Origin: a virus
Direction: 5' to 3' (one strand)
IMG/VR virus record: IMGVR_UViG_3300024999_000073
Location: 1 to 64,000 of that record
Length of the DNA: 64,000 nt
Below the pieces are notes generated by a model. It did no database searches and was not told where the DNA came from. It saw only the letters and a program-made list of their open reading frames with translations. Numbering within the stretch: position 1 is the stretch's first letter; each line of letters opens with the position of its first letter. A program made the translations under genes and the position numbers. Below are positions 1-64,000 of the stretch, in pieces.

Positions 1-957
1 GGAGTACAAGATGCCACAAATTCTGTGTTCAGCGGAGGCGTGATCTCCGGGTGCACCTACGGCGTCAACTCCGGCAGCGGGCATACGTTCAGCGGGGGTG
101 CGATCTCCGGGTGCACCTACGGCGTCAACTCCGGCAGCGGGCATACGTTCAGCGGGGGTGCGATCTCCGGGTGCGCCCTAGGCGTCTACTCCGGCAGCGG
201 GCATACGTTCAGCGGGGGCGTTATCTCCGGGTGCTCCCAAGGCGTCAACTCCGGCAGCGGGCATACGTTCAGCGGGGGCGTTATCTCCGGGTGCTCCCAA
301 GGCGTCAACTCCGGCAGCGGGCATTTTCAATGGCCGGGTATAGTGATGTCTGGTAATACTAGAGATATGTATGGATTGTGCGTGTTCGATGGTTATGCAG
401 CGTCTCTCAACAGTACAACGCAAGTGGCTGCCTTCAATAACAACGTCGAGGGCCTCAATCCTCCGAATGGCCGGGCACAGATCGTCATCCGGGACATCGG
501 CGGCGCCCCTGGCGCGCTGAAAGCCTGGATGTACGCAGGCAGAATCACCGACCGCAGCGGCATAGAACCAAATTTCGCTATTGGCGCAACCAGGAAGTAT
601 ATCTTCGAGAACAATGCTACACCGGTATTCTTAGATAGAGTAATCTATGCCGAAGCAGGCAAACCCATTTGGGCGAATGTCTCTATGCAAAAAGATGTTA
701 ATGGGATGACCGAAACTCCAAGAGTGCAGATATTTGACGAGGCGTATGATCCATTCGACGGGTATGCGGTCGGAGCAGAGCAGGTCATGGCTGATGATCT
801 TGTTCAGCACGACTATGTGTTAACCTATACGGCGCTGAGGACAGGAAATCACGTTGTACGAATACGAGGAAAGAATGCAGCTGGTAATTTATATGCGGGA
901 ATGAGAATTTTAATTGGGAGTCTTTACCCGATATTTGGTGAGTTGATTGTGAGGTAG
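1..957 (+). CDS. Virion/tail-fibre-like protein with 20-aa Gly/Ser-rich beta-helix repeats (5' truncated)
   Basis: Frame is open from base 1; five HTFSGG(A/V)ISGCxxGVNSGSG repeats; lies in structural module. Confidence 0.6.
   Translation, partial: GVQDATNSVFSGGVISGCTYGVNSGSGHTFSGGAISGCTYGVNSGSGHTFSGGAISGCALGVYSGSGHTFSGGVISGCSQGVNSGSGHTFSGGVISGCSQGVNSGSGHFQWPGIVMSGNTRDMYGLCVFDGYAASLNSTTQVAAFNNNVEGLNPPNGRAQIVIRDIGGAPGALKAWMYAGRITDRSGIEPNFAIGATRKYIFENNATPVFLDRVIYAEAGKPIWANVSMQKDVNGMTETPRVQIFDEAYDPFDGYAVGAEQVMADDLVQHDYVLTYTALRTGNHVVRIRGKNAAGNLYAGMRILIGSLYPIFGELIVR
27..324 (+). repeat. ~5 x 60-bp near-identical tandem coding repeat
   Basis: Unit GTTCAGCGGGGGYGYKATCTCCGGGTGC...GGCGTCWACTCCGGCAGCGGGCATAC recurs every 60 bp. 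Confidence 0.95.
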
Positions 958-959
958 GT

Positions 960-1529
960 ATGTATCTAGGCGCATGGTGGATTGACGATTTACTTACATT
1001 TACTTGTAACACTCATAATCCGTTTTCTGGGACTGCCCAAGATGCCGATTTCGATCTTACTTATAGGATTTATGAGGATGATACTGTTGTTCCCATACTT
1101 ACGGGAACTATGATTCTTTTCGATCCTGTCAACACAGATGGATTTTATGAGAAGAAAATAACGTTATCGGCTGTCAATGGTTTTGAGGCCGGTAAGTCCT
1201 ATTGTATTCGCATCCACGCGACTGTAGGCGGGATAGTGGCTGTTCTCCCTCTCCATTTTCAGATAGCAAATTTCTTTCCTGCGGGTGCTATAGAGTATAC
1301 TTATGTAGTAACAGATACCGCGACTGGTCTGCCGATAGAAGGTGTAGAGGTCTGGATCGCTACCGATGCTCTAATGGCAAATATTGTTTGGAAAGGCGAG
1401 ACGGATGTGTTTGGAGTTGCACGCGACTTAAACAATAACAAACCCTGGCTTGATGCAGGCACATATTTTTTCTGGCTTAAAAAAGGCGATTTTAGTTTCA
1501 CAAATCCAGACACGGAAATTGTAAGCTAA
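960..1529 (+). CDS. Probable virion structural protein (Ig-like/carboxypeptidase-regulatory-like C-terminal domain)
   Basis: 189 aa; motif GLPIEGVEV...GETD..G...LDAGTY; operon context. Confidence 0.5.
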   Translation: MYLGAWWIDDLLTFTCNTHNPFSGTAQDADFDLTYRIYEDDTVVPILTGTMILFDPVNTDGFYEKKITLSAVNGFEAGKSYCIRIHATVGGIVAVLPLHFQIANFFPAGAIEYTYVVTDTATGLPIEGVEVWIATDALMANIVWKGETDVFGVARDLNNNKPWLDAGTYFFWLKKGDFSFTNPDTEIVS

Positions 1530-1539
1530 GGAGTGTTTT

Positions 1540-2907
1540 ATGCCTAGCTCTGGTACAGGATTTGGAACTCCAATAACAGATGGGACTCCTTCGTTCCCTT
1601 CGGAGACCCTAGTACAGCCATTCCCATACACGCTTCTATCTGTAGATAGATTCGCAAAGATCATGGGCATAACCCCCGCTCATTTCTGGGGAGCTATGGC
1701 ACCAAGTGTAAATCCCAAAGTATTTCCTGAAAGCATCTGCGCTTCAGTTTGGAAGAAATATGCCTGGCAGTCAAATGATAAAGTAAGCCGTTATGATCTG
1801 GCTATAGAGATCGCCCGCGCCGAACAAGATGTTGCGAATGTTCTCGGATATTGGCCTGCACCGCATTGGGTCGACAATGAGAAGCTCATGTATCCCCGTT
1901 ATTATAGGCGTGACCTTTTCACTGGCGGCGGCGACATTCGCGGCCTGGCAAAGTCTGTCACTTCAAAATGGGGAAAAGTTGTAAAGACCGGACAGCGGGC
2001 AGTATCATTGGTCGGAGTCGCATCAGTTGCCGGTGGTACTTTGCAATATCTGGATGAGGATGGGGATGGAGTCGCAGAGACCGCTGTAATAGGATTGGCG
2101 ACTACGCTCACGGATCCAACTGAGATAAAGATATACAGGCATGACCAAGCCGGGTATCCTGAATTCGAGATACGCGAGGCCAGGAGGAAATATATTACAG
2201 GCGGTTTCTTCTACGCGGTCTTCGACTCCTGGCTATTGATCGATGAGGGATTATGGGAAGCCTATCCTGTAGAGGGTGGCAATTTTGCGGTTGACATTTC
2301 CACTACGGCAAATTTTGTGACCTCAGTAGACGTTTATCGAGAGTATGTGGATACCACTGCCAATTCTTGTTATCTCAACTGGGAGAATGCCTATACAAAT
2401 TGTGCGGTATGTAATGGCGCTGGCTGTACGGTTTGTGCAACAATAGAACAGGGCGGTTGTTTGCGTATACGAGATGCTAATCAGGGAGAGTTAGCGCCTA
2501 TCCCGGCTGAGTATGATTCCGATACGGGCGAGTGGAATTATTCAGATTGGAGCACAAAAGGGCGCGAGCCTGATTATGTACGTGTCTATTATAGGGCCGG
2601 TATACAGTCGCGTGAATTCCTGGCTGGTAGAACGCATCTGGAAATGCCTTACGATCTGGCGCGTGTGATCGCTCATCTGGTGACTGCACGTATCGAAAGG
2701 CCATTTTGTGGATGTTCGAATATACAATCGCTTGCTGAATATCTACGTCAGGACGCGGCAAGATCAACCCCTGCTGGTGGTATGTTCTTCACTACCACCG
2801 ACCTGGTTAACAACTCATTCGGATCGAAGAATGGGGAAGTAGAGGCATGGCGTGCTTTAGTCTTAATGGGTGCAGATGACAAACGCGGGAATGTGGCGGT
2901 TATCTAA
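1540..2907 (+). CDS. Probable head-tail connector/neck protein
   Basis: 455 aa; RBS AAGGAG; upstream of tail genes; adaptor-like motifs (AEQDVANVLGY; VRVYYRAG; LARVIAHL). Confidence 0.45.
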   Translation: MPSSGTGFGTPITDGTPSFPSETLVQPFPYTLLSVDRFAKIMGITPAHFWGAMAPSVNPKVFPESICASVWKKYAWQSNDKVSRYDLAIEIARAEQDVANVLGYWPAPHWVDNEKLMYPRYYRRDLFTGGGDIRGLAKSVTSKWGKVVKTGQRAVSLVGVASVAGGTLQYLDEDGDGVAETAVIGLATTLTDPTEIKIYRHDQAGYPEFEIREARRKYITGGFFYAVFDSWLLIDEGLWEAYPVEGGNFAVDISTTANFVTSVDVYREYVDTTANSCYLNWENAYTNCAVCNGAGCTVCATIEQGGCLRIRDANQGELAPIPAEYDSDTGEWNYSDWSTKGREPDYVRVYYRAGIQSREFLAGRTHLEMPYDLARVIAHLVTARIERPFCGCSNIQSLAEYLRQDAARSTPAGGMFFTTTDLVNNSFGSKNGEVEAWRALVLMGADDKRGNVAVI

Positions 2908-2920
2908 GAGAGAGAGGTTT

Positions 2921-3253
2921 ATGATGGCTCCTCAAATAAACGAGAACAAACAATATCTGGTAGGAACGAAGGCTGTGGCAGGCTATAATACGCTCATTGC
3001 TGCGCCTGGAGTTAGCAGGCATATTGTCGTGCATCGCTTTATCATCCAGAACGAAGGCGCGACCGCCGTGACTGCGCAGCTATGCGATTATCTTTCCCCT
3101 CACTGGCGTGCGCTTTTGCAAAATCAAGGCGATGCCTTAGTGATGGATTTCCCCGTTGACGATCTGTGGTGGCTTGGGTTGAATTCGCCGCTGCAACTGC
3201 ACCTGAGTGCGGCTATTTCAGTGGGATATAGCATCGAATTCGAGTACGCATAA
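2921..3253 (+). CDS. 110-aa virion adaptor/decoration-like protein, copy 1
   Basis: RBS GAGAGG before ATGATG at 2921; near-identical paralog at 4794-5126. Confidence 0.7.
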   Translation: MMAPQINENKQYLVGTKAVAGYNTLIAAPGVSRHIVVHRFIIQNEGATAVTAQLCDYLSPHWRALLQNQGDALVMDFPVDDLWWLGLNSPLQLHLSAAISVGYSIEFEYA

Positions 3254-3270
3254 TCGAAAAAGAGGCTGGA

Positions 3271-4758
3271 ATGAAACTCTTTAGGCCTCCACCCATATTA
3301 AAAGGAAATGTTGGATTTTTATTGATTTACACCGACGCCGACAATACCACGACTTTTGATCCGTCCTGGACGTTTAGCGATGCATCTGTGATGACCGTAG
3401 ATTGGGGTGATGGTTCTGCACCACAGAGTCATGCTACTGGACTAAGCCATACCTATGCAGATGGAAGTCGGAAACTTGTCAGGTTCAGTTGCCCGAATTG
3501 GTTGAAGCTGACCAGCTTCAATGTCAACGCTGACGTATGCCGACTATCTCCGCCGAGTTTTGCGATGGCGAAGGCATTGGGTTGGCTTTATTTACACACC
3601 AATCAATTCAGCGGCGCGCTGCCGAGCTTCGCTGCCCATACAGTGTTGCGAGTATTATATATACACAACAACCAATTCAGCGGAACGTTGCCTGGTTTTG
3701 CGACGTGCACATTGTTGACCCAATTTCGCGCAGAGTCTAATCAATTCAGCGGCGCGCTGCCGAGCTTCGCGGCTTGCGTACTGTTGACCGACTGGCGTGC
3801 AAATGTCAATCAGTTCAGCGGAACACTCCCCTCTTTCGCGGCGTGCATAAAGCTGACCAGATGGGAAGCGAATTATAACCAATTTACCGGCACGTTGCCC
3901 TCCTTCGCAGCCTGCACCCTGCTGGTTTATTGGAACGGAAAGGCCAACCAATTCAGCGGAACGTTGCCTAGTTTCGCGACCTGCACGCTATTGGAGAATT
4001 GGCAAGGGATGGAAAACCAATTCAGCGGTACTCTGCCATCGTTCGCAGCATGTATAAAACTGAAGATCTGGTATGGCGATACTTGCCAGTACACCGGAGC
4101 GCTGCCATCCTTCACGACCTGCGTCGATCTAATAGAGTTCGACGCAAGCAGCAATGAGTTCAGCGAAGAACTGCCCTCCTTCGCGGGTTGTGTGTTGCTG
4201 GATTATTTCGATATACATAACAACCAATTCAGTGGAACGCTGCCCTCATTCGCGGCTTGTACGCTGCTCGAGGACTGGCGCTGTGACGATAACCAGTTCA
4301 CGGGAACCCTGCCTAGCTTCGCGGCCTGTACTTTGTTGGAGCAACGCTGGTATTGCTATAACAATCAGTTCAGCGGCACTCTACCGTCCTTTACAACCTG
4401 CACGCTATTGAAGGTATGGAATGGGAGCATAAACCAATTCAGTGGCACCATTCCATCCTTTGCGGGCTGCGTTGCGCTGGAAGAATGGTACGGCTTTGCC
4501 AACCAATTCAGTGGCTATGAAGCCGGGGGGTTCGCCACTCAGCCAAACCTGACCCAATTGAGTTTCTATATTAATAGTTTGACGCAAGCAGCAGTCGATG
4601 CTATTCTTGCCGACCTGGTAACCAGTCTGGGCGTTCCAGGACGCGTTACGTGCACGGTATCGCTAGGAGGAACGGGCAACTCCCCTCCAAGCGCGGCTGG
4701 TTTGGCCTTAAGAGCTACGCTTGTCGCGGCTGGATGGACAGTAAATGTAAATCCTTGA
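3271..4758 (+). CDS. Leucine-rich-repeat protein (PKD-like N-terminus, ~14 x 23-aa LRR, C-terminal cap)
   Basis: VDWGDG motif, then NQFSGTLPSFAACxxLxxWxxx repeats resembling plant-type LRR. Confidence 0.85.
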   Translation: MKLFRPPPILKGNVGFLLIYTDADNTTTFDPSWTFSDASVMTVDWGDGSAPQSHATGLSHTYADGSRKLVRFSCPNWLKLTSFNVNADVCRLSPPSFAMAKALGWLYLHTNQFSGALPSFAAHTVLRVLYIHNNQFSGTLPGFATCTLLTQFRAESNQFSGALPSFAACVLLTDWRANVNQFSGTLPSFAACIKLTRWEANYNQFTGTLPSFAACTLLVYWNGKANQFSGTLPSFATCTLLENWQGMENQFSGTLPSFAACIKLKIWYGDTCQYTGALPSFTTCVDLIEFDASSNEFSEELPSFAGCVLLDYFDIHNNQFSGTLPSFAACTLLEDWRCDDNQFTGTLPSFAACTLLEQRWYCYNNQFSGTLPSFTTCTLLKVWNGSINQFSGTIPSFAGCVALEEWYGFANQFSGYEAGGFATQPNLTQLSFYINSLTQAAVDAILADLVTSLGVPGRVTCTVSLGGTGNSPPSAAGLALRATLVAAGWTVNVNP

Positions 4759-4793
4759 TCCAATAATGTCGCGCTTACTAAGACAGAGAGGTT

Positions 4794-5126
4794 ATGATGG
4801 CTCCTCAAATAAACGAAAATAAACAACATCTTGTGGGTACAGCAGCAGTTGCAGGCTATAACACAATCATCGCTGCGCCTGGAGTTAGCAGGCATATTGT
4901 CGTGCATCGTTTTATCATCCAGAACGAGAATCCATCGGCTGTGACTGCGCAGCTATGCGATTATCTTTCCCCTCACTGGCGTGCGCTTTTGCAAAATCAA
5001 GGCGATGCCTTAGTGATGGATTTCCCCGTTGACGATCTGTGGTGGCTTGGCCTGAATGCGCCCTTGCAACTCCATTTGAGCGGTGCGCTTACAGTCGGAT
5101 ACAGCATCGAATTCGAGTACGCTTAA
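4794..5126 (+). CDS. 110-aa virion adaptor/decoration-like protein, copy 2
   Basis: Paralog of 2921-3253; 110 bp identical (3068-3177 = 4941-5050). Confidence 0.7.
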   Translation: MMAPQINENKQHLVGTAAVAGYNTIIAAPGVSRHIVVHRFIIQNENPSAVTAQLCDYLSPHWRALLQNQGDALVMDFPVDDLWWLGLNAPLQLHLSGALTVGYSIEFEYA

Positions 5127-5139
5127 AAGGTTTTGTCTC

Positions 5140-7194
5140 ATGACAGTTAAACCGCCTCCACAATTGGGAAAAAGAATTCCAACGACGGTATATTTTACAG
5201 ACGGTTTCAATCGCTATGATGGCGATCTAGACAACGGCTGGCAATATACCGATGGCCTGTGGATGATTGTGTCTAGTAGAGCAGTTGGAAATCCTGGGAT
5301 GGGACCTAATCTGCTTGTCGATGGCGGAATGGAGAATTGGAATAGCCCAACCGATTTGACCAATTGGACAGAGGTTGTGGCAGGAGCGAGTACAGTCAAT
5401 CAGGAGGGCGTAGACATTCATGGGGGTACATATTGCACCAGGATGGATGGAGACGCCAATAATAACAGCGCGGAAATCAGGCAATCCGCTTTAGCAGCGA
5501 TTGGAGATTGGCTGTACTTCTCGCATTGGGGCAAGGGGTCGGGATCCCCGGCTGCGATATGGCAAGTTTTGACCGATTCAGTGACACTCCAACAACTTCA
5601 AGGCTCTACTTGGGCCAATTATTTCGCCACACGCAGAATACTTAGCAACGCCTATTTTTATCTCAAAAGAGCTTCATTCGCAAACAAATCAATTTACCTC
5701 GACGACGCTGCGGTATATAAACTGACTTTTGTTGACATGCTTTGCACCAGAAACGCTAACACACAGAATCCCGATCATAGCGTCAAGTTGACCATAGCCG
5801 CAGATATGCAGGCAGGTTTGATTACTTGTCTAGACGACAGGAATAATCCCCAGAATTATATTCTAGTTTATATTGATAGGAACACGGCTGCTGGAACAAA
5901 AATCTCAATGGAAAAAGTTGTTTCAGGTGTACGCACAAGCCTTATAGCGCCAACGGCGATAACTTATGGGGTAGACAAACCACTCAGAATAGTCAAAGAT
6001 GGCACAAACGTAAGTATGTACTACGATGGCGTTCAGGTTGGAGCAACGCAGACCATAAGTAATATCGAGATCATTAATAACACATATCATGGCTTTCTCA
6101 CGAGTTCTCCGAATAACTCTTTTGAGGATTATTCGATAACAGGCGCTTATGTATCCACACAAGATTGGCCTGGCGTCGGCGATACTGTATATGTCACGAA
6201 CTTAGGAGATAGCGGCCCCGGCAGTCTGCGCGCTGCGCTGGCCCTGACGTCCCCGAAGACGATCAAATTCAATATATGTGGCAATATCGACTTGCTTTCA
6301 ACTCTTACATTATCACAACCAGGCCACATTATTGATGGGAGCAGCGCCCCTTATGGAGGCGTATGTCTCAGAAAATATGGCATCTACGTTGATACCGAGA
6401 ATATCACTATTCGGCATATTCGCATCCGTCCAGGCAGCGATAATGGCAATGACATTGATGCAATTGGCACGAGTGTAAATTGCGACAATTTGTTAGTCGA
6501 ATACTGTAGCCTGTCCTGGTCTACTGATGAGCTTTTCGGGAGCTATGGAACAAATATCATTATTCGCTATTGCTTGCTGTACGAACCCTTGAACAATGCT
6601 GGGCATCCTTACGGCCCGATCTGGTCTGGTCTGGTTTCGCACAACGTTGACTTCCATCACAACTTGGTTGGATTGTCAACTTATCGTTGCCCGAAAGTAG
6701 ACAACGGCGCGGATCATTATTCGAGAGTTGCGAACAATGTAATCTACACCAGCCGATGGGTTACAATCGACACCCCCATCATTGGAGAGACAGTTTATGA
6801 GCAATATATAGACATCATGAGCAATTATTTCATAGCCGATCCAACTTGGGTCGCAACGTATGAGATCGAGACCTTTGACGCGCAGGTTCAAGCACACGTA
6901 TATTTGAACGGCAATATTGGCCCCCATCGTCCAACTCTCCTTATAGATGAATTGGAACTTATCTATCCTGGGGATGAGGCTTTTTTCGATTTGGTTGGCA
7001 GCCCCATTCAACCTGCACCGGATTGGCTGACAGATTATCTGACAGCTTATGCCGATGTTCTGGCGAACGCAGGCGCGACACTGCCTAAGAGAGACGTTTC
7101 AGACACACGCATCATAAACCATGTGATTGCCCTAACCGGTGCATTGATAACCGACCCAAGTGAAGTCGGAGGCTGGCCTGATCTGACAGTATAG
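5140..7194 (+). CDS. Carbohydrate-binding plus pectate-lyase-like (PL1-like beta-helix) virion protein
   Basis: NLLVDGGMENW CBM-like domain; VYVTNLGDSGPGSLRAAL, SLSWSTDE, AGATLPKRD..DTRII and EVGGWP motifs. Confidence 0.75.
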   Translation: MTVKPPPQLGKRIPTTVYFTDGFNRYDGDLDNGWQYTDGLWMIVSSRAVGNPGMGPNLLVDGGMENWNSPTDLTNWTEVVAGASTVNQEGVDIHGGTYCTRMDGDANNNSAEIRQSALAAIGDWLYFSHWGKGSGSPAAIWQVLTDSVTLQQLQGSTWANYFATRRILSNAYFYLKRASFANKSIYLDDAAVYKLTFVDMLCTRNANTQNPDHSVKLTIAADMQAGLITCLDDRNNPQNYILVYIDRNTAAGTKISMEKVVSGVRTSLIAPTAITYGVDKPLRIVKDGTNVSMYYDGVQVGATQTISNIEIINNTYHGFLTSSPNNSFEDYSITGAYVSTQDWPGVGDTVYVTNLGDSGPGSLRAALALTSPKTIKFNICGNIDLLSTLTLSQPGHIIDGSSAPYGGVCLRKYGIYVDTENITIRHIRIRPGSDNGNDIDAIGTSVNCDNLLVEYCSLSWSTDELFGSYGTNIIIRYCLLYEPLNNAGHPYGPIWSGLVSHNVDFHHNLVGLSTYRCPKVDNGADHYSRVANNVIYTSRWVTIDTPIIGETVYEQYIDIMSNYFIADPTWVATYEIETFDAQVQAHVYLNGNIGPHRPTLLIDELELIYPGDEAFFDLVGSPIQPAPDWLTDYLTAYADVLANAGATLPKRDVSDTRIINHVIALTGALITDPSEVGGWPDLTV

Positions 7195-7201
7195 AGACAC
7201 C

Positions 7202-9478
7202 ATGAGCATACTTACTCCTGCACAAGCCTCTCAATCCCGTATATTTCTGATCGAAGGTCGGGCATCCCCCGATCATGCTCCCGCCTACATGTCACACCTG
7301 CGCGTGACGGGTATTAGCGAGGGCTTTGGGTCTATCGACCCCATCTTGATCCCAAACCCCGCGGGTCCCGGAGAATACATTCATGCGGGCGATGCAATAG
7401 GGGCGCTTGAGCTTCCCAAGACAGCTTTGCAGGGCCGTTTCGCAGTCGATCTGAGAAGCGCGCTATGGCGTTTAGCAAAGCGTCATTGTGCAGTCGACCT
7501 CCAAATTCACATAGGTACGTGCGAAGACCCACGTGACTTTAACAGCTTCAAGAAGGCTATCATCTTTGAAGAAGCGCGCCTGACGAGCTATAACACAGAT
7601 GACATTGGTATCCTGGCGGCCAGGGACAACGCCGAAGTTAATGAAACCACCGAAGTCGAAGGCGTAGAGATGTTCGAGATATTGCCTGTTCAATACAAAC
7701 CTCACGCGGGCACGATTATCACCAACGAGGCCGTCGATGCTGTTATCTGTGACAATTTTGGCTGTGGAGATTGTGAGAGCGGACTCGATGTGTGCTCTAA
7801 GATTTTCATCATTACTAAATCCGCTGGTGGATCGCCCTCCACTCCCGCCGATGTGGTCTATTCGCCAGATGGGGGCACAGCCTGGTACGCTCACGACATC
7901 GAAAGTCTGGGCGTCGCCGAAGACCCGTCTGCCATAGATTGCCTGTGGAAATATCTTGTGGTGGTATCGAACGCGTCTGGAAGTTTGCACTATGCTTTGA
8001 AGTCAGAATTCGATGGGCATACGGATCCAGTCTGGACAGAAGTAAGCACAGGCTTCGCAGTCGGCGGCGCTCCTAATGGCATATTCTCAATCGACGGAGT
8101 GGCTTTCATCGTCGGCGATGGCGGCTATATCTATCTTTGTGAAAATCCAACTCAAGGTGTAATGATCCAAAATTCAGGTACACTCACTACAGCTAAACTC
8201 GTGAAGGTTCACGCCATTAGCTCTACATTTGCCGTGGCCGTTGGTAATAATGGCGCTATTCTTTATACCAACGATGGCAGTACGTGGTTGCTTTCCCCCA
8301 CTTCTCCGGTAGGTTTTGCCGTGAATATTACCGCGCTATGGGTAAAATCAGAGACGGAATGGCTGGTGGGCACTTCCACTGGCAATCTCTATTATACCAA
8401 AAATGGCGGCCAAACCTGGATTCTCAAACCATTCCCCGGATATGGTACGGGTTCGGTAGAAGATATTTTCTTCTCCACCGATAGCGTCGGCTGGCTATCT
8501 CATTCCACGGCTACGCCGTTGGGACGCATCTTGCGCTCCTTTGATGGCGGGTATTCCTGGACAGTTACGCCAGAGGCCAGTAGTAGTATTTCTGCGAATG
8601 ATCGCATCAATGCCCTGGCTGGTTGTTATGCCGATCCTAATCTCATTATTGGCGTTGGACTTGGAGATGATAGCTCAGATGGTTTTATCACCATTGGGAG
8701 AGAGAAAAAGATATTCAGTGAAGGATTTGCCAGTGTAGGAGCAGGAATCTATGTACCGCCGCCGCCACCACCACCTGCGGAATATTATCAAAAAGTTTTG
8801 GCGCTCACGCCAGTGGCTTACTGGCCTTTATGGGAAGCTATTGGCCCGACTGCGGCTGATATTTCGGGCAATTCCTGTAATGGTGCTTATATTGGTACTC
8901 CTATTCTTGGGCAACCTGGCATTGGAGATGGACGCACCTGCCCCTACTTCGACGGTATAAATGATGTGGTCAATTGTTTCAGCGCCAACCTGCAAACTCT
9001 GTTCCCATATTCCGAAGGGTCTATCGCTATGTGGGCAAAAGTGTGGGACATTGCCTTCTGGACAGAAGTTGTTCGACGCCATTTCTTCATGTTTTACTGT
9101 GGAGGAGCAGGAAGTAACAATTACATCATGAATGCCCACTATTCGACTCAAAACAACTGTTATAACATCAAACACGACGTCTCTCCAAACTGGAATGACT
9201 ACCAATACTATCCCGCTGGCCCGCCAACCGGCTGGATGCACATTGCTATGACCTGGTCTGTCGCGGCCAACCACGTCTATATGTATTATAACGGCGGTGC
9301 CCAGTACACCCCTGGCGTCCTCGTTGCCATGTTAGCCAATTCACTCCATACCAATGACTGCTGCATAGGCGCTTACAACAATACCGCCCTCTATCCATTC
9401 AAGGGCTGGATTGCTCATTCAGTCTTGTTCGGGTATCCCTTAACTCCCGCACAAGTTCTATCTTTAGCGACAGTATAG
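7202..9478 (+). CDS. Tail-tube paralog: tube domain + BNR/Ycf48-like beta-propeller + poly-Pro linker + LamG domain
   Basis: First ~500 aa colinear with 9852-11351; poly-Pro linker; PVAYWPL...FDG.ND...WMHIAMTW LamG motifs. Confidence 0.75.
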   Translation: MSILTPAQASQSRIFLIEGRASPDHAPAYMSHLRVTGISEGFGSIDPILIPNPAGPGEYIHAGDAIGALELPKTALQGRFAVDLRSALWRLAKRHCAVDLQIHIGTCEDPRDFNSFKKAIIFEEARLTSYNTDDIGILAARDNAEVNETTEVEGVEMFEILPVQYKPHAGTIITNEAVDAVICDNFGCGDCESGLDVCSKIFIITKSAGGSPSTPADVVYSPDGGTAWYAHDIESLGVAEDPSAIDCLWKYLVVVSNASGSLHYALKSEFDGHTDPVWTEVSTGFAVGGAPNGIFSIDGVAFIVGDGGYIYLCENPTQGVMIQNSGTLTTAKLVKVHAISSTFAVAVGNNGAILYTNDGSTWLLSPTSPVGFAVNITALWVKSETEWLVGTSTGNLYYTKNGGQTWILKPFPGYGTGSVEDIFFSTDSVGWLSHSTATPLGRILRSFDGGYSWTVTPEASSSISANDRINALAGCYADPNLIIGVGLGDDSSDGFITIGREKKIFSEGFASVGAGIYVPPPPPPPAEYYQKVLALTPVAYWPLWEAIGPTAADISGNSCNGAYIGTPILGQPGIGDGRTCPYFDGINDVVNCFSANLQTLFPYSEGSIAMWAKVWDIAFWTEVVRRHFFMFYCGGAGSNNYIMNAHYSTQNNCYNIKHDVSPNWNDYQYYPAGPPTGWMHIAMTWSVAANHVYMYYNGGAQYTPGVLVAMLANSLHTNDCCIGAYNNTALYPFKGWIAHSVLFGYPLTPAQVLSLATV

Positions 9479-9485
9479 AGAAACG

Positions 9486-9494
9486 TGCTATAAT
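9486..9494 (+). promoter_or_regulatory. Extended -10 promoter candidate (TGcTATAAT)
   Basis: TGCTATAAT 17 bp upstream of ATG 9511. Confidence 0.5.
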
Positions 9495-9510
9495 AAGACA
9501 GGTAAAAGCG

Positions 9511-9843
9511 ATGAGACACGTTATTTTTACTGATGACAGAGGCTATAAGCACCGGATGCTCGTCCGAGACGCAGACCCCGATGAGGCCGCGTCTAGTGGA
9601 GTACCGGCAGGCCCTCCAGACCTAAACGAGATCGACTGGGACTATGCAAAACGGGAAATCAATAATGCCCTTGTCGATAACGGATTATTCACCTGGAAGG
9701 ACGTGCAGGCATCCCCGATAGGACTGATGGTAATAGCCACTGTAATAAAACGGCATTTCTCTGCAATATTCCACGAGGCGGAAAAGCGGGAGCGTAGCCG
9801 TAAAATCCAAGAACAATCACAGAATAAAGTCAAGAGGAAATAG
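9511..9843 (+). CDS. Hypothetical tail-region protein
   Basis: 110-aa ORF between the two tube paralogs. Confidence 0.6.
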   Translation: MRHVIFTDDRGYKHRMLVRDADPDEAASSGVPAGPPDLNEIDWDYAKREINNALVDNGLFTWKDVQASPIGLMVIATVIKRHFSAIFHEAEKRERSRKIQEQSQNKVKRK

Positions 9844-9851
9844 GAGGAACT

Positions 9852-11351
9852 ATGTCTACTCCTGCTCAAGCCTCACAATCCCGCATCTTTTTGATCGAGG
9901 GCCGTGCCGGTCCCACTCACGCGCCAAGTTATCACTCACAACTGCGTGCAACTGGCATTTCGGCTGGCTTTGGTGATATAGAGCCAATCCAGGAACCAGA
10001 TCCCGCTCGCTATGGCGACTTCATCGACGTCGGGCAAGTGGTTGGCGCTGAAGAACGTCCTACGTTCACCCTTGAAGGCCGTTTTGCCCTCGATCTCAAG
10101 AGCGACTTGTTGAGGCTCGCTCAACAGAAATGCGACTTGGACGTTCAAATTCATCTCGGCGCTTGCCAGGATCCGCGCGACTTCAACTCGTTCTCGAAAG
10201 CGATCATCCTGGAACGCGCCAGGGAGTCCACCTATAATACTGACGATCTTGGTGTACTGCAATCTGGCGATAACGCCGCTGTGAACGAAACCGCTGACAT
10301 TTCCGCGGGCAAGTTCTACGAAGTCGTTCCCATCAGCTACAGCGTCAAAGCCGGTACGATCATCACCAATGAGGCCCTGGACGTAGTAGTCTGCGACACC
10401 CGCTCCTGTGGTGAGTGCGAAGCACAAAGCGATGGTTGTCAGAAGATTTTCGTCATCACTAAATCCGCTGGCGGATCGCCTTCCACTCCCGCGGACGTGC
10501 TTTACTCCATCGATAAGGGAGTCAACTGGTACGCTCACGACATCGAAAGTCTGGGCGTCGCCGAAGACCCGTCTGCTATTGACTGCATCGCGCAGTATAT
10601 CGTAGTGGTGTCTGAGACATCGGTGAGTTTACATTACGCGCTCAAGAGCGAGTTCGATGGGCATTCAGACCCAACATGGACGGAAGTAACAACCGGCTTC
10701 GTGGCTGCGCATGGGCCAAATGGCATCTACGTGGTAGATGGCATCGCGTTCATCGTCGGCGATGGAGGCTATATCTACAAGAGCCTCGATCCGACTGCTG
10801 GCGTTACCGTCATGGAACCCGGCTCACTTACCACAGCCACACTCAGGAAAGTTCATGGGATTAGCTCCGCTTTCCTGGTTGCGGTGGGCGATAATGGCGC
10901 GATTCTGTACACCGCTGATGGTATTTCCTGGAACCTTTCGCCGACATCACCTGTTGGTTTCGCTGTGAATCTCACCGCGGTATGGATAAAGTCAGAGCGT
11001 GAATGGTTCGTGGGAACTTCTACGGGTCTGCTGTATTACACTGCAGACGCAGGCATTACCTGGACTCAGAAGTCGTTCTATGGCAGCGGCGCTGGCGCGG
11101 TTAGAGATATTTTCTTCTCCACCGATAGCGTCGGCTGGCTATCTCATTCCACGGCTACGCCGTTGGGACGCATCTTGCGCTCCTTTGATGGCGGGTATTC
11201 GTGGAAAATCACACCCGAGGTATCTGGCCTGATCTCTGCTAACGACCGCGTGAACGCGATTGGTGGTTGTGAAAACGACCCCAACTTCGTAGTTGGCGTG
11301 GGCCTGGCAGACGACGCCGCAGACGGGTTCATCGTAGTCGGTACCGGATAA
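9852..11351 (+). CDS. Probable major tail tube protein fused to a BNR beta-propeller
   Basis: Strong RBS AGGAGG; directly upstream of chaperone and tape-measure genes; SxDxGxxW Asp-box repeats. Confidence 0.7.
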   Translation: MSTPAQASQSRIFLIEGRAGPTHAPSYHSQLRATGISAGFGDIEPIQEPDPARYGDFIDVGQVVGAEERPTFTLEGRFALDLKSDLLRLAQQKCDLDVQIHLGACQDPRDFNSFSKAIILERARESTYNTDDLGVLQSGDNAAVNETADISAGKFYEVVPISYSVKAGTIITNEALDVVVCDTRSCGECEAQSDGCQKIFVITKSAGGSPSTPADVLYSIDKGVNWYAHDIESLGVAEDPSAIDCIAQYIVVVSETSVSLHYALKSEFDGHSDPTWTEVTTGFVAAHGPNGIYVVDGIAFIVGDGGYIYKSLDPTAGVTVMEPGSLTTATLRKVHGISSAFLVAVGDNGAILYTADGISWNLSPTSPVGFAVNLTAVWIKSEREWFVGTSTGLLYYTADAGITWTQKSFYGSGAGAVRDIFFSTDSVGWLSHSTATPLGRILRSFDGGYSWKITPEVSGLISANDRVNAIGGCENDPNFVVGVGLADDAADGFIVVGTG

Positions 11352-11369
11352 CAATCATAGGAGGCACGA

Positions 11370-11903
11370 ATGGCGAAAGATTCCGCCAATCCTGTATTGG
11401 ATGTGGCAAAAGGCAGAAAACAACCCAGTGTTACCGAGGTTGTGCTGGCCGACGGTACTGTCGGAAGGATAGTACCAGTATCAGCGGGCTTGATCGACGA
11501 CGTGACCGCTCGCATTCCCGACCCCTTACCGCCGATGATCTACATCGAAGAAAAAGGGCGTGAGGAAAGCAACCCGTCTGACCCCCGTTACCTGCAAGAC
11601 CTATCGAACACTGCACGCAGGCGTGGGTCTGCGGCTCTGGATGCTATGGTAATGTTCGGTCTAGAACTTCCGAATGGCGTACCAGAGAGCAATGGTTGGC
11701 TAGGTAAGCTCAAACTCATGCAGAAGTTGGATAAGATCGATCTGTCAAAATTTGACCTGGACGATCCCATAGAGCGTGAGTTCTTGTACAAGCGATACAT
11801 CGCCGCCAGCGCCGAAGTCATCGAACTGATCTCTAAGAGTACAGGAGTAACTGCGGAGGGAATTGTGCAAGCGGAGCAATCCTTTCGCAGTGACGCGGAA
11901 TAA
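11370..11903 (+). CDS. Tail assembly chaperone (gpG-like)
   Basis: Between tube and tape measure; RBS AGGAGG. Confidence 0.7.
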   Translation: MAKDSANPVLDVAKGRKQPSVTEVVLADGTVGRIVPVSAGLIDDVTARIPDPLPPMIYIEEKGREESNPSDPRYLQDLSNTARRRGSAALDAMVMFGLELPNGVPESNGWLGKLKLMQKLDKIDLSKFDLDDPIEREFLYKRYIAASAEVIELISKSTGVTAEGIVQAEQSFRSDAE

Positions 11904-12159
11904 TGAGCCGATACAATCTGTGGGAGTGCGCGGGGCCGTTGACCCGCGCATCTCCTACAGCATGTCCTTCAAAGAATGGCAGGCTTGTGTAGGATGCAGA
12001 TTAGACCTATGGAAATGGGAGAGAGGTGTATATTCCAATAGGTTTAAGGAACGAGTGATCGCATTCTATGGGCTGAGTCGTCAGATCGAAACCCATATCG
12101 AGGATGCCAAAGCCAGAGCCGCCGACAGGCAGCGCAAACGAGGAAAAGGTAGAGGCTAA
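11884..12159 (+). CDS. Chaperone extension (gpT-like), probably reached by a +1 frameshift
   Basis: Overlaps the chaperone end in the +1 frame; no clear RBS; TCC TTT CGC at 11880-11888. Confidence 0.55.
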   Translation, partial: FAVTRNNEPIQSVGVRGAVDPRISYSMSFKEWQACVGCRLDLWKWERGVYSNRFKERVIAFYGLSRQIETHIEDAKARAADRQRKRGKGRG

Positions 12160-15100
12160 TGGCTACCAGAACCAGCGGTATTGATCTATTACTGCGAGGC
12201 TTTTCCTCGTTCATTTCTGGTCTCGGTCAAGCGCAGAAAGCATACGAGAAAACGGGGGATGCAGCCGAGAAGTTTCGTCGTCGGATTGAAGCGGCGGCAA
12301 ATACAGCACAGAACGCAAATCAACGTGCATCTAATGCTTATATTGCTTTGATGAACGCGCAGTTAAGACAGGCACAGGCATTAGACCAGCTTGTAAAAGC
12401 GAATAATCGTCTTGATGCAGCGATGCGCGGAACAGATTTAGATGAGCAGGAACAAGCCGCTGAGGATTATATAAGAGCTTTGTCTAATTGGGAGCAGACG
12501 GTTAGTAAGACCGCTATGGCACAACAAGGTTTGACTATTGCTCTCAATAATGCTACACAAGCTCAAAACAAACTAGGCTATGCACAAGCCGACGCAGCCA
12601 AAGCAGGCGGCAGTTTCCTATCACAAATCCTGTCTATGATCCCTGGCTTGAGTGGACTGGCTACGGCAGGCACAGGCGTCGGTATTGCGCTTGTTGGAAT
12701 TCAACTTGGATTTAGCGCGCTTGGCTTTGCCGCTAAAGCAGTAAGTGGCGTGCTTAGCGGTATCTGGAATGCAATGATGTTTGGGGTGAATGTAGTAAAG
12801 AATCTGGCTACAGGATTATTACACCTGGCGCAGAATGTGATAGGCATCGTCGTAAGGGCGTTAGGCCAGTTACTATCACCCCTAAAGCAATTTCTTGGTC
12901 ATGTATTAGAGATTGCCACAGGAGTCGCGTTATTCCACTGGTTACAGAACGCGGGGCAAATGTTCAAGAACCTGGCATCCGAAGTCATTGCGGCTGTTGC
13001 GAGTTTCCAAACCCTCGACATACGCTTGAAATCATTGGTGGCACGTGATTACGCCCGCAACATCGGCGTGTCGATGACAGAGGCATTCAAGGCTACTACT
13101 GGTGCCGCTGCCGGTCTATTCGACTGGCTTCGGAAACTTGCAATCACCACACCATTCACCATAGCAGATATTTCAGATGTTTACACTATGGCACAAGCCA
13201 TGAGTCTAACAACAGATATGTCTAAAGAACTCGTGGCTGCTCTGATTAACTTTACATCTGGAATGGGGTTATCCGCCGAAGTCATGTGGCGTTTGGTTTA
13301 TAACTTCGGCCAGATGATACAACGCGGTAAATTGTCCGGTGAGGAGTTCCGAGATTTATCGCGTAACTTTGCCCCTATTGATGACATCATGAAACAAATG
13401 GCCGAGGAAGCAGGTATGACGAAGAATGCTTTCAGAGACCTTGCTCTCGAAGGCGGTGTTCCTGTATTAGACTTTCTGAAGAAATTCATCGAGATGGCTA
13501 ACACAGACTTTCCAGAGGCTGCTAAAGAAATGGCGCGTACTCTGATGGGCATTCAAAATAACCTGAAAGATTTCATACAAGGCTTTATCGGAGTAGACAT
13601 CGTAAAGCCAACGTTAGATAAAATCACTAGCATTGCCGCGGATATGTTCGATAGACTTATGAAAGACCCAGTTCTGGCGGCCAGCACAAAGATGCTCGGT
13701 GAAGTTCTATTACGCGCTTTCGAGATGCTAATTGGTCCCGTGGACGCTTTGATGGATGCCATAGGCGCGCTTGCGGAGTCATTCGGAATACTTGGTGGAA
13801 AAATTGCTTTTACAACAGGAGAGTGGAATAAGTCTGCGAGTGATATGGCAAGGGGCGCAGATACGGTTTATAGACTGATTTATTCTATTTCTATCGGTAT
13901 CGCCACCTTTTTTACGATTATCTCTACAGCTATAGAATGGGCGGCGGGGAAGATTAAAGAATTTGCAGCCACACATAAGACAACCTTTGGCGAGATGATC
14001 TCCAGAGCATTCAATTGGGGAGTAAAGTTTCTAACTGCGTTTGCTAATGGCCTGGCTAGAGGCATAGAAGTCGTTGCCGGTGTTCTCAACACGATTGCGA
14101 ACCTTTTACATGATTGGTTTGGCTGGTCTGCAACGCCTATCCTGGCTCAGAATATGGCGATGTGGGGAGCTAAGACGTTCGAGGAGTGGATCAGAGGTTT
14201 CTCACTGGCCGACTTCAGCATGTTCGACGACATCGCTTCGTTGGTCGAGTCCTACATGCGCAGCATCGCAGATAAGATCGGCGGCGAAGAAGGCGTCGAT
14301 CTCATACCCAAGATATTGGGGGAACGGTCGGCAATAGCCGCGGCCATAGCTCAAGTGCGCGCGGGTCTGATGAGCGTGACTCAAGCTGTAAGAACGATGG
14401 TAAGCGGGATCGGCGGCGCTAATACAGAGTTTAGTTCTTACATCACAAAATTATTCGAGATCGCGGGTGCGGAGCGCGCGGTTGAACTCGCGTCTCAGAA
14501 GGTAAAGGAAGCACAAGATGCCGTCAACGCCGTTACTAAGAAGTATGAGGGTATCCTTGCTTCCTTACATGCCCAACTCACGGAGGTTACTACAGGCTAT
14601 GACGAGCAAGTCCGGTTACGCGAAATCGCTGGCGCGATGGCTACTCAACTGCTTACGGCTGAGGAGCGCGAACGACTGGAGATGGAGAAGCGTGGCATCG
14701 AAATTCAGCAACAAATTAGAGCGACGGAAGCTCAGCGCGACTCTGAACTTAGCGCAGCCGAAGAAGCATTGGCAGCGGCTAAGCTCGAAGAAGAAACCGC
14801 AAAGGCGCATTTAGACTTGCTGAAAGCACAGGCCGATGCCCTGAAAGAGCAAATCCAGGCCATCACAGAGCAGAATAACCTCTTGAAAGACCAGGCCGAA
14901 TTGCTCAAGAGGATCGCAGAAGCCAATAAAGAATTGCAGGACACTATACAGCCATACACGAAGCCAGACATCGGGGCCGGACTCAAAGACGCTTTCGCGG
15001 GTCTTGATAAAATATTTGCCGAAGCCCAAAAGAATGCAGATGCCTTTTTTGCAGCCTTGGACAGAATTGGGCAAGCTGTGAAGGGTGGTGATCTGTTTGG

Positions 15101-16493
15101 CGCGTTCGATAATCTCAAAACCTCTCTTGGAAACCTCGGTACTGTGATCGGTGGTTTCCTCAGCAATGATTGGGCCGGTAAACTGATCGGAGCATGGCAG
15201 AAAATCCGGGCTTGGCTTGGTGTTCCTGAGGGCATGTCATTCATTGAATGGCTTGGAATTGAGCTAGAGAAATTCCAGAAGAAAGTAGAGACGGTATGGG
15301 GGGCTATACAATATGTCCTAGAGCCTCTCACCAATGCAATTAGTAATTTCGCTAAAGCAGTTGGAGTTAGTGCATCTTTGTCTTTGGAAGGCATTGGCAC
15401 ATTGATTGCTGTAGTCATGCAACTTCTCGGAATTCCAACAGATGCCGAACAGCGTGCAACAACGTTGAATGTGGCAATGGTTATACTTTTGAATACCATC
15501 CGTGCAATTTCTGAGATACCAGCATTCATATTAAATACTATTAGTAATGTGATTGTCAGCCTTGCAGTTGCTTTCAAGACTATGGCTGATTTCTTGAAAT
15601 TAGTCATTGACATTGGTGCAACTGTAAAAGATATTGGCAATATAGGTAAAGAGATGCTTGCGGGAGCGATCATTGCTTTCTTCAATGTTCTTACGGCGAA
15701 AGATATAGAGGGTCGTAGGCAAGCCTTAGAGGACTTCAACAAAGAATTGCAGAAGACGTTCTTGCCTGCTTATGAACAGGCATTCACTGATATGGATACC
15801 GCGTGGACGGACTTCACAAACAGTTTATCCGAGAACATTAAAACTGCGAGAGGCTATTTCTTCGGTGATAGCGATAAGAGTATTAACAAATTGATGGATG
15901 ACACCAAGCAAAAAATTGTCAACACTGCTGACGAATCCGAGGCAAGATGGTCAGAACAATGGGCATCCATGAGAGATAATGTTACTGTAGACACTGTGCC
16001 CGAAATCATCAAATCATTGGGGTTGTTAGATGCGCCAATAAATGATTTGAAAGACATCACTTTCAGGAAATTAGGAGAGGCTACAGATACGCTGAAAGGC
16101 CAATTCGATAATCTCAAGACCGCCATAGACGGAGTCGCGTCTGCTATTTCTGCTTTGGATGGATTGCAGATTACTATTGCTGTGGCCGACGTCAACGGTA
16201 TGCAATTAGGAGGCCCCGTTACCGCAGGCAGGCCGGTAGTTGTGGGTGAGCACAGACCAGAACTGTTCTTACCCCAAGTCAATGGTGTGGTTCTGCCAAA
16301 CGTGCCGCGCTTCTGGGAGCAAATGCTAAGCAGACAAAACCAGGGCGTGAGTTATGCCGCGCCCGCAGTGGCCGCTCCACAGAATATAGACAACAGCATC
16401 CATATCAATGTGGACGCCAATTACAAGAACATGCAATCATCGGCTTCGGTAAGGTATGACATAGAGGCAGCATTGGCGGCGGCGTGGAGGTAG
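12159..16493 (+). CDS. Tape measure protein
   Basis: 1444 aa, Ala-rich helical; TPFTI and GKLSGEEFRDL motifs; C-terminal GGPV...VGEHRPELF. Confidence 0.95.
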   Translation: MATRTSGIDLLLRGFSSFISGLGQAQKAYEKTGDAAEKFRRRIEAAANTAQNANQRASNAYIALMNAQLRQAQALDQLVKANNRLDAAMRGTDLDEQEQAAEDYIRALSNWEQTVSKTAMAQQGLTIALNNATQAQNKLGYAQADAAKAGGSFLSQILSMIPGLSGLATAGTGVGIALVGIQLGFSALGFAAKAVSGVLSGIWNAMMFGVNVVKNLATGLLHLAQNVIGIVVRALGQLLSPLKQFLGHVLEIATGVALFHWLQNAGQMFKNLASEVIAAVASFQTLDIRLKSLVARDYARNIGVSMTEAFKATTGAAAGLFDWLRKLAITTPFTIADISDVYTMAQAMSLTTDMSKELVAALINFTSGMGLSAEVMWRLVYNFGQMIQRGKLSGEEFRDLSRNFAPIDDIMKQMAEEAGMTKNAFRDLALEGGVPVLDFLKKFIEMANTDFPEAAKEMARTLMGIQNNLKDFIQGFIGVDIVKPTLDKITSIAADMFDRLMKDPVLAASTKMLGEVLLRAFEMLIGPVDALMDAIGALAESFGILGGKIAFTTGEWNKSASDMARGADTVYRLIYSISIGIATFFTIISTAIEWAAGKIKEFAATHKTTFGEMISRAFNWGVKFLTAFANGLARGIEVVAGVLNTIANLLHDWFGWSATPILAQNMAMWGAKTFEEWIRGFSLADFSMFDDIASLVESYMRSIADKIGGEEGVDLIPKILGERSAIAAAIAQVRAGLMSVTQAVRTMVSGIGGANTEFSSYITKLFEIAGAERAVELASQKVKEAQDAVNAVTKKYEGILASLHAQLTEVTTGYDEQVRLREIAGAMATQLLTAEERERLEMEKRGIEIQQQIRATEAQRDSELSAAEEALAAAKLEEETAKAHLDLLKAQADALKEQIQAITEQNNLLKDQAELLKRIAEANKELQDTIQPYTKPDIGAGLKDAFAGLDKIFAEAQKNADAFFAALDRIGQAVKGGDLFGAFDNLKTSLGNLGTVIGGFLSNDWAGKLIGAWQKIRAWLGVPEGMSFIEWLGIELEKFQKKVETVWGAIQYVLEPLTNAISNFAKAVGVSASLSLEGIGTLIAVVMQLLGIPTDAEQRATTLNVAMVILLNTIRAISEIPAFILNTISNVIVSLAVAFKTMADFLKLVIDIGATVKDIGNIGKEMLAGAIIAFFNVLTAKDIEGRRQALEDFNKELQKTFLPAYEQAFTDMDTAWTDFTNSLSENIKTARGYFFGDSDKSINKLMDDTKQKIVNTADESEARWSEQWASMRDNVTVDTVPEIIKSLGLLDAPINDLKDITFRKLGEATDTLKGQFDNLKTAIDGVASAISALDGLQITIAVADVNGMQLGGPVTAGRPVVVGEHRPELFLPQVNGVVLPNVPRFWEQMLSRQNQGVSYAAPAVAAPQNIDNSIHINVDANYKNMQSSASVRYDIEAALAAAWR

Positions 16494-16496
16494 TGA

Positions 16497-17435
16497 ATGA
16501 GACCGAAGCTGATCGAGTTCACCCAATACATAGCGCCAGATGGTAAGGTGTATAAGTTCGACGACCATTATCGATTCTTGATTTCAGAGAGTGGTTTTAG
16601 TTTGCCTGGGATAGACTTCATCGATCAGCAAGGGCCTCTACAGCACGGCAAAACCATTTATGACTACAGATTGCAACCGCGCATAGTACAGTTAATGATT
16701 CGAACCAATGGCTGTGATCGTGAGGATTATTGGAATAAACGTGCGAACCTTCTCAATTATATACGTCCTAATCGCCAGTCATTAAATACATTCGCTTTGG
16801 GTAGACTTCAAAAAATATTGCCCAATGGGGATAAGCGTATTTTGAATGTTATTGTCGAACAAGGGCCAGAGTTTACTGCCAGAGAACAAAATCGATGGGA
16901 TGAATTTGGCTTTACCACTGCCTTGAGATTCGTAGCACCGGACCCCACGTTTTACGATCCGACATTAATGAATCATAGTATTGCTATGGGTAGCGGTGAT
17001 ATTGACTTGATATTTCCAATCACATTTGGAAACAATAATATCATCTTTGGCGCGTTGTCTGGCTCTTATGGAGTAACCATTAATTATACAGGTACATGGT
17101 TAGCATATCCACAAATTATATTGAATGGCCCAATGCAAGATGTCATAGTGACCAATATTACCACAGGAGAACAAATTGACATATCATCATACTCGATTGT
17201 TGCAGGAGAAGTTGTTACGATCAACCTTGAGTTCGGCAATAAGACTATTACCAGCAGCATAAATGGAAATATCATCGCTTATGTGGAATCCACCAGCAAT
17301 ATGGCAACTTTCCATATCGAACCCGAACCCGGTGCAGTTGGCGGCGTAAACGTCATTTCTGTCAGTTGTGCTAATCTGACTCCTGGGCTATCAAGTTTTT
17401 CGGTTTCATACTATACACGCTACATAGGAATTTAA
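16497..17435 (+). CDS. Distal tail protein (Dit)
   Basis: Follows TMP; PRIVQL, LRFVAPDPTFY and YPQIILNGP motifs. Confidence 0.85.
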   Translation: MRPKLIEFTQYIAPDGKVYKFDDHYRFLISESGFSLPGIDFIDQQGPLQHGKTIYDYRLQPRIVQLMIRTNGCDREDYWNKRANLLNYIRPNRQSLNTFALGRLQKILPNGDKRILNVIVEQGPEFTAREQNRWDEFGFTTALRFVAPDPTFYDPTLMNHSIAMGSGDIDLIFPITFGNNNIIFGALSGSYGVTINYTGTWLAYPQIILNGPMQDVIVTNITTGEQIDISSYSIVAGEVVTINLEFGNKTITSSINGNIIAYVESTSNMATFHIEPEPGAVGGVNVISVSCANLTPGLSSFSVSYYTRYIGI

Positions 17436-17436
17436 T

Positions 17437-18273
17437 ATGTCAGAGAGCAGCTATTTTTGGGATGGAATCGCAGTCGGCCACGCAATATTGGCTCCATACA
17501 AGGGGGCCACATTTGGGCAGGTATTGTTACGTCCATACAAAATCGAAGGCAGACTGAGAAGTTATCTCCAGGAATTAGAAGGTTTCATCTCCGGGAATAC
17601 TATTACAGTCCATCCCGGTGCAGCTTTTATTGATAATTCCGTTTATATTTCTGATGCTGACGTGCAACATGTTGTTGTAATACCGCCAGCGGACATTTAC
17701 TATTATACATTGGTGCTTAGAAAAATATACGCAACACAAGAAATCCGCCAGGTCATGCTAGGGCCGATTGCCTATCCGGGAACATATCCGACTCCCACCA
17801 TCAATAGTAGTATGTACGAGGCTGTTTTAGGTTATTACCAAACCTCGACATTTCCAGTACCACATGTTTCTGGCAGCGTTTCTATGGATATAATTTATCC
17901 AACAGGCATTGGGCGGGTGCCGTTGATATCCAGACAGGGCGGAAGCGCGACAGACTGGTCTTCGCCAGGAATAACAACACGCGTCGTAGCCGCCCTCGAA
18001 CCGACTATGCAAGCTGGAGTTGCAAAATGGACGGGAGCGTTAGCATCCAGTGGCAACATAGCCATAACGTTTCCTCAAGCGTTCGATTATCCACCGATAG
18101 TATTAGTCATGGTACATTATGGCTTTACAGTAACCGATAGAATCCCGGTTGTTGGCGTGGCTAATATTACCGCTGCTGGCGCTACAATCTATTGGAAAGA
18201 GTTTGGGCCTTATTCTTACACTGAACTAGACATAGGCTGGATTGCGCTGGGGCCATTAGGAGCGACACGATGA
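17437..18273 (+). CDS. Baseplate/minor tail protein, paralog 1 (C-terminal lectin-like domain)
   Basis: MSESSYFWDG...LAPY N-terminus shared with next two ORFs; ITFPQAFDYPP. Confidence 0.7.
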   Translation: MSESSYFWDGIAVGHAILAPYKGATFGQVLLRPYKIEGRLRSYLQELEGFISGNTITVHPGAAFIDNSVYISDADVQHVVVIPPADIYYYTLVLRKIYATQEIRQVMLGPIAYPGTYPTPTINSSMYEAVLGYYQTSTFPVPHVSGSVSMDIIYPTGIGRVPLISRQGGSATDWSSPGITTRVVAALEPTMQAGVAKWTGALASSGNIAITFPQAFDYPPIVLVMVHYGFTVTDRIPVVGVANITAAGATIYWKEFGPYSYTELDIGWIALGPLGATR

Positions 18274-19049
18274 CCGAGAGAAGCTGGTATTGGCGCGGAT
18301 TAATCACGGGGGATGCCTCTCTTGCTCCATATAACAACGACGAGTGGTCTGACAATATTCGCATTCTCCTGGAGGCGGATCGAACGGTAGCGTCTATCAT
18401 TGGGGGTTATCTAAATAATCTTCAAGTTTATTATGCCTCAGGAACGACCGTCTATCTCTTTTCAGGTGCAGCAATAGTCGATGGGAAACTATATGTAAAT
18501 ACCGACAACATTTCATTTGCTATAACCGTTCCAGGTGCAGGGGTAAATACATATAGGATCGTTCTCAGAAAATCTTGGGCAGCGCAGACGATTGTGGCTG
18601 CTAGGCTTGAACTATTAGGCGGCCCCGGATATCCTGTGTTAACTCAAAATGATGGCGTGATATGGGAAGTTCCGCTGGCGAATATTACAGTCGCCCCTGG
18701 ACCTGTTGTCACATTAGTGGATGCCAGAAGATATTTGAACACCAGTCAGTATCGCGATCTCAGTTCGATGAATCTTACCAAAGATAACCGGCAAAAAATG
18801 CAGTGTGGGGTAGTGCGTTGGACTGGCGGTGCATCATCCAATGGCAATGTGACAGTCACATTCCCACAACCGTATGATATTGCCGATTCAATAGTAGTGG
18901 TCAGTCATCTCGGTAATTTCAACGTCAACCTAGTAACCAATAGTCCAAATACTACACAATTTACGATATATTGGGAGGATCGAGATGGAGCAACACACAC
19001 TCAGGTAGATATAGCCTGGATAGTTATGGGGATGAAGGAGCAGCTATGA
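18270..19049 (+). CDS. Baseplate/minor tail protein, paralog 2
   Basis: MTERSWYWRG..GDASLAPY; GAAIVDG; WEVPLA; VTFPQPY. Confidence 0.7.
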   Translation: MTERSWYWRGLITGDASLAPYNNDEWSDNIRILLEADRTVASIIGGYLNNLQVYYASGTTVYLFSGAAIVDGKLYVNTDNISFAITVPGAGVNTYRIVLRKSWAAQTIVAARLELLGGPGYPVLTQNDGVIWEVPLANITVAPGPVVTLVDARRYLNTSQYRDLSSMNLTKDNRQKMQCGVVRWTGGASSNGNVTVTFPQPYDIADSIVVVSHLGNFNVNLVTNSPNTTQFTIYWEDRDGATHTQVDIAWIVMGMKEQL

Positions 19050-19873
19050 CTCAGCTAAGCTATTTTTGGGATGGCAGTACGATTGGCGACGCCGCTCTGG
19101 CCCCATACAATATAGAAGACATCCATGCCCTGTTAGATATATTGTTTATGTCAGATAATACGCGCGAGGGAGTAATCGGCGGGTATCTCAATATGTTGGC
19201 CGTCACCAACACAGGCGGCCTGAATATGCAAGTAGACACCGGTGCAGCTTTAATCAAAGGATATTTCTATACCAATGACGCTGCTAAAGCATCAGCAGTA
19301 GTCATGCCAGGTGCGGGCTATAATTATTATACTTATGTATTGCGTTTGGACGTTGCCGCCCAAACTATTAGAGCAGTGGCGCTGGGGCCGAGTGCAAGTG
19401 GGTATCCTACAGTGACACAAACCGCGGCTACATGGGAGATAGAACTTGCCAGGGTGCGAGTAGACAATATTGGAACTGTATCAGTCACAGACCGACGTAT
19501 CCTACAACGCTGCAATGGGTATCAAACGATAAAACTGAGAGCGCGACAAGGTGGTAGCTCTGAAACAGCATATCTGGGAGGGTCGAACAATTATGAGCCA
19601 AGCAAAGGTTGGCTGCTGATGGGTCTCAGCTATTTCTACTTTGGAGGGCCTGGCGCGCAATCTGGTGGAACACCACTGTCACAATATTACACCGGAGAGC
19701 TTCCGAGTGGAAGCCTCATCACTATTATCGGCCAGGCGCGTACTACAGATGACAATATCTGCACTTATATTGAACCTTTCTGGCAATGGTTGATATGGGT
19801 TGACGCAACAGGCGCTCTGCATAATGGTTTCTATATGCACTGGATTTGTGTTGGCATTTCTTGGGGGTATTGA
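19046..19873 (+). CDS. Baseplate/minor tail protein, paralog 3
   Basis: MTQLSYFWDG..GDAALAPY; RBS AAGGAG; ATGA overlap with upstream stop. Confidence 0.7.
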   Translation: MTQLSYFWDGSTIGDAALAPYNIEDIHALLDILFMSDNTREGVIGGYLNMLAVTNTGGLNMQVDTGAALIKGYFYTNDAAKASAVVMPGAGYNYYTYVLRLDVAAQTIRAVALGPSASGYPTVTQTAATWEIELARVRVDNIGTVSVTDRRILQRCNGYQTIKLRARQGGSSETAYLGGSNNYEPSKGWLLMGLSYFYFGGPGAQSGGTPLSQYYTGELPSGSLITIIGQARTTDDNICTYIEPFWQWLIWVDATGALHNGFYMHWICVGISWGY

Positions 19874-21021
19874 TGACTGCTTCAATAGCCGCCAGATATA
19901 ACTTTGTTCTCAAAGACCAGGCGGGCGCATCGCTTGCTTTGTTCGATAACTTTAGCAGCCTCAATTTCGTGCGCGCAGTCGATGACATCGGGCAATTCCA
20001 GATCGCATTTGCAGACAATAGCGACAGCAGATTTGACCTTTTTGCCAAAGATTGCCTGAGCGAGATATGGAGAACAGTCCCAGGAGTAGGTCTTGATTGG
20101 TATTGTGAGTTTCGGGGATTTGTAAGACGTATTCGCAGGGAAACCGAAGAAACAGGGCACAAAATATTCCAGGTATCTGGATATGATTACAATCATCTTC
20201 TCCAAAGGAGACAAATAGCCTATCGCCAGGGAACGACAAGAGCAGAGAAGGACAACTATATCGAAGACATCATGAAACAATACGTCGACGAGAATTGTGG
20301 CCCTGGTGCTAACCACGCATCAAGGATCCGCAATGGCGTCTTTACCAATTTCTCAATAGAAGCAATCAGCGCCTTACATACACAGACTGCCAACTGGAAG
20401 GGCGACAGATCATTTCAACAGGTATTGTCAATTCTACAAGAGCTATCAAAGTTCAGCTTAACAACTGTACCAGCTTCCAGGTCTATGGATTTTGGAGTCG
20501 AAGATAACGGCGCAGGCGCTTTCATCTTCAGGACATATATAGACCAGATGGGCGACGATAGGACAGCAGACTCGCTCACTGCAACTCCAGCAATCTTCTC
20601 CGTAGAACTCGGCAACCTTGCCAATATCGAACATGACCAGGATGGCTCCAAAGAGGCCAATGCAATGATCGTATTAGGCAAAGGGGAAAGGTCAACACGT
20701 AAGGTAATCTGCCGGGAAGACGCAACCGCGGGTGCATTATCGCCGTGGAACGATATAGAGACCATTGTCTCGGCCTCGTTGAACGAGTTTGAATATCAGT
20801 TGAATAACGCAGGAGATGCCGCCCTGCAGGAGCATGGCGCAATTGACTTATTTGCCGGAAAACCATTGCAGACTCCATCGACTCTATATGGATTACATTA
20901 CTTCCTCGGAGACATCATCACTATCCAACACGCAGGGATAGTTAGAGACAAGAAAATCAACAAGGTTTCTATATCGCTGGATGAAAAGGGTGATAAGATA
21001 GACATAGATTTCGAGGATTAG
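19873..21021 (+). CDS. ReqiPepy6 Gp37-like tail hub protein
   Basis: FSVELGNL, NAMIVLGKGE and YGLHYFLGDIITI motifs. Confidence 0.8.
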   Translation: MTASIAARYNFVLKDQAGASLALFDNFSSLNFVRAVDDIGQFQIAFADNSDSRFDLFAKDCLSEIWRTVPGVGLDWYCEFRGFVRRIRRETEETGHKIFQVSGYDYNHLLQRRQIAYRQGTTRAEKDNYIEDIMKQYVDENCGPGANHASRIRNGVFTNFSIEAISALHTQTANWKGDRSFQQVLSILQELSKFSLTTVPASRSMDFGVEDNGAGAFIFRTYIDQMGDDRTADSLTATPAIFSVELGNLANIEHDQDGSKEANAMIVLGKGERSTRKVICREDATAGALSPWNDIETIVSASLNEFEYQLNNAGDAALQEHGAIDLFAGKPLQTPSTLYGLHYFLGDIITIQHAGIVRDKKINKVSISLDEKGDKIDIDFED

Positions 21022-21031
21022 CAGGCAGATT

Positions 21032-22750
21032 ATGACACCAATTAGCAGCGATATTATCGAAGAAGTTGCGCGAGCAATATCTCATCTTTCTGATCGGATC
21101 CGCAATCTGGAATCTCAACAGACGCTCACCCCGGTAAGATATACCGTTTGGGGAGAAGGCTGGCTCACGACTAACACAGCCATTGGTGTAACAACTGTAA
21201 CACTTTCAACACTTCCTCAAGGAATGGAGGCGCGCACCTTTTATATTATGATCGATGTCGGAACAAACGATTGTGAAGTCAGGAAAGTAGAAACCATATC
21301 TGATACTACAGTAACATTCGAGGCTACATTACAATATACTCACCTGGAAGGGGACCCTGTTAAATTCATCGATGCCGCCTGGCTAAATGTAAAAGATTTC
21401 GGCGCGGTCGGGAACTCCGCCGTAAATGATGCTACGCCATTCCAGCGCGCTCTAAATCAAGTCCAGTACATCGCCACCACGTCGAACAATAACACCGCCG
21501 TAGTCTACATACCATCCGGCTTCTACAAAATAACAACAGAACTGGCTGTCTACAACAATACCTCCATTATAGGCGACGGTTATGGAGTGCCAATCATCAA
21601 GAACCAGGCCGCCAGTGGGTCATACTTATTCAACTTCGGGACGGCAGCAGGCACTAGAATTAATATTACCATCAGAAATTGCGCTCTACAGGGAAATGGC
21701 AATGGCAGTGGAACATACGGCATAAAAATGCGGAATAGCAGCGCCATCAATATTCGGGACTGCGTCTTCTCGGCATTCGACGGATATGCAATTAATGCAA
21801 GTTTCGCAGGAAATTCAAAAGCGCTGGTGCGTTGTTGCGAGTTCACAGGTATCTTTGGGGCATACGTTATCTACACTTTTATTGACAGGTTCACCTTTAT
21901 TGATAATCATATTATCTCCAACAGCAGTACCAGTAGTGCAATGCGCGTCTTAGGAGGCTACCACGTCACTATAGCCAATAATCACTTCGACACCAATAGC
22001 AATGCAAATTACGATTTGTATATCGTTGACGCCTATTATGTATCGATAACAGGCAATGTGTTTGACTCTGCCATAAGCTACGCAGTTCATATTGACGGAT
22101 GCGTTGGAGTTTCACTCGCTGGAAACACGTCAGTTAACCATACCGATTATGCCTATAGGATAATAACGACAACGGATGTAGTAATGGGAGGCAATTCTAT
22201 CGCGGAGCCGCAGAAAATTATTAGAACTGCGACTCCGAATAACGGTTTTATCAATTCTAATCGATGGGACAAATTCTTTAGTCCAGATGAATTTGGCAAC
22301 GTAAGTGGCATCCCGATGCTTGTACAATGGCTAGATGGAGGCTATGCGTGGTTGATGCCTCCCCTCGTAGATAGCTGGGTAGAGTTGTCTTATGCAATTC
22401 CATTTCGATTCGGGGATTATATACCCTGGAATTGGTGGATTTATTTTGCAATGGGTACTGGCGTGGGCGGGAACGTCAGACTAGTGCTCACGTCCAAGTT
22501 TTATCAAGATGGAGACAACATAGCATTTGGCGGCGATGTAATTCGTTATGATACCGTCCCTATATGGCCGGCTACACAGCTAAAAACTTTTCGTATGCAA
22601 ATGACACAATACAGCAATACAACCAATGGAGGGGCGGCGCAAGAATTGCATAGACTCAGGTTTGGGCGTCTTGGGAGTGATCCTTTAGACACATGCAATG
22701 CCAATGATTTATATTTCCTGGGTATAAATATGACCAACCCTAACTCGTAA
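21032..22750 (+). CDS. Tailspike/depolymerase, right-handed beta-helix (Pectate_lyase_3-like)
   Basis: LNVKDFGAVGN..NDATPFQRAL..VYIPSGFY; Asn-rich beta-helix. Confidence 0.85.
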   Translation: MTPISSDIIEEVARAISHLSDRIRNLESQQTLTPVRYTVWGEGWLTTNTAIGVTTVTLSTLPQGMEARTFYIMIDVGTNDCEVRKVETISDTTVTFEATLQYTHLEGDPVKFIDAAWLNVKDFGAVGNSAVNDATPFQRALNQVQYIATTSNNNTAVVYIPSGFYKITTELAVYNNTSIIGDGYGVPIIKNQAASGSYLFNFGTAAGTRINITIRNCALQGNGNGSGTYGIKMRNSSAINIRDCVFSAFDGYAINASFAGNSKALVRCCEFTGIFGAYVIYTFIDRFTFIDNHIISNSSTSSAMRVLGGYHVTIANNHFDTNSNANYDLYIVDAYYVSITGNVFDSAISYAVHIDGCVGVSLAGNTSVNHTDYAYRIITTTDVVMGGNSIAEPQKIIRTATPNNGFINSNRWDKFFSPDEFGNVSGIPMLVQWLDGGYAWLMPPLVDSWVELSYAIPFRFGDYIPWNWWIYFAMGTGVGGNVRLVLTSKFYQDGDNIAFGGDVIRYDTVPIWPATQLKTFRMQMTQYSNTTNGGAAQELHRLRFGRLGSDPLDTCNANDLYFLGINMTNPNS

Positions 22751-22802
22751 ATATTCACGGAATTGGAGTATAATAACCTTACAAGAGTGAAAGGAGATCA
22801 AA

Positions 22803-23117
22803 ATGAACGAAATTGTGACTACAATAACTGCGATTACGGGGGCTGTATTGACAGTGTTGGCGTTCTTCGTACCAAAGTACGTCGACGCAGAGCCACGCGT
22901 CAAGGCGCTGGTTATGATCGGCGCCAATCTTCTGGTGTCCGCGGTGATCTTTGTCGCCGGTTGTTATGGGTTCTCCAAAGCTCTGGAATTGCCGGAAGTG
23001 GTCTGTTCTACCGAGGGCGCGCTGACACTGGTACGCATTTTCCTGACCATGATCGCTGCAAACCAGGTCACGTACGTGGCGACTCGAAAAGTCCTCGAAA
23101 AAAACAAAGTAACCTGA
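22803..23117 (+). CDS. Holin-like membrane protein
   Basis: 104 aa; about 3 hydrophobic segments; basic C-terminus; RBS AAGGAG. Confidence 0.6.
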   Translation: MNEIVTTITAITGAVLTVLAFFVPKYVDAEPRVKALVMIGANLLVSAVIFVAGCYGFSKALELPEVVCSTEGALTLVRIFLTMIAANQVTYVATRKVLEKNKVT

Positions 23118-23145
23118 TCTCATAACTAAATAGCTGGAGGGATGC

Positions 23146-23475
23146 ATGACGCCTACACAACCACCCTCAGATGGCAACGCCGTCGACAATCCTGGTGATG
23201 GCAATGTAACCATTGCTGTGGTAAAGAATGATCTATCACATCTGATAAGGATAGTCGAAGGATTCATTGCTGAACAGAAGTCCATCAATAAGAACCTAAA
23301 TGACTCCGCTCTAGATCATACAATAAAGATCGAAAGAATCAAGACCAGAGTTTCATTGGTGATCGGCGTAAGCGGATTCTTGTTTGCAGGCATCACCACG
23401 ATTTTGTTAGGTTTCTTCTGGCAACTCCTCACAAATCAAATTGCAATAGGAGCATCTCCGTCTCTAATTCCGTGA
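23146..23475 (+). CDS. Coiled-coil plus C-terminal TM protein (holin/XhlA-like)
   Basis: 109 aa; single C-terminal TM segment; RBS GGAGG. Confidence 0.5.
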   Translation: MTPTQPPSDGNAVDNPGDGNVTIAVVKNDLSHLIRIVEGFIAEQKSINKNLNDSALDHTIKIERIKTRVSLVIGVSGFLFAGITTILLGFFWQLLTNQIAIGASPSLIP

Positions 23476-23508
23476 ACATTCGCAGCATTCATACACTTCT
23501 CCTCGAAA

Positions 23509-23541
23509 AGAACCGCGGCCCCCACCCCTGGCCGCGGTTCT
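23509..23541. terminator. Hairpin between convergent operons
   Basis: AGAACCGCGGCC-N9-GGCCGCGGTTCT. Confidence 0.7.
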
Positions 23542-23562
23542 GATTCCTGCTGAAATATATCT

Positions 23563-23820
23563 TTATGGGGACGGGGCAGGGTAAGGAGTAGGATTGTGAT
23601 TATATTCGGGCACGCTGATGAGCGGATCGCTTTCGGTTGGATACAAGAACGAGCATATAGCGGCGTTCTGTTCGGTCTTATGAGCGCAGAACAAAACGCC
23701 GAACTGATTCGCTCTTGAAGTTGTGGGGACTGTAGAGGCTGTATTCATAGCGTTGCTACAGGCAAGCCCAGCAATCAAGAGGATGAACAAAGCGCGGACA
23801 AAGTAGTGATCGAATTTCAT
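23563..23820 (-). CDS. Putative small lipoprotein
   Basis: Hydrophobic signal ending in GLAC (lipobox-like). Confidence 0.45.
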   Translation of the reverse strand: MKFDHYFVRALFILLIAGLACSNAMNTASTVPTTSRANQFGVLFCAHKTEQNAAICSFLYPTESDPLISVPEYNHNPTPYPAPSP

Positions 23821-23864
23821 TGTGTATATTCCTTTCTAAGGACAGATTATCTACTTCCTCTCGA

Positions 23865-24497
23865 CTACTTCTGGCGGAACACACGTTTGACGTTCTTATA
23901 AGGCTTTCCACTCGCGCCAACTTCTTCTTTCCACTCGACCATGATGCCAGCCACGGAAGGCCCTTCGATAAGCAGTGGGGATTTCAGCATAGCCTCAGTC
24001 ACACCGAGGTCTGCATCAAAGAGCTTGACCACTATATCAGCCCCACGATGGTCTTTCAAAGGCCATTTGAAAGGGCCAATATAGAACTCAACGATGCCAT
24101 CGGGCTGAACTATCAGCTTCTTGAGAGGCATCGTACCGGCATCGCTGGCGTGAGAAGTCGCCTGCGGCTCATGGGGAGCTTCGCCTTCCGGGGCCGGGGG
24201 TTGAGTCGCAGCGAACGCGCTCGGTTCTCTCGGTGCGGCCGGGGGAGGCGTCTGCAATGCTGTGGTTGAGGGCTTGCCTTCGGACTTGACTGCAGTCATC
24301 TTGTATCGCTCGAAGGCGTACATGATCGTGCTTACCAGGGTATCAATGGCAGACTTAGGATTACTGCCCTGGATGCTGAATTTCACCCAAGCGCCGTTAG
24401 GTGAGAATAGGACGGTACTAAGCCAGGTAATCTCAGGCGTAGCGGGCGCTGTCTGCGACTCTTCTTCGCTGGGATTATCAGGGGGAATTCCAAACAT
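23865..24497 (-). CDS. Hypothetical protein with Pro/Ala linker
   Basis: 210 aa; RBS AAGGAG. Confidence 0.65.
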   Translation of the reverse strand: MFGIPPDNPSEEESQTAPATPEITWLSTVLFSPNGAWVKFSIQGSNPKSAIDTLVSTIMYAFERYKMTAVKSEGKPSTTALQTPPPAAPREPSAFAATQPPAPEGEAPHEPQATSHASDAGTMPLKKLIVQPDGIVEFYIGPFKWPLKDHRGADIVVKLFDADLGVTEAMLKSPLLIEGPSVAGIMVEWKEEVGASGKPYKNVKRVFRQK

Positions 24498-24500
24498 GTT

Positions 24501-24677
24501 TTATTCTCCTTTCGAGGGATCAATGAGGCGCTTTTCGAGCGACTCCATATAAGAATACAGAGCCAGGCGGATCATGGCAGAAACGTTTAGGTTCAATTTC
24601 TGTGAAAGTTCACGCAATTTTAACACCTGCTCTTTGGTGATCGTGATCGAGATACGTTCATATACATTTTTATCCAT
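24501..24677 (-). CDS. Ribbon-helix-helix regulator (58 aa, not in ORF track)
   Basis: MDKNVYERISITITKEQVLKLRELSQKLNLNVSAMIRLAL...; RBS AGGAG. Confidence 0.75.
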   Translation of the reverse strand: MDKNVYERISITITKEQVLKLRELSQKLNLNVSAMIRLALYSYMESLEKRLIDPSKGE

Positions 24678-24851
24678 AGATTTTCTCCTGGCCCGATTAT
24701 ATCATTTAGTATGAGTGGATAAGAAGCAATTTTAGGGGCTAGTTGTTATCTTGTGAACATTCGCATAATTGGAAACTGGCCCTTGCCCGGTTAAAAACTG
24801 CCCCTAAATCTGTGTTAGAATTGAACATGAGTTCAGAGAGAGAAAATCCCT

Positions 24852-25766
24852 ATGCTTCATAGTTATCCTTCAGTATATGCAATCGGCCATAAAGCAATCG
24901 AGGAAATATTTCTCGGTCCCGTATTAATCGAGGAGAAGATCGACGGGAGTCAATTTTCCTGGGGAATTATTGATGATGAATTGCAATGCCGTAGTAAGGG
25001 CAAGCAGTTTATTCTTGACGCGCCAGAGAAGATGTTCCAGCGTGCGGTTGACTTTGTACAGGAAATCGCACCAATGTTAAAACCTGATTGGGTTTACCGT
25101 GCCGAGTATCTACAGAAACCCCACCATAATACACTTGTCTATGATCGGGTCCCTGCACATAACCTGATTATCTATGACATCAACACTGGCCTGGAAGATT
25201 ACATGCCCTGGGAGAAGAAACGCGATGAAGCTGCGCGGCTGGGTCTAGAATGTGTGCCGTTTTTCTATCATGGCATAGTTCAGAACTTCGATATGTTCAA
25301 AGATTTTCTTGACCATGTTTCTTGCTTGGGTGGTACAAAGGTGGAAGGCATTGTAGTAAAAAATTATGCGCTTTTCACCGCCGAGAAGAAAGTCGCGATG
25401 GGGAAATACGTCTCCGAGTCTTTCAAAGAAATCCATACCGGGGAATGGCGCAAGGCCAACCCAACAAGCGGCGACATTGTAGATACGCTGATCGTAGCCT
25501 ATCGGACGCCTGCTCGTTGGCAAAAGGCCGTTCAACACTTGCGCGACGCTGGAAATCTGGAATGGTCTACACGCGATATTGGCAATCTTATCAAAGCCGT
25601 ACCAGAGGATGTTCTCAAAGAATGTGAGGATGAAATCAAACAGAGACTTTTTTCTCATTTCTGGCCTAAAATTAGACGCGGCATCACCGCAGGCCTGGCA
25701 AACTGGTATAAAGACGAATTGGCAAAATCTGCATTTGAATCTCACGATGAAAGTCCGAAACCGTGA
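24852..25766 (+). CDS. ATP-dependent RNA ligase (Rnl2-like)
   Basis: Motif I EEKIDGSQ; IYDI; VEGIVVK; KYVSESFKE. Confidence 0.8.
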   Translation: MLHSYPSVYAIGHKAIEEIFLGPVLIEEKIDGSQFSWGIIDDELQCRSKGKQFILDAPEKMFQRAVDFVQEIAPMLKPDWVYRAEYLQKPHHNTLVYDRVPAHNLIIYDINTGLEDYMPWEKKRDEAARLGLECVPFFYHGIVQNFDMFKDFLDHVSCLGGTKVEGIVVKNYALFTAEKKVAMGKYVSESFKEIHTGEWRKANPTSGDIVDTLIVAYRTPARWQKAVQHLRDAGNLEWSTRDIGNLIKAVPEDVLKECEDEIKQRLFSHFWPKIRRGITAGLANWYKDELAKSAFESHDESPKP

Positions 25767-25778
25767 TATACTACCTCT

Positions 25779-25894
25779 GGTTGCCGCCCACAAAGAAAAC
25801 AATACCATTACTGTAGGAATCAGCCTCGTCGGATGGTGTTGTTTTTCCTGGGTGGCAATCTAGGAACATTAACTTCTACCGATGAGGCTTTTCC
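25779..25894 (+). ncRNA. Structured leader / C4-like antisense regulatory RNA upstream of initiator
   Basis: 25779-90 pairs with 25849-60; 25795-808 with 25833-46; 25822-32 with 25879-89; TGaTATACT promoter at 25764-72. Confidence 0.5.
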
Positions 25895-25919
25895 ATTTCT
25901 GGAAGAAAGGTATATCACC

Positions 25920-27053
25920 ATGAAAGGCTACCCTATGAATAGCAACGCGGTCGTAGAAGCGTTCGGAAGAAGGTCAATCACAGGCAATGTGATTCCTATA
26001 GAGTGGTTCAAACATCTAAAGATGGATAGTGGTAAGCCGGATGTCAACGGCATGATGATCTTAGCGGACTTGGTTTACTGGTATAGACCCATCGAAGTCA
26101 GGGATGAAATCACGGGGGAAATATCCTGGCGCAAGAAATTTGCAGGGAAGATTCTACAACGAAATTATCCACAACTTCAAAAGTTTTTCGGGTTTACTCG
26201 CGATCAAATTTACTTTGCCTTACAGCGCCTCAGTAAATTGGGAGTGATAATGGTTTCTCTTGAGAACATTAAAGTCGACGGAAGATTTCTTGGAAACGTT
26301 ATGTATATCGAATTGAACCCCGAAAAGTTTGATGAAATCACTTATCCCCCCCCCTCTTCTAATGCACTAGAAGAGGGGTATGCTAGTGCATTAGAAGACC
26401 CTCTTCTACTCCAGTCGCATACATATACAGAGACTACTGTACAGAGACTCCAGGATACAGAGAATTCTATTAAAGAGCGCCCGCTTTTTCCAGAAAAAAC
26501 AGAACCAACAGCGGAAGAAATTCTAGGCGTAGAGGCTAAGCCGGTCCCGCCTCAACGACCTCCGCGTACAGCCGATGAAATCAAAGCTGAGGTTCGCGCA
26601 TCCGTTGAGAAATTTCAAGAGCGCAGTAACGGCAAGAGCGCATTAGAATGCCAGGTTCACGATTACAGCCAAACAATACCTGAGAACCTTCGCAACTTAT
26701 TCACCGCCTTCTGCCTGAAATTTGGGCGCTTGCCTCTCAAGAACGAAAAGATTTATTGGATCAATGAGCTGGGAAAGCAGAAGGCAATTGGGATCACACC
26801 ACAGTTGATCGAGGCTGCTTTCGAGCATTGTGATAAAGAGGGCATTTGCATAAAATCGCCAGCCAGTATCACCGCATTTGCAGAGAACATAAAACGTGTA
26901 AATGTTCACGCTGATACTCCTTACGCTGGTAAAACCGCCGATCAAGTCAAACGAGAGGCTATCATACATTATGGCGGGACATGGTCTGCGAGCCAACACA
27001 GGCTTATTCCTATTGCAGAATTAAAGGCCATGGGTAAGTGGAAAGATGACTGA
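25920..27053 (+). CDS. Phage replication initiator (wHTH N-terminus, DnaD-like C-terminus)
   Basis: GNVIPIEWF..ILADLVYWYRP family motif; YTETT; followed by DnaC-like gene. Confidence 0.8.
   Translation: MKGYPMNSNAVVEAFGRRSITGNVIPIEWFKHLKMDSGKPDVNGMMILADLVYWYRPIEVRDEITGEISWRKKFAGKILQRNYPQLQKFFGFTRDQIYFALQRLSKLGVIMVSLENIKVDGRFLGNVMYIELNPEKFDEITYPPPSSNALEEGYASALEDPLLLQSHTYTETTVQRLQDTENSIKERPLFPEKTEPTAEEILGVEAKPVPPQRPPRTADEIKAEVRASVEKFQERSNGKSALECQVHDYSQTIPENLRNLFTAFCLKFGRLPLKNEKIYWINELGKQKAIGITPQLIEAAFEHCDKEGICIKSPASITAFAENIKRVNVHADTPYAGKTADQVKREAIIHYGGTWSASQHRLIPIAELKAMGKWKDD
26346..26410. other. Candidate replication origin repeats inside initiator gene
   Basis: TCTTCTAATGCACTAG and inverted copy CTAGTGCATTAGAAGA; repeated CCCTCTTCTA. 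Confidence 0.5.
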
Positions 27054-27876
27054 AGAATTTATCTCTGAATTCATAGATTTCGACGAGCATGGCAGAGTAA
27101 GGGAGAAACCTGCACTCCGTCATAAGTTAGAGGGATTGTTGCCCGAAGAACTAGATGCTATAAAACGGCGGCGCATGGAAGTGAAATCGGGCCAATGCAA
27201 ACCCGAATGTAGTATTTGTAACGGTAGCGGCTATTACAGGTGTGACGTGCCCATTGAACATCCCGATTTCGGTAAACTGTTTATTTGCCCAAACGTAGAC
27301 AGGTGGAAACTACCGGGCGCGGTGCGTTATGGCATCACCGAAGAAGAAACCAGAAATCTAAGATGGGATGACCTGGATACATCTATAGTCGGAGTCGAGC
27401 AGGCAATCCATGACATACGAGCGGTAATGGATCGAGGCTTTGGATGGGTAATGCTAAGCGGAAGCTATGGATTAGGCAAGACCATGATGCTCAAGATAGC
27501 CATTGGTGCATCTATTAATGCTGGTAAAGACGCCGCTTACGTGCGCATGGCCGAAATCCTGGATAATTTGCGCGAAGGTTTTGATGAGCGCACGGGAGTA
27601 TCGGAAACAGCCCGACTTGACTGGTGGACTGACCTCAAAATCCTGGCGATAGACGAAATAGATCGCATTCGGGAAACCGAATATGGAACAGAAAGGCGGT
27701 TTGTGTTATTGGATCGCAGATACGAGCAGGCGTGTAGACAACAAAGCATCACCCTACTTGCCAGCAATATCGAGCCGGAAAAACTACCAGGATATTTATC
27801 GGATCGCATACTCGATGGTCGTTTTGCAGTTGTCAGATTTGCAGGAAAAAGCAAACGTTCGTCTATGGAGTGGTAG
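27046..27876 (+). CDS. DnaC/IstB-like helicase-loader ATPase
   Basis: CxxCxGxG zinc finger; Walker A GSYGLGKT; Walker B LAIDEI; LSDRI. Confidence 0.9.
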   Translation: MTEEFISEFIDFDEHGRVREKPALRHKLEGLLPEELDAIKRRRMEVKSGQCKPECSICNGSGYYRCDVPIEHPDFGKLFICPNVDRWKLPGAVRYGITEEETRNLRWDDLDTSIVGVEQAIHDIRAVMDRGFGWVMLSGSYGLGKTMMLKIAIGASINAGKDAAYVRMAEILDNLREGFDERTGVSETARLDWWTDLKILAIDEIDRIRETEYGTERRFVLLDRRYEQACRQQSITLLASNIEPEKLPGYLSDRILDGRFAVVRFAGKSKRSSMEW

Positions 27877-28091
27877 GTGTGCATTGCAGAAAAGCGCGCC
27901 GCTTATTTTTGTTATGGCACCTTGATAAAGGCCATAGAGCAGGCTATCTGGCGCACGTCAAAGCCTGTCCAGATTGCCAGGCAGAATTAAATCGCTTGAT
28001 GGAACAGGAACGAGCAAGATTGCCGCTAAATCCATATACATTGGAGCAAGAAGCGACGCTAGACGAAGAATTGAAAGGAAATGAGGTATGA
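27870..28091 (+). CDS. zf-HC2 (anti-sigma-type) zinc-finger protein
   Basis: C...HVKACPDC. Confidence 0.5.
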   Translation: MVGVHCRKARRLFLLWHLDKGHRAGYLAHVKACPDCQAELNRLMEQERARLPLNPYTLEQEATLDEELKGNEV

Positions 28092-28342
28092 GTCCAAGAA
28101 AAGAATATGAAACTGGTATTGAAGCACGCAAGAATATAGTTGCATACATTCGCAGATTTACAGCCGTAAATGGCTACTCTCCGAATTTGCGTGAAATCAT
28201 GGATGCATGTGATTTATGCAGCACATCTCTAGTCAGCCATCATCTTATAAGATTACGAGAAGCAGGCGTGATTTCGTATAAAGACAAATTAACAAGAACA
28301 CTACGCGTAATCGAACGAGAGGCAGAAATTGGACAAACCTGA
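28088..28342 (+). CDS. LexA N-terminal-type wHTH regulator lacking peptidase domain
   Basis: NGYSPNLREI...STSLVSHHL..L...G.I. Confidence 0.85.
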   Translation: MSPRKEYETGIEARKNIVAYIRRFTAVNGYSPNLREIMDACDLCSTSLVSHHLIRLREAGVISYKDKLTRTLRVIEREAEIGQT

Positions 28343-28556
28343 GACGAAAAACGTTGGTGCAGATGGTAGCATGAGAGGGCTATTGATGTTCATGCTATCG
28401 AGCTATTTAGAGTGGGCAACCGTGCTTATGCTTGCGGGAATATTTAAGTGGATCCAGGCTGAACCGCTGGCGATATTGTGCATAACCCTACTTGGTGGCA
28501 CAGTTCAGGTGATCGTGACATTCTACGTGATGATGAAAATGTTCGAGGTGAAATAG
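28329..28556 (+). CDS. Small membrane protein
   Basis: Two hydrophobic segments; in operon. Confidence 0.45.
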   Translation: MDKPETKNVGADGSMRGLLMFMLSSYLEWATVLMLAGIFKWIQAEPLAILCITLLGGTVQVIVTFYVMMKMFEVK

Positions 28557-28557
28557 C

Positions 28558-28887
28558 ATGAAGGCTGCTGCAGAAGTTCGAGAGCATATTTGGAATAAAT
28601 CGAGAGCCATCGAAACCGGTGTCGTTGAGCGCAGAATAACCTCACGTGGAGAGAAAGGCGCGATCATAGGCTGGCTGAACAAGACCTGTGGCGGCAGCGA
28701 TAACAGGCATTTGCTTCTAGGATTCCTGTTCTACGGTGACAACAACATGAGCACCTATGAGTTGACAGATGCGGAGTGGCAAGTCCTTTATGAGTGGTGT
28801 GGCTTCTTTGAAGAAGACAACACCTGGCATGTGGCGCAAACGTTTCTCGATAATGTCAAAACCGTGATGGAGGCTATGAGAACATAA
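28558..28887 (+). CDS. Hypothetical protein
   Basis: 109 aa; RBS GAGGTG. Confidence 0.55.
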   Translation: MKAAAEVREHIWNKSRAIETGVVERRITSRGEKGAIIGWLNKTCGGSDNRHLLLGFLFYGDNNMSTYELTDAEWQVLYEWCGFFEEDNTWHVAQTFLDNVKTVMEAMRT

Positions 28888-28904
28888 GAGGCAAGTAGGA
28901 TGTC

Positions 28905-29204
28905 TTGAATCGATATGCAGCTAAAGTTGACGCCAACCAGGCCGAGATCGTTGAAGCTGTCCGAAAGATTGGAGTCAGCGTTCTACTCTTGCATACTGTT
29001 GGTAAAGGATGTCCCGATAATCTCTGGGGCATAGACATAGACAGTGAATTTAGTGTGAATATTCTGGTGGAAATCAAAACCGAGAAAGGCAAGTTGACTC
29101 CTGACGAGGAGATATTCTTTGATACCTGGCGTGGGCAGGTATGCATTATCAGGAGCGTAGAAGAGGCAGTAGAATTAGTCAATCAGATCAGAAATAAGAG
29201 GTAA
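28905..29204 (+). CDS. VRR-NUC family (PD-(D/E)xK) nuclease/resolvase
   Basis: KVDANQAEIV; GCPD; VEIKTEKGKLTPDE. Confidence 0.85.
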   Translation: MNRYAAKVDANQAEIVEAVRKIGVSVLLLHTVGKGCPDNLWGIDIDSEFSVNILVEIKTEKGKLTPDEEIFFDTWRGQVCIIRSVEEAVELVNQIRNKR

Positions 29205-29208
29205 AGAG

Positions 29209-29448
29209 ATGGACAACAATAGTGAAAATAAAGTGGAAGTGAAAAACGAAATGTCAATAATAGTATCCAGAGGTTCTCCTTGTATGGAGATTTCCCTATC
29301 AAACCAAGGTAGCATGAAAAGCATTTGGATGCTCACAATGCGGAAATCAAGCTCATGGATTGTGTTAAATTGGGATCATTGGCCTATTCTAGTAGGTATG
29401 GTTGAGCAGGCCATTCAAGCACGTGACGATATATTAGCGGAAAAGTGA
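29209..29448 (+). CDS. Hypothetical protein
   Basis: 79 aa; RBS GAGGT. Confidence 0.5.
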   Translation: MDNNSENKVEVKNEMSIIVSRGSPCMEISLSNQGSMKSIWMLTMRKSSSWIVLNWDHWPILVGMVEQAIQARDDILAEK

Positions 29449-29529
29449 TGAAGAAGTATATCGAGAAGGTCAATAAATATATAAACGAGAACATCTATAC
29501 GCTCTCATTTTATGCGTTGTTAGTCGTGA

Positions 29530-29883
29530 TTGTGCTATGTACCCCTACAGGAGTTCGTGGTGGCTAAGTTCAAAATCCTACGGATTGATGAGACTTTCGA
29601 GGTCCCATCAGAGGTGGCGAAGTGCCCGATATGCGGGTCTAAGTTATTCGCGTCCTTTGAGGAATGGAATCATGGCGGCGACGGATTACTTATCGGAGTC
29701 GATGTCCATCTGGATTGCGAAGCCGAACCTGATGACATAAACTCACAAGAGTGGAAAAGCTGGTTTGCTGGTCACTATCAGACACCGTATGTATATTGGT
29801 TGCCAGTATGTATTGCAGTTGAAAAATGGACAACTGCAAACTTTCGTTTCTGCAACGAGAAAACAGATGCAGAAAACTGGTAG
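29530..29883 (+). CDS. Hypothetical CxxC protein (start probably GTG ~29557)
   Basis: CPICG; AGGAG just upstream of the internal GTG. Confidence 0.5.
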   Translation: MCYVPLQEFVVAKFKILRIDETFEVPSEVAKCPICGSKLFASFEEWNHGGDGLLIGVDVHLDCEAEPDDINSQEWKSWFAGHYQTPYVYWLPVCIAVEKWTTANFRFCNEKTDAENW

Positions 29884-29950
29884 CCTGGAAAGCATCGGTA
29901 GCGATAATGGCAGATGAAATCTGCGAACATTCGCAGGAATAGAGGCTGAA

Positions 29951-30235
29951 ATGGCGGAGAAATATAAGTATCATTGTACTCCAGTACCAGGAACGTTGTG
30001 CAAAGAAGAAGCACAATGGCTGGTTTGGTTCGAGAAATGTGGTAATTTATACACATACATGTGTACTCATCATGCAACGGAAGCGATGAAAAACGGTGTG
30101 GATGGCTACGCTGTGATTTGTGTTCGCTCTTTTGAAGATGCTGTGTGCCTGTGTATGCCTGACATTGAGAAGGCCATAGAAATATTCCTGAATTCAGTTG
30201 AGAGCGCCGTAGGATTTCAAAAGCATGGACGATAA
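29951..30235 (+). CDS. Cys/His-rich hypothetical protein
   Basis: 94 aa; RBS GAGG; overlaps methyltransferase start. Confidence 0.5.
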   Translation: MAEKYKYHCTPVPGTLCKEEAQWLVWFEKCGNLYTYMCTHHATEAMKNGVDGYAVICVRSFEDAVCLCMPDIEKAIEIFLNSVESAVGFQKHGR

Positions 30236-32846
30236 AATCTTGCAAGACTTTTTAGAGCAATTCAAAGCCGAGGATTGGTATGGCCTATATCATGGAGGCT
30301 GGAAGAACGAAGTAATACCGGCGTCTCAAAGCCATCCCGCGAAATTCAGCCGTCGCTTGATTCGTCGTATCTACGAACATGCCTTTGCGGAAGGCTGGTT
30401 GAAAAAAGGATTGCGAGTGCTGGATATTTTCGGAGGCGTCGCACTTGGAAGTTTGGACGCCATGCAGATGGGATTGAATTGGGTGGGCGTAGAGATAGAG
30501 CCGCGCTGGGTTGCATGTGGGATGGGCGGCCATTGCGACGGCCAACCCATCGTAGTTGAGGCCAAACCTGGGATTCGAGGTTGGTATGTGGTGTACAGAG
30601 ATGGCGAGAACGGAAACTTCAGCGAGTTCTACATCGGAGTAAACGGAGAACCCAGTCAAGACGAGCCGGATGGCGAGGGTTTCAAGTCACGCAAAATCGC
30701 GCTTGCATTTGCGCATGAACTTGACATGGACGGCCTGGAGCTACGCAAGGTCAGGGAGGGTCAGACTTTCGCCAAAGCCTCTTTATGTGGGAACAAAGAA
30801 AAGCACGAAGCGCACGAGATCAAAGGCAATATCCAGCTTTGGAACGATAAATATGCGGGAATGCCACATTGGGGAACTGCGGTCTTATTGAAAGGCGACT
30901 CTCGCAAGCTCAGGAAAGTATTGGCCGAGAATGGGCATCTAGGGAGCCAGGACATGAGCGCGAGTAGCCCTCCATTCCAGGAGACTAATGCCGATGGAGG
31001 CTGGCAAATGTTGGGAAAGTACGCCCGCCAGGGCCGCTTGACGGTAGACCAGGTGAAAGGTAAATCGGACAAATCCTACCCTTCTTGGGAAGAAAGCAGA
31101 GATACAGGCCCCGGAGACGCAGCCGAGAACCTGTCAAATTTTGACAACGGCGATTACCAGGCGATAGTTAGCTCACCCCCTTATGCTGAGACCGGATTGC
31201 GCAACATTGACGACAAGGCGGAGATAATCAATCAAGGACGTAGAGAGCGCGGGGAAGTGCAAGGTGGGACGGGCAGAAGCGGGGTGTTAGGGCAATCGCT
31301 GATACAGGGAGACGGGTATGGATTGGCGCCCGAAAATCTAGGCAATCTACAGCCCGATGGCTTCGATGCCTGTCTTGCGTCACCTCCATACGCCCAGGCC
31401 AGGATAGAAGGGCAAGGCGACGAGGGAGCGTCGGGGTTACGCAACGAAGACGGAAGTTTTGTACGTGGGTCTGAGGGCTGGCAGAAGCGAGTAGAACTTG
31501 GCGACCGCTACGGCGAAACCCCCGGCCAACTTGGAAGTCTAGAAGCTGAGCATTTTGATTTTGAGGTAGGGAGTCCGCCATTCATAGCGCAGGGTGGGGG
31601 TGGGAATGTTACATCCACAGGAGGCCCATTAGCAGATGCAAGTATGATAAAGCGACATGGGGCAGGAAATTCTGCATCGATGGCTTATGGGGAGGACTCA
31701 GCTAACCTGGCGGCGATGGATGGCGAGGGCTTTGATGATGCTGTGGAGAAATCTTGCGAACATTCGCAGGATAATGGGCAGCCGGATTTAGCCCTTAGCT
31801 CTCCACCCTATGTTTCCGGTGGGCATCACCCAGATCAAACCGGGGCTTGGGGAGGGCGACTCAACGTTATTGATGAGAGCGAGGCTAGTTACGGCAAACA
31901 GATCGGGCAAATGGGGCAAATGGATGTTAAGGACTTTGATTTAGCCGCAGCCAGTCCGCCATTTAGTGAGAGTTTGAGCGGGGATAGGGTGATACCTGAA
32001 ATAAGAGTAGCCAGAGCACGAGCAATGGGTCTTATAAGCGCGGCGGATGTATCCCCCATTGATTCAGAGAAATTTGGGGAACGTTCGCAAGAAATAGGCG
32101 GGGAGGCAGCCCAGCTTTCTCATATGGCAAATACCGAAGCAGATTTCGACCTCTCCGCGACTTCTCCTCCATACGCGGACTCGGTGAACTCTGAGAAATC
32201 GGGGATAGATTTCAGCAAAGGCCAGTTGGATTATCCGGGCCGGAAACTACACGAATCACGTATTACCATGCAAAAGCGGCACCACAACGACCGCAATTAT
32301 GGACAAGAGCCGGGCCAGCTTGGAGCTATGGAAGACAAAGCATTCGAGGGTTCGGTGTCAAGTCCTCCATTCGAGGCCAGCACCGGCGACCGTCCTAGTG
32401 CGAGCATACGCGCTACTTTCGATAGAGGCGAAACCGTGTTCGGGCCAGCGATGTTGAACGACAGCGGGTATGGTGCAGATAGTGGCAACATCGGTAATGA
32501 CAGCGGCATGGACTTCTGGTCGGCGTCCAAGCAGATACTCCAGGAGCTTTTTTCCGTACTTCGTCCTGGGGCAAAAGCCATCTTCGTTTTAAAGCGATAT
32601 ATCAAGGATTCCAAGATTGTTCAGTTCCCGGCGCAATGGGCCTATCTAGCTGCTACAGTTGGGTTTATACCCCTGCATTGGCACAAGTGCTGGATGATCG
32701 AAGACAGAGGCACACAATATGACCTATTCGGCGGCAAAATAGAGAAGATCACAGCCAGGTACTCATTCTTCCGCAGACTGCACGCCAAGAAATACCCGCA
32801 CCTGGAAATTCAATACGAAGATGTGATTTGTTTTCTTAGACCGTAG
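30225..32846 (+). CDS. Amino-DNA methyltransferase (N4C/N6A) with 8 tandem SPP(Y/F) modules
   Basis: HPAKF; VLDIFGG; GVEIE; GDSR; 8 x SPPY/F; ELFSVLRPG. Confidence 0.85.
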   Translation: MDDKILQDFLEQFKAEDWYGLYHGGWKNEVIPASQSHPAKFSRRLIRRIYEHAFAEGWLKKGLRVLDIFGGVALGSLDAMQMGLNWVGVEIEPRWVACGMGGHCDGQPIVVEAKPGIRGWYVVYRDGENGNFSEFYIGVNGEPSQDEPDGEGFKSRKIALAFAHELDMDGLELRKVREGQTFAKASLCGNKEKHEAHEIKGNIQLWNDKYAGMPHWGTAVLLKGDSRKLRKVLAENGHLGSQDMSASSPPFQETNADGGWQMLGKYARQGRLTVDQVKGKSDKSYPSWEESRDTGPGDAAENLSNFDNGDYQAIVSSPPYAETGLRNIDDKAEIINQGRRERGEVQGGTGRSGVLGQSLIQGDGYGLAPENLGNLQPDGFDACLASPPYAQARIEGQGDEGASGLRNEDGSFVRGSEGWQKRVELGDRYGETPGQLGSLEAEHFDFEVGSPPFIAQGGGGNVTSTGGPLADASMIKRHGAGNSASMAYGEDSANLAAMDGEGFDDAVEKSCEHSQDNGQPDLALSSPPYVSGGHHPDQTGAWGGRLNVIDESEASYGKQIGQMGQMDVKDFDLAAASPPFSESLSGDRVIPEIRVARARAMGLISAADVSPIDSEKFGERSQEIGGEAAQLSHMANTEADFDLSATSPPYADSVNSEKSGIDFSKGQLDYPGRKLHESRITMQKRHHNDRNYGQEPGQLGAMEDKAFEGSVSSPPFEASTGDRPSASIRATFDRGETVFGPAMLNDSGYGADSGNIGNDSGMDFWSASKQILQELFSVLRPGAKAIFVLKRYIKDSKIVQFPAQWAYLAATVGFIPLHWHKCWMIEDRGTQYDLFGGKIEKITARYSFFRRLHAKKYPHLEIQYEDVICFLRP

Positions 32847-32913
32847 GAGACAAAAATGGCGCATAAAATGAATATGCCTATTATCGAAATTGTATTAAGG
32901 GAGCGAAACCATA

Positions 32914-33159
32914 ATGAGATACAAACTGACTGATGAAATCCGACAGAGTATTGAACCAATTATGTGGGGGAAACGTGCGCTAAAGAACCTTGACGGAGAA
33001 TACATAGACCTATGTGTAGATTGTTACTTCGATGCTGGCTTTGACGATGAACACGGCGATCATCCCGATCTCATCACAGGCGAGGCTATCTACAATCCGC
33101 GCAATGACCATTGTGCGGTATGTGGGAAGCCGCTTTTTGAGATAGACAATAGTGACTAG
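32914..33159 (+). CDS. Small zinc-finger protein
   Basis: CVDC...CAVCG. Confidence 0.5.
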   Translation: MRYKLTDEIRQSIEPIMWGKRALKNLDGEYIDLCVDCYFDAGFDDEHGDHPDLITGEAIYNPRNDHCAVCGKPLFEIDNSD

Positions 33160-33187
33160 TCATAAAGGATATTGAAAGGGTATTGAA

Positions 33188-33454
33188 ATGACTGACAATA
33201 TAATGTTGATTGATATAATGGACGCTCATTACTATAGGAATACCGACCGATTCTGCCCAAGCTGTGGAGACAAGACAGTTATAGTCCTCCCAGAGATTCA
33301 GGAAGAAAATGCGGGCGATCAATATTTGTGCTATTCTTGTAGGTTTGGTGCTTTTGGTATTGGTTCTGATTATTCTGATTTAAATGATGGCGAAAAGGAA
33401 TCTATCATTGTTCAAGTGACAAAACGGCTTATAGAATTCGACAATAGCGACTAG
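33188..33454 (+). CDS. Small zinc-ribbon protein
   Basis: CPSCG...CYSC. Confidence 0.5.
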   Translation: MTDNIMLIDIMDAHYYRNTDRFCPSCGDKTVIVLPEIQEENAGDQYLCYSCRFGAFGIGSDYSDLNDGEKESIIVQVTKRLIEFDNSD

Positions 33455-33676
33455 GTGACAACAATGAAATGTATAATCGAACGTTATGGATATAAAACAA
33501 TGTGGGAATTTGGTGACAGGGAGAAGTTTGAAGAATATGAATTAGAACTTCCAACATCAGTTTTATTGATTGGAAACAAACTTAGACTTCCAGATAACCG
33601 AATAGTAGAGATTTTTGATACTCTATATGATGTCAATATAGCTACTCAAATCGTGCGTGTTTTTGCTACATTTTAA
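33455..33676 (+). CDS. Hypothetical protein
   Basis: 73-aa AT-rich ORF. Confidence 0.45.
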   Translation: MTTMKCIIERYGYKTMWEFGDREKFEEYELELPTSVLLIGNKLRLPDNRIVEIFDTLYDVNIATQIVRVFATF

Positions 33677-34423
33677 TATGGCAGGCACCGCGGGAAAACG
33701 AAGCGCGTTTGAAAAAACGGGTTTTAAGGGGTAAAATTGAGGCCTCGACAGAGAGGCAGAATTGCGGATTTAGAACCGGAGGCGAAGAATGAAAATCTCA
33801 CAGCAAAAGATAAACGTGTTCTCGCAGGGGGATAACGGCCTGGAAGAACTGACATCTATTTCAATGCCGTTGGAGAAAGCATCGTCAACGTTCTTAGAGC
33901 GAGTCCTGATAGAACATTTGCATAAAGGGGATCATGATTTTATAAGCGAAACATTCTCATCGAAAAGTCTTTCACTTAGCGAAGCTGAAATAATACGCCA
34001 TATCCTCAGAAATATTCCCCCAGTATCTTCTTATCAAACCCTGAACGAGCTTATGGGCGGTGATATTACCAATGAGGATGAACTCAGGATAGCAGCGATT
34101 GGGAAGATCAGCCAGGAATATCCTGGGGTAATTATCCGCGTAATTGACGTAAGCGAATTGGCTGGCGAGATGCGGGTGCGCTTTTTCAAGGATGGTTTTT
34201 ACCAGGAGGAAAAAATCTTCCTGGACTTTAACACTAGATTTGACCCCAAAAAGATCGAAAAACCAACGAAAATCAATAAATTTGATGGCCTTAAAGATGC
34301 CATTACTTCAAATAAGTAATGAAAGCGCGAATTGAAGATCAGGTTATAAACGATGTGATTTGAGGCTCAGAAAAATGATGTGAGCTAGAAAATTTCCAAA
34401 AATGTCATGTGGTTTCAATGTGA
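33677..34423 (+). repeat. Fixed-spacing bipartite unit 1
   Basis: CCGCGGGAAAA-N20-GGGTTTTAAGGGG at 33688; TCATGTGGTT at 34405 (+717). Confidence 0.85.
33789..34319 (+). CDS. Hypothetical protein (interior of unit 1)
   Basis: 176 aa; RBS GGAGG. Confidence 0.6.
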   Translation: MKISQQKINVFSQGDNGLEELTSISMPLEKASSTFLERVLIEHLHKGDHDFISETFSSKSLSLSEAEIIRHILRNIPPVSSYQTLNELMGGDITNEDELRIAAIGKISQEYPGVIIRVIDVSELAGEMRVRFFKDGFYQEEKIFLDFNTRFDPKKIEKPTKINKFDGLKDAITSNK

Positions 34424-34445
34424 TTTAGAAAGCGGAGGCAAAGCG

Positions 34446-35219
34446 ATGGAAGTCCAGGTAGGAAGTCCTAATATAGGCATAGCGTGGCCGAAACAAGACT
34501 ACGCCGTCTACCGGCTTAGCGACGCCGATATTGTCGCCGACGAAGACCAGGCGGTCTTGATAGCGTTGCGAGACTCGATGACCGCGTGTGCGTTTGGGAT
34601 AGGGGACATCGTCACCAAAACCGTGATTGCCAACGCTAGCAAGGGCTACCAGGTGACGTCAGACCGCATATTTAGAGCGATAGCCAGGTTTTGTGGGCGG
34701 TCGGCCAGGACAGTTCGCTACTATTTCGAGACCGCCAGTTTCTTTGGGCCGGAGACGCGGGAGGAATTCGGGATACTTAGTTTCTCTCATTTCGTCTTTG
34801 CCAGGTCTTGCGGCGACAAATGGCGCGAAGTATTGGAGTACGCGGCCATAAATCCAGGCGCGACCGTAGGCGAGCTTATAGTCTTGTTCCAAGACGAAGC
34901 CCCAGTAGATACAGAGGCAAATAACGAAATGCGTGAACGTTCGCAGATTTACACAGGGGAGGCGGAGGATCTGGGAGAAGCCGACGCCGAAGAAATGTGT
35001 GAACGTTCGCAGGATTACATAAGGCAGCATGAGGCATACGGGATGATCGTCGAGCTTGGGGAAGTGAAGGAGAGTTTGACGGCATTAGCCAGGATAGTAG
35101 GTGGAGTCGCAGACCGGGAATTGCAACACCGGGCAGAGCGAGCGATAAAAGAACTGGACAGAGTATTGGGGGAATTGGTCAGAATAGCTGAGCGGAAGAT
35201 GACCGTAGAAACAGGATAG
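34446..35219 (+). CDS. LmbU-like HTH DNA-binding protein
   Basis: FGIGD...GRSARTVRYY...F...R...LSFSHF...L..A...TVGEL; RBS GGAGG; contains two 14-bp palindromes. Confidence 0.55.
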   Translation: MEVQVGSPNIGIAWPKQDYAVYRLSDADIVADEDQAVLIALRDSMTACAFGIGDIVTKTVIANASKGYQVTSDRIFRAIARFCGRSARTVRYYFETASFFGPETREEFGILSFSHFVFARSCGDKWREVLEYAAINPGATVGELIVLFQDEAPVDTEANNEMRERSQIYTGEAEDLGEADAEEMCERSQDYIRQHEAYGMIVELGEVKESLTALARIVGGVADRELQHRAERAIKELDRVLGELVRIAERKMTVETG

Positions 35220-35264
35220 AACGTGGTATAATTTTCGAGCCTCTTATGATCCCCTCACGGGGAA

Positions 35265-35299
35265 ATAGTCGGACGTTCCGCACGTCCGACTATCGTTTT
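35265..35299 (+). terminator. Intrinsic terminator
   Basis: ATAGTCGGACG-N7-CGTCCGACTAT followed by CGTTTT. Confidence 0.6.
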
Positions 35300-35400
35300 A
35301 GGGGTATTTGAAGCCACTGGGAGAGATTGAGGCAACGATACAAAGGATACCGTGGTACATACATGTTAAATGAAGGAACCAAGCATCAAAACCCGCCTGG

Positions 35401-35426
35401 CTTAGCACATTTGTTCTAAGAATGGC
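35401..35426 (-). promoter_or_regulatory. SOS-box-like operator; inverted partner of 45351-45376
   Basis: Reverse complement GCCATTCTTAGAAC-AAAT-GTGCTAAG. Confidence 0.55.
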
Positions 35427-35439
35427 CTTCATAGAGACT

Positions 35440-35471
35440 AAAAAAGCCCGCGTGGTTAGCGCGGGCTTTTG
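35440..35471. terminator. Bidirectional terminator ending the leftward early operon
   Basis: AAAAAAGCCCGCG-N7-CGCGGGCTTTT. Confidence 0.85.
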
Positions 35472-35487
35472 GTCTTATTCAATTATT

Positions 35488-35922
35488 CTACCCCCAGCTT
35501 GCGTCTTCCCAATCTGGAAGAGCGTGTACTATCTTTGCACTCAAGTCGTTACAGAACTTGCCAAGTTCTTTGAACAACTTCGTCTTTGGAACGATGCCTT
35601 CTGCACACTGATACTGCAGGCATTCCGCAGACTTGAGGACTTTGATCAAAGAGTCGCATGGTGTGATGAGATATACGTAGTCTAGAGGGCGGAATTTCGG
35701 AGCTTCGCCGACTCCATAGCGCTGCTCGATGGCGGCGACGTTCATTGCAAACAGAGCCTTACCAAGCGCCTCGGCTTCTTTCTGGGTTTCGACGCCGAAA
35801 TGACCAGGGGAATGGCTATAGTAGGGCGTCATGTGCTGGCCCTTGCTAGACAGCAAGAATGCCAGGATACGATTGATAGTTACATCTTCGACTATAGAAG
35901 CACTCATTTTCGTTTTCTCCAT
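35488..35922 (-). CDS. Conserved-type phage early protein
   Basis: NVAAIEQRY...LKSAECLQYQCAE. Confidence 0.65.
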   Translation of the reverse strand: MEKTKMSASIVEDVTINRILAFLLSSKGQHMTPYYSHSPGHFGVETQKEAEALGKALFAMNVAAIEQRYGVGEAPKFRPLDYVYLITPCDSLIKVLKSAECLQYQCAEGIVPKTKLFKELGKFCNDLSAKIVHALPDWEDASWG

Positions 35923-36021
35923 TTCTCGATAACGGTTGCAACAGTCATCATGCCAATGATGATGAGCAGGGCCACGCCCTGCATTGTATTATTGAACATA
36001 GCTACGTTAACGTTATTCATG

Positions 36022-36303
36022 TCAATATTCTCCAGGTAAAAGCAGAGTTGTTGCACTATGGTCGGCCTCGGTGATGATCCACAACTTGCCATTGTGGGTG
36101 TCATAGGCGCTGAGAATGCGCAGAAAGCCGCACTCATAGGCGAGGTCATTCTCCATCTTGTCCATCGGAGTCATATCCCCCCAATCACAGGAGGCGTGAC
36201 GCTGGAGATAGTCCCCCAGCTCAACTCCCAGCGCGAAAGCGCCGGGAGTCGCAACGATCTGGCCTAGCTCGAAATTAGTGACGATAGTAGGTATAGTGTT
36301 CAT
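36022..36303 (-). CDS. Plasmid/phage-related small conserved protein
   Basis: LGQIVATPGA...RH...DWGD...LSAY...WIITEAD.S.TT.LLP.EY. Confidence 0.75.
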   Translation of the reverse strand: MNTIPTIVTNFELGQIVATPGAFALGVELGDYLQRHASCDWGDMTPMDKMENDLAYECGFLRILSAYDTHNGKLWIITEADHSATTLLLPGEY

Positions 36304-36307
36304 GGCA

Positions 36308-36904
36308 TTACTCCATCAACCGGGCCACAGCCACTTCTGCGTAGTCTTTCTTGAGATGCCAGGCCAGGTTTTCCTGTGCATCATCCATGAGACCGCTTTT
36401 CTGGTTATCGCTCCCGTAGTAACCCCAGCAGGAGTCCACAGACTCGCCGTTCTTATCCAGCAAGTCGTAACCGAACACATATCCGTTGACGTAATTCCCA
36501 TAGACCGCGACATCAGCCTCCAGGCAGCCGATGGCACGTCTGCGTGTTTTTGCGCTGATGATCTTGCAACTGTACTCCTTCAAGACTTCTTCGCGTTCCA
36601 CGAAAATCACACCGACTTGCCCGCTGTCCCACGGATCCCTAAAGCCTGTTGTATTCAGAGCAATGCCAGAATGCTCGTACATATACACAGGCAGCCATAT
36701 AGCGCCAGTGTCTTTGATATGCTCCATCACTTTATCTGCATTGCGAAAGTGGTGCTTATCCCCCAAGTCATAGCGGCTATGGAAACAGACCAGAGTACCC
36801 AGGTTATCCCACTCCTCGCGTGGGTTGACCGGATTATCGTCCGTGTACACCTTGAGAATGTAACCGGACCCCATTTCAATCGTTTCGACCAAATTCTCGT
36901 CCAT
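36308..36904 (-). CDS. Conserved-type phage early protein
   Basis: NPREEWDNLG; LPVYMYEHSG; WDSGQVG; SCWGYYG; AAGGAGTCT RBS. Confidence 0.75.
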   Translation of the reverse strand: MDENLVETIEMGSGYILKVYTDDNPVNPREEWDNLGTLVCFHSRYDLGDKHHFRNADKVMEHIKDTGAIWLPVYMYEHSGIALNTTGFRDPWDSGQVGVIFVEREEVLKEYSCKIISAKTRRRAIGCLEADVAVYGNYVNGYVFGYDLLDKNGESVDSCWGYYGSDNQKSGLMDDAQENLAWHLKKDYAEVAVARLME

Positions 36905-36940
36905 TTCAGACTCCTTATTATCTTGCGAATATTCACGGAT

Positions 36941-37144
36941 TTAGTGCTGGCAGGGCACTATGGGAAGCAGTCGACCAGGAAAATACTTGGAGACTGCATC
37001 TTGGACTTCAGATGTACGCTGGCTTGCTTTGACGCTCATCCACTTTAGGCCCTGCTCAGACCAGTCTTGAAGTTCGTAAAGAGGCATTTCTCCATGCTCT
37101 TTGTGTACGACGATGCGTGCTTTCCGTTCTGGTTTTGGGTTCAT
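36941..37144 (-). CDS. Hypothetical protein
   Basis: AAGGAGTCT RBS. Confidence 0.6.
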   Translation of the reverse strand: MNPKPERKARIVVHKEHGEMPLYELQDWSEQGLKWMSVKASQRTSEVQDAVSKYFPGRLLPIVPCQH

Positions 37145-37413
37145 AGAGACTCCTTTCTTTCAAACTCGTATTCAATGACCAAAATCGTATCTTTGCGTGG
37201 GTACATCATGGTGCTGCCGCCAAAGCTACACTCGTATGAGACGTAGAAATAACGGAATCGTGGAGTCGTATCATTACTTTCGTAAATGATACTTCCGACG
37301 ACATCCACGTTTCTGTCTGAGAATAGTTTCAGAAGCTCGTCATTTGTAGCCACATGGTCAAACTCATAAAGAGTCCAACCTGATGGGTTTCCCAACAACA
37401 CTCTGCTAAACAT
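37141..37413 (-). CDS. Hypothetical protein
   Basis: Start MFSR placed by the AAGGAGTCT RBS at 37415-23. Confidence 0.55.
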   Translation of the reverse strand: MFSRVLLGNPSGWTLYEFDHVATNDELLKLFSDRNVDVVGSIIYESNDTTPRFRYFYVSYECSFGGSTMMYPRKDTILVIEYEFERKESL

Positions 37414-37424
37414 AAGACTCCTTT

Positions 37425-38948
37425 CTACTTCCAACCTGAGAATGCGTGTTCGGCTATCATTCGAGAGAGTTGAGCGGTCAGCTCAGCCGGGTTAGTGATA
37501 CCGGAGTCGAAGGCGATAAAGGCATCAGCGAGAGACTGCATACGCTCATTGTTATAGCGCCCCAATTGCACGTACATAAGGCGCGCGCCTGACTCCTTCT
37601 TGGTTTTCTCGAAGGCATCCATAACCTGAGGCGACGGGTTACAGATACCATCACTAATCATCATAATGTCGATAGCCTTATCTCCATGTGACCATTCTTT
37701 GATCCTGGCAATGGCATGAGTGAGGACAGCGTCAAAGTTAGTGCCGCCGCCCCTGGAGTAACTCGCCCACTTGCAATGGGCTTTCCAGTCATCCTTGTCC
37801 GTAACGTGGTGATCGTCATCGACATCGGACTCAAAGGTATAGAGTTCATAACTCCTATCCTTCAAGTCTTCCATCGTAGCCTTAGCGACGCCCATGGCCA
37901 CGCCCTTAGCCGCAACCGCATTACTGCCCTGGCCCCATCCCATGCTACCGGAGTCGTCGACGTAAGCAGCGAAGTTACCGCCTATCACGCTTGACTCCAG
38001 GGGTTGCCAGCCTGGTAGACCGTCGCTCGCGAACCTCTGGATTCTCTTGGCGCGTACAGCCACGTGAACAGATGGGTGCATGAGCGCGATTTCGTGAGGA
38101 AAGATATGAGACACATCCTTTGTATTCTCCACCTTGGCGGCGGGTCCGAACTTACTGCGCTTGCAGTCCCGTATCGTCTGTTTTGCAATCCCCTTAGCGC
38201 GCCCTAACTGTAGAGCCAGCATAGAGAAATCGCTATCATTTGCCATCTCCAGAATTTCGGAGATGTCGTCAAGCTCTGTGGTAAGGCCGGGGTCGATCCC
38301 CCAGCCGCGCATAAACGCATTGACCTTATTTGCAGCTTGCCCTGCTTCATAAACAGCAGAGGCAACTACCTGGCCTTTGACCGGATCCTGCCTAATCTTC
38401 TCAATACCTTCGACAGCTTCCCTGGCGACTTCAGTGGCCATTTGACGGATTTGTTCGGCGTTCTCGAACTTCTGAGTAGCGGCATTACTCACCATTTCCT
38501 GACCGAGTTGATCCTCAGGCGCACTCTGTAGAGTCTCAGCGGCCTCCTGTTCCTCTTTCTTAGCGCGCTTTTCCAAGTCATCAGCCTGTCGCTGGCGATT
38601 TAGCGCATTCTGGATAGAGTCGTCGGTTCTCAGCGACTCCCAGAGCAGAGACGAAGCGGCTAAACTGGCCGGGATATTCCCTGCTGTGGACTGGACTGAC
38701 TCCTTGAAGTCCTTATCGCAAAGAGTCCAATCCATAATAGCCTGGTTGACCTTGCGTTCAGGAGGCGCGTCGTCGATAACCTGAGCGCCGGACTTATAGA
38801 GGCCCAGGAAAGAGTCGCTGAGAAGATCATGTTCGCCGTCGTTGGACGGTGCAGAGTCTACCGTAGTCTGGAGAACACGGGTGATAGCTTTCTCACCCGT
38901 GCTCACCCTGACCGTATTGATCTTAGCTTTGAGAGGTATTTTTTGCAT
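37425..38948 (-). CDS. vWA-domain protein (ViaA/CoxE-like MoxR partner)
   Basis: MIDAS VDDSGSM; GGTNF; ISDG; adjacent to AAA+ gene. Confidence 0.85.
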   Translation of the reverse strand: MQKIPLKAKINTVRVSTGEKAITRVLQTTVDSAPSNDGEHDLLSDSFLGLYKSGAQVIDDAPPERKVNQAIMDWTLCDKDFKESVQSTAGNIPASLAASSLLWESLRTDDSIQNALNRQRQADDLEKRAKKEEQEAAETLQSAPEDQLGQEMVSNAATQKFENAEQIRQMATEVAREAVEGIEKIRQDPVKGQVVASAVYEAGQAANKVNAFMRGWGIDPGLTTELDDISEILEMANDSDFSMLALQLGRAKGIAKQTIRDCKRSKFGPAAKVENTKDVSHIFPHEIALMHPSVHVAVRAKRIQRFASDGLPGWQPLESSVIGGNFAAYVDDSGSMGWGQGSNAVAAKGVAMGVAKATMEDLKDRSYELYTFESDVDDDHHVTDKDDWKAHCKWASYSRGGGTNFDAVLTHAIARIKEWSHGDKAIDIMMISDGICNPSPQVMDAFEKTKKESGARLMYVQLGRYNNERMQSLADAFIAFDSGITNPAELTAQLSRMIAEHAFSGWK

Positions 38949-38957
38949 GGCAACCTC

Positions 38958-40130
38958 CTAGAACGGCGGCGGCTCGTCATCGTGTTGAGGCTGAGGGCCG
39001 CGCACGAACTCAGACAGAGACCGCAAAAGCGCGTTATGAGCTTCGAGATAACGCTCATCTTTATCATCGCCGCCGACCAAAGCCAGGATATTAGGAACTT
39101 CTTGGTTCAAGACCTTACCAAGCTCAATCGAAGCCAGGCGGCGGTCAGTTATAGAGGCGGCCAGTTGTTTCATCTTAGCGTAAGCATACTTCATTGCAGT
39201 CTCGATAGCAGCGGTAACGGGGTCGAGCAGAGAAGCGCCGACCAACTCCGCCCAATCGCGAGCTTCTTCCGGAGTCTTTGTGGCCCAGGCGTATTTAATC
39301 ATATCCATGGCTTCAGGACTGACCCGATTGAAGTCCTCGGCGTCCTGATAGAACGCAGACAGTCTATAGAGCATCCAGTTCCAGATCGTCATACGGCGAG
39401 GGTTAGGATGTCCAAAAGCGCGGACAATCTTACCGTCAGAACCCTTGAGTCCCTCGCAGGCGGTGTTAGCTATGTCTCTACCAGCCTCCGAGACGCATTT
39501 TACGGCATTAGGTCCCGGATTGAAGTGGCGCACCCTATAAATCACGGCGGCGTCTGGAACTCCATCGACGACCATTTCAGAGTTCATGGCAGCGAGGGCG
39601 TTTACGCCTACTGCGATAGGATCGAGTTTGACGTCAGGAACGTGGTAGTAGAGACCGATACGATCCAGCAGCGCCTCAGTTCTTGCGCTATCGGGTAAAG
39701 AGTTGGCTGTGCATATAGTCGAGGGAACATCTTGAAGTGGTATATCGAGTCTATCCATAACATCCATGAGAATGTCATAGACAGCATCAGAAGGGCGACC
39801 GAATTCATCTGCGATATAAGCGCCAATGCTCTTTTGATATGGAGTACCGGCGACGATCATATTCCACTCACTCTTAGTCGTGAAAGCTGGCACATCCAGA
39901 TAGCCCGTCATTTTTTCTGTGGGCGTAGTTGGGTTGAACCTGGTCATGACATAATTGTCGCCGAAGGCAGCTTTAGTGACTGCTCTTGCCATGCGAGTTT
40001 TACCCAGGCCAGGTCCACCAACCATGACGACATGCACGCCAGCCAAGAAACCGGCGATGCAGACCTGTTTCATTTCCTCGGCATATGCGCCGACGAAATG
40101 ACCGAAACCGTTATTACTTGGTGTGTTCAT
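38958..40130 (-). CDS. MoxR-family (RavA-like) AAA+ ATPase
   Basis: GGPGLGKT; IADEFGR; TANSLP; EALLDR. Confidence 0.85.
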   Translation of the reverse strand: MNTPSNNGFGHFVGAYAEEMKQVCIAGFLAGVHVVMVGGPGLGKTRMARAVTKAAFGDNYVMTRFNPTTPTEKMTGYLDVPAFTTKSEWNMIVAGTPYQKSIGAYIADEFGRPSDAVYDILMDVMDRLDIPLQDVPSTICTANSLPDSARTEALLDRIGLYYHVPDVKLDPIAVGVNALAAMNSEMVVDGVPDAAVIYRVRHFNPGPNAVKCVSEAGRDIANTACEGLKGSDGKIVRAFGHPNPRRMTIWNWMLYRLSAFYQDAEDFNRVSPEAMDMIKYAWATKTPEEARDWAELVGASLLDPVTAAIETAMKYAYAKMKQLAASITDRRLASIELGKVLNQEVPNILALVGGDDKDERYLEAHNALLRSLSEFVRGPQPQHDDEPPPF

Positions 40131-40142
40131 TGATAGACTCCT

Positions 40143-40667
40143 TTAGTTGAGCTTGTCTTTATCTTCTTCGCGCCGAACGACGTCATTGGCGTGTTTGAGA
40201 GTATTGGCGAGGTTGAGAATCTTGTCCTTGTTCTCGACGAAAAACTGCATTCCACCAACCATTTCCTCGACAAGGAGGCGTCGGGCTTCGTCTTCGTCTT
40301 TGATGCCTTCTTCCCGCATAAAGCGGGCGACATCTTCGTCTGCTCTACGTTGTTCGGCCTCTACGATTCTTTTTCCCTCTTTGCCGAAAACATTCGCGAA
40401 CATCTGGTCGCGTTTCTTGATGGGGATGCCATTGAGATTATCATCGTACCAGACAATGGAAAACGCAGATTCTATCAAATCAGCCTGCACAGCCGCAGCC
40501 GCGGGTCTGTGCGCGTACTCAGGCGAGGCGTCGAACCATGCTTTCAGTTCGACGAGCATTTTGCGGTGGGCATTTTCAATGCCGACCTCGGCGATAGCCT
40601 CGCGATAATTATCTTTGGAGGCGACTGCCGATGGATAGCCATTGACGATCTTCACGATCTTGTTCAT
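40143..40667 (-). CDS. Hypothetical protein
   Basis: Start MNKIV placed by the AAGGAGTCT RBS. Confidence 0.65.
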   Translation of the reverse strand: MNKIVKIVNGYPSAVASKDNYREAIAEVGIENAHRKMLVELKAWFDASPEYAHRPAAAAVQADLIESAFSIVWYDDNLNGIPIKKRDQMFANVFGKEGKRIVEAEQRRADEDVARFMREEGIKDEDEARRLLVEEMVGGMQFFVENKDKILNLANTLKHANDVVRREEDKDKLN

Positions 40668-40683
40668 TGATAGACTCCTTTCT

Positions 40684-40890
40684 TTATCCAATATCAGCCA
40701 ATTGTTGCAGGCGTTCTTCTATCCAACGTCTGCGCAGTGGCAGAACATTATCTCGCGTCAAAGCCGCGAGTTCATTAGTCAGGAAGAACTTTTCCGAGAC
40801 CAGGGACATGTGCAGTAATTCCATGTATGCGGACTGGTATTTTTCTGCAAAGTCCGACCATTGTTGTGGGGTGACATAGTGAACTTGCAT
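40684..40890 (-). CDS. Hypothetical protein
   Basis: AAGGAGTCT RBS. Confidence 0.6.
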   Translation of the reverse strand: MQVHYVTPQQWSDFAEKYQSAYMELLHMSLVSEKFFLTNELAALTRDNVLPLRRRWIEERLQQLADIG

Positions 40891-40891
40891 A

Positions 40892-41833
40892 TCAGACTCC
40901 TTTACTTCTGCAATATTGCAGCCACATAGCCGCCACCTTTGGCGTCTCTATCGAGGCTGCATCTAAGAGGTCAACGCGATCGCGTTTCTCCATAAAGCTG
41001 ATTTCAGTCGGCTCCACGTTATTAGCGTAGAGATCGACGCATACGCGCATTCTTGCCTCCCTCAGGGCGTCGGCTGATAGATACGTTCTACTTGCAAAGA
41101 CCGCATCGAGAATAGCGCAGGCAGTCTTACGGCGCATATTCTTGAGGACAGCGAGGAAGTCGGGGCTATTCTCGATAGTCCTGACAGTTTCGGCTTCTTT
41201 CATATCGGCGAGCAAAGCCGTAGCAGGTGGTGAGTTCTCGCCGTCGACAGGCACCTCGAACAGACCTGAGGCAAAGCGATTGCGTTTCCAGGCTTCGACG
41301 ACGTCGCCATCTGGCAGAGCCAGGGGCGAAAGTTCACCGGGTCTAGAGCGGATTTTAGGGCAGCCGCAGGACGGGCAAGAGACAACGTGATAAGCCTCTT
41401 CCACTTGAGAGCTAATTGCCTCCTCCAAACAAGTGCAGACCCAGGTTTCCTTAGGGCCAGCGGGTCTACCGCGTCGCCCCAATTTATCCTCAATAGCATC
41501 GTGGATATGTTGATCTTCAGCAGACAGCTTGAACTCTTTAGGTTCGGCGTGATACAATTCTACAGTCTGCGCGCCTTCGCCAAGAGCTATCTGATAGACC
41601 TCATGAGCGAGTTGTTCGGACTTGCACAAAAACACACCTTCCTGAAAGACGACGCGGTCGGTTGAGACCGTATTACGTCCGGCGAGATTGACACGGCGTT
41701 GGAGAGGACTGTCCTCGAAGCTGGTTGAATCCTTACGCCGTTTACCGACGTGAAAGCCAGCGATGCGCTTCACGCGGTTATAGAAAGTCGTGGGCGGCTT
41801 CCTGCCGTCCCATTCTATTAGGACTTGCCACAT
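40892..41833 (-). CDS. Hypothetical protein; possible Cas2/VapD-like N-terminus plus zinc ribbon
   Basis: MWQVLIEWD...FYNRV...FQEGVF; CTC...CPSCGC. Confidence 0.45.
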   Translation of the reverse strand: MWQVLIEWDGRKPPTTFYNRVKRIAGFHVGKRRKDSTSFEDSPLQRRVNLAGRNTVSTDRVVFQEGVFLCKSEQLAHEVYQIALGEGAQTVELYHAEPKEFKLSAEDQHIHDAIEDKLGRRGRPAGPKETWVCTCLEEAISSQVEEAYHVVSCPSCGCPKIRSRPGELSPLALPDGDVVEAWKRNRFASGLFEVPVDGENSPPATALLADMKEAETVRTIENSPDFLAVLKNMRRKTACAILDAVFASRTYLSADALREARMRVCVDLYANNVEPTEISFMEKRDRVDLLDAASIETPKVAAMWLQYCRSKGV

Positions 41834-41835
41834 AG

Positions 41836-42195
41836 TTAGACTCCTTCATCGTTTTTGATACGTTCCAATTCATATTGAGCCGTAGTCTTGAGCGGGATGC
41901 CGCGCGCCTGCAAGCCCAGTTGCCAGGCGTCGACAAAGTCTTGTAGGCTTTTTCCAGACTGTTTAGGCATAGCGGGGGCGAACTTATGAGCGTCGGTACG
42001 TTTAGGTCGGATAGCCACGTAGGTAGCGTCATCGATCAAAACCGTAACCAAAGTATAGAGATAGTCATCGATAACCAGCACGCCGGGGCTGAAATCATGG
42101 GCGTCGACGAATTCGCGCACACGTTCAACGGCGTCGATAGAGGCTATCAAAAAAAGATTGCCATGTTTCTTGAGACCATCCAAGATTTCGCTCAT
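41836..42195 (-). CDS. Hypothetical protein
   Basis: 119 aa; overlaps upstream stop. Confidence 0.55.
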   Translation of the reverse strand: MSEILDGLKKHGNLFLIASIDAVERVREFVDAHDFSPGVLVIDDYLYTLVTVLIDDATYVAIRPKRTDAHKFAPAMPKQSGKSLQDFVDAWQLGLQARGIPLKTTAQYELERIKNDEGV

Positions 42196-42425
42196 GGCAT
42201 CTCCGGCATAGAAATCCAGGGGTGTTGATCGTCGTATGTATACGACACAACTTCGAGAGAGATTTTACGACAATTCGGTAGCCACAAACCCGCTATTCTG
42301 TCGAACTGATTGCAGATAGCGATACTTCTATTCGTAAAATCAACAGTTGTTATTGTGATTTCCACAATTTTGACGACACTGCCATCTTTCAGGAAGCAAA
42401 CGGGGTGTTGACTGTAGTCGATCAT
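42192..42425 (-). CDS. Hypothetical protein
   Basis: AAGGAGTCT RBS. Confidence 0.55.
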   Translation of the reverse strand: MIDYSQHPVCFLKDGSVVKIVEITITTVDFTNRSIAICNQFDRIAGLWLPNCRKISLEVVSYTYDDQHPWISMPEMP

Positions 42426-42582
42426 AGCAGACTCCTTTCGTTGAACGTTGATTGAATTGACACCTTGAGTCTATGGCAGATATACGATCTGTCGTAGACG
42501 CCAGGGGGCGAGTCGCGTGTAAAGCGGCTCGCCCATTGCAGTTTACGTCGATTCGCGATTGATCGATTCGTCGTCCTGCGGT

Positions 42583-42639
42583 TCATCCACGTTTCTTCAA
42601 AGCTGACAGCAAGAACAAAATGAACAGCAGGAGTTCCAC
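42583..42639 (-). CDS. 18-aa hydrophobic peptide MELLLFILFLLSALKKRG
   Basis: GAAAGGAGG RBS 6 nt before GTG. Confidence 0.45.
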   Translation of the reverse strand: MELLLFILFLLSALKKRG

Positions 42640-42653
42640 AGTCTACCTCCTTT

Positions 42654-42905
42654 CTATCTTTTCATTAACTCTTCTACATCCTTCGCCAGGGCGACGTAAG
42701 TGCGGCCAAGGCGTTTATGGCCTACTTTTGTAAAGAAGGCTTTATGGAAGGTCAGGATGAGGGTAAAATTTGCGTCTGGATTAGCTTGGATAGCATCTCG
42801 CAGAGCTTGTTCGGCCTTATCGCCATTGCTGTCGAAATCAGCGCTTTCGACCGGGCGGGGCAAAGTAGCGGCCAAAGCTACAAATGTCACTTCGGTATCA
42901 TTCAT
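42654..42905 (-). CDS. Hypothetical protein
   Basis: 83 aa; RBS GGAGG. Confidence 0.6.
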   Translation of the reverse strand: MNDTEVTFVALAATLPRPVESADFDSNGDKAEQALRDAIQANPDANFTLILTFHKAFFTKVGHKRLGRTYVALAKDVEELMKR

Positions 42906-43501
42906 TTAGAACCTCCGTAGAATAGTTTCATAATTTCACCGAATCTATGTTCGTCTTCTTCGGTGATGGGAGTACAAGGTACTTCAGGTGTGGCGTCCGT
43001 GTTGTTCTGTTGTTCTGTCGCTGATCGAGCGAAAGTATTGGCGATCCCACGCAAAGCGCGCTGTTCTAGAGCTTGCATGACGACGCTGATAGACTCGACG
43101 GCAGATGCGGATTGATTATCCGGGCACAACAGAGCCGTTAGAAGTGCAGCCACTGCCCTGACAGCATCTCCTGCACGTGTTTCGTCTTTGGCGACGCCGA
43201 TAGTGACGATAGCCATCGTGCCATGCTCATTGGATGGCACCGTAGCCGCGAAAGAAAGCTCGACTTGTTCCGAGGTAAAGGTTTCAAGGCGAGTGACATT
43301 CTTGTTGTGGATATGGGCGGCGCACAGGAGCTTAATCAGAATGGCTTCCTTGCGTCCATCGGAGTTGCCGGTAAGCACAGCGAAAAGAGCGTCGATAGTT
43401 TCAGCAAAGACACGTGTTTGCTCCTTTTCTTTACTGTTACTACAGTCGCTCACGATTTTGAGGACGCTATCTGAGGTGTCGTACGAGAGATTGATCTTCA
43501 T
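42902..43501 (-). CDS. Hypothetical protein
   Basis: Start MKINL placed by the AAGGAGTCT RBS. Confidence 0.6.
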   Translation of the reverse strand: MKINLSYDTSDSVLKIVSDCSNSKEKEQTRVFAETIDALFAVLTGNSDGRKEAILIKLLCAAHIHNKNVTRLETFTSEQVELSFAATVPSNEHGTMAIVTIGVAKDETRAGDAVRAVAALLTALLCPDNQSASAVESISVVMQALEQRALRGIANTFARSATEQQNNTDATPEVPCTPITEEDEHRFGEIMKLFYGGSK

Positions 43502-43610
43502 AGCAGACTCCTTTCTATGGTAGGTACCGCGGGAAAATGCGGGCGTTATTAAAAAAGGGGTTTTAAGGGGGCATTTTGTCAATTTTTGACTCATGCTCCC
43601 TCACATATTA

Positions 43611-43919
43611 TTAGGCGTCGACTACTTTTACGCCAGGGAAGGCTTCGGCGTACGAGACCTCGTGTTCGGACAGACAGGTCTCGAACAAGTCAATAGCCTC
43701 ATCCTGAGAGACAGGGATGAGCGTGTCCTGTTCGCCCTGCCAGCAGGTGAGATTGACTATGAAGTAATTGCCGTTTGGGGTGCGGTACAGGAATTCATTG
43801 CGCCCGTGACGCTCGAAGTTATGACCGTCCCAGTATGCGTCATGGGCGATCAAAGTCGCCGTTTGGACGCTATAGCGTTTGCGGTCGATTATTCTTACAA
43901 AAGACTTAGGTGCGTGCAT
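43611..43919 (-). CDS. Conserved-type phage early protein (interior of unit 2)
   Basis: IIDRKRY..TATLIA...LYRTPNGNYF. Confidence 0.7.
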   Translation of the reverse strand: MHAPKSFVRIIDRKRYSVQTATLIAHDAYWDGHNFERHGRNEFLYRTPNGNYFIVNLTCWQGEQDTLIPVSQDEAIDLFETCLSEHEVSYAEAFPGVKVVDA

Positions 43920-44080
43920 TACAACATCCTTTCGTTAGTTTGGTCTATGCCTGAATTGGACTGTGCCACTGGATTGAGTATATATCGCTACCGCCAGTTC
44001 GATAGCAGCGACAAGAAGTCGAAAGCATATTTTTGTATTAATCCATAAGCGCCTCCATATTCCAGTATCCGCATGGTGTT

Positions 44081-44109
44081 ATTGTATCACATTTACGAGA
44101 GGTTGTCAA
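44081..44109 (-). promoter_or_regulatory. Sigma70-type early promoter
   Basis: TTGACA-17 nt-TACAAT on the minus strand. Confidence 0.8.
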
Positions 44110-44472
44110 TTTATTGCCAGGTCTGGTTTTGCGGCATAAGCCAGGGGCAGAGGCAAACCACGGATCACGCAGATTACACAGATTTTTCTATTGATGTAGG
44201 TTCAATGTGATGTGGTCTCGAAAGCATGTGCGCCAAAAAATTTCATGTGGTTGATGCTTCTATTAAAGCGAAAAGCCGCCAGGGGTAAAACTGGCGGCTT
44301 TACGTTCCATACGCGAGGCATTTCCCCTGATTTTTGAGACAAAAAAACCGCCGAACCCGTGACCGTGTGGTCTTGGGATCGGCGGCTTTTCGCAAAAGCA
44401 CGCAAAAGCGTCTTACAGCCCCAGTTGGGGCCAAGAGTCGGGCAGGTCCCGACTAGATTACCAGTTAGTCTC

Positions 44473-44832
44473 CTACAGTCCGGCTCCGCGAAGCCTGTCA
44501 ACAATCTCGGCTAACTGCCAGAGGTAATTGTCGGCTTTGAGTGTGGCGCTCATACGTTTGATGGTCTGGAAAGGGACCTGCTTTTTGAGGAATTTATCAA
44601 GCAGGTATGTGACCATAGCTCGAATAGCCACAGAGTCTGTGGCTAGAGTAGCTTTGCGGTTGACCAGCCATTCCTCGCCCCTGGCGAGGATTACGGTATA
44701 GTTCTCGTCCGCCTTCTCATCGAAGGCAACGAAAACGTCGCCGCTTGGGACTTCGCCAACCTGGAAGAAGTCATTCTCGTCAAGGTGCAGCATGGCGAGG
44801 ATGTTGGAGAAGTAGACCGGAGTGGCGTTCAT
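44473..44832 (-). CDS. Hypothetical protein
   Basis: Start MNATP with RBS GAGGAG. Confidence 0.55.
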   Translation of the reverse strand: MNATPVYFSNILAMLHLDENDFFQVGEVPSGDVFVAFDEKADENYTVILARGEEWLVNRKATLATDSVAIRAMVTYLLDKFLKKQVPFQTIKRMSATLKADNYLWQLAEIVDRLRGAGL

Positions 44833-45086
44833 CGTCTCCTCTCCACTGCCAGGGTTCCACCGCCCCTGGCGGCTCGATTCCAAGTTTCAGCGCGCATCAT
44901 AGTCAGCGCCCATTGTCGCTCGGACGCAGGTCTGATGACCAAGTTCCAGTGCCCCTCGCAAGAGGGAAGCACAGAACCGTCACCATCTACACACCATTCC
45001 ACAGATCCTTCGATCCGCGAAATGGCGACGCCGAGGTACCCCGCCCATCGGCGTTTTCCGAAACCGGTTAGGTTCTCAGTTATCAT
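44829..45086 (-). CDS. Hypothetical protein
   Basis: AAGGAGTCT RBS. Confidence 0.5.
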   Translation of the reverse strand: MITENLTGFGKRRWAGYLGVAISRIEGSVEWCVDGDGSVLPSCEGHWNLVIRPASERQWALTMMRAETWNRAARGGGTLAVERRR

Positions 45087-45250
45087 TAGACTCCTTTTGC
45101 CCGTATAGGGCGAATGGGTGCGGCTGGAGTCGGCCAGCCCCGATGAGTAGATTGTCTACCCATGTGCGCCCTGGAGTTTACTGCGGTCACTCCAGCTACT
45201 CCACGTTTGATGACGCAGTGGGATAGCGCATGTCGGTATACAATCGAGAT

Positions 45251-45986
45251 CCGCGGGAAAATGAATCACGACACGAAAAAGGGGTTTTAAGGGGCCTTTT
45301 GAAGGATGAGGGATGAAGGATGAAGGACGACAGGGGAGTCTTAGCGTAGTGCCATTCTTAGAACGATTGTGCTAAGAACGGAGGGATGGAAAGGACAAAC
45401 ATATTATATGAAGGACAATACGCTTGGAGGCGTACAGAATCGGGTATCCTGGGGTAACTGGGGGATTCTGGCGGATACCTGGCGTGATACCGGTATTCTG
45501 GCGGATAATGCCAAATGAGGGAAAAAAGCGCGTCTGTAGAAACTGAGACGACAAAAAGCCTATGATTGGGCTGTTTTATTTGTGCTATAACTCCCGACCC
45601 CTCGCAACGAAGCGCCGGTGTTGCAGGTTCACCATACGTCTATAGAGGATACGACTCGGCTGATATAGCGCAGTGGGCAAGTGCGTGGGCTTGTCTTGCA
45701 CGCTACGCGTGCAGTTTCAAGCCATTAGCCTTGTGCATAAGCAAATATCAGTCATGGTTGTTGAGACAAAGCGGCAATCTGTGGCCGGTGTGCGCCACGC
45801 TGCTATGCGTGTATGATGGTATGTCTCAACAGAGTCGCAGGCAAAGCTAAGACTGTTTTCCTGGGTTCAAGTTCACCAAGCAGGAGTTGGTCGAGGTTGG
45901 GAGCGCCGATGTTAAAGATCGTCTCACGGATGTGAGATCGAGCGATTTCGTCATCTCGGAAAAATTTCATGTGGTTTCAAGTGTGA
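45251..45986 (+). repeat. Fixed-spacing bipartite unit 3
   Basis: CCGCGGGAAAA-N20-GGGTTTTAAGGGG at 45251; TCATGTGGTT at 45967 (+716). Confidence 0.85.
45591..45903 (+). ncRNA. Candidate ~310-nt multi-stem ncRNA
   Basis: Paired termini and at least 8 nested helices; wobble pairs are G-U on the + strand. Confidence 0.6.
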
Positions 45987-46056
45987 GTCGCCACACGTGA
46001 GGGCCGGTGAGACCAGGTGGTCTCATAAGCCCTCACGCGAGGCGTCTTGCTTTTCT

Positions 46057-46072
46057 TAGAACGCCCGTTCTA
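46057..46072. promoter_or_regulatory. LexA/SOS box (GAAC-N4-GTTC)
   Basis: TAGAAC-GCCC-GTTCTA. Confidence 0.6.
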
Positions 46073-46148
46073 GTCTGCCCTGGCGGGCTGTAGGCTATCC
46101 TTGGCGGGCTATTGAGTCAGTGGTAAGGTACAAAAATGAGCTTTAAAC

Positions 46149-46185
46149 CGTTACCCCCTGCGGGTTGGGACCGCAGGGGGTAACG
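46149..46185 (-). terminator. 15-bp GC-rich hairpin downstream of gene 46212-46874
   Basis: CGTTACCCCCTGCGG-N7-CCGCAGGGGGTAACG. Confidence 0.75.
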
Positions 46186-46211
46186 TTGCTATGCAGTTGT
46201 AGAGTCTGGTA

Positions 46212-46874
46212 TTAGCTGGTTGCGGGTGCCAGGCTTGCGCGGATATCCTCAGGCAACGCCAGGACAAACGCCGCGCGCATGGCCTCAGGCAATGCAGCGA
46301 TGGCGGTCTGCATGGCGGAGAGCGTTTCTTCTGCCTTGCTCAGTTTTTCGCTGAGCATGGCTTTCGTCTCGCCCTGCGGAGCATGCTCCGCAGGATACCA
46401 GTCGCGTACCACATGGCTAATCGCCTGGCTAAAAGCCAGGCCAACATTGTGTACCTTGCCTACTTTGGTGACTTGCAGCCCTCCAATGCCCCAGGGTACG
46501 GCGGGCACGTCATTGCCGTTTGCCTTGCTGAGAATCTGCAAAGTTGACTCCTCGATGCCGGGTTCGGTTTTTTTCCAACCCTCATCGGGGGTGATAAGGG
46601 TGAGGCTTGCGTTATGCGCGCCTGAGTCAATGTTGATCTTGCTGATTGACTCAAACCCGTGTGCTGCTTGGCGGAGGCATTCACGCTTGTATGCCTCCAC
46701 GCGTGGAAGGGAAAAGTTGATTGTGGGTGAAACAGTCACTTTCGCCCATGTGCACTTGCCGGTGAGGGTAATCAGGATTGACTCCGCTACGATCGCGGAG
46801 GGTTGTACCTCGGTGGAGGGTCGCGCCTCAATGGGCGCGGGTACGGTTGTCGGGGTAGTGCTTTTTGTGGACAT
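46212..46874 (-). CDS. Hypothetical protein; first gene of the leftward cluster
   Basis: Start MSTKST placed by the AAGGAGTCT RBS. Confidence 0.65.
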   Translation of the reverse strand: MSTKSTTPTTVPAPIEARPSTEVQPSAIVAESILITLTGKCTWAKVTVSPTINFSLPRVEAYKRECLRQAAHGFESISKINIDSGAHNASLTLITPDEGWKKTEPGIEESTLQILSKANGNDVPAVPWGIGGLQVTKVGKVHNVGLAFSQAISHVVRDWYPAEHAPQGETKAMLSEKLSKAEETLSAMQTAIAALPEAMRAAFVLALPEDIRASLAPATS

Positions 46875-47828
46875 TGTTAGACTCCTTTGGGTTATTGGGT
46901 ATGGGTTGCGATAGGGTGAGAGGCTTGACTCAGTGCTACTTTGCGAGTAGCACGGACAGGCCAAACAAGATAAAAAATCCGATCAAAATTAGGTAAATCA
47001 TTTTCGACTCCTTTTGAAATGGGAATGGGTAAGCGCACGCGTAGAGTCTCAATCCACGCGTACATGCTTGCCAATAGGGTGAAAAAATACAACATGGTAC
47101 AATTTTACCCTGTTTGAATTTGTGCCCTTTAAGCGTGAATGATACCCCAACCTGTAGCCAAAATCTGCTTTAATTTGCTATTACCCCCCATCTATGGGGT
47201 ACTGTGCCTTGCCCTATGTTAATGTATTCATGTATTTTATAGATCACTATATGAGTTTTACTCATATAGTGCTACCAGGTGATACTTGGTGATACTGTTT
47301 TTCTCCAATACTCTAATCTTTCGTTCTATGGATTATACGTAGTTTGGCATATCACACCCGTTTTCTTTAACAATCACGCTTTTCTCGATCTTGTGGCTGT
47401 TTGACTCTCGTGTGTGCCTGTGTGCCTGGTACGTCGGCCCTGTGTGCTCCCCTCTTCTGTGTATGCTTGTGACCCTGTGACTCACCGAAACCCGTGAACG
47501 TTCGCACATATCGAACGAGTCATGCCACTATGGTGGCATTGACGCCGCACGCACAGCGCCCGCGCCCGTGCAGACAAGGGAGTCGGAGGCTAGGCCGCCC
47601 ATGCGCATAGCACGAGTTAAAAACCAGGTCGAGAAAGCAAGCAAAGACCCTATAGAACGCCCTTGCGCATAGCGTGAGTCAATTTGGGGGTCAAAAAGCC
47701 AGAAGCGGGTATCACAGATCGCCCTTGTGCGTAGCGTGGATCGATTCTAGCATCAGAAAGGGGAAAGCACAACCTACAGTCGCCCAGAGAAGCAATCGCG
47801 GTAGAAAAGTGAGAGCAAGTCGGGTATA

Positions 47829-48581
47829 ATGAGAGTAGAGGAAGAGAGAATGGCGCAAAGAATAGGTCACGAGGTAAAGGAAGACGGGACACCCGTGTAC
47901 TTAGCGAGCAACGGGAGACCCATCTTACAACCGCAGAAATATAAAGTAGGGAGAGGGGAGTTCAAACGGTCAAAAGCAGATCAAGAGAGAGATCGGGGGA
48001 GGATAGAGGAGCTATATTTAGAGGGAAAGTCACACCAGGAGATAGCGGATATACTTAGTTCAGAGAGAGAATATCCTGTTAGTCGAGCAATCATATCGAA
48101 CGAGACACAGGCGTTACTAAAATATTGGAGAGAGAGAGCAGTCACAGCGACAGAGCAGAAAGTAGCGTTAGAGCTTGCGAAGCTAGACAACCTAGAGAAA
48201 GTGTATTGGGAGGCGTGGGAGAGGTCATTACAGGTACAGAGCATCATAGAGAAGACAGAGCATGATGACAGCGAGGACAGGAGTTTAGGAGAGGAGGAAA
48301 AGGAGGATGGGAGATACAGGAAGGGGAAGAAAAAGCGAGAGAAGCGAGGCGTCAAGACAACCCTACTTACAACCGTAGGAGAGCCAAAGTTCCTGGCTGG
48401 AGTAGAGCGGTGCATACTTTTGCGATTGAAGATATTTGGAGTAGGAGAGACCAAGACCATTACAATCAACTGGAAGAAACAAGCTGAGGATGTGGGCTTG
48501 GATCCAGGAGAGTTGAAACAAGTTTTGATCGGGCATTTCGTAGAAAGTGGAAGGAAAGAATTAGAATCAGGAGAGGAATAA
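47829..48581 (+). CDS. terS: Terminase small subunit (HTH)
   Basis: IEELYLEGKSHQEIA HTH; LAKLDNLE...W; upstream of terL. Confidence 0.75.
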   Translation: MRVEEERMAQRIGHEVKEDGTPVYLASNGRPILQPQKYKVGRGEFKRSKADQERDRGRIEELYLEGKSHQEIADILSSEREYPVSRAIISNETQALLKYWRERAVTATEQKVALELAKLDNLEKVYWEAWERSLQVQSIIEKTEHDDSEDRSLGEEEKEDGRYRKGKKKREKRGVKTTLLTTVGEPKFLAGVERCILLRLKIFGVGETKTITINWKKQAEDVGLDPGELKQVLIGHFVESGRKELESGEE

Positions 48582-48582
48582 C

Positions 48583-48723
48583 ATGGGAATACCGATGTAT
48601 CCTGACGGAGAAGGCTACGAGCTATACCAGTTGAGAAAGTACAGGAAGCGTTGGTGGATCATACTCCTGATTGGTATCGTCCTTAGTATACCAATCGGCT
48701 TATTCATATTTACATTATTTTAG
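48583..48723 (+). CDS. 46-aa single-TM peptide between terS and terL (not in ORF track)
   Basis: MGIPMYP...RKRWWIILLIGIVLSIPIGLFIFTLF. Confidence 0.45.
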   Translation: MGIPMYPDGEGYELYQLRKYRKRWWIILLIGIVLSIPIGLFIFTLF

Positions 48724-48734
48724 AGGTCACGTCA

Positions 48735-50450
48735 ATGAGCAACATCGCAGTACCTGCCGATGAGCAGACCCTGACCATAGTAAGGGAGAAATTAGGATTA
48801 AGTTCTAATGATTTAGAGCAGATCATGGAACAACCCTGGTTTGGGGCTGCGGTAAAGGAAGCCTGGCGTGAGAGTCAAAAAATTGCAAAGGTGGAGAGGA
48901 TTAGTTCCAATCTCAGTAAATATATTCATAATCCTATCGGATTCTGCACAGATTATCTAGGAGTAACCTTTACCGATGACATCTTGAAACTTATCGAAGC
49001 CGTACAGAAGTCTCCAGTTGTAATCGCGAAATCCGGGAACGCCGTTGGCAAGAGCCACTCGGCAGCCAGAATAGCGGTCTGGTATTATCTTGTGCATAAG
49101 GATGCCAAAGTGTTCATGACCGCAGCGCCGCCACTAGAGAACCTGATGAAAATCTTATGGGCGCAGGTTATGGGCATCTCCCGCAGACATCCAGAGTTAT
49201 TCATAGGTCATCGTATCAGGGCTATGGACATTCGTAGACACGACGAGAGCTTTATGACCGCAGTCGCAATACCAATCACAGGCGATAGCCACGAAAGAGA
49301 AAGTAAATTTAGTGGCAAGCACTCCGGACATCTGATGTTTGTGGTAGACGAAGGCGATGCCGTCCCAGATGAGGTCTACAAAGGCATCGAAAGTTGTATG
49401 TCTGGAGGCGACACAAAACTATTGATTATGTTCAATCCCAGGGCTAAGTCTGGTGCAGTCTATATCAAAGAAACCAGTGGAGAAGCTCATATCGTCGAGA
49501 TTTCTGCCATAAATCATCCTAATGTGATTACAGGTGCAGATGTCATCCCTGGCGCTGTTAGCCGGGAAACCGTGATAAGAAGGATCAACCAGTGGTCTAG
49601 ACCACTGCACAGGGACGAAAAACCAGATGAGAACTGCTTTGAAATGCCTGAATTCCTGGTCGGGATATCGGCTGTGGGTCAGGATGGTAGAGAGTACCCG
49701 CCATTGCAAGCGGGATGGAGAAAGGTTACTCAAGCCGAGCTTTGGTATATGGTCTTTGGCAGGTATCCCGCTCAGTCCGAACAACACCTGATCTCAGAAG
49801 CCTGGATTACGTTGGCGAGAGCGAGATGGGATCAATACGTCGCCGATCACGGAGAATTGCCTCCACCTGGTAAACGTCCAATCGCTGGTTTGGATTTAGC
49901 TGAGTTCGGCGGCGATTATAACTTTCTTGCGCTGAGATATGGGGGCTGGGTGCCTAATATGGAATTCTGGGCTGGTATGGACACTGACGCCAGCGCAGAT
50001 AAAGCATTAGAGATGTGCCTGAAAAAGAACGTAGACATTTGTAACGTCGACGGCAATGGCATCGGTAGCGGAGTCGCTCCCGCTATGGCAAGAAGGAAAG
50101 GCATCGACGACGATCTTATCACAGTCGCAGTCAAAACCAGCGAGAAACCTTCGCCTATTTATAGAGTAGACGAAGGTGAGTTCGGGATTTTGAGGGATCA
50201 ACTGGCATGGAGACTCAGAGACTGGTTAAAGGATGATCCTCAGGCTATGCTGCCTCCAGATCAGATGCTATTGGAGGAGCTTAGGATAGCGAAGTACCAC
50301 CCCCAAACTAAGACCAGGAAAATCACACTCATGGATAAGGATATGATGCGTAAACTCCTAAAAAGAAGCCCGGATAGATTCGACGCACTTTGCCTTACCT
50401 TTAATTTCTATACTCGCCCTACCTGGAGCTTCGTCGACGAAACTAAGTGA
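48735..50450 (+). CDS. terL: Terminase large subunit
   Basis: KSGNAVGKS; VVDEG; FNP; GLDLA; SPDRFDAL. Confidence 0.95.
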   Translation: MSNIAVPADEQTLTIVREKLGLSSNDLEQIMEQPWFGAAVKEAWRESQKIAKVERISSNLSKYIHNPIGFCTDYLGVTFTDDILKLIEAVQKSPVVIAKSGNAVGKSHSAARIAVWYYLVHKDAKVFMTAAPPLENLMKILWAQVMGISRRHPELFIGHRIRAMDIRRHDESFMTAVAIPITGDSHERESKFSGKHSGHLMFVVDEGDAVPDEVYKGIESCMSGGDTKLLIMFNPRAKSGAVYIKETSGEAHIVEISAINHPNVITGADVIPGAVSRETVIRRINQWSRPLHRDEKPDENCFEMPEFLVGISAVGQDGREYPPLQAGWRKVTQAELWYMVFGRYPAQSEQHLISEAWITLARARWDQYVADHGELPPPGKRPIAGLDLAEFGGDYNFLALRYGGWVPNMEFWAGMDTDASADKALEMCLKKNVDICNVDGNGIGSGVAPAMARRKGIDDDLITVAVKTSEKPSPIYRVDEGEFGILRDQLAWRLRDWLKDDPQAMLPPDQMLLEELRIAKYHPQTKTRKITLMDKDMMRKLLKRSPDRFDALCLTFNFYTRPTWSFVDETK

Positions 50451-50506
50451 GATTATTATGGATGAGCGCAGCGGAATCCCAATGTCCGAGCGTAGTGAGG
50501 TGAAAT

Positions 50507-52264
50507 ATGGATGAGCGAACTGTTGCTACTATCGCCCGCAGCCGCGTTCTCAGCGTGGAAGTCACCGATAAACCTGTTGAAGGCGCCGGCAATGTCTTTC
50601 TCGTGTCATGGCTGGCTAAGGGCGAAACTACTATTCCAATGTGGTGGAGTCCGAGCCGGGATATTAGACTCAGGTGGTTCTGGAAGGAAAGCAACCACCT
50701 TTCCGGCGCCATCTATACTATGCAGTCGAAACTCACCGCTATCCCGGTTAGAGTCGAAGCCAGAAACATGGGCAGTAAACAGTCCGTCGCCGACGCCTAT
50801 TGGTACACGGATTTAATTAACAGACTCGCTGGCTATGGCCGCGGCTGGGCATCTGAATATGGTAAGTTCGTAGAAGACCTCTTGTGCACCGATAATGGCG
50901 GATTCTTGCAGGTGATCGGAGAAGGCGACGTCACCGGCCCTATCAAGGGCATGGCGATTTCATTCTCGCACCTGGATTCGTGCCGATGTCAACGTACAGG
51001 TAATGCTATCTATCCCGTGATCTATACCGACGAGCATGGAAAACGTTGGAAGTTGCACTTTACCCGTATCATGGAGTCGTCGCAGATGCCTTCAACAGCG
51101 GCAGAAATGAACGGCGTTGGTTTCTGTAGTATTTCGCGCTGCGCTCAAGTAGCACAAACTCTGATCGATATTCTCACTTATAAACAGGAGAAACTAGGGT
51201 CTAGACCCCATCGTGAGCTTATCATTACCAGGGGAGGTTTGGATCCGAAAGATATAGCAGCCGCTTTTGGCCTGGCCGAACAAAAACAGGATCAGGTAGG
51301 CTTGACCAGGTACTCGAAAATAGTAGTCGGCGGTAGCGCGGCTCTACCTGAAGCCGATATAAGAGAGGTCAAACTCTCGGAACTCCCCGATGGATTTGAT
51401 GAAGAAAGTAGCACGACTCTGGGCATGGCTGTCATCGCTATGGCCCTCGGTACCGATCCACGCGAGCTTTTCCCGGCTCTAACATCAGGAGCTACTCGCG
51501 CCGATGCTCTATTACAACATTTGAAGCAAAGAGGTAAGGGACCTGGACAGATTTTACAGGCTACTGAGGTCATGTTCAATTTCAAGTTTTTGCCCGCTCA
51601 TCTTAGATTCGCCTCTGACTTCCAGGACGATGCCCAGGATCGTCAGTCCGCGGAAATAAAGATGGTCAGGGTTAATAAGAGAGTCCAGGATTTAGCCAGC
51701 GGCGTCATGGATGATCGCGTTCAGCACGAGCAAATGCTCAACGACGGCGACATCGATCAAGCTCAATTCGATAGACTTGAGTTGTCGGATGGGCGACTCC
51801 CGGAAGGCATTCCTGTGATCGCTCTTTTCTTCTCGAAGGAGAAGAATGTCAGACAATACCTGGATATGGGTGTAGAGAACCCATTGGACGTCAATAAGAA
51901 TAATCCTGAGCTAATGCTGGCTAAGATTACAGATAAAAGACAGAGTGTGTACACCGCGCTCGCCAATACCAATAATCCAGATGAACGTTGGTTGGCTTAT
52001 AAGGCCGATTCCGCTCTCAATCAGTTGGAAGTCTTGTATCTGCCTACTCAAGTCCAGGTTGAGGAAGGAATGCCCAAGACCAGCGTGCCCGGCAAGAATG
52101 GCAATGGAACCAAACCCGCACCCCCTAATAAAGGCGATCTCAGAAGCGTAGCCGGGAGTGATTATATCGATCCCAGAAATAGGAGAGTTGATCTTACGCA
52201 ACCTTCTCATGCCGAAACTAGCTATGGTGAGGCTATGGATGCAGCCTCAGGAGGCGAGTCTTGA
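50507..52264 (+). CDS. Portal protein
   Basis: 585 aa directly after terL; HK97-like portal pattern. Confidence 0.8.
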   Translation: MDERTVATIARSRVLSVEVTDKPVEGAGNVFLVSWLAKGETTIPMWWSPSRDIRLRWFWKESNHLSGAIYTMQSKLTAIPVRVEARNMGSKQSVADAYWYTDLINRLAGYGRGWASEYGKFVEDLLCTDNGGFLQVIGEGDVTGPIKGMAISFSHLDSCRCQRTGNAIYPVIYTDEHGKRWKLHFTRIMESSQMPSTAAEMNGVGFCSISRCAQVAQTLIDILTYKQEKLGSRPHRELIITRGGLDPKDIAAAFGLAEQKQDQVGLTRYSKIVVGGSAALPEADIREVKLSELPDGFDEESSTTLGMAVIAMALGTDPRELFPALTSGATRADALLQHLKQRGKGPGQILQATEVMFNFKFLPAHLRFASDFQDDAQDRQSAEIKMVRVNKRVQDLASGVMDDRVQHEQMLNDGDIDQAQFDRLELSDGRLPEGIPVIALFFSKEKNVRQYLDMGVENPLDVNKNNPELMLAKITDKRQSVYTALANTNNPDERWLAYKADSALNQLEVLYLPTQVQVEEGMPKTSVPGKNGNGTKPAPPNKGDLRSVAGSDYIDPRNRRVDLTQPSHAETSYGEAMDAASGGES

Positions 52265-52279
52265 AGGTAACACAAATGC

Positions 52280-52372
52280 AACCACGGATTTCACGAATTA
52301 CACAGATTTCTTTATTATAAAAACAAATCCGTGAAATCTGTGAAAGTCGAGCAAAGCTCGACAATCCGTGGT
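52280..52372. repeat. REP/MITE-like imperfect inverted repeat
   Basis: AACCACGGATTTCACGAATTACACAGATTT ... AAATCCGTGAAATCTGTGAA ... AATCCGTGGTT; partial copies near 44156 and 53799. Confidence 0.6.
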
Positions 52373-52391
52373 TGTTCTTTAGGAGATTGCT

Positions 52392-52712
52392 ATGATTAAG
52401 GAAATGGGCTTGCCCAGAGGCACGAAGGGCGAAAAGCGCCCACGAATAAAAGAAAAGAAAGATAAATCAGGCGTCATCGCAAAGATCATAAAAGCGATCA
52501 CTCCTAGAACTGAGTATGATTACGCATACGCTTATTGCGAAGCCTGGAAGTGGCACATATTCTGGTGCAATGCTTATCTGTCTTATCTTATACAACGTAG
52601 TAAAATCACCGCAGAAGAAGCCGAAGATATTGCCCAAAAAGTCGGTATAATCAGGAGCAAAGACAGTTACGATGTGGTCTACAGGAAAGCAAGCGATGCT
52701 GTCAAAAATTGA
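52392..52712 (+). CDS. Hypothetical protein
   Basis: 106 aa; RBS AGGAG. Confidence 0.5.
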   Translation: MIKEMGLPRGTKGEKRPRIKEKKDKSGVIAKIIKAITPRTEYDYAYAYCEAWKWHIFWCNAYLSYLIQRSKITAEEAEDIAQKVGIIRSKDSYDVVYRKASDAVKN

Positions 52713-53313
52713 CATGGATTTCAAACAGGGATATGAGGCTGATTTCGGCGTCAATGTCCGCAACTGCGTGCGCAGCCTTTGGGCTGAGCTTTCGGATTCG
52801 TTCACGTTTGTAAATGATATGGCCGGTATCATTCGCAGAGGCTATGTCAATGCCTGGCGTGAAGGCGCGACCGCCTGCGGCATCCAACAATCCGAGTTTA
52901 CCGACGAAGAACGCTTTGCCATCGAAGATGCTATCAATAGCGAACTCGTGTATCTGCCCGGTTTCGCCAGCGACGTTGCCAAAGGCACGAAATCAAGTGG
53001 CGCTAAACTAGGTCACTGGCTTAGACGCGCTGAGATGTGGACTAATAGATACTCTGCGATCAAAAGCCAGGCTATGACAATGGCCTGTAAGGATCGCAAG
53101 CTGATGTGGTCTATAGACTCCGTAGGCTGTATCGAGCATTGTCGAGATTGCCTGCGACTCAATAACAGAGTCTATCGAGCTAGTACATGGAGGCGTTATA
53201 ATATTTTCCCGAGAATGTGGGCGCTTGCCTGCAAAGGCCGAAATTGCTGCTGCAGTTTTTCGCCTACCACCGCACCCGCGACCAAAGGCCGCCCTCCGAG
53301 TATAGGCAGGTGA
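52696..53313 (+). CDS. Head morphogenesis/minor capsid (Mu F-like) protein
   Basis: RAEMW; EHCRDC; C...NCCC.F C-terminal Cys motif; follows portal. Confidence 0.65.
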   Translation: MLSKIDMDFKQGYEADFGVNVRNCVRSLWAELSDSFTFVNDMAGIIRRGYVNAWREGATACGIQQSEFTDEERFAIEDAINSELVYLPGFASDVAKGTKSSGAKLGHWLRRAEMWTNRYSAIKSQAMTMACKDRKLMWSIDSVGCIEHCRDCLRLNNRVYRASTWRRYNIFPRMWALACKGRNCCCSFSPTTAPATKGRPPSIGR

Positions 53314-53316
53314 AAC

Positions 53317-53799
53317 GTGGCAAGACATATCACCGCCGCCGAAGCTGACCGCATCCTTAGAAAAGTTCTCAAGGATGTGGCGAAGTTGGCTAAGAAAAGA
53401 ATGCTACAACCAACATCCACCTGGAAACATAGCGTTGATTTCAATGTCTCAGAGCCAGCGGTTGTCGCCGGTGATTTGAAAACCGAGGTTATTACTCATG
53501 ATCCCCCTTATTATTTTCTAGACGAAGGCACAAAGACTCCTCGTCATGCTGCAATGACAGAAGACTTCTCACCTAAAACTAGCGTAAGATCGTTCAAGGC
53601 AAGTGCGGGATCGGGAGGTCTTTTATTCGTTCATAGGAAAATTCAAAAACCTGGCATCGAAGCTCGTAAATGGACGGAGATGACTGCTCTTGAGTATGGC
53701 CCGATCCTGCAATCGGCTATAGATCAGGCTATCGCCGGTATCGCCCATAAAGGGCTGTTTGGCCTCGCCAGGCAACGCCGTGGTGTTATTGGTGAATAA
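53317..53799 (+). CDS. HK97 gp10-like virion morphogenesis protein
   Basis: YYFLDEGT...PGIEAR. Confidence 0.55.
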   Translation: MARHITAAEADRILRKVLKDVAKLAKKRMLQPTSTWKHSVDFNVSEPAVVAGDLKTEVITHDPPYYFLDEGTKTPRHAAMTEDFSPKTSVRSFKASAGSGGLLFVHRKIQKPGIEARKWTEMTALEYGPILQSAIDQAIAGIAHKGLFGLARQRRGVIGE

Positions 53800-53925
53800 A
53801 AATCTGTGAAATCGTGGTTAAAACCCGTGAATGTTCGCAGATTTCACTCTTGTCGCTTGCGCTTTTAGACTATTCTTGTTACAATCATACACAGACGTGG
53901 CGCGCCCACGGAAAGGTTGACTCCT

Positions 53926-55608
53926 ATGCCTTATAGAATGCGTAAGCAAGGCGATAAGAAATACTGCATCTTCAACTCAGAGACAGGGGAAAATAAGGGT
54001 TGTAGCGACACCGAGAAGATGGCCGCCGCTCACATGCGTGCTCTTTACTCTCATAGTGACGATAAGAAAGAGCTTGCGGAGATCGAAACTGAGTTCCTTT
54101 CTGCTATCGCAGACTATGAAAAGGAGTCTGAAACTCCTTTCGATCCTGTAGTTCTCAAAGAAATCATCGACGCCAGTCCCGAAGACCTGGAGAAGATGTC
54201 TCTTTTAGCTGACGCTTATATACCCTGGGCCCCGGCTAAGTCCTACTCTGAACTTGAGGAACAGGAGTCAGCTAGAGAACGTCTCTCTAAAGCCCTTAAA
54301 CTCATTGCCCAGTTTCCTGATATGGCCCGCGAGCTTATTTTTGATCCCGAAACCCCGCAGAAGGCCGCCGCTATCGAAGACCTGGCCTCCCAACTCGCAG
54401 ACCGTCTGGATAAACTCGAAACTCAACCAGCCGCTATAGAAGAGGATGGTTATGGGGAAAACAAGGAAACTCCGAGAAAGAAACACAAATCCATCCAAGA
54501 GAATCTCGAAGAAGCTGTTATTGCTGTTTTGAAATCCGTGGGGTTGTACAAAGAAGCCCCTGCAGATGGCCTGATGGTCTGGAAAGATACAGACTCCGGC
54601 CAATATCGTTGGTTCGCCCGCTATTCAACTAATTTTCGCGACAACGATAACCCTCCTGAGATTATTTCCGAACAGAGTCATCGCCTGTTCGTAGATAAAG
54701 TTGAAAAGGGACTCGCTCCCTTCCCCGAACTGTGGATTTGGCATGGTAAGTCACTTCGCATTGGCCGCTCTGCCTGGGTCGGTTATGACGACGCTGGTTT
54801 TGCTATGTCCGCAGGAGCTTTCCTTCCGGGTTGCGAGGATGCCGCCGATTTCCTGGCGCATCAAAAGGATGTCGCTCTCAGTCATGGGATGCCCGTATCT
54901 ACGATTAGGAGAGACCCATCCGATCCTACCATCATCATCGAGCACGAGACCAGGGAAATAAGCGTACTTCCGCGTTACGCTGCGGCCAATAAGCTCACAA
55001 GTTTTCACGCCTTGAAAGAGGAGGCAAACATGGCAATTCCTACTGAGCAAAGAAAAAAGCTAATCAACTGGGGTCTTCCTGAGGATGTGATCGCGAAGGT
55101 CGAAGGTGTTAATCTCACCATCGCCGACAAGGCTGTCGAAGCTGGCGTCGAGCATAAAGAGAATAAGGACGCTGTTCCTCCAGACGCTGTCGCTGCACCC
55201 GTGGTTACAGAGACTATCGAAACTACGGGGTCTATAGACCACATCATTCCTGAGGCTGAGACTGTCCCCGATGAACTTCCGCCTTCTCGCAGGGAAGTCG
55301 CTGAAACTCTGGCGACTATCCTGACCGAGCAGACGAAAGTAATCGAGGCTCTGGCTATTCAAACCAAAGAGATGAATGCGCGTGTTGAGGCCCTGGAGAT
55401 CTCCAATAAGGAGGCTGCGAGCAATCGCTTTACTCCATTGGCGTCTATTATGACCTCGCTCGGCCTGGATAAGCAATCTCCAATCGGCGCGGCTGGTGCA
55501 GAAGTAAAACCTGACGACCCACTCGCAAATCAGAAACCGAAGGAAGCCGCAGATGGGAACGCCGGTAAAATCGGCATCCCATTCATTGACCAAATGTTGG
55601 TGGGGTAG
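53926..55608 (+). CDS. Prohead protease/scaffold fusion
   Basis: Precedes capsid gene; LWIWH, LSHG and EISVLP..AAN protease-like motifs; acidic coiled-coil tail. Confidence 0.7.
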   Translation: MPYRMRKQGDKKYCIFNSETGENKGCSDTEKMAAAHMRALYSHSDDKKELAEIETEFLSAIADYEKESETPFDPVVLKEIIDASPEDLEKMSLLADAYIPWAPAKSYSELEEQESARERLSKALKLIAQFPDMARELIFDPETPQKAAAIEDLASQLADRLDKLETQPAAIEEDGYGENKETPRKKHKSIQENLEEAVIAVLKSVGLYKEAPADGLMVWKDTDSGQYRWFARYSTNFRDNDNPPEIISEQSHRLFVDKVEKGLAPFPELWIWHGKSLRIGRSAWVGYDDAGFAMSAGAFLPGCEDAADFLAHQKDVALSHGMPVSTIRRDPSDPTIIIEHETREISVLPRYAAANKLTSFHALKEEANMAIPTEQRKKLINWGLPEDVIAKVEGVNLTIADKAVEAGVEHKENKDAVPPDAVAAPVVTETIETTGSIDHIIPEAETVPDELPPSRREVAETLATILTEQTKVIEALAIQTKEMNARVEALEISNKEAASNRFTPLASIMTSLGLDKQSPIGAAGAEVKPDDPLANQKPKEAADGNAGKIGIPFIDQMLVG

Positions 55609-55642
55609 TAATACGCTCGTACCAACAGAAGGAAGGTTTTAC

Positions 55643-57091
55643 ATGGACGAACAATTGCTTCAAGTTCTGCAAAATCAACAGGCTTTGCTTGAGGCCCTGG
55701 CGGAGAAGTCGGCTGGCGTCCAGTTGAATGCCGGTTATCACCAGAAAGTCCCGGCTCAATTCCGCACGGCCAACCCTCTCCACGGTAGCAGCGGTCTGTT
55801 CAGCACTCCTGGCCTGGAGCGCGATATCATCACCGCCCATATCCGCCCCTACGGTATTGGCGCCAGTCTGCCTTTGATCCCCAGTGTCTACCAAGACCCT
55901 CGCTTTGGCAGTATCACTGGCTTTACCGCACCCGTTGGCAATCAACCTGTTCATGCCTGCGACGACGCCCCCTATGCTTACATGAAAGGGTGTAATCTCA
56001 CCGCGCGCTTTGGCCGCATCCGCTATGACACTAACACTATCGACATCAACGAAGTCATGCTGAAATTGCACCGCGGCGATTTCACCGATCTGCGCTTGCG
56101 CGGGCAACTCCTGGGTATGACTGACATCGGCCCCAAAAATATCGATCAGGGCCAGGTTCTCAATGTGATGACCGCCGCAGAAATGGTGACGGTTGGCGTA
56201 TTGTTCGAACGCGAACTCAGCCGCCAAATCTGGCAGGGGTCTTTCTTGATCGCCAATGAGTTCCCCGGCCTCGACGTTCAAATCGCAACCGGCCAGCGCG
56301 ATGCCGACACTAACGCGCTTTGCACCGCTCTCGATTCTGACGTCAAGAACTTCAACTACCGCATGATCGAGACTAACTGCAATCTCATGGTCACGTATCT
56401 GAGTATGCTCGAAGCCTATCTGCATACCAACGCCGAACGCATGGGTCTCATGCCCGTGCAGTGGATCATAGCCATACGCCCCGAACTCTGGGAGCAACTC
56501 ACGGCTTGCTGGCCGTGCGCTTATAACACCAATAAGTGCGCGAGTCAGTCTGAAACTGGCGCTACGACTGTGATCGATGGCCGTGAGATGGTAACTTTAC
56601 GCGATGCTATGCGTAATGGCCTGTTCATCGACATCAATGGCCGCCGCTATCCTGTGATAAAGGATGTGGGCATCTTCGAGCACAATAACGTCAATAACGA
56701 ACACTTGCTCCCCGGCCAGTACGCATCCTCGATCTATATGGTCCCGCTCACTATCATCGGCGGAATGCAGGTGGCGTACCGCGAGCACGTGGACTACCGC
56801 GAAGCTCAGCCCGATATCGCATTCATGCGCGGTATGGAAGGTTTCTGGACTGACGGCGGCGCCTATAACTGGGCGCTTGAGCAGATCAAGTGGTGCTATA
56901 AGTTCGCCGCTAAGACTGAACAACGTGTGGTCTTGCGCACCCCGCAACTCGCGGGCCGCATCGACGCCGTTGGCTATCAGCCGCTGCAGCACTTCCGCGA
57001 CAGCGATCCCACCTCAGCTTACCACTTCGATGGAGGCGTAAGTGTACGACCTGGTATGAGTACACCATACGCTATCTGGTCTGGGAGGTAA
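55643..57091 (+). CDS. Major capsid protein
   Basis: After scaffold; highly biased codons; IWQG...EFPGLD; followed by terminator. Confidence 0.8.
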   Translation: MDEQLLQVLQNQQALLEALAEKSAGVQLNAGYHQKVPAQFRTANPLHGSSGLFSTPGLERDIITAHIRPYGIGASLPLIPSVYQDPRFGSITGFTAPVGNQPVHACDDAPYAYMKGCNLTARFGRIRYDTNTIDINEVMLKLHRGDFTDLRLRGQLLGMTDIGPKNIDQGQVLNVMTAAEMVTVGVLFERELSRQIWQGSFLIANEFPGLDVQIATGQRDADTNALCTALDSDVKNFNYRMIETNCNLMVTYLSMLEAYLHTNAERMGLMPVQWIIAIRPELWEQLTACWPCAYNTNKCASQSETGATTVIDGREMVTLRDAMRNGLFIDINGRRYPVIKDVGIFEHNNVNNEHLLPGQYASSIYMVPLTIIGGMQVAYREHVDYREAQPDIAFMRGMEGFWTDGGAYNWALEQIKWCYKFAAKTEQRVVLRTPQLAGRIDAVGYQPLQHFRDSDPTSAYHFDGGVSVRPGMSTPYAIWSGR

Positions 57092-57140
57092 TTTACTCAA
57101 ATAGTCCGATTTACACTGTAATAGTAATGACGACTGCAAT

Positions 57141-57236
57141 AAAGAGGGCCTGGAAAACCAGGCCCTCTTTTTCTGTTATTCTATTTCTATCACAGATCAG
57201 TTCTAAAAGAGCCTGGATTTCTCCAGGCTCTTTTTA
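57141..57236. terminator. Two tandem related terminator hairpins between convergent operons
   Basis: AAAGAGGGCCTGG-AAAA-CCAGGCCCTCTTTTTT and AAAAGAGCCTGGA-TTTC-TCCAGGCTCTTTTT. Confidence 0.85.
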
Positions 57237-57446
57237 TTCTGCGAATGTTCCCGCTATACTTGCAAAGAACAAAAAAATCGCTACGCCGCCTAAACCGAAA
57301 CACACGCTTGCGCCCACGATCAGCAATATCCCAGGTATCTTGTCTCGAAAACGGCATAAGTGTTCGAGTTCGTGTCTCCCAAAAAGCCATAGAGAAAATC
57401 CATTGACTAGTAACGCTAACCCAGAAAACAAGAATGCTATTATCAT
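57234..57446 (-). CDS. Small 2-TM protein
   Basis: Hydrophobic; RBS GGAGG. Confidence 0.5.
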   Translation of the reverse strand: MIIAFLFSGLALLVNGFSLWLFGRHELEHLCRFRDKIPGILLIVGASVCFGLGGVAIFLFFASIAGTFAE

Positions 57447-57733
57447 TGCGCCTCCATATTCGGGTACGCTCTCACCAGCTTGCGTGCCTTTTTCATAACC
57501 TCCGCGCCGAATGGCCCGTTCTCGTCGTCGCTAGCTTTGGTGGTGAACGCAAAGAAGATCAGACATGATAGGCAACTACAACTATATAAGTGATCGGCGG
57601 CGGTGAATGTTGCGTCTCTGAGAAGTTGACTGGAAGATATACCGTTTTTACGACAAGTCTTTAGTAAGCCTTCCAGTTCCTCGATGTATTCACGTGTCCA
57701 ACCAGAGTTAGACGGAGGGGTTATTGAGAACAT
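57443..57733 (-). CDS. Hypothetical protein
   Basis: Start MFSIT with RBS GAGGAGG. Confidence 0.5.
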   Translation of the reverse strand: MFSITPPSNSGWTREYIEELEGLLKTCRKNGISSSQLLRDATFTAADHLYSCSCLSCLIFFAFTTKASDDENGPFGAEVMKKARKLVRAYPNMEAQ

Positions 57734-58301
57734 TTTTGACCTCCTCTGACTTCGGTTCGAACTCCGTGGCCTTCTTGTAGGGCAGGAACGGGTCCTTGTC
57801 CTCATAGTTCATCGGCATGATGAGCGCAAAGCAGCGCGCTCCCGGAATTCCACCACCAGCATCGATGCGCCCAACGATCTCTATAGGGGATTCTTTTGTG
57901 AAAACCCTCAGCAACACTGGGCCTGTCATGCCAGATATGGTCTCCCTGAGAAACTTGACGTCCACGGCGACGACGATCGGTTCTTCTTTCCGCTGCGCTA
58001 TCCTGGCAATGTTCGGGTATTCCATACTATACATGCTGTAATCATAGGTCTCCAAGTACCTGCCTATGCAAAGAACCCTTTGTGTACCGTTCTGGAGAAG
58101 CGATGGGGGTAGTAATGCCTTCGTCTCGACAGCGTGGACGAAAAATCCATTCGTTGACTCTGCGATACCTTTCTCGCAATTTATGTTCACGCATTCCAAA
58201 CGTGGACGGTAATGATCTTTTGATGTTGCTTTCAATAGCCAGCGCATAATACGCGCCGCTACCGGACTTAGCTTTACAATACTCTTGAGTTCGTGTTCCA
58301 T
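57708..58301 (-). CDS. Short DNA Pol III beta-clamp-like protein
   Basis: ATSKD..RP.L; STNG; YPN; VDVKFL; FALIMPM. Confidence 0.55.
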   Translation of the reverse strand: MEHELKSIVKLSPVAARIMRWLLKATSKDHYRPRLECVNINCEKGIAESTNGFFVHAVETKALLPPSLLQNGTQRVLCIGRYLETYDYSMYSMEYPNIARIAQRKEEPIVVAVDVKFLRETISGMTGPVLLRVFTKESPIEIVGRIDAGGGIPGARCFALIMPMNYEDKDPFLPYKKATEFEPKSEEVKNVLNNPSV

Positions 58302-58337
58302 TTTTGTTTGCCTCTTATCTTGCGAATGTTCCCGCAT

Positions 58338-58778
58338 TTAGTGGATTGGTTCGTACCTGCACCAGATTACATCTGGGCATAATTTCTCTATGATCGGGTG
58401 CAGCACTTCCCAATTGCCGCCGCCTAATCCACAACCGATTTTCCACGGCGCGTAGACCTCAAGCTCGCTTATCATGGCATATTCCGCAACTTTCGGCCAC
58501 ACCATCTTGTGAGCCTGGTAGTTTGTGTATCTGCGTTGCCATCCAACGTCGCGCTGGCAAAACAGATTTGCTACTACAATCGATGGAAATATCTGAACAA
58601 ATTGCACATCTCCGAGATGAAACGTCCCAAAATACTCCTGATATGCCCAGTACACAGAAGGCCATTTATTCTTGATTTGCAAGGCTAGACCAGCACCCAT
58701 TACCCCATCCATGTTTACCTGGTGCGCGATCAAGCCAATTTCTATGGTGAGAATGTCTTTCTTGATTACTTGTGCCAT
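58338..58778 (-). CDS. Macrodomain (ADP-ribose) protein
   Basis: IAHQVN..GVMGAGLALQIK..WP; PWKIGCGLGGGNW. Confidence 0.9.
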   Translation of the reverse strand: MAQVIKKDILTIEIGLIAHQVNMDGVMGAGLALQIKNKWPSVYWAYQEYFGTFHLGDVQFVQIFPSIVVANLFCQRDVGWQRRYTNYQAHKMVWPKVAEYAMISELEVYAPWKIGCGLGGGNWEVLHPIIEKLCPDVIWCRYEPIH

Positions 58779-58779
58779 A

Positions 58780-59100
58780 TCAATCTGTTACACGACGTGG
58801 TGCAGCTGGGGTATATTCGCGTTGGCGCACAACCCAATACTCGCCAGGCACAATTTCAACAGCATTATGCTCCTGATGATCGACTGTGGTTGGTTCTGCA
58901 ACCACTAACAGCATACGCTCATCAACTTGAAAAAGCTGAGCGCAAGCAGCGTCGATGCTGTGGTGGTGTCCTGTGGCCTCGCCACGCGCCAGGATTAGCC
59001 GGGCGTTTTCTGGTGCAATGACTTTCATGTTTCCACGTTGTTCTTTCCTCGTCCTCACGGAGATAAGTAGAACATCGCCTTGCCTTAGTTGTTTCTTCAT
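58780..59100 (-). CDS. RQGDV...GExTGHxH protein (usual neighbour of DUF6745)
   Basis: RQGDVLL; LARGEATGHHH; HQEH; RQREY. Confidence 0.8.
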   Translation of the reverse strand: MKKQLRQGDVLLISVRTRKEQRGNMKVIAPENARLILARGEATGHHHSIDAACAQLFQVDERMLLVVAEPTTVDHQEHNAVEIVPGEYWVVRQREYTPAAPRRVTD

Positions 59101-59114
59101 TTCGATCTCCTTTT

Positions 59115-60602
59115 CTATGACTGAACTTCTGGCTTATACTCATGTTCTTGTAAGCCGAACGTCCAGGCAATCGCTTGCCTGGGAGTCGCCATATCAGGTG
59201 GGACACGTAAATAATAATTCTTGTACGTTCCATCTTGTTCGGGCGTTGAATTCTTAACCTCAACAATGACGATTAGCTCATCATTAGCTACTTCGCGCCG
59301 AAAGAGTGTACCAAAATCATCTTCGATGTATATTTTTGATCCAGAAGCGAAAAGATAATTCTCTGCACCAATCTGATCTATCATCACACGCCTGATCTCA
59401 ACATTAGTCTCGGCGTCAATCTTTGACACAGTGATCTCTTGTGGTCTCTCAATCACGTATTCTGGCACCATAACGCCATGCACGGCATAGATTTTCCACC
59501 CATCTGAGAATGTGACTGCGGGTCCAGAATCGTTGTGCATTCGCCAACGATCATCCATACCAATGAATATTGGTCTATCGCAAACAAAGCATACATTCTC
59601 GAATGGATACCACCAAAATGAATTCTCTGCCAGATTTTTCCAATGATTCAAAATTATCATCTGGTCATCGGTGTGCATTGGGCGTAATTTTTCATGGGGA
59701 TAAAGGTAAAATGAAATCCAATTTGAATCTAAACTTCCCCATAAACTTGTTGGGATAAATTCTATTTTGCTGTTATCCCGCAGGTTATCCCCCAGGTTAG
59801 CCCACAGGTTATTCTCCAGGTTCTCCCCCAGGTTAGCCCCCAGGTTATCCCACAGGTTATCCCGCAGGTTATCCCCCAGGTTAGCCCGCAGGTTATCCCC
59901 CAGGTTAGCCCGCAGGTTATCCCCCAGGTTAGCCCCCAGGTTAGCCCACAGGTTATTCTCCAGGTTCTCCCCCAGGTTATCCCCCAGGTTATCCCCCAGG
60001 TTCTCCCCCAGGTTATCCCGCAGGTTATCCCACAGGTTAGCCCGCAGGTTATCCCGCAGGTTAGCCCCCAGGTTAGCCCACAGGTTAGCCCGCAGGTTAT
60101 CCCCCAGGTTCTCCCACAGGTTAGCCCGCAGGTTATCCCGCAGGTTAGCCCGCAGGTTATCCCGCAGGTTAGCCCCCAGGTTAGCCCACAGGTTAGCCCG
60201 CAGGTTATCCCCCAGGTTATCCCACAGGTTAGCCCCCAGGTTAGCCCGCAGGTTCTCCCCCAGGTTATCCCACAGGTTAGCCCGCAGGTTATCCTCCAGG
60301 TTATCCCCCAGGTTATCCCACAGGTTATTCTCCAGGTTCTCCCCCAGGTTATCCCCCAGGTTAGCCCACAGGTTATCCCACAGGTTAGCCCACAGATTGA
60401 TGACTACAACAGCAGTCAATGGACTTTTACAATGCCATATAATCGGCGGCTTTTTATTTATCGTCATGTAGAATTTGTCTATCGTTGGCCTGATCGCTCT
60501 CAGATTGGCTGGACCCGTAGATAAGCCGATCTTTCGCCATTTCTCTCGGAAGGCGATCATTTCAAGTTCTTGTTCAGGCGTTAATGATTGTATTTTGCTC
60601 AT
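59115..60602 (-). CDS. DUF6745-like protein with ~52 tetrapeptide repeats
   Basis: WWYPFENVCFVCDRP; H...GPAV.FSDGW..YAVHGV; NSTPE.DG; LRVPP; AIAWTF. Confidence 0.8.
   Translation of the reverse strand: MSKIQSLTPEQELEMIAFREKWRKIGLSTGPANLRAIRPTIDKFYMTINKKPPIIWHCKSPLTAVVVINLWANLWDNLWANLGDNLGENLENNLWDNLGDNLEDNLRANLWDNLGENLRANLGANLWDNLGDNLRANLWANLGANLRDNLRANLRDNLRANLWENLGDNLRANLWANLGANLRDNLRANLWDNLRDNLGENLGDNLGDNLGENLENNLWANLGANLGDNLRANLGDNLRANLGDNLRDNLWDNLGANLGENLENNLWANLGDNLRDNSKIEFIPTSLWGSLDSNWISFYLYPHEKLRPMHTDDQMIILNHWKNLAENSFWWYPFENVCFVCDRPIFIGMDDRWRMHNDSGPAVTFSDGWKIYAVHGVMVPEYVIERPQEITVSKIDAETNVEIRRVMIDQIGAENYLFASGSKIYIEDDFGTLFRREVANDELIVIVEVKNSTPEQDGTYKNYYLRVPPDMATPRQAIAWTFGLQEHEYKPEVQS
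59772..60398 (-). repeat. ~52 x 12-bp coding tandem repeat, NL(W/R/G/E)(D/A/E/N)
   Basis: Unit CAGGTTA(T/G)CCC(C/G/A) on the + strand. Confidence 0.95.
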
Positions 60603-60603
60603 C

Positions 60604-60858
60604 TTAGGTCTCTTCTTTATAGTGGTAGAAAGTCTCCGCTACTAGGTGGAAATAGGCCAGTACCTTGACGGGAATTGTGGGGATGCGCCCTCTGACATAA
60701 TCGTTGAGGAACTGGACGCTCATCCCGCAGGCTTTGGCAAACTTGCGCTGAGACCCCATCTTTTCGATCTCAAGCCAAACCATAGCAGCGACATCGACAG
60801 TGGACAGAATAACGTCAACAAGTACCTTTTCTTCAGCTTCGGTATGTGTATGCGCCAT
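60604..60858 (-). CDS. Small HTH (Cro/XRE-like) protein
   Basis: SQRKFAKACGMSVQFLNDYVRG. Confidence 0.6.
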   Translation of the reverse strand: MAHTHTEAEEKVLVDVILSTVDVAAMVWLEIEKMGSQRKFAKACGMSVQFLNDYVRGRIPTIPVKVLAYFHLVAETFYHYKEET

Positions 60859-60864
60859 ATTACC

Positions 60865-61329
60865 TCACTCGTCATCGTTGGCTATGATCTGGCAGGCGAA
60901 GTTCAAAGCCCGCCCAAGAGCAATTTCACGGCCAATCTTGCAATTGTAACTATCCTTAACAGAGCAGACCGCGGTTCCGCCATACACATATTGGCCTTGA
61001 TTTCCAACAATGATCGAGACTTCAGTCAAGCCGCCTCTGGTTTGCAAAGTGCCACTATTGTCGTGTTTTGTCTTTTTGCAGCGCATCTGGCGCTGAAGCA
61101 TAAAGACTGGACGCCCTTTGGTATCCACTCCAATGCCATATCGCCGGTAATGTTCGACAGTAATATTCCAGATCACGCAGTCCGATGGAATTCGTCTCAA
61201 CAGGCGTGTCTCTTGGGTATACAGCGGAATGACTCTACGCAGCATTTGGTGTCCATCGAATGTTACGATTTCATTCTTGTCTTTCTTTACTAGCTCAGGT
61301 TGCTCGTCCACTTCTTTCTCCTTTATCAA
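60865..61329 (-). CDS. Conserved-type phage protein
   Basis: RGGLT...G.AVCS.KD.YN.KIGREIALGRA. Confidence 0.65.
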   Translation of the reverse strand: MIKEKEVDEQPELVKKDKNEIVTFDGHQMLRRVIPLYTQETRLLRRIPSDCVIWNITVEHYRRYGIGVDTKGRPVFMLQRQMRCKKTKHDNSGTLQTRGGLTEVSIIVGNQGQYVYGGTAVCSVKDSYNCKIGREIALGRALNFACQIIANDDE

Positions 61330-61619
61330 CTGTCTCCATACTCTTGAGGATGTCCTGGATGCCCTTCGATTCTTTCACTCAAATCTTCACTCTGATTGTC
61401 TTGCGAAGCCTTGATGAGTGTTCGAGTCCATTCGATCTTTCGAGACGCCTCGAAGTTTCCACATTTGTCGCAGAACATCATGAACGTCTTTGGCGGCACA
61501 AAGCCATATACGCTGACATGTTCTCTCGAATGCCCATACGGGCATCCTGGAAGATAATAGAGATAATGATCTCCCAAGTATTGCTTTATCAGGGTGTCCA
61601 ATTCACTAAAATAGCCCAT
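61326..61619 (-). CDS. Zinc-ribbon hypothetical protein
   Basis: CPYGH...CDKCG. Confidence 0.5.
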   Translation of the reverse strand: MGYFSELDTLIKQYLGDHYLYYLPGCPYGHSREHVSVYGFVPPKTFMMFCDKCGNFEASRKIEWTRTLIKASQDNQSEDLSERIEGHPGHPQEYGDS

Positions 61620-61670
61620 AGCTCACCTAATTTAATTATGCGAATGTTCGCATATTATCATTCGAGATGC

Positions 61671-61925
61671 TCACTCCAGCGTCGCTTCTTCGTCGGCGTT
61701 TTTGAGTTGCTCTCCGCTCAACTCTCGCTCGCGCCAGACTTTCAGGGTTTGGATATCAATCATGGCGGCCTGGATGTCCAGGTTCCGTGCGTTGATGAGC
61801 GCGGTTTTATGCTCGATCATGCGAGTAATAGCAGACTCTAGAGACTCGAAATACTCGAACTCATCTTTCTTGAGGATAGACCGGTATGTTAGGCCATCTC
61901 CAAAGAGACACTTCTCGTGTTTCAT
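61671..61925 (-). CDS. Hypothetical coiled-coil protein
   Basis: 84 aa; in operon. Confidence 0.5.
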   Translation of the reverse strand: MKHEKCLFGDGLTYRSILKKDEFEYFESLESAITRMIEHKTALINARNLDIQAAMIDIQTLKVWRERELSGEQLKNADEEATLE

Positions 61926-62400
61926 GATTGTTCATCCGGCTTTGTCAGGTACGCACTCAGGTCTGATGCGATCTGCGCGCGCATCTCTGTTTTCTTGACC
62001 ACGAATGGCAACTCCAAGACTTTTGCAGCCTTCCCAAAAGCAGACTTGTTGAGGGTCAATGCCGATGGGCAGTTCTGAGATGCCCACCATTCTGCCCTAA
62101 GCGCCCCGTCCCCGAATGGCATTAATGCCACGAAGGGTCGGCCATGTTGGATAGAGGGTCGCACTATCCCCAATGAACGTTTGACATGGCGAATTTCAGT
62201 TCATTGGTAGAGCATCGACCTTGTCCAGCGGGCGCATTGGGCAAAGCAGAATCCCCACGCCAGTCTGCCATACGGAGGACAATCAATGTCCGACCCGTGC
62301 CAGTTATACCCATTTTAGCCTGGGTTATAGGCCCGTCACCCATAGGTCGCACGGCGCATGTTGGCAGGTGATTCTGCGAACGTCTTAGGTTATAAAGGTG

Positions 62401-62643
62401 CTATCCGTCTCTAGATTCTCGTACATAAGCTGGTTGTCGTGTAACTTCCATAGCGAGTTTCACACGCGGGCACGTCATCCGGTCTTGCTTGAAGCCTAAC
62501 TTCTTGTAGATCGCACTCATGTGGTTCTTGACTGTGCCAGGCTGGATATTCAATATCTCAGCGATTGCATTGTTGGAATATCCATAAGCTACCAGGCCCG
62601 CAATCTGGTGCTCGCGCTTAGATAAATCGGTGAAGTCGCTCAT
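62401..62643 (-). CDS. LuxR/GerE-type HTH regulator
   Basis: LSKREHQIAGLVAYGYSNNAIAEIL...TVKNHMSAIYKKLG. Confidence 0.9.
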   Translation of the reverse strand: MSDFTDLSKREHQIAGLVAYGYSNNAIAEILNIQPGTVKNHMSAIYKKLGFKQDRMTCPRVKLAMEVTRQPAYVRESRDG

Positions 62644-62762
62644 TATAGCTTGGCGACGATATACTTCAGGGTGTCGATCAACTCGCGGAGATCGTTGACC
62701 TGGCTCCGCTGTTGAGTTCGACTGCAACAGAAAGTATTGGTTTCAGTTTTAGTTCTGCCATC

Positions 62763-62972
62763 TTATGATCTTTTAGACTTAATTCCAGGGCGATAAAAGA
62801 ATATTGACGATAAAAGCAATAGCCCGAAAGCCTGCCAGAAATCGATTAATGGCAGACCAAAGATATCAGGGCATAACGCATTCCAAAGTAACATGGTTAT
62901 CCATGATGTCAGTGCAGCTAGACCTATTGCCGCGGCTATTATTACTACAAAATCAAAGAGTACGATTTTCAT
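62763..62972 (-). CDS. Small membrane protein
   Basis: LWN...P.IFGLP.I.FWQA.GL motif; RBS AGGAG. Confidence 0.7.
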   Translation of the reverse strand: MKIVLFDFVVIIAAAIGLAALTSWITMLLWNALCPDIFGLPLIDFWQAFGLLLLSSIFFYRPGIKSKRS

Positions 62973-63481
62973 CTTATAATCTCCTGTGTATGCTATCTAT
63001 CATATCACAATAACAGGCGGGTTTCAGGCCAGTTTCTGATCTCCCGCACAATCTTGCGAATGTTCACCGATTACATCTCCGGCTGTAAGTTGTGGCAAGT
63101 CCGCATCCCGCCAGGTGCCATCGATGATATTCATGGCTTCATCCATCGCAGCCAGAACCGCTTTCATTGTTGCTGTTTTTCCACATGCGCGTTCATAAAC
63201 TACGTGAATGCGAATGTTCACGGGTTTGTTCTCCGGCTGATAGCTGGGGCACATCCGCATCTCTACATGTGCCTTCAATGATAACAAATGTGTCTTCAAT
63301 GATAACAAAACCTTCCCGTATTGCAGCTCCTACCGGCGATACTCCCCATCGAATATGAAGATCGGGTTGCTGATCCCATCGATATATAGTCGGATCATCT
63401 GTATCTGGTACAGCCCAAAATTTTTCAAAGAAATATGAGGGAATGCCGAAAGAACGGGCAATGAGTTCTCTGCAAATTTCA

Positions 63482-64000
63482 TCAAAATCCATTGGGGAAC
63501 TCCTGTACGCGCAAATCCTCAGGCCATTCAGCGGGATCGGTGCGCTGATCCGGCCAGCCCCCAAGCTGTTTAACGTATGCTTTGACTTGCGCCTCCCTAC
63601 ATTGGTTAAGGATACTCCGCGCCCAATCCAAGTTCATCGGACGCGCGCCAGGGCCACTCTCTCCGCCAATAAGAATCCAGTCTATCGAGGCATCGGGATC
63701 AGAGACGAAACTTTGAAATGTCATCGTCATTGGCCCGTTGTTCTCAAAACCGTCTGGCTGGATGTATGACCAGTTCTCTGGAAGTTTTACCAGCCCCAAC
63801 ATCGGCTCGACGCTCACGAACCTAACCAATGCTGGGGTTTGTAGCAACAATGGTATGCGCTCATCTGCCCGTTTTTGATTCTCTGCGGTAACTCCTAACC
63901 AAACATTAGGCTGACCATTACTCCAATCAGGAGGCAAACAAGTATCCATACGCTCTGGCCTCTTGGTGAGAATGAGGAACAAATGTTGTGAACATTCACG
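63482..64000 (-). CDS. Phage Gp37/Gp68 (DUF5131) family protein (5' truncated)
   Basis: LILTKRPER; NVWLGVTAENQ; FVSVEP; WILIGGESG; KQLGG; frame open to window end. Confidence 0.9.
   Translation of the reverse strand, partial: RECSQHLFLILTKRPERMDTCLPPDWSNGQPNVWLGVTAENQKRADERIPLLLQTPALVRFVSVEPMLGLVKLPENWSYIQPDGFENNGPMTMTFQSFVSDPDASIDWILIGGESGPGARPMNLDWARSILNQCREAQVKAYVKQLGGWPDQRTDPAEWPEDLRVQEFPNGF

Follow-up and report, generated by a model that had tools for sequence, protein, structure and literature searches.

Three pairs of unlike DNA motifs, held about 716 bp apart, frame unrelated segments of a groundwater phage genome

The genome of an uncultivated groundwater phage contains three slots, each framed by the same two unlike motifs, A and B, which are held at a fixed span of 716 bp, to within 1 bp, around unrelated interiors, namely, an ORFan, an acquired gene, and a non-coding segment. 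These framed slots are real and lie far above chance expectation. Limited literature and database checks revealed no such arrangement, in agreement with the first-pass annotation, which knew of no described element with this architecture. The three units are located in the window analyzed here, the first 64,000 nucleotides of an 82,286-bp genome record (IMGVR_UViG_3300024999_000073) that is 95% complete and linear, without end repeats. The way accessory genes are slotted into mosaic phage genomes is only partly understood, and PeSL motifs, boundary sequences, and attC sites are known conserved flanking motifs. As the best, if tentative, explanation of these three units from a single genome, we propose that A and B form a pair of DNA-level sites that frame exchangeable accessory slots and have their spacing under selection. 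The features discussed are the following.

33677–33731, + strand: motif A copy 1 (TATGGCAGGCA followed by CCGCGGGAAAA-N20-GGGTTTTAAGGGG), directly 3' of the stop codon of a + strand gene
33789–34319, + strand: unit 1 cargo, a 176-aa ORFan with the ribosome-binding site (RBS) GGAGG
34398–34418, + strand: motif B copy 1 (AAAAATGTCATGTGGTTTCAA), with the ATG of the next gene 28 nt downstream
34446–35219, + strand: 257-aa neighbor gene after B1, with a ParB/Spo0J/Noc/KorB-like helix-turn-helix DNA-binding domain (residues 22–154) and a C-terminal coiled coil
43516–43570, + strand: motif A copy 2, between the stop codon of the 102-aa gene and the RBS of a - strand gene (42902–43501)
43611–43919, - strand: unit 2 cargo, encoding a 102-aa member of a highly conserved protein family
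44081–44109, - strand: sigma-70-type promoter of the unit 2 cargo, TTGACA-17-TACAAT with TG
44236–44256, + strand: motif B copy 2, followed by two hairpin terminators (~44274–44300 and ~44345–44385)
44464–44467, no strand: mosaic boundary, to the right of which the DNA differs in strains L025, X9, and X14 and contains a gene for an 88-aa basic protein
45251–45294, + strand: motif A copy 3, without the TATGGYAGGYA extension
45295–45959, + strand: unit 3 interior, without a long ORF, essentially non-coding and structured
45960–45980, + strand: motif B copy 3, with a strong hairpin (~45989–46032) and a T-rich run downstream

Exact matches to motif A, CCGCGGGAAAA-N20-GGGTTTTAAGGGG, start at 33688, 43527, and 45251, all on the + strand, compared with none in 100 shuffles, so that the positions given for A and B in the first-pass annotation were reproduced. 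Motif B, AAAAATKTCATGTGGTT, is a 17-mer within a cluster of ATGTGR / TTTCA(A)TGTGR repeats (around copy 1, the ATGTGR hexamers are at 34353, 34378, 34407, and 34418). It occurs three times in the entire 82,286-bp genome, with the same count when three mismatches are allowed, and each half of A is also limited to three occurrences in this genome. The core of B, TCATGTGGTT, is found at 34405, 44243, and 45967, with an extra, unrelated 10-mer match at 62517. Genome-wide, both motifs are present in three + strand copies each and are never unpaired, and a loose pair scan of both strands yielded no further, degenerate A-B units. The element TATGGYAGGYA immediately 5' of A, previously noted in two copies, is indeed common to units 1 and 2 only.

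Motif A is bipartite, with invariant arms that start 31 nt apart (three helical turns) and an A-tract in between. The three copies agree at all 24 arm positions of A and at all 16 fixed positions of B, whereas the first 13 nt of the A spacer and all the flanks have diverged to background. The invariance of the A arms and the B core amid diverged surroundings suggests that these are selected recognition sites. The two arms of A (TTTTCCCGCGG and GGGTTTTAAGGGG) are not mutual reverse complements, B is unrelated to A, neither motif is palindromic, and no conserved -35/-10 elements or stem-loop were found in either.

Measured from the start of A to the core of B, the spacing is 717, 716, and 716 bp in units 1, 2, and 3, respectively, in one orientation, exactly as first reported; the chance of two more random pairs falling within ±1 bp of the first distance is (3 × 3 / 82,286)^2, or about 1e-8. 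In MAFFT alignments, the identity between the interiors is at background only, blastn and six-frame blastp comparisons of the units match the motifs alone, and ungapped in-register identity is 0.24–0.29 against a null of 0.25 ± 0.018, with the comparison of units 1 and 3 marginally high (0.28–0.29; rank 21 of 794 offsets). Thus, pairwise alignment, the check for interiors that are diverged homologs, detected no homology and bears out their earlier description as non-homologous; their reported contents, that is, a 176-aa + strand ORF with an RBS, a 102-aa - strand ORF with a promoter, and a structured stretch, were found as well. The broader observation, that length and end motifs are conserved and the interior sequence is not, also holds. 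Moreover, one of the interiors is a conserved gene that moves horizontally, which argues against a diverged duplication, so that the equal length needs either selection or a measuring mechanism. The orientation of the units is uniform (3/3), whereas the cargo and the surrounding operons face either way, which argues for a DNA-level rather than an RNA-level function. No ~10.5-bp WW periodicity suggestive of wrapping clearly exceeds the genome background in the interiors.

The protein encoded in unit 2 belongs to a family with at least 455 homologs, 70–83% identical, in Chloroflexota genomes and other phage contigs (up to 83% protein identity to Chloroflexota genes), and its fold has no match in the PDB. 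This cargo is a horizontally acquired gene. Neither A nor B was detected near the genes of this family at any of 50 loci (on Chloroflexota chromosomes and in 20 other viral contigs), which indicates that the frame does not travel with the cargo. The 176-aa protein of unit 1, located within an operon ~14 kb from the terminase region, has itself as the only match among 5.8 billion and 1.8 billion proteins. Unit 3 contains a possible 36-aa small ORF (45408–45518) across a 30-nt tandem repeat, a weak terminator (45557–45572), and a structured stretch at 45585–45910 (fold z = -2.9). Units 2 and 3 lie in and beside a 0.9-kb non-coding, highly structured region, 2.8–5 kb upstream of the large terminase gene (TerL, 48735–50450).

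Strain variation was traced in low-depth Logan contigs, that is, assembled contigs with one depth figure each. Contigs from other samples (L024, L025, and Logan contigs) reproduced unit 2 and confirmed that units 1 and 2 are physically linked. In two runs, contigs end at 33728–33738, the 3' edge of A1, with no divergent tail there; in X5, two contig ends at this position are separated by a 6-nt gap, compared to the usual 30-nt overlap. One variant contig departs from the reference after 43568, at the edge of A2, and rejoins it at 44332. In L025, X9, and X14, the DNA to the right of the mosaic boundary replaces the genes at 44473–45086 and, apparently, unit 3 too. In these low-depth contigs, the right-hand variant junctions (44332 and 44464) lie beyond B, not at B. 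An apparent break at A3 (45302–45337) was discounted because the match behind it is a 36-nt stretch of low complexity. In a 94%-identical strain, the sequence just upstream of B3 has accumulated 27 substitutions and four indels (+2, -1, -1, -1), with the net result of -1 and a 715-bp spacing; the TCATGTGGTT core of B3 is kept and its flanks are changed. The contig joints show no deletions or circles that end at A and B, and no back-joints are among those listed; nor do the strain contigs show a unit precisely present or absent between A and B. The proposal of the first-pass annotation that the units are cassettes exchanged via their ends gains some support: the departures at the 3' edge of A and the mosaic neighborhood are in line with it, but neither precise presence/absence of units, nor a recombinase, nor circles were found. 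Motif A is absent from IMG/VR, the other metagenome contigs that carry it come from the same phage only, and in 406 Chloroflexota genomes, it is found at chance level only; no host copies of the motifs and no related phages were found.

Under the explanation that we tentatively favor, A and B would be two distinct DNA-level recognition sites of this phage lineage, maintained by purifying selection, that work jointly over a measured stretch of DNA. The three slots, in long intergenic spacers, would hold dispensable cargo (the ORFan, the promoter-bearing acquired gene, and the non-coding structured segment) that is swapped through recombination at or near the conserved frames; in other phages, conserved linker and regulatory cassettes are exchanged by recombination. 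The frame length of 716 ± 1 bp would be kept by the need of A-bound and B-bound factors to come together in a fixed geometry. We infer the protein binding at these sites, the cooperation of both sites, and the selection on their spacing. On physical grounds, a plain protein-bridged loop of ~700 bp is not expected to need ±1 bp precision. A more doubtful proposition is kilobase-scale measurement of DNA length, whereby a nucleoprotein machine would read A and B and accept or maintain only 716 ± 1 bp, of any sequence or coding content; we know of no ruler of this kind for gene-sized DNA. True selection on the spacing would mean that a machine gauges gene-sized DNA with base-pair precision, and this would amount to a new principle of cassette capture, cooperation between distant sites, or DNA processing. 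The slot might find an engineering use as a natural 'landing frame', and the finding offers three well-defined A-B pairs, two short probes, and strain variants in metagenome samples that already exist.

Several known systems share some of these properties. PeSL (promoter-early stem-loop) motifs of T4-type phages flank ORFans and mediate shuffling (Arbiol et al. 2010, PMC2839356; Comeau et al. 2014, PMC4122927). As in the phage analyzed here, short conserved non-coding motifs surround unrelated, mostly ORFan genes in plastic genome regions. In PeSL-bearing phages, it is at the motifs that close relatives differ, inter-motif recombination shuffles genes, and mini-circles form by such recombination; here, low-depth contigs end or diverge at the 3' edge of A1 and A2, with right-hand junctions beyond B. 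However, PeSL is one composite motif (a sigma-70 promoter and a terminator stem-loop) that is present on both sides of the genes, in dozens of copies at variable distances, whereas here, two different motifs form three pairs in a fixed order and orientation at 716 ± 1 bp. With A differing from B, and with no conserved promoter elements or stem-loop in either, the units do not carry the composite PeSL motif on both sides. Unit 2 is a textbook moron: an acquired, promoter-bearing gene sits between operon genes, with terminators after B2. However, this layout is found in unit 2 only (unit 1 lacks both a promoter and a terminator of its own, and no clear gene is present in unit 3), and morons lack conserved frame motifs or a fixed size.

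The units also resemble integron cassettes, in which conserved recombination sites (attC) lie on either side of unrelated genes with or without a promoter, and as in attC, the internal site spacing is better conserved than the sequence. However, integrons require the IntI tyrosine recombinase, and their cassettes are adjacent and variable in length. The attC architecture (R''/L''-L'/R' cores, RYYYAAC ... GTTRRRY), an imperfect inverted repeat with a GTTRRRY core, was rejected because A and B are not inverted repeats, the arms of A not being reverse complements and B being unrelated to A, and an integron cassette was rejected because PF00589 (tyrosine recombinase) has no match in the 82-kb, 95% complete record. 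A serine-recombinase (resolvase/invertase) module was rejected as well, PF00239 (resolvase family) being absent from the phage record. So were a DDE transposon or MITE, the left end being unrelated to the reverse-complemented right end and no flanking direct repeat being common to the units, and a diversity-generating retroelement, the in-register identity of the interiors being equal to the null and no reverse transcriptase being present among the Pfam families listed. In SPP1 pacL-pacC-pacR, lambda cosQ-cosN-cosB, and P1 parS box A/box B, different short motifs likewise lie at set distances and serve one protein assembly, with intervening DNA that is non-sequence-specific and bent or looped, and these sites, too, are DNA-level and polar. 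Such sites span ~80–300 bp, in single or identical copies, whereas here 716 bp surround whole genes, three times. The ParB-parS system employs a palindromic 14–16-bp site, a ParB dimer, and a ParA ATPase partner; A and B are not palindromes.

Of the alternatives to paired sites framing exchangeable slots, an unlikely one is a small non-autonomous mobile or cassette element of which each unit is a copy, with A and B as unlike ends, a trans-acting enzyme, and a length set by the mobilization or capture mechanism, for example, via a fixed-size circular or single-stranded intermediate. The asymmetric conserved ends, the unrelated cargo that includes an ORFan and an acquired gene, the enlarged intergenic spacer around every unit, and the mosaicism of the region across strains all fit this possibility, but terminal inverted repeats and target-site duplications are absent, the phage encodes no tyrosine or serine recombinase, no transposase family is among the Pfam matches listed, no excision joints were seen in contigs, and motif A is missing from IMG/VR and at chance level in the Chloroflexota genomes. 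To our knowledge, no mobile element has a fixed cargo length.

It appears improbable that A and B are signals for processing of the phage DNA (boundaries of terminal-repeat-like segments, site-specific nicks, or pause sites of packaging or ejection), with the distance set by the machine. The single polarity of all sites, the position of units 2 and 3 upstream of TerL by the structured non-coding region, and the contig ends at the edge of A1, including the X5 gap, are compatible with such signals. However, unit 1 lies in an operon far from the terminase region, contigs from the same runs are continuous through A2, A3, and every B site, and contigs hide read starts and coverage steps. A T5-type injection stop signal would be expected near the genome end that enters first, together with a large terminal repeat, and direct terminal repeats would show two-fold coverage between their boundaries and read starts at them; the linear record has no end repeats. 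The ejection or packaging ruler suggested earlier is not supported by the arithmetic either, 716 bp corresponding to 243 nm compared with ~217 nm for the 1444-aa tape measure; furthermore, the tail lumen is occupied by the tape measure before ejection.

Equally poor odds apply to the possibility that A and B punctuate + strand transcripts of ~0.76 kb, with A near or at the 5' end and B as a 3' processing or stability signal before a terminator. A hairpin and a T-run follow B2 and B3 within 20–35 nt on the + strand, a TTGAAA-17-TAAAAT match overlaps A1, and units 1 and 3 have + strand features (gene, small ORF, and structured RNA candidate). By contrast, A2 and A3 have no conserved promoter-like element, what comes after B1 is not a terminator but an RBS with its gene, the real gene of unit 2 is on the opposite strand, and a fixed RNA length is left without a cause. 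Finally, a historical accident, namely, an old 0.76-kb triplication with ends conserved for separate reasons and a functionless equal spacing, is disfavored and scarcely probable: there are only three copies, and the in-register identity of units 1 and 3 is marginally high, but divergence to background without net indels is implausible given that noncoding DNA gains indels alongside substitutions, the interior of unit 2 was acquired with its own promoter and so was inserted or replaced with the length unchanged, and equal spacing by chance has the ~1e-8 probability given above.

The 257-aa protein encoded next to B1 is a candidate site-specific DNA binder, with Z scores of 8.5–9.6 against the best ParB/Spo0J/Noc DNA-binding domains and 7.0 against KorB; no ParA family is among the 25 of 34 Pfam families displayed. 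The target of this protein is more likely to be a genome-wide 14-bp palindrome than A or B, and two copies of this palindrome lie inside the 257-aa gene itself.

Two unlike DNA motifs, A and B, frame three segments (units 1 to 3; U1 to U3) of this phage genome, which is represented by a linear IMG/VR record of 82,286 bp, without end repeats and with an estimated completeness of 95%; the window covers bases 1-64000 of this record. The copies of the motifs are the following:

33688, 43527 and 45251, + strand: motif A, CCGCGGGAAAA-N20-GGGTTTTAAGGGG, located by exact pattern match
34405, 44243 and 45967, + strand: core of motif B, TCATGTGGTT, located by sequence match

The A-to-B spacing is 717, 716 and 716 bp in units 1, 2 and 3, respectively. 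The exact pattern of A was matched in 0 of 100 shuffles, and each half of A, as well as the 17-mer AAAAATKTCATGTGGTT of B, is present in three copies in the whole genome, with no others found even when mismatches were allowed. A permissive search of both strands for A-B pairs revealed no degenerate fourth unit. By simple arithmetic, the chance of two more pairs falling within ±1 bp of the first distance is ~1e-8; given this probability and the match counts, the observation of two motifs held 716-717 bp apart, originally made in the first-pass annotation, is confirmed as real.

The motifs themselves are strictly conserved. The three copies agree at all 24 positions of the A arms and at all 16 fixed positions of B, whereas the first 13 nucleotides of the A spacer and all flanks show background identity only; the extension TATGGYAGGYA to the left of A is common to copies 1 and 2. 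Such invariance amid diverged surroundings is a signature of purifying selection on sequence-specific recognition, so that the arms of A and the core of B are apparently maintained as recognition sequences. The sample consists of three units from one uncultivated phage; historical accident appears an improbable explanation of the frame. The starts of the two A arms are 31 nucleotides apart, that is, three helical turns, and the second arm is preceded by a conserved A5-6 tract. In every unit, ATGTGR / TTTCA(A)TGTGR elements cluster around B, with three or four of them in ~70 nucleotides (71 ATGTGR hexamers are present genome-wide). CCGCGG occurs in 23 copies in the genome and hence is not otherwise avoided.

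The intergenic spacers that hold the motifs are unusually long. A1 starts at the stop codon of the gene before it, 28 nucleotides separate the end of B1 from the next ATG, and A2 is located between a stop codon and the next ribosome-binding site. The orientation of the units is the same in all three cases, whereas the cargo and the surrounding operon are on the + strand at unit 1 and on the - strand at unit 2, which argues for a function of A and B at the DNA level rather than within a transcript. Punctuation of + strand transcripts by A and B seems quite unlikely: + strand hairpin terminators follow B2 and B3 but not B1, and no conserved promoter, terminator or hairpin was found in A or B. 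Judging from the sequence, we also dropped the ideas that A could be a promoter of the sigma-54, ECF or sigma-70 type, that either motif could be an intrinsic terminator, and that A could form a conserved hairpin. Several further candidates were discarded, namely, a G-quadruplex in A (its loops would be too long, and the fourth G-tract is missing in U1), IHF or DnaA boxes in B (partial matches only), and a CRISPR-repeat mimic after B (which is not shared by the copies).

The interiors of the units are unrelated, as the first-pass annotation had maintained. MAFFT aligned the units at the motifs only, and neither blastn (word size 7) nor six-frame blastp detected similarity between units outside the motifs. 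The in-register identity of the interiors, anchored on A or B, is 0.24-0.29, compared to 0.251 ± 0.018 for the null set of 794 shifted registers; the only marginal pair is U1 and U3 (rank 21/794). The possibility that the interiors are diverged homologs was thus checked by pairwise alignment, and homology was not detected. A diverged triplication is excluded: one of the interiors holds an acquired gene that has a promoter of its own, and the lengths agree to 1 bp, whereas divergence to background identity would have brought many indels as well. Substitution-only mutagenesis of the kind driven by diversity-generating retroelements (DGRs) is excluded by the null in-register identity.

Each unit carries a different cargo. 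Unit 1 contains an ORF of 176 aa preceded by a good ribosome-binding site; searches of 5.8 billion clustered proteins and of 1.8 billion cluster representatives found no relatives. Unit 2 contains a gene for a 102-aa protein on the - strand (43611-43919), with the promoter TTGACA-17-TACAAT plus TG. This protein belongs to a tightly conserved family of more than 455 homologues, nearly all of 102 aa (70-83% identical among the matches listed), with the signature WDGHNFER...GRNxFLYRTP, which are present in Chloroflexota/Anaerolineae chromosomes (one contig of 1.1 Mb) and in 20 other viral contigs. The protein has no Pfam family, and its AlphaFold model (pLDDT 81) has no fold match in the PDB; it is probably the product of a phage-borne accessory gene, and from these homologues we infer a Chloroflexota host for the phage. 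The gene forms an ordinary promoter-gene-terminator moron in the closest viral locus. Unit 3 has no long ORF; it contains a weak terminator and a structured stretch, 45585-45910, that folds better than shuffled sequences on both strands (z = -2.9 and -2.5), as well as a possible small ORF:

45408-45518, + strand: possible 36-aa sORF, spanning a 30-nt tandem repeat (45448-45507) that yields a repeated GILAD peptide

Upstream of this sORF, a purine-rich GGATGA/AGGA run immediately follows A3. No Rfam family or tRNA was detected in the window, unit 3 included, and searches of Pfam and PHROGs with the unit cargo and its neighbours gave no significant match.

In the collections searched, the frame was found only in this phage. 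No relatives were detected at the DNA level in the phage collection, and the flanking proteins and TerL used as queries retrieved no related locus from IMG/VR. In the same database, the exact and a looser pattern of A gave no matches or chance matches, with no B at the expected distance, and the 20 matches to B equal the number expected by chance. A metagenome scan yielded matches limited to two near-identical fragments of the same phage. Neither A nor B was found near the genes for the 102-aa homologues (0 of 50 loci), so the frame and the cargo do not travel together. Nor was the frame found in the 5 Chloroflexota genomes that carry a 102-aa homologue; 401 genomes of that class contain 2 three-mismatch matches, versus 1 for the reversed control. 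The likely host group does not carry the frame as a repeat.

Strain variants were observed around the units. Two JGI contigs, fragments of the same phage with 99.6-99.7% identity, both reproduce unit 2. In one of these, L025, the match to the reference stops at 44464-44467, immediately past the terminators downstream of B2; to the right of 44464, L025 (2886-3189) instead has another - strand gene, which encodes an 88-aa basic Lys/Arg-rich protein. The L025 form is found also in the sequencing runs X9 and X14, and a short sequence in L025, GGCGGGCTATT, matches the reference at 46102-46113. This match suggests that the block of genes at 44473-45086, together with unit 3, is absent from the L025-type strain. 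Logan contigs of four runs were placed on 32.5-47.5 kb, at low depth. In run X5, the depth is ~10 to the left of 44455 and ~6 across 44426-46052, which is consistent with a subpopulation lacking the block that contains unit 3. At the 3' edge of A1, an X5 contig ends at 33731 and the next one starts at 33738 (a 6-nt gap versus the usual 30-nt overlap), and an X9 contig ends at 33728; the stretch 33728-33738 may mark either a point where strains branch or a physical break (DNA end or nick). In run X7, one contig agrees with the reference up to 43568, at the 3' edge of A2, and then has 46 unrelated letters including GGAGG; a second contig rejoins the reference at 44332. The variant junction of X7 was not found in IMG/VR. 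Run X5 additionally contains a 94%-identical version of 45585-46052, with 27 substitutions and an intact TCATGTGGTT core; because of four indels (+2, -1, -1, -1) just upstream of B3, its A-B distance is 715 bp. Among the joints listed for the Logan contigs of the four runs, none skips a whole unit, and the loose-end sequences of the variant contigs do not occur elsewhere in the genome. An apparent variant break at 45302-45337 was set aside as it rests on a 36-nt purine-rich match. Together, these observations are moderate evidence that the neighbourhood is recombinationally plastic, with the A edge as a preferred joint, which is not proof of cassette exchange.

The position of the units in the genome was considered relative to the packaging genes:

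48735-50450: large terminase gene, TerL

The packaging genes are 2.8-5 kb downstream of units 2 and 3, which lie where a leftward block of small function-unassigned genes begins. Unit 1 is ~14 kb from the terminase region, near the end of a rightward block that includes a ligase-like gene, a DnaC/IstB-like loader and a large methyltransferase.

We tentatively propose, as the reading with the best support, that A and B are selected recognition sites that would act as a pair at the DNA level, that the pairs would frame three slots for dispensable cargo, and that the contents and surroundings of the slots may be swapped between strains. Our confidence in this scheme is limited because we know of no mechanism that measures ~716 bp, because a protein-bridged loop of ~716 bp should tolerate a change of length, with helical phasing weak at that distance, and because the ~10.5-bp WW-dinucleotide periodicity of the interiors, a possible trace of wrapping, is not clearly exceptional compared to the genome (U2 is just over the genome 95th percentile, at a period of 9.1, and U1 and U3 are under it). 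A plain fixed-size loop, one of the options in the first-pass annotation, is physically weak as stated. The option of exchangeable cassettes comes closest to the evidence by virtue of the strain plasticity at the A edge; a length-constrained mobile cassette is unlikely, given that no tyrosine or serine recombinase is encoded and that no terminal inverted repeats or target duplications were found at the units. For DNA-end, nick, packaging or ejection signals, to which the contig ends at A1 could point, we see little probability: the proposed match to the tail length is a misfit (243 nm versus ~217 nm), unit 1 is far from the presumed end, and the tail lumen is filled by the tape measure before ejection. 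Paired sites framing exchangeable slots resemble the promoter-early stem-loops (PeSLs) of T4-type phages, conserved linker motifs that likewise combine with exchange of content (PMC2839356; PMC4122927). What is new here is that two unlike motifs are paired around gene-sized unrelated DNA, with a distance constant to ±1 bp.

A potential DNA-binding protein is encoded next to B1:

34446-35219, + strand: 257-aa gene, starting 28 nucleotides after B1

This protein has eight homologues (33-53% identity), one of which, P0125 (41% identical), is encoded on an 83,161-bp contig, similar in length to the genome studied here, that is probably the nearest related phage available; annotated relatives of the phage are few. 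With the homologue alignment, AlphaFold models residues 22-150 confidently as a helical domain and places a coiled coil at the C-terminus. Foldseek matched the helical domain best to DNA-binding domains of ParB/Spo0J/Noc (probability up to 0.99, with E only 0.25-3). VIA-align gave Z values of 8.5-9.6 for the best Spo0J, ParB and Noc chains, 7.9-8.3 for further ParB/Noc chains and 7.0 for KorB, over 95-112 residues, with no match from other families; such Z values are inconclusive for helical folds. A language-model search pointed in the same ParB-type direction, and a PDB sequence search with the family profile returned coiled-coil noise only. The models thus provide a lead, not a conclusive one, to a ParB/Spo0J/Noc/KorB-like helix-turn-helix DNA-binding domain; the N-terminal CTPase domain is missing. 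ParB-type proteins bind 13-16-bp palindromes, so the palindrome TGCGAAYRTTCGCA is a more natural target of this protein than A or B. It is present in ~29 copies in the genome, two of which (34932 and 34998) are inside the 257-aa gene, in the part coding for a low-confidence linker. The protein is a good candidate for the reader of the ~29 TGCGAAYRTTCGCA sites; as a reader of A and B it is a lead that we do not claim.

The source samples are groundwater and soil metagenomes, and no RNA data set was among the runs listed for this stretch. The cumulative GC skew of the genome tracks the direction of transcription only. An Atlas search with the 250-aa protein encoded to the right of unit 3 gave no usable match. 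Between B3 and the - strand gene 46212-46964, the non-coding DNA contains two long near-perfect hairpins, 45989-46032 and 46148-46186, the second of which looks like the terminator of that gene. The early leftward operon includes a MoxR-type AAA+ ATPase (38958-40130, - strand) followed by a protein weakly similar to vWA (37425-38948), which together make up a MoxR-vWA pair.
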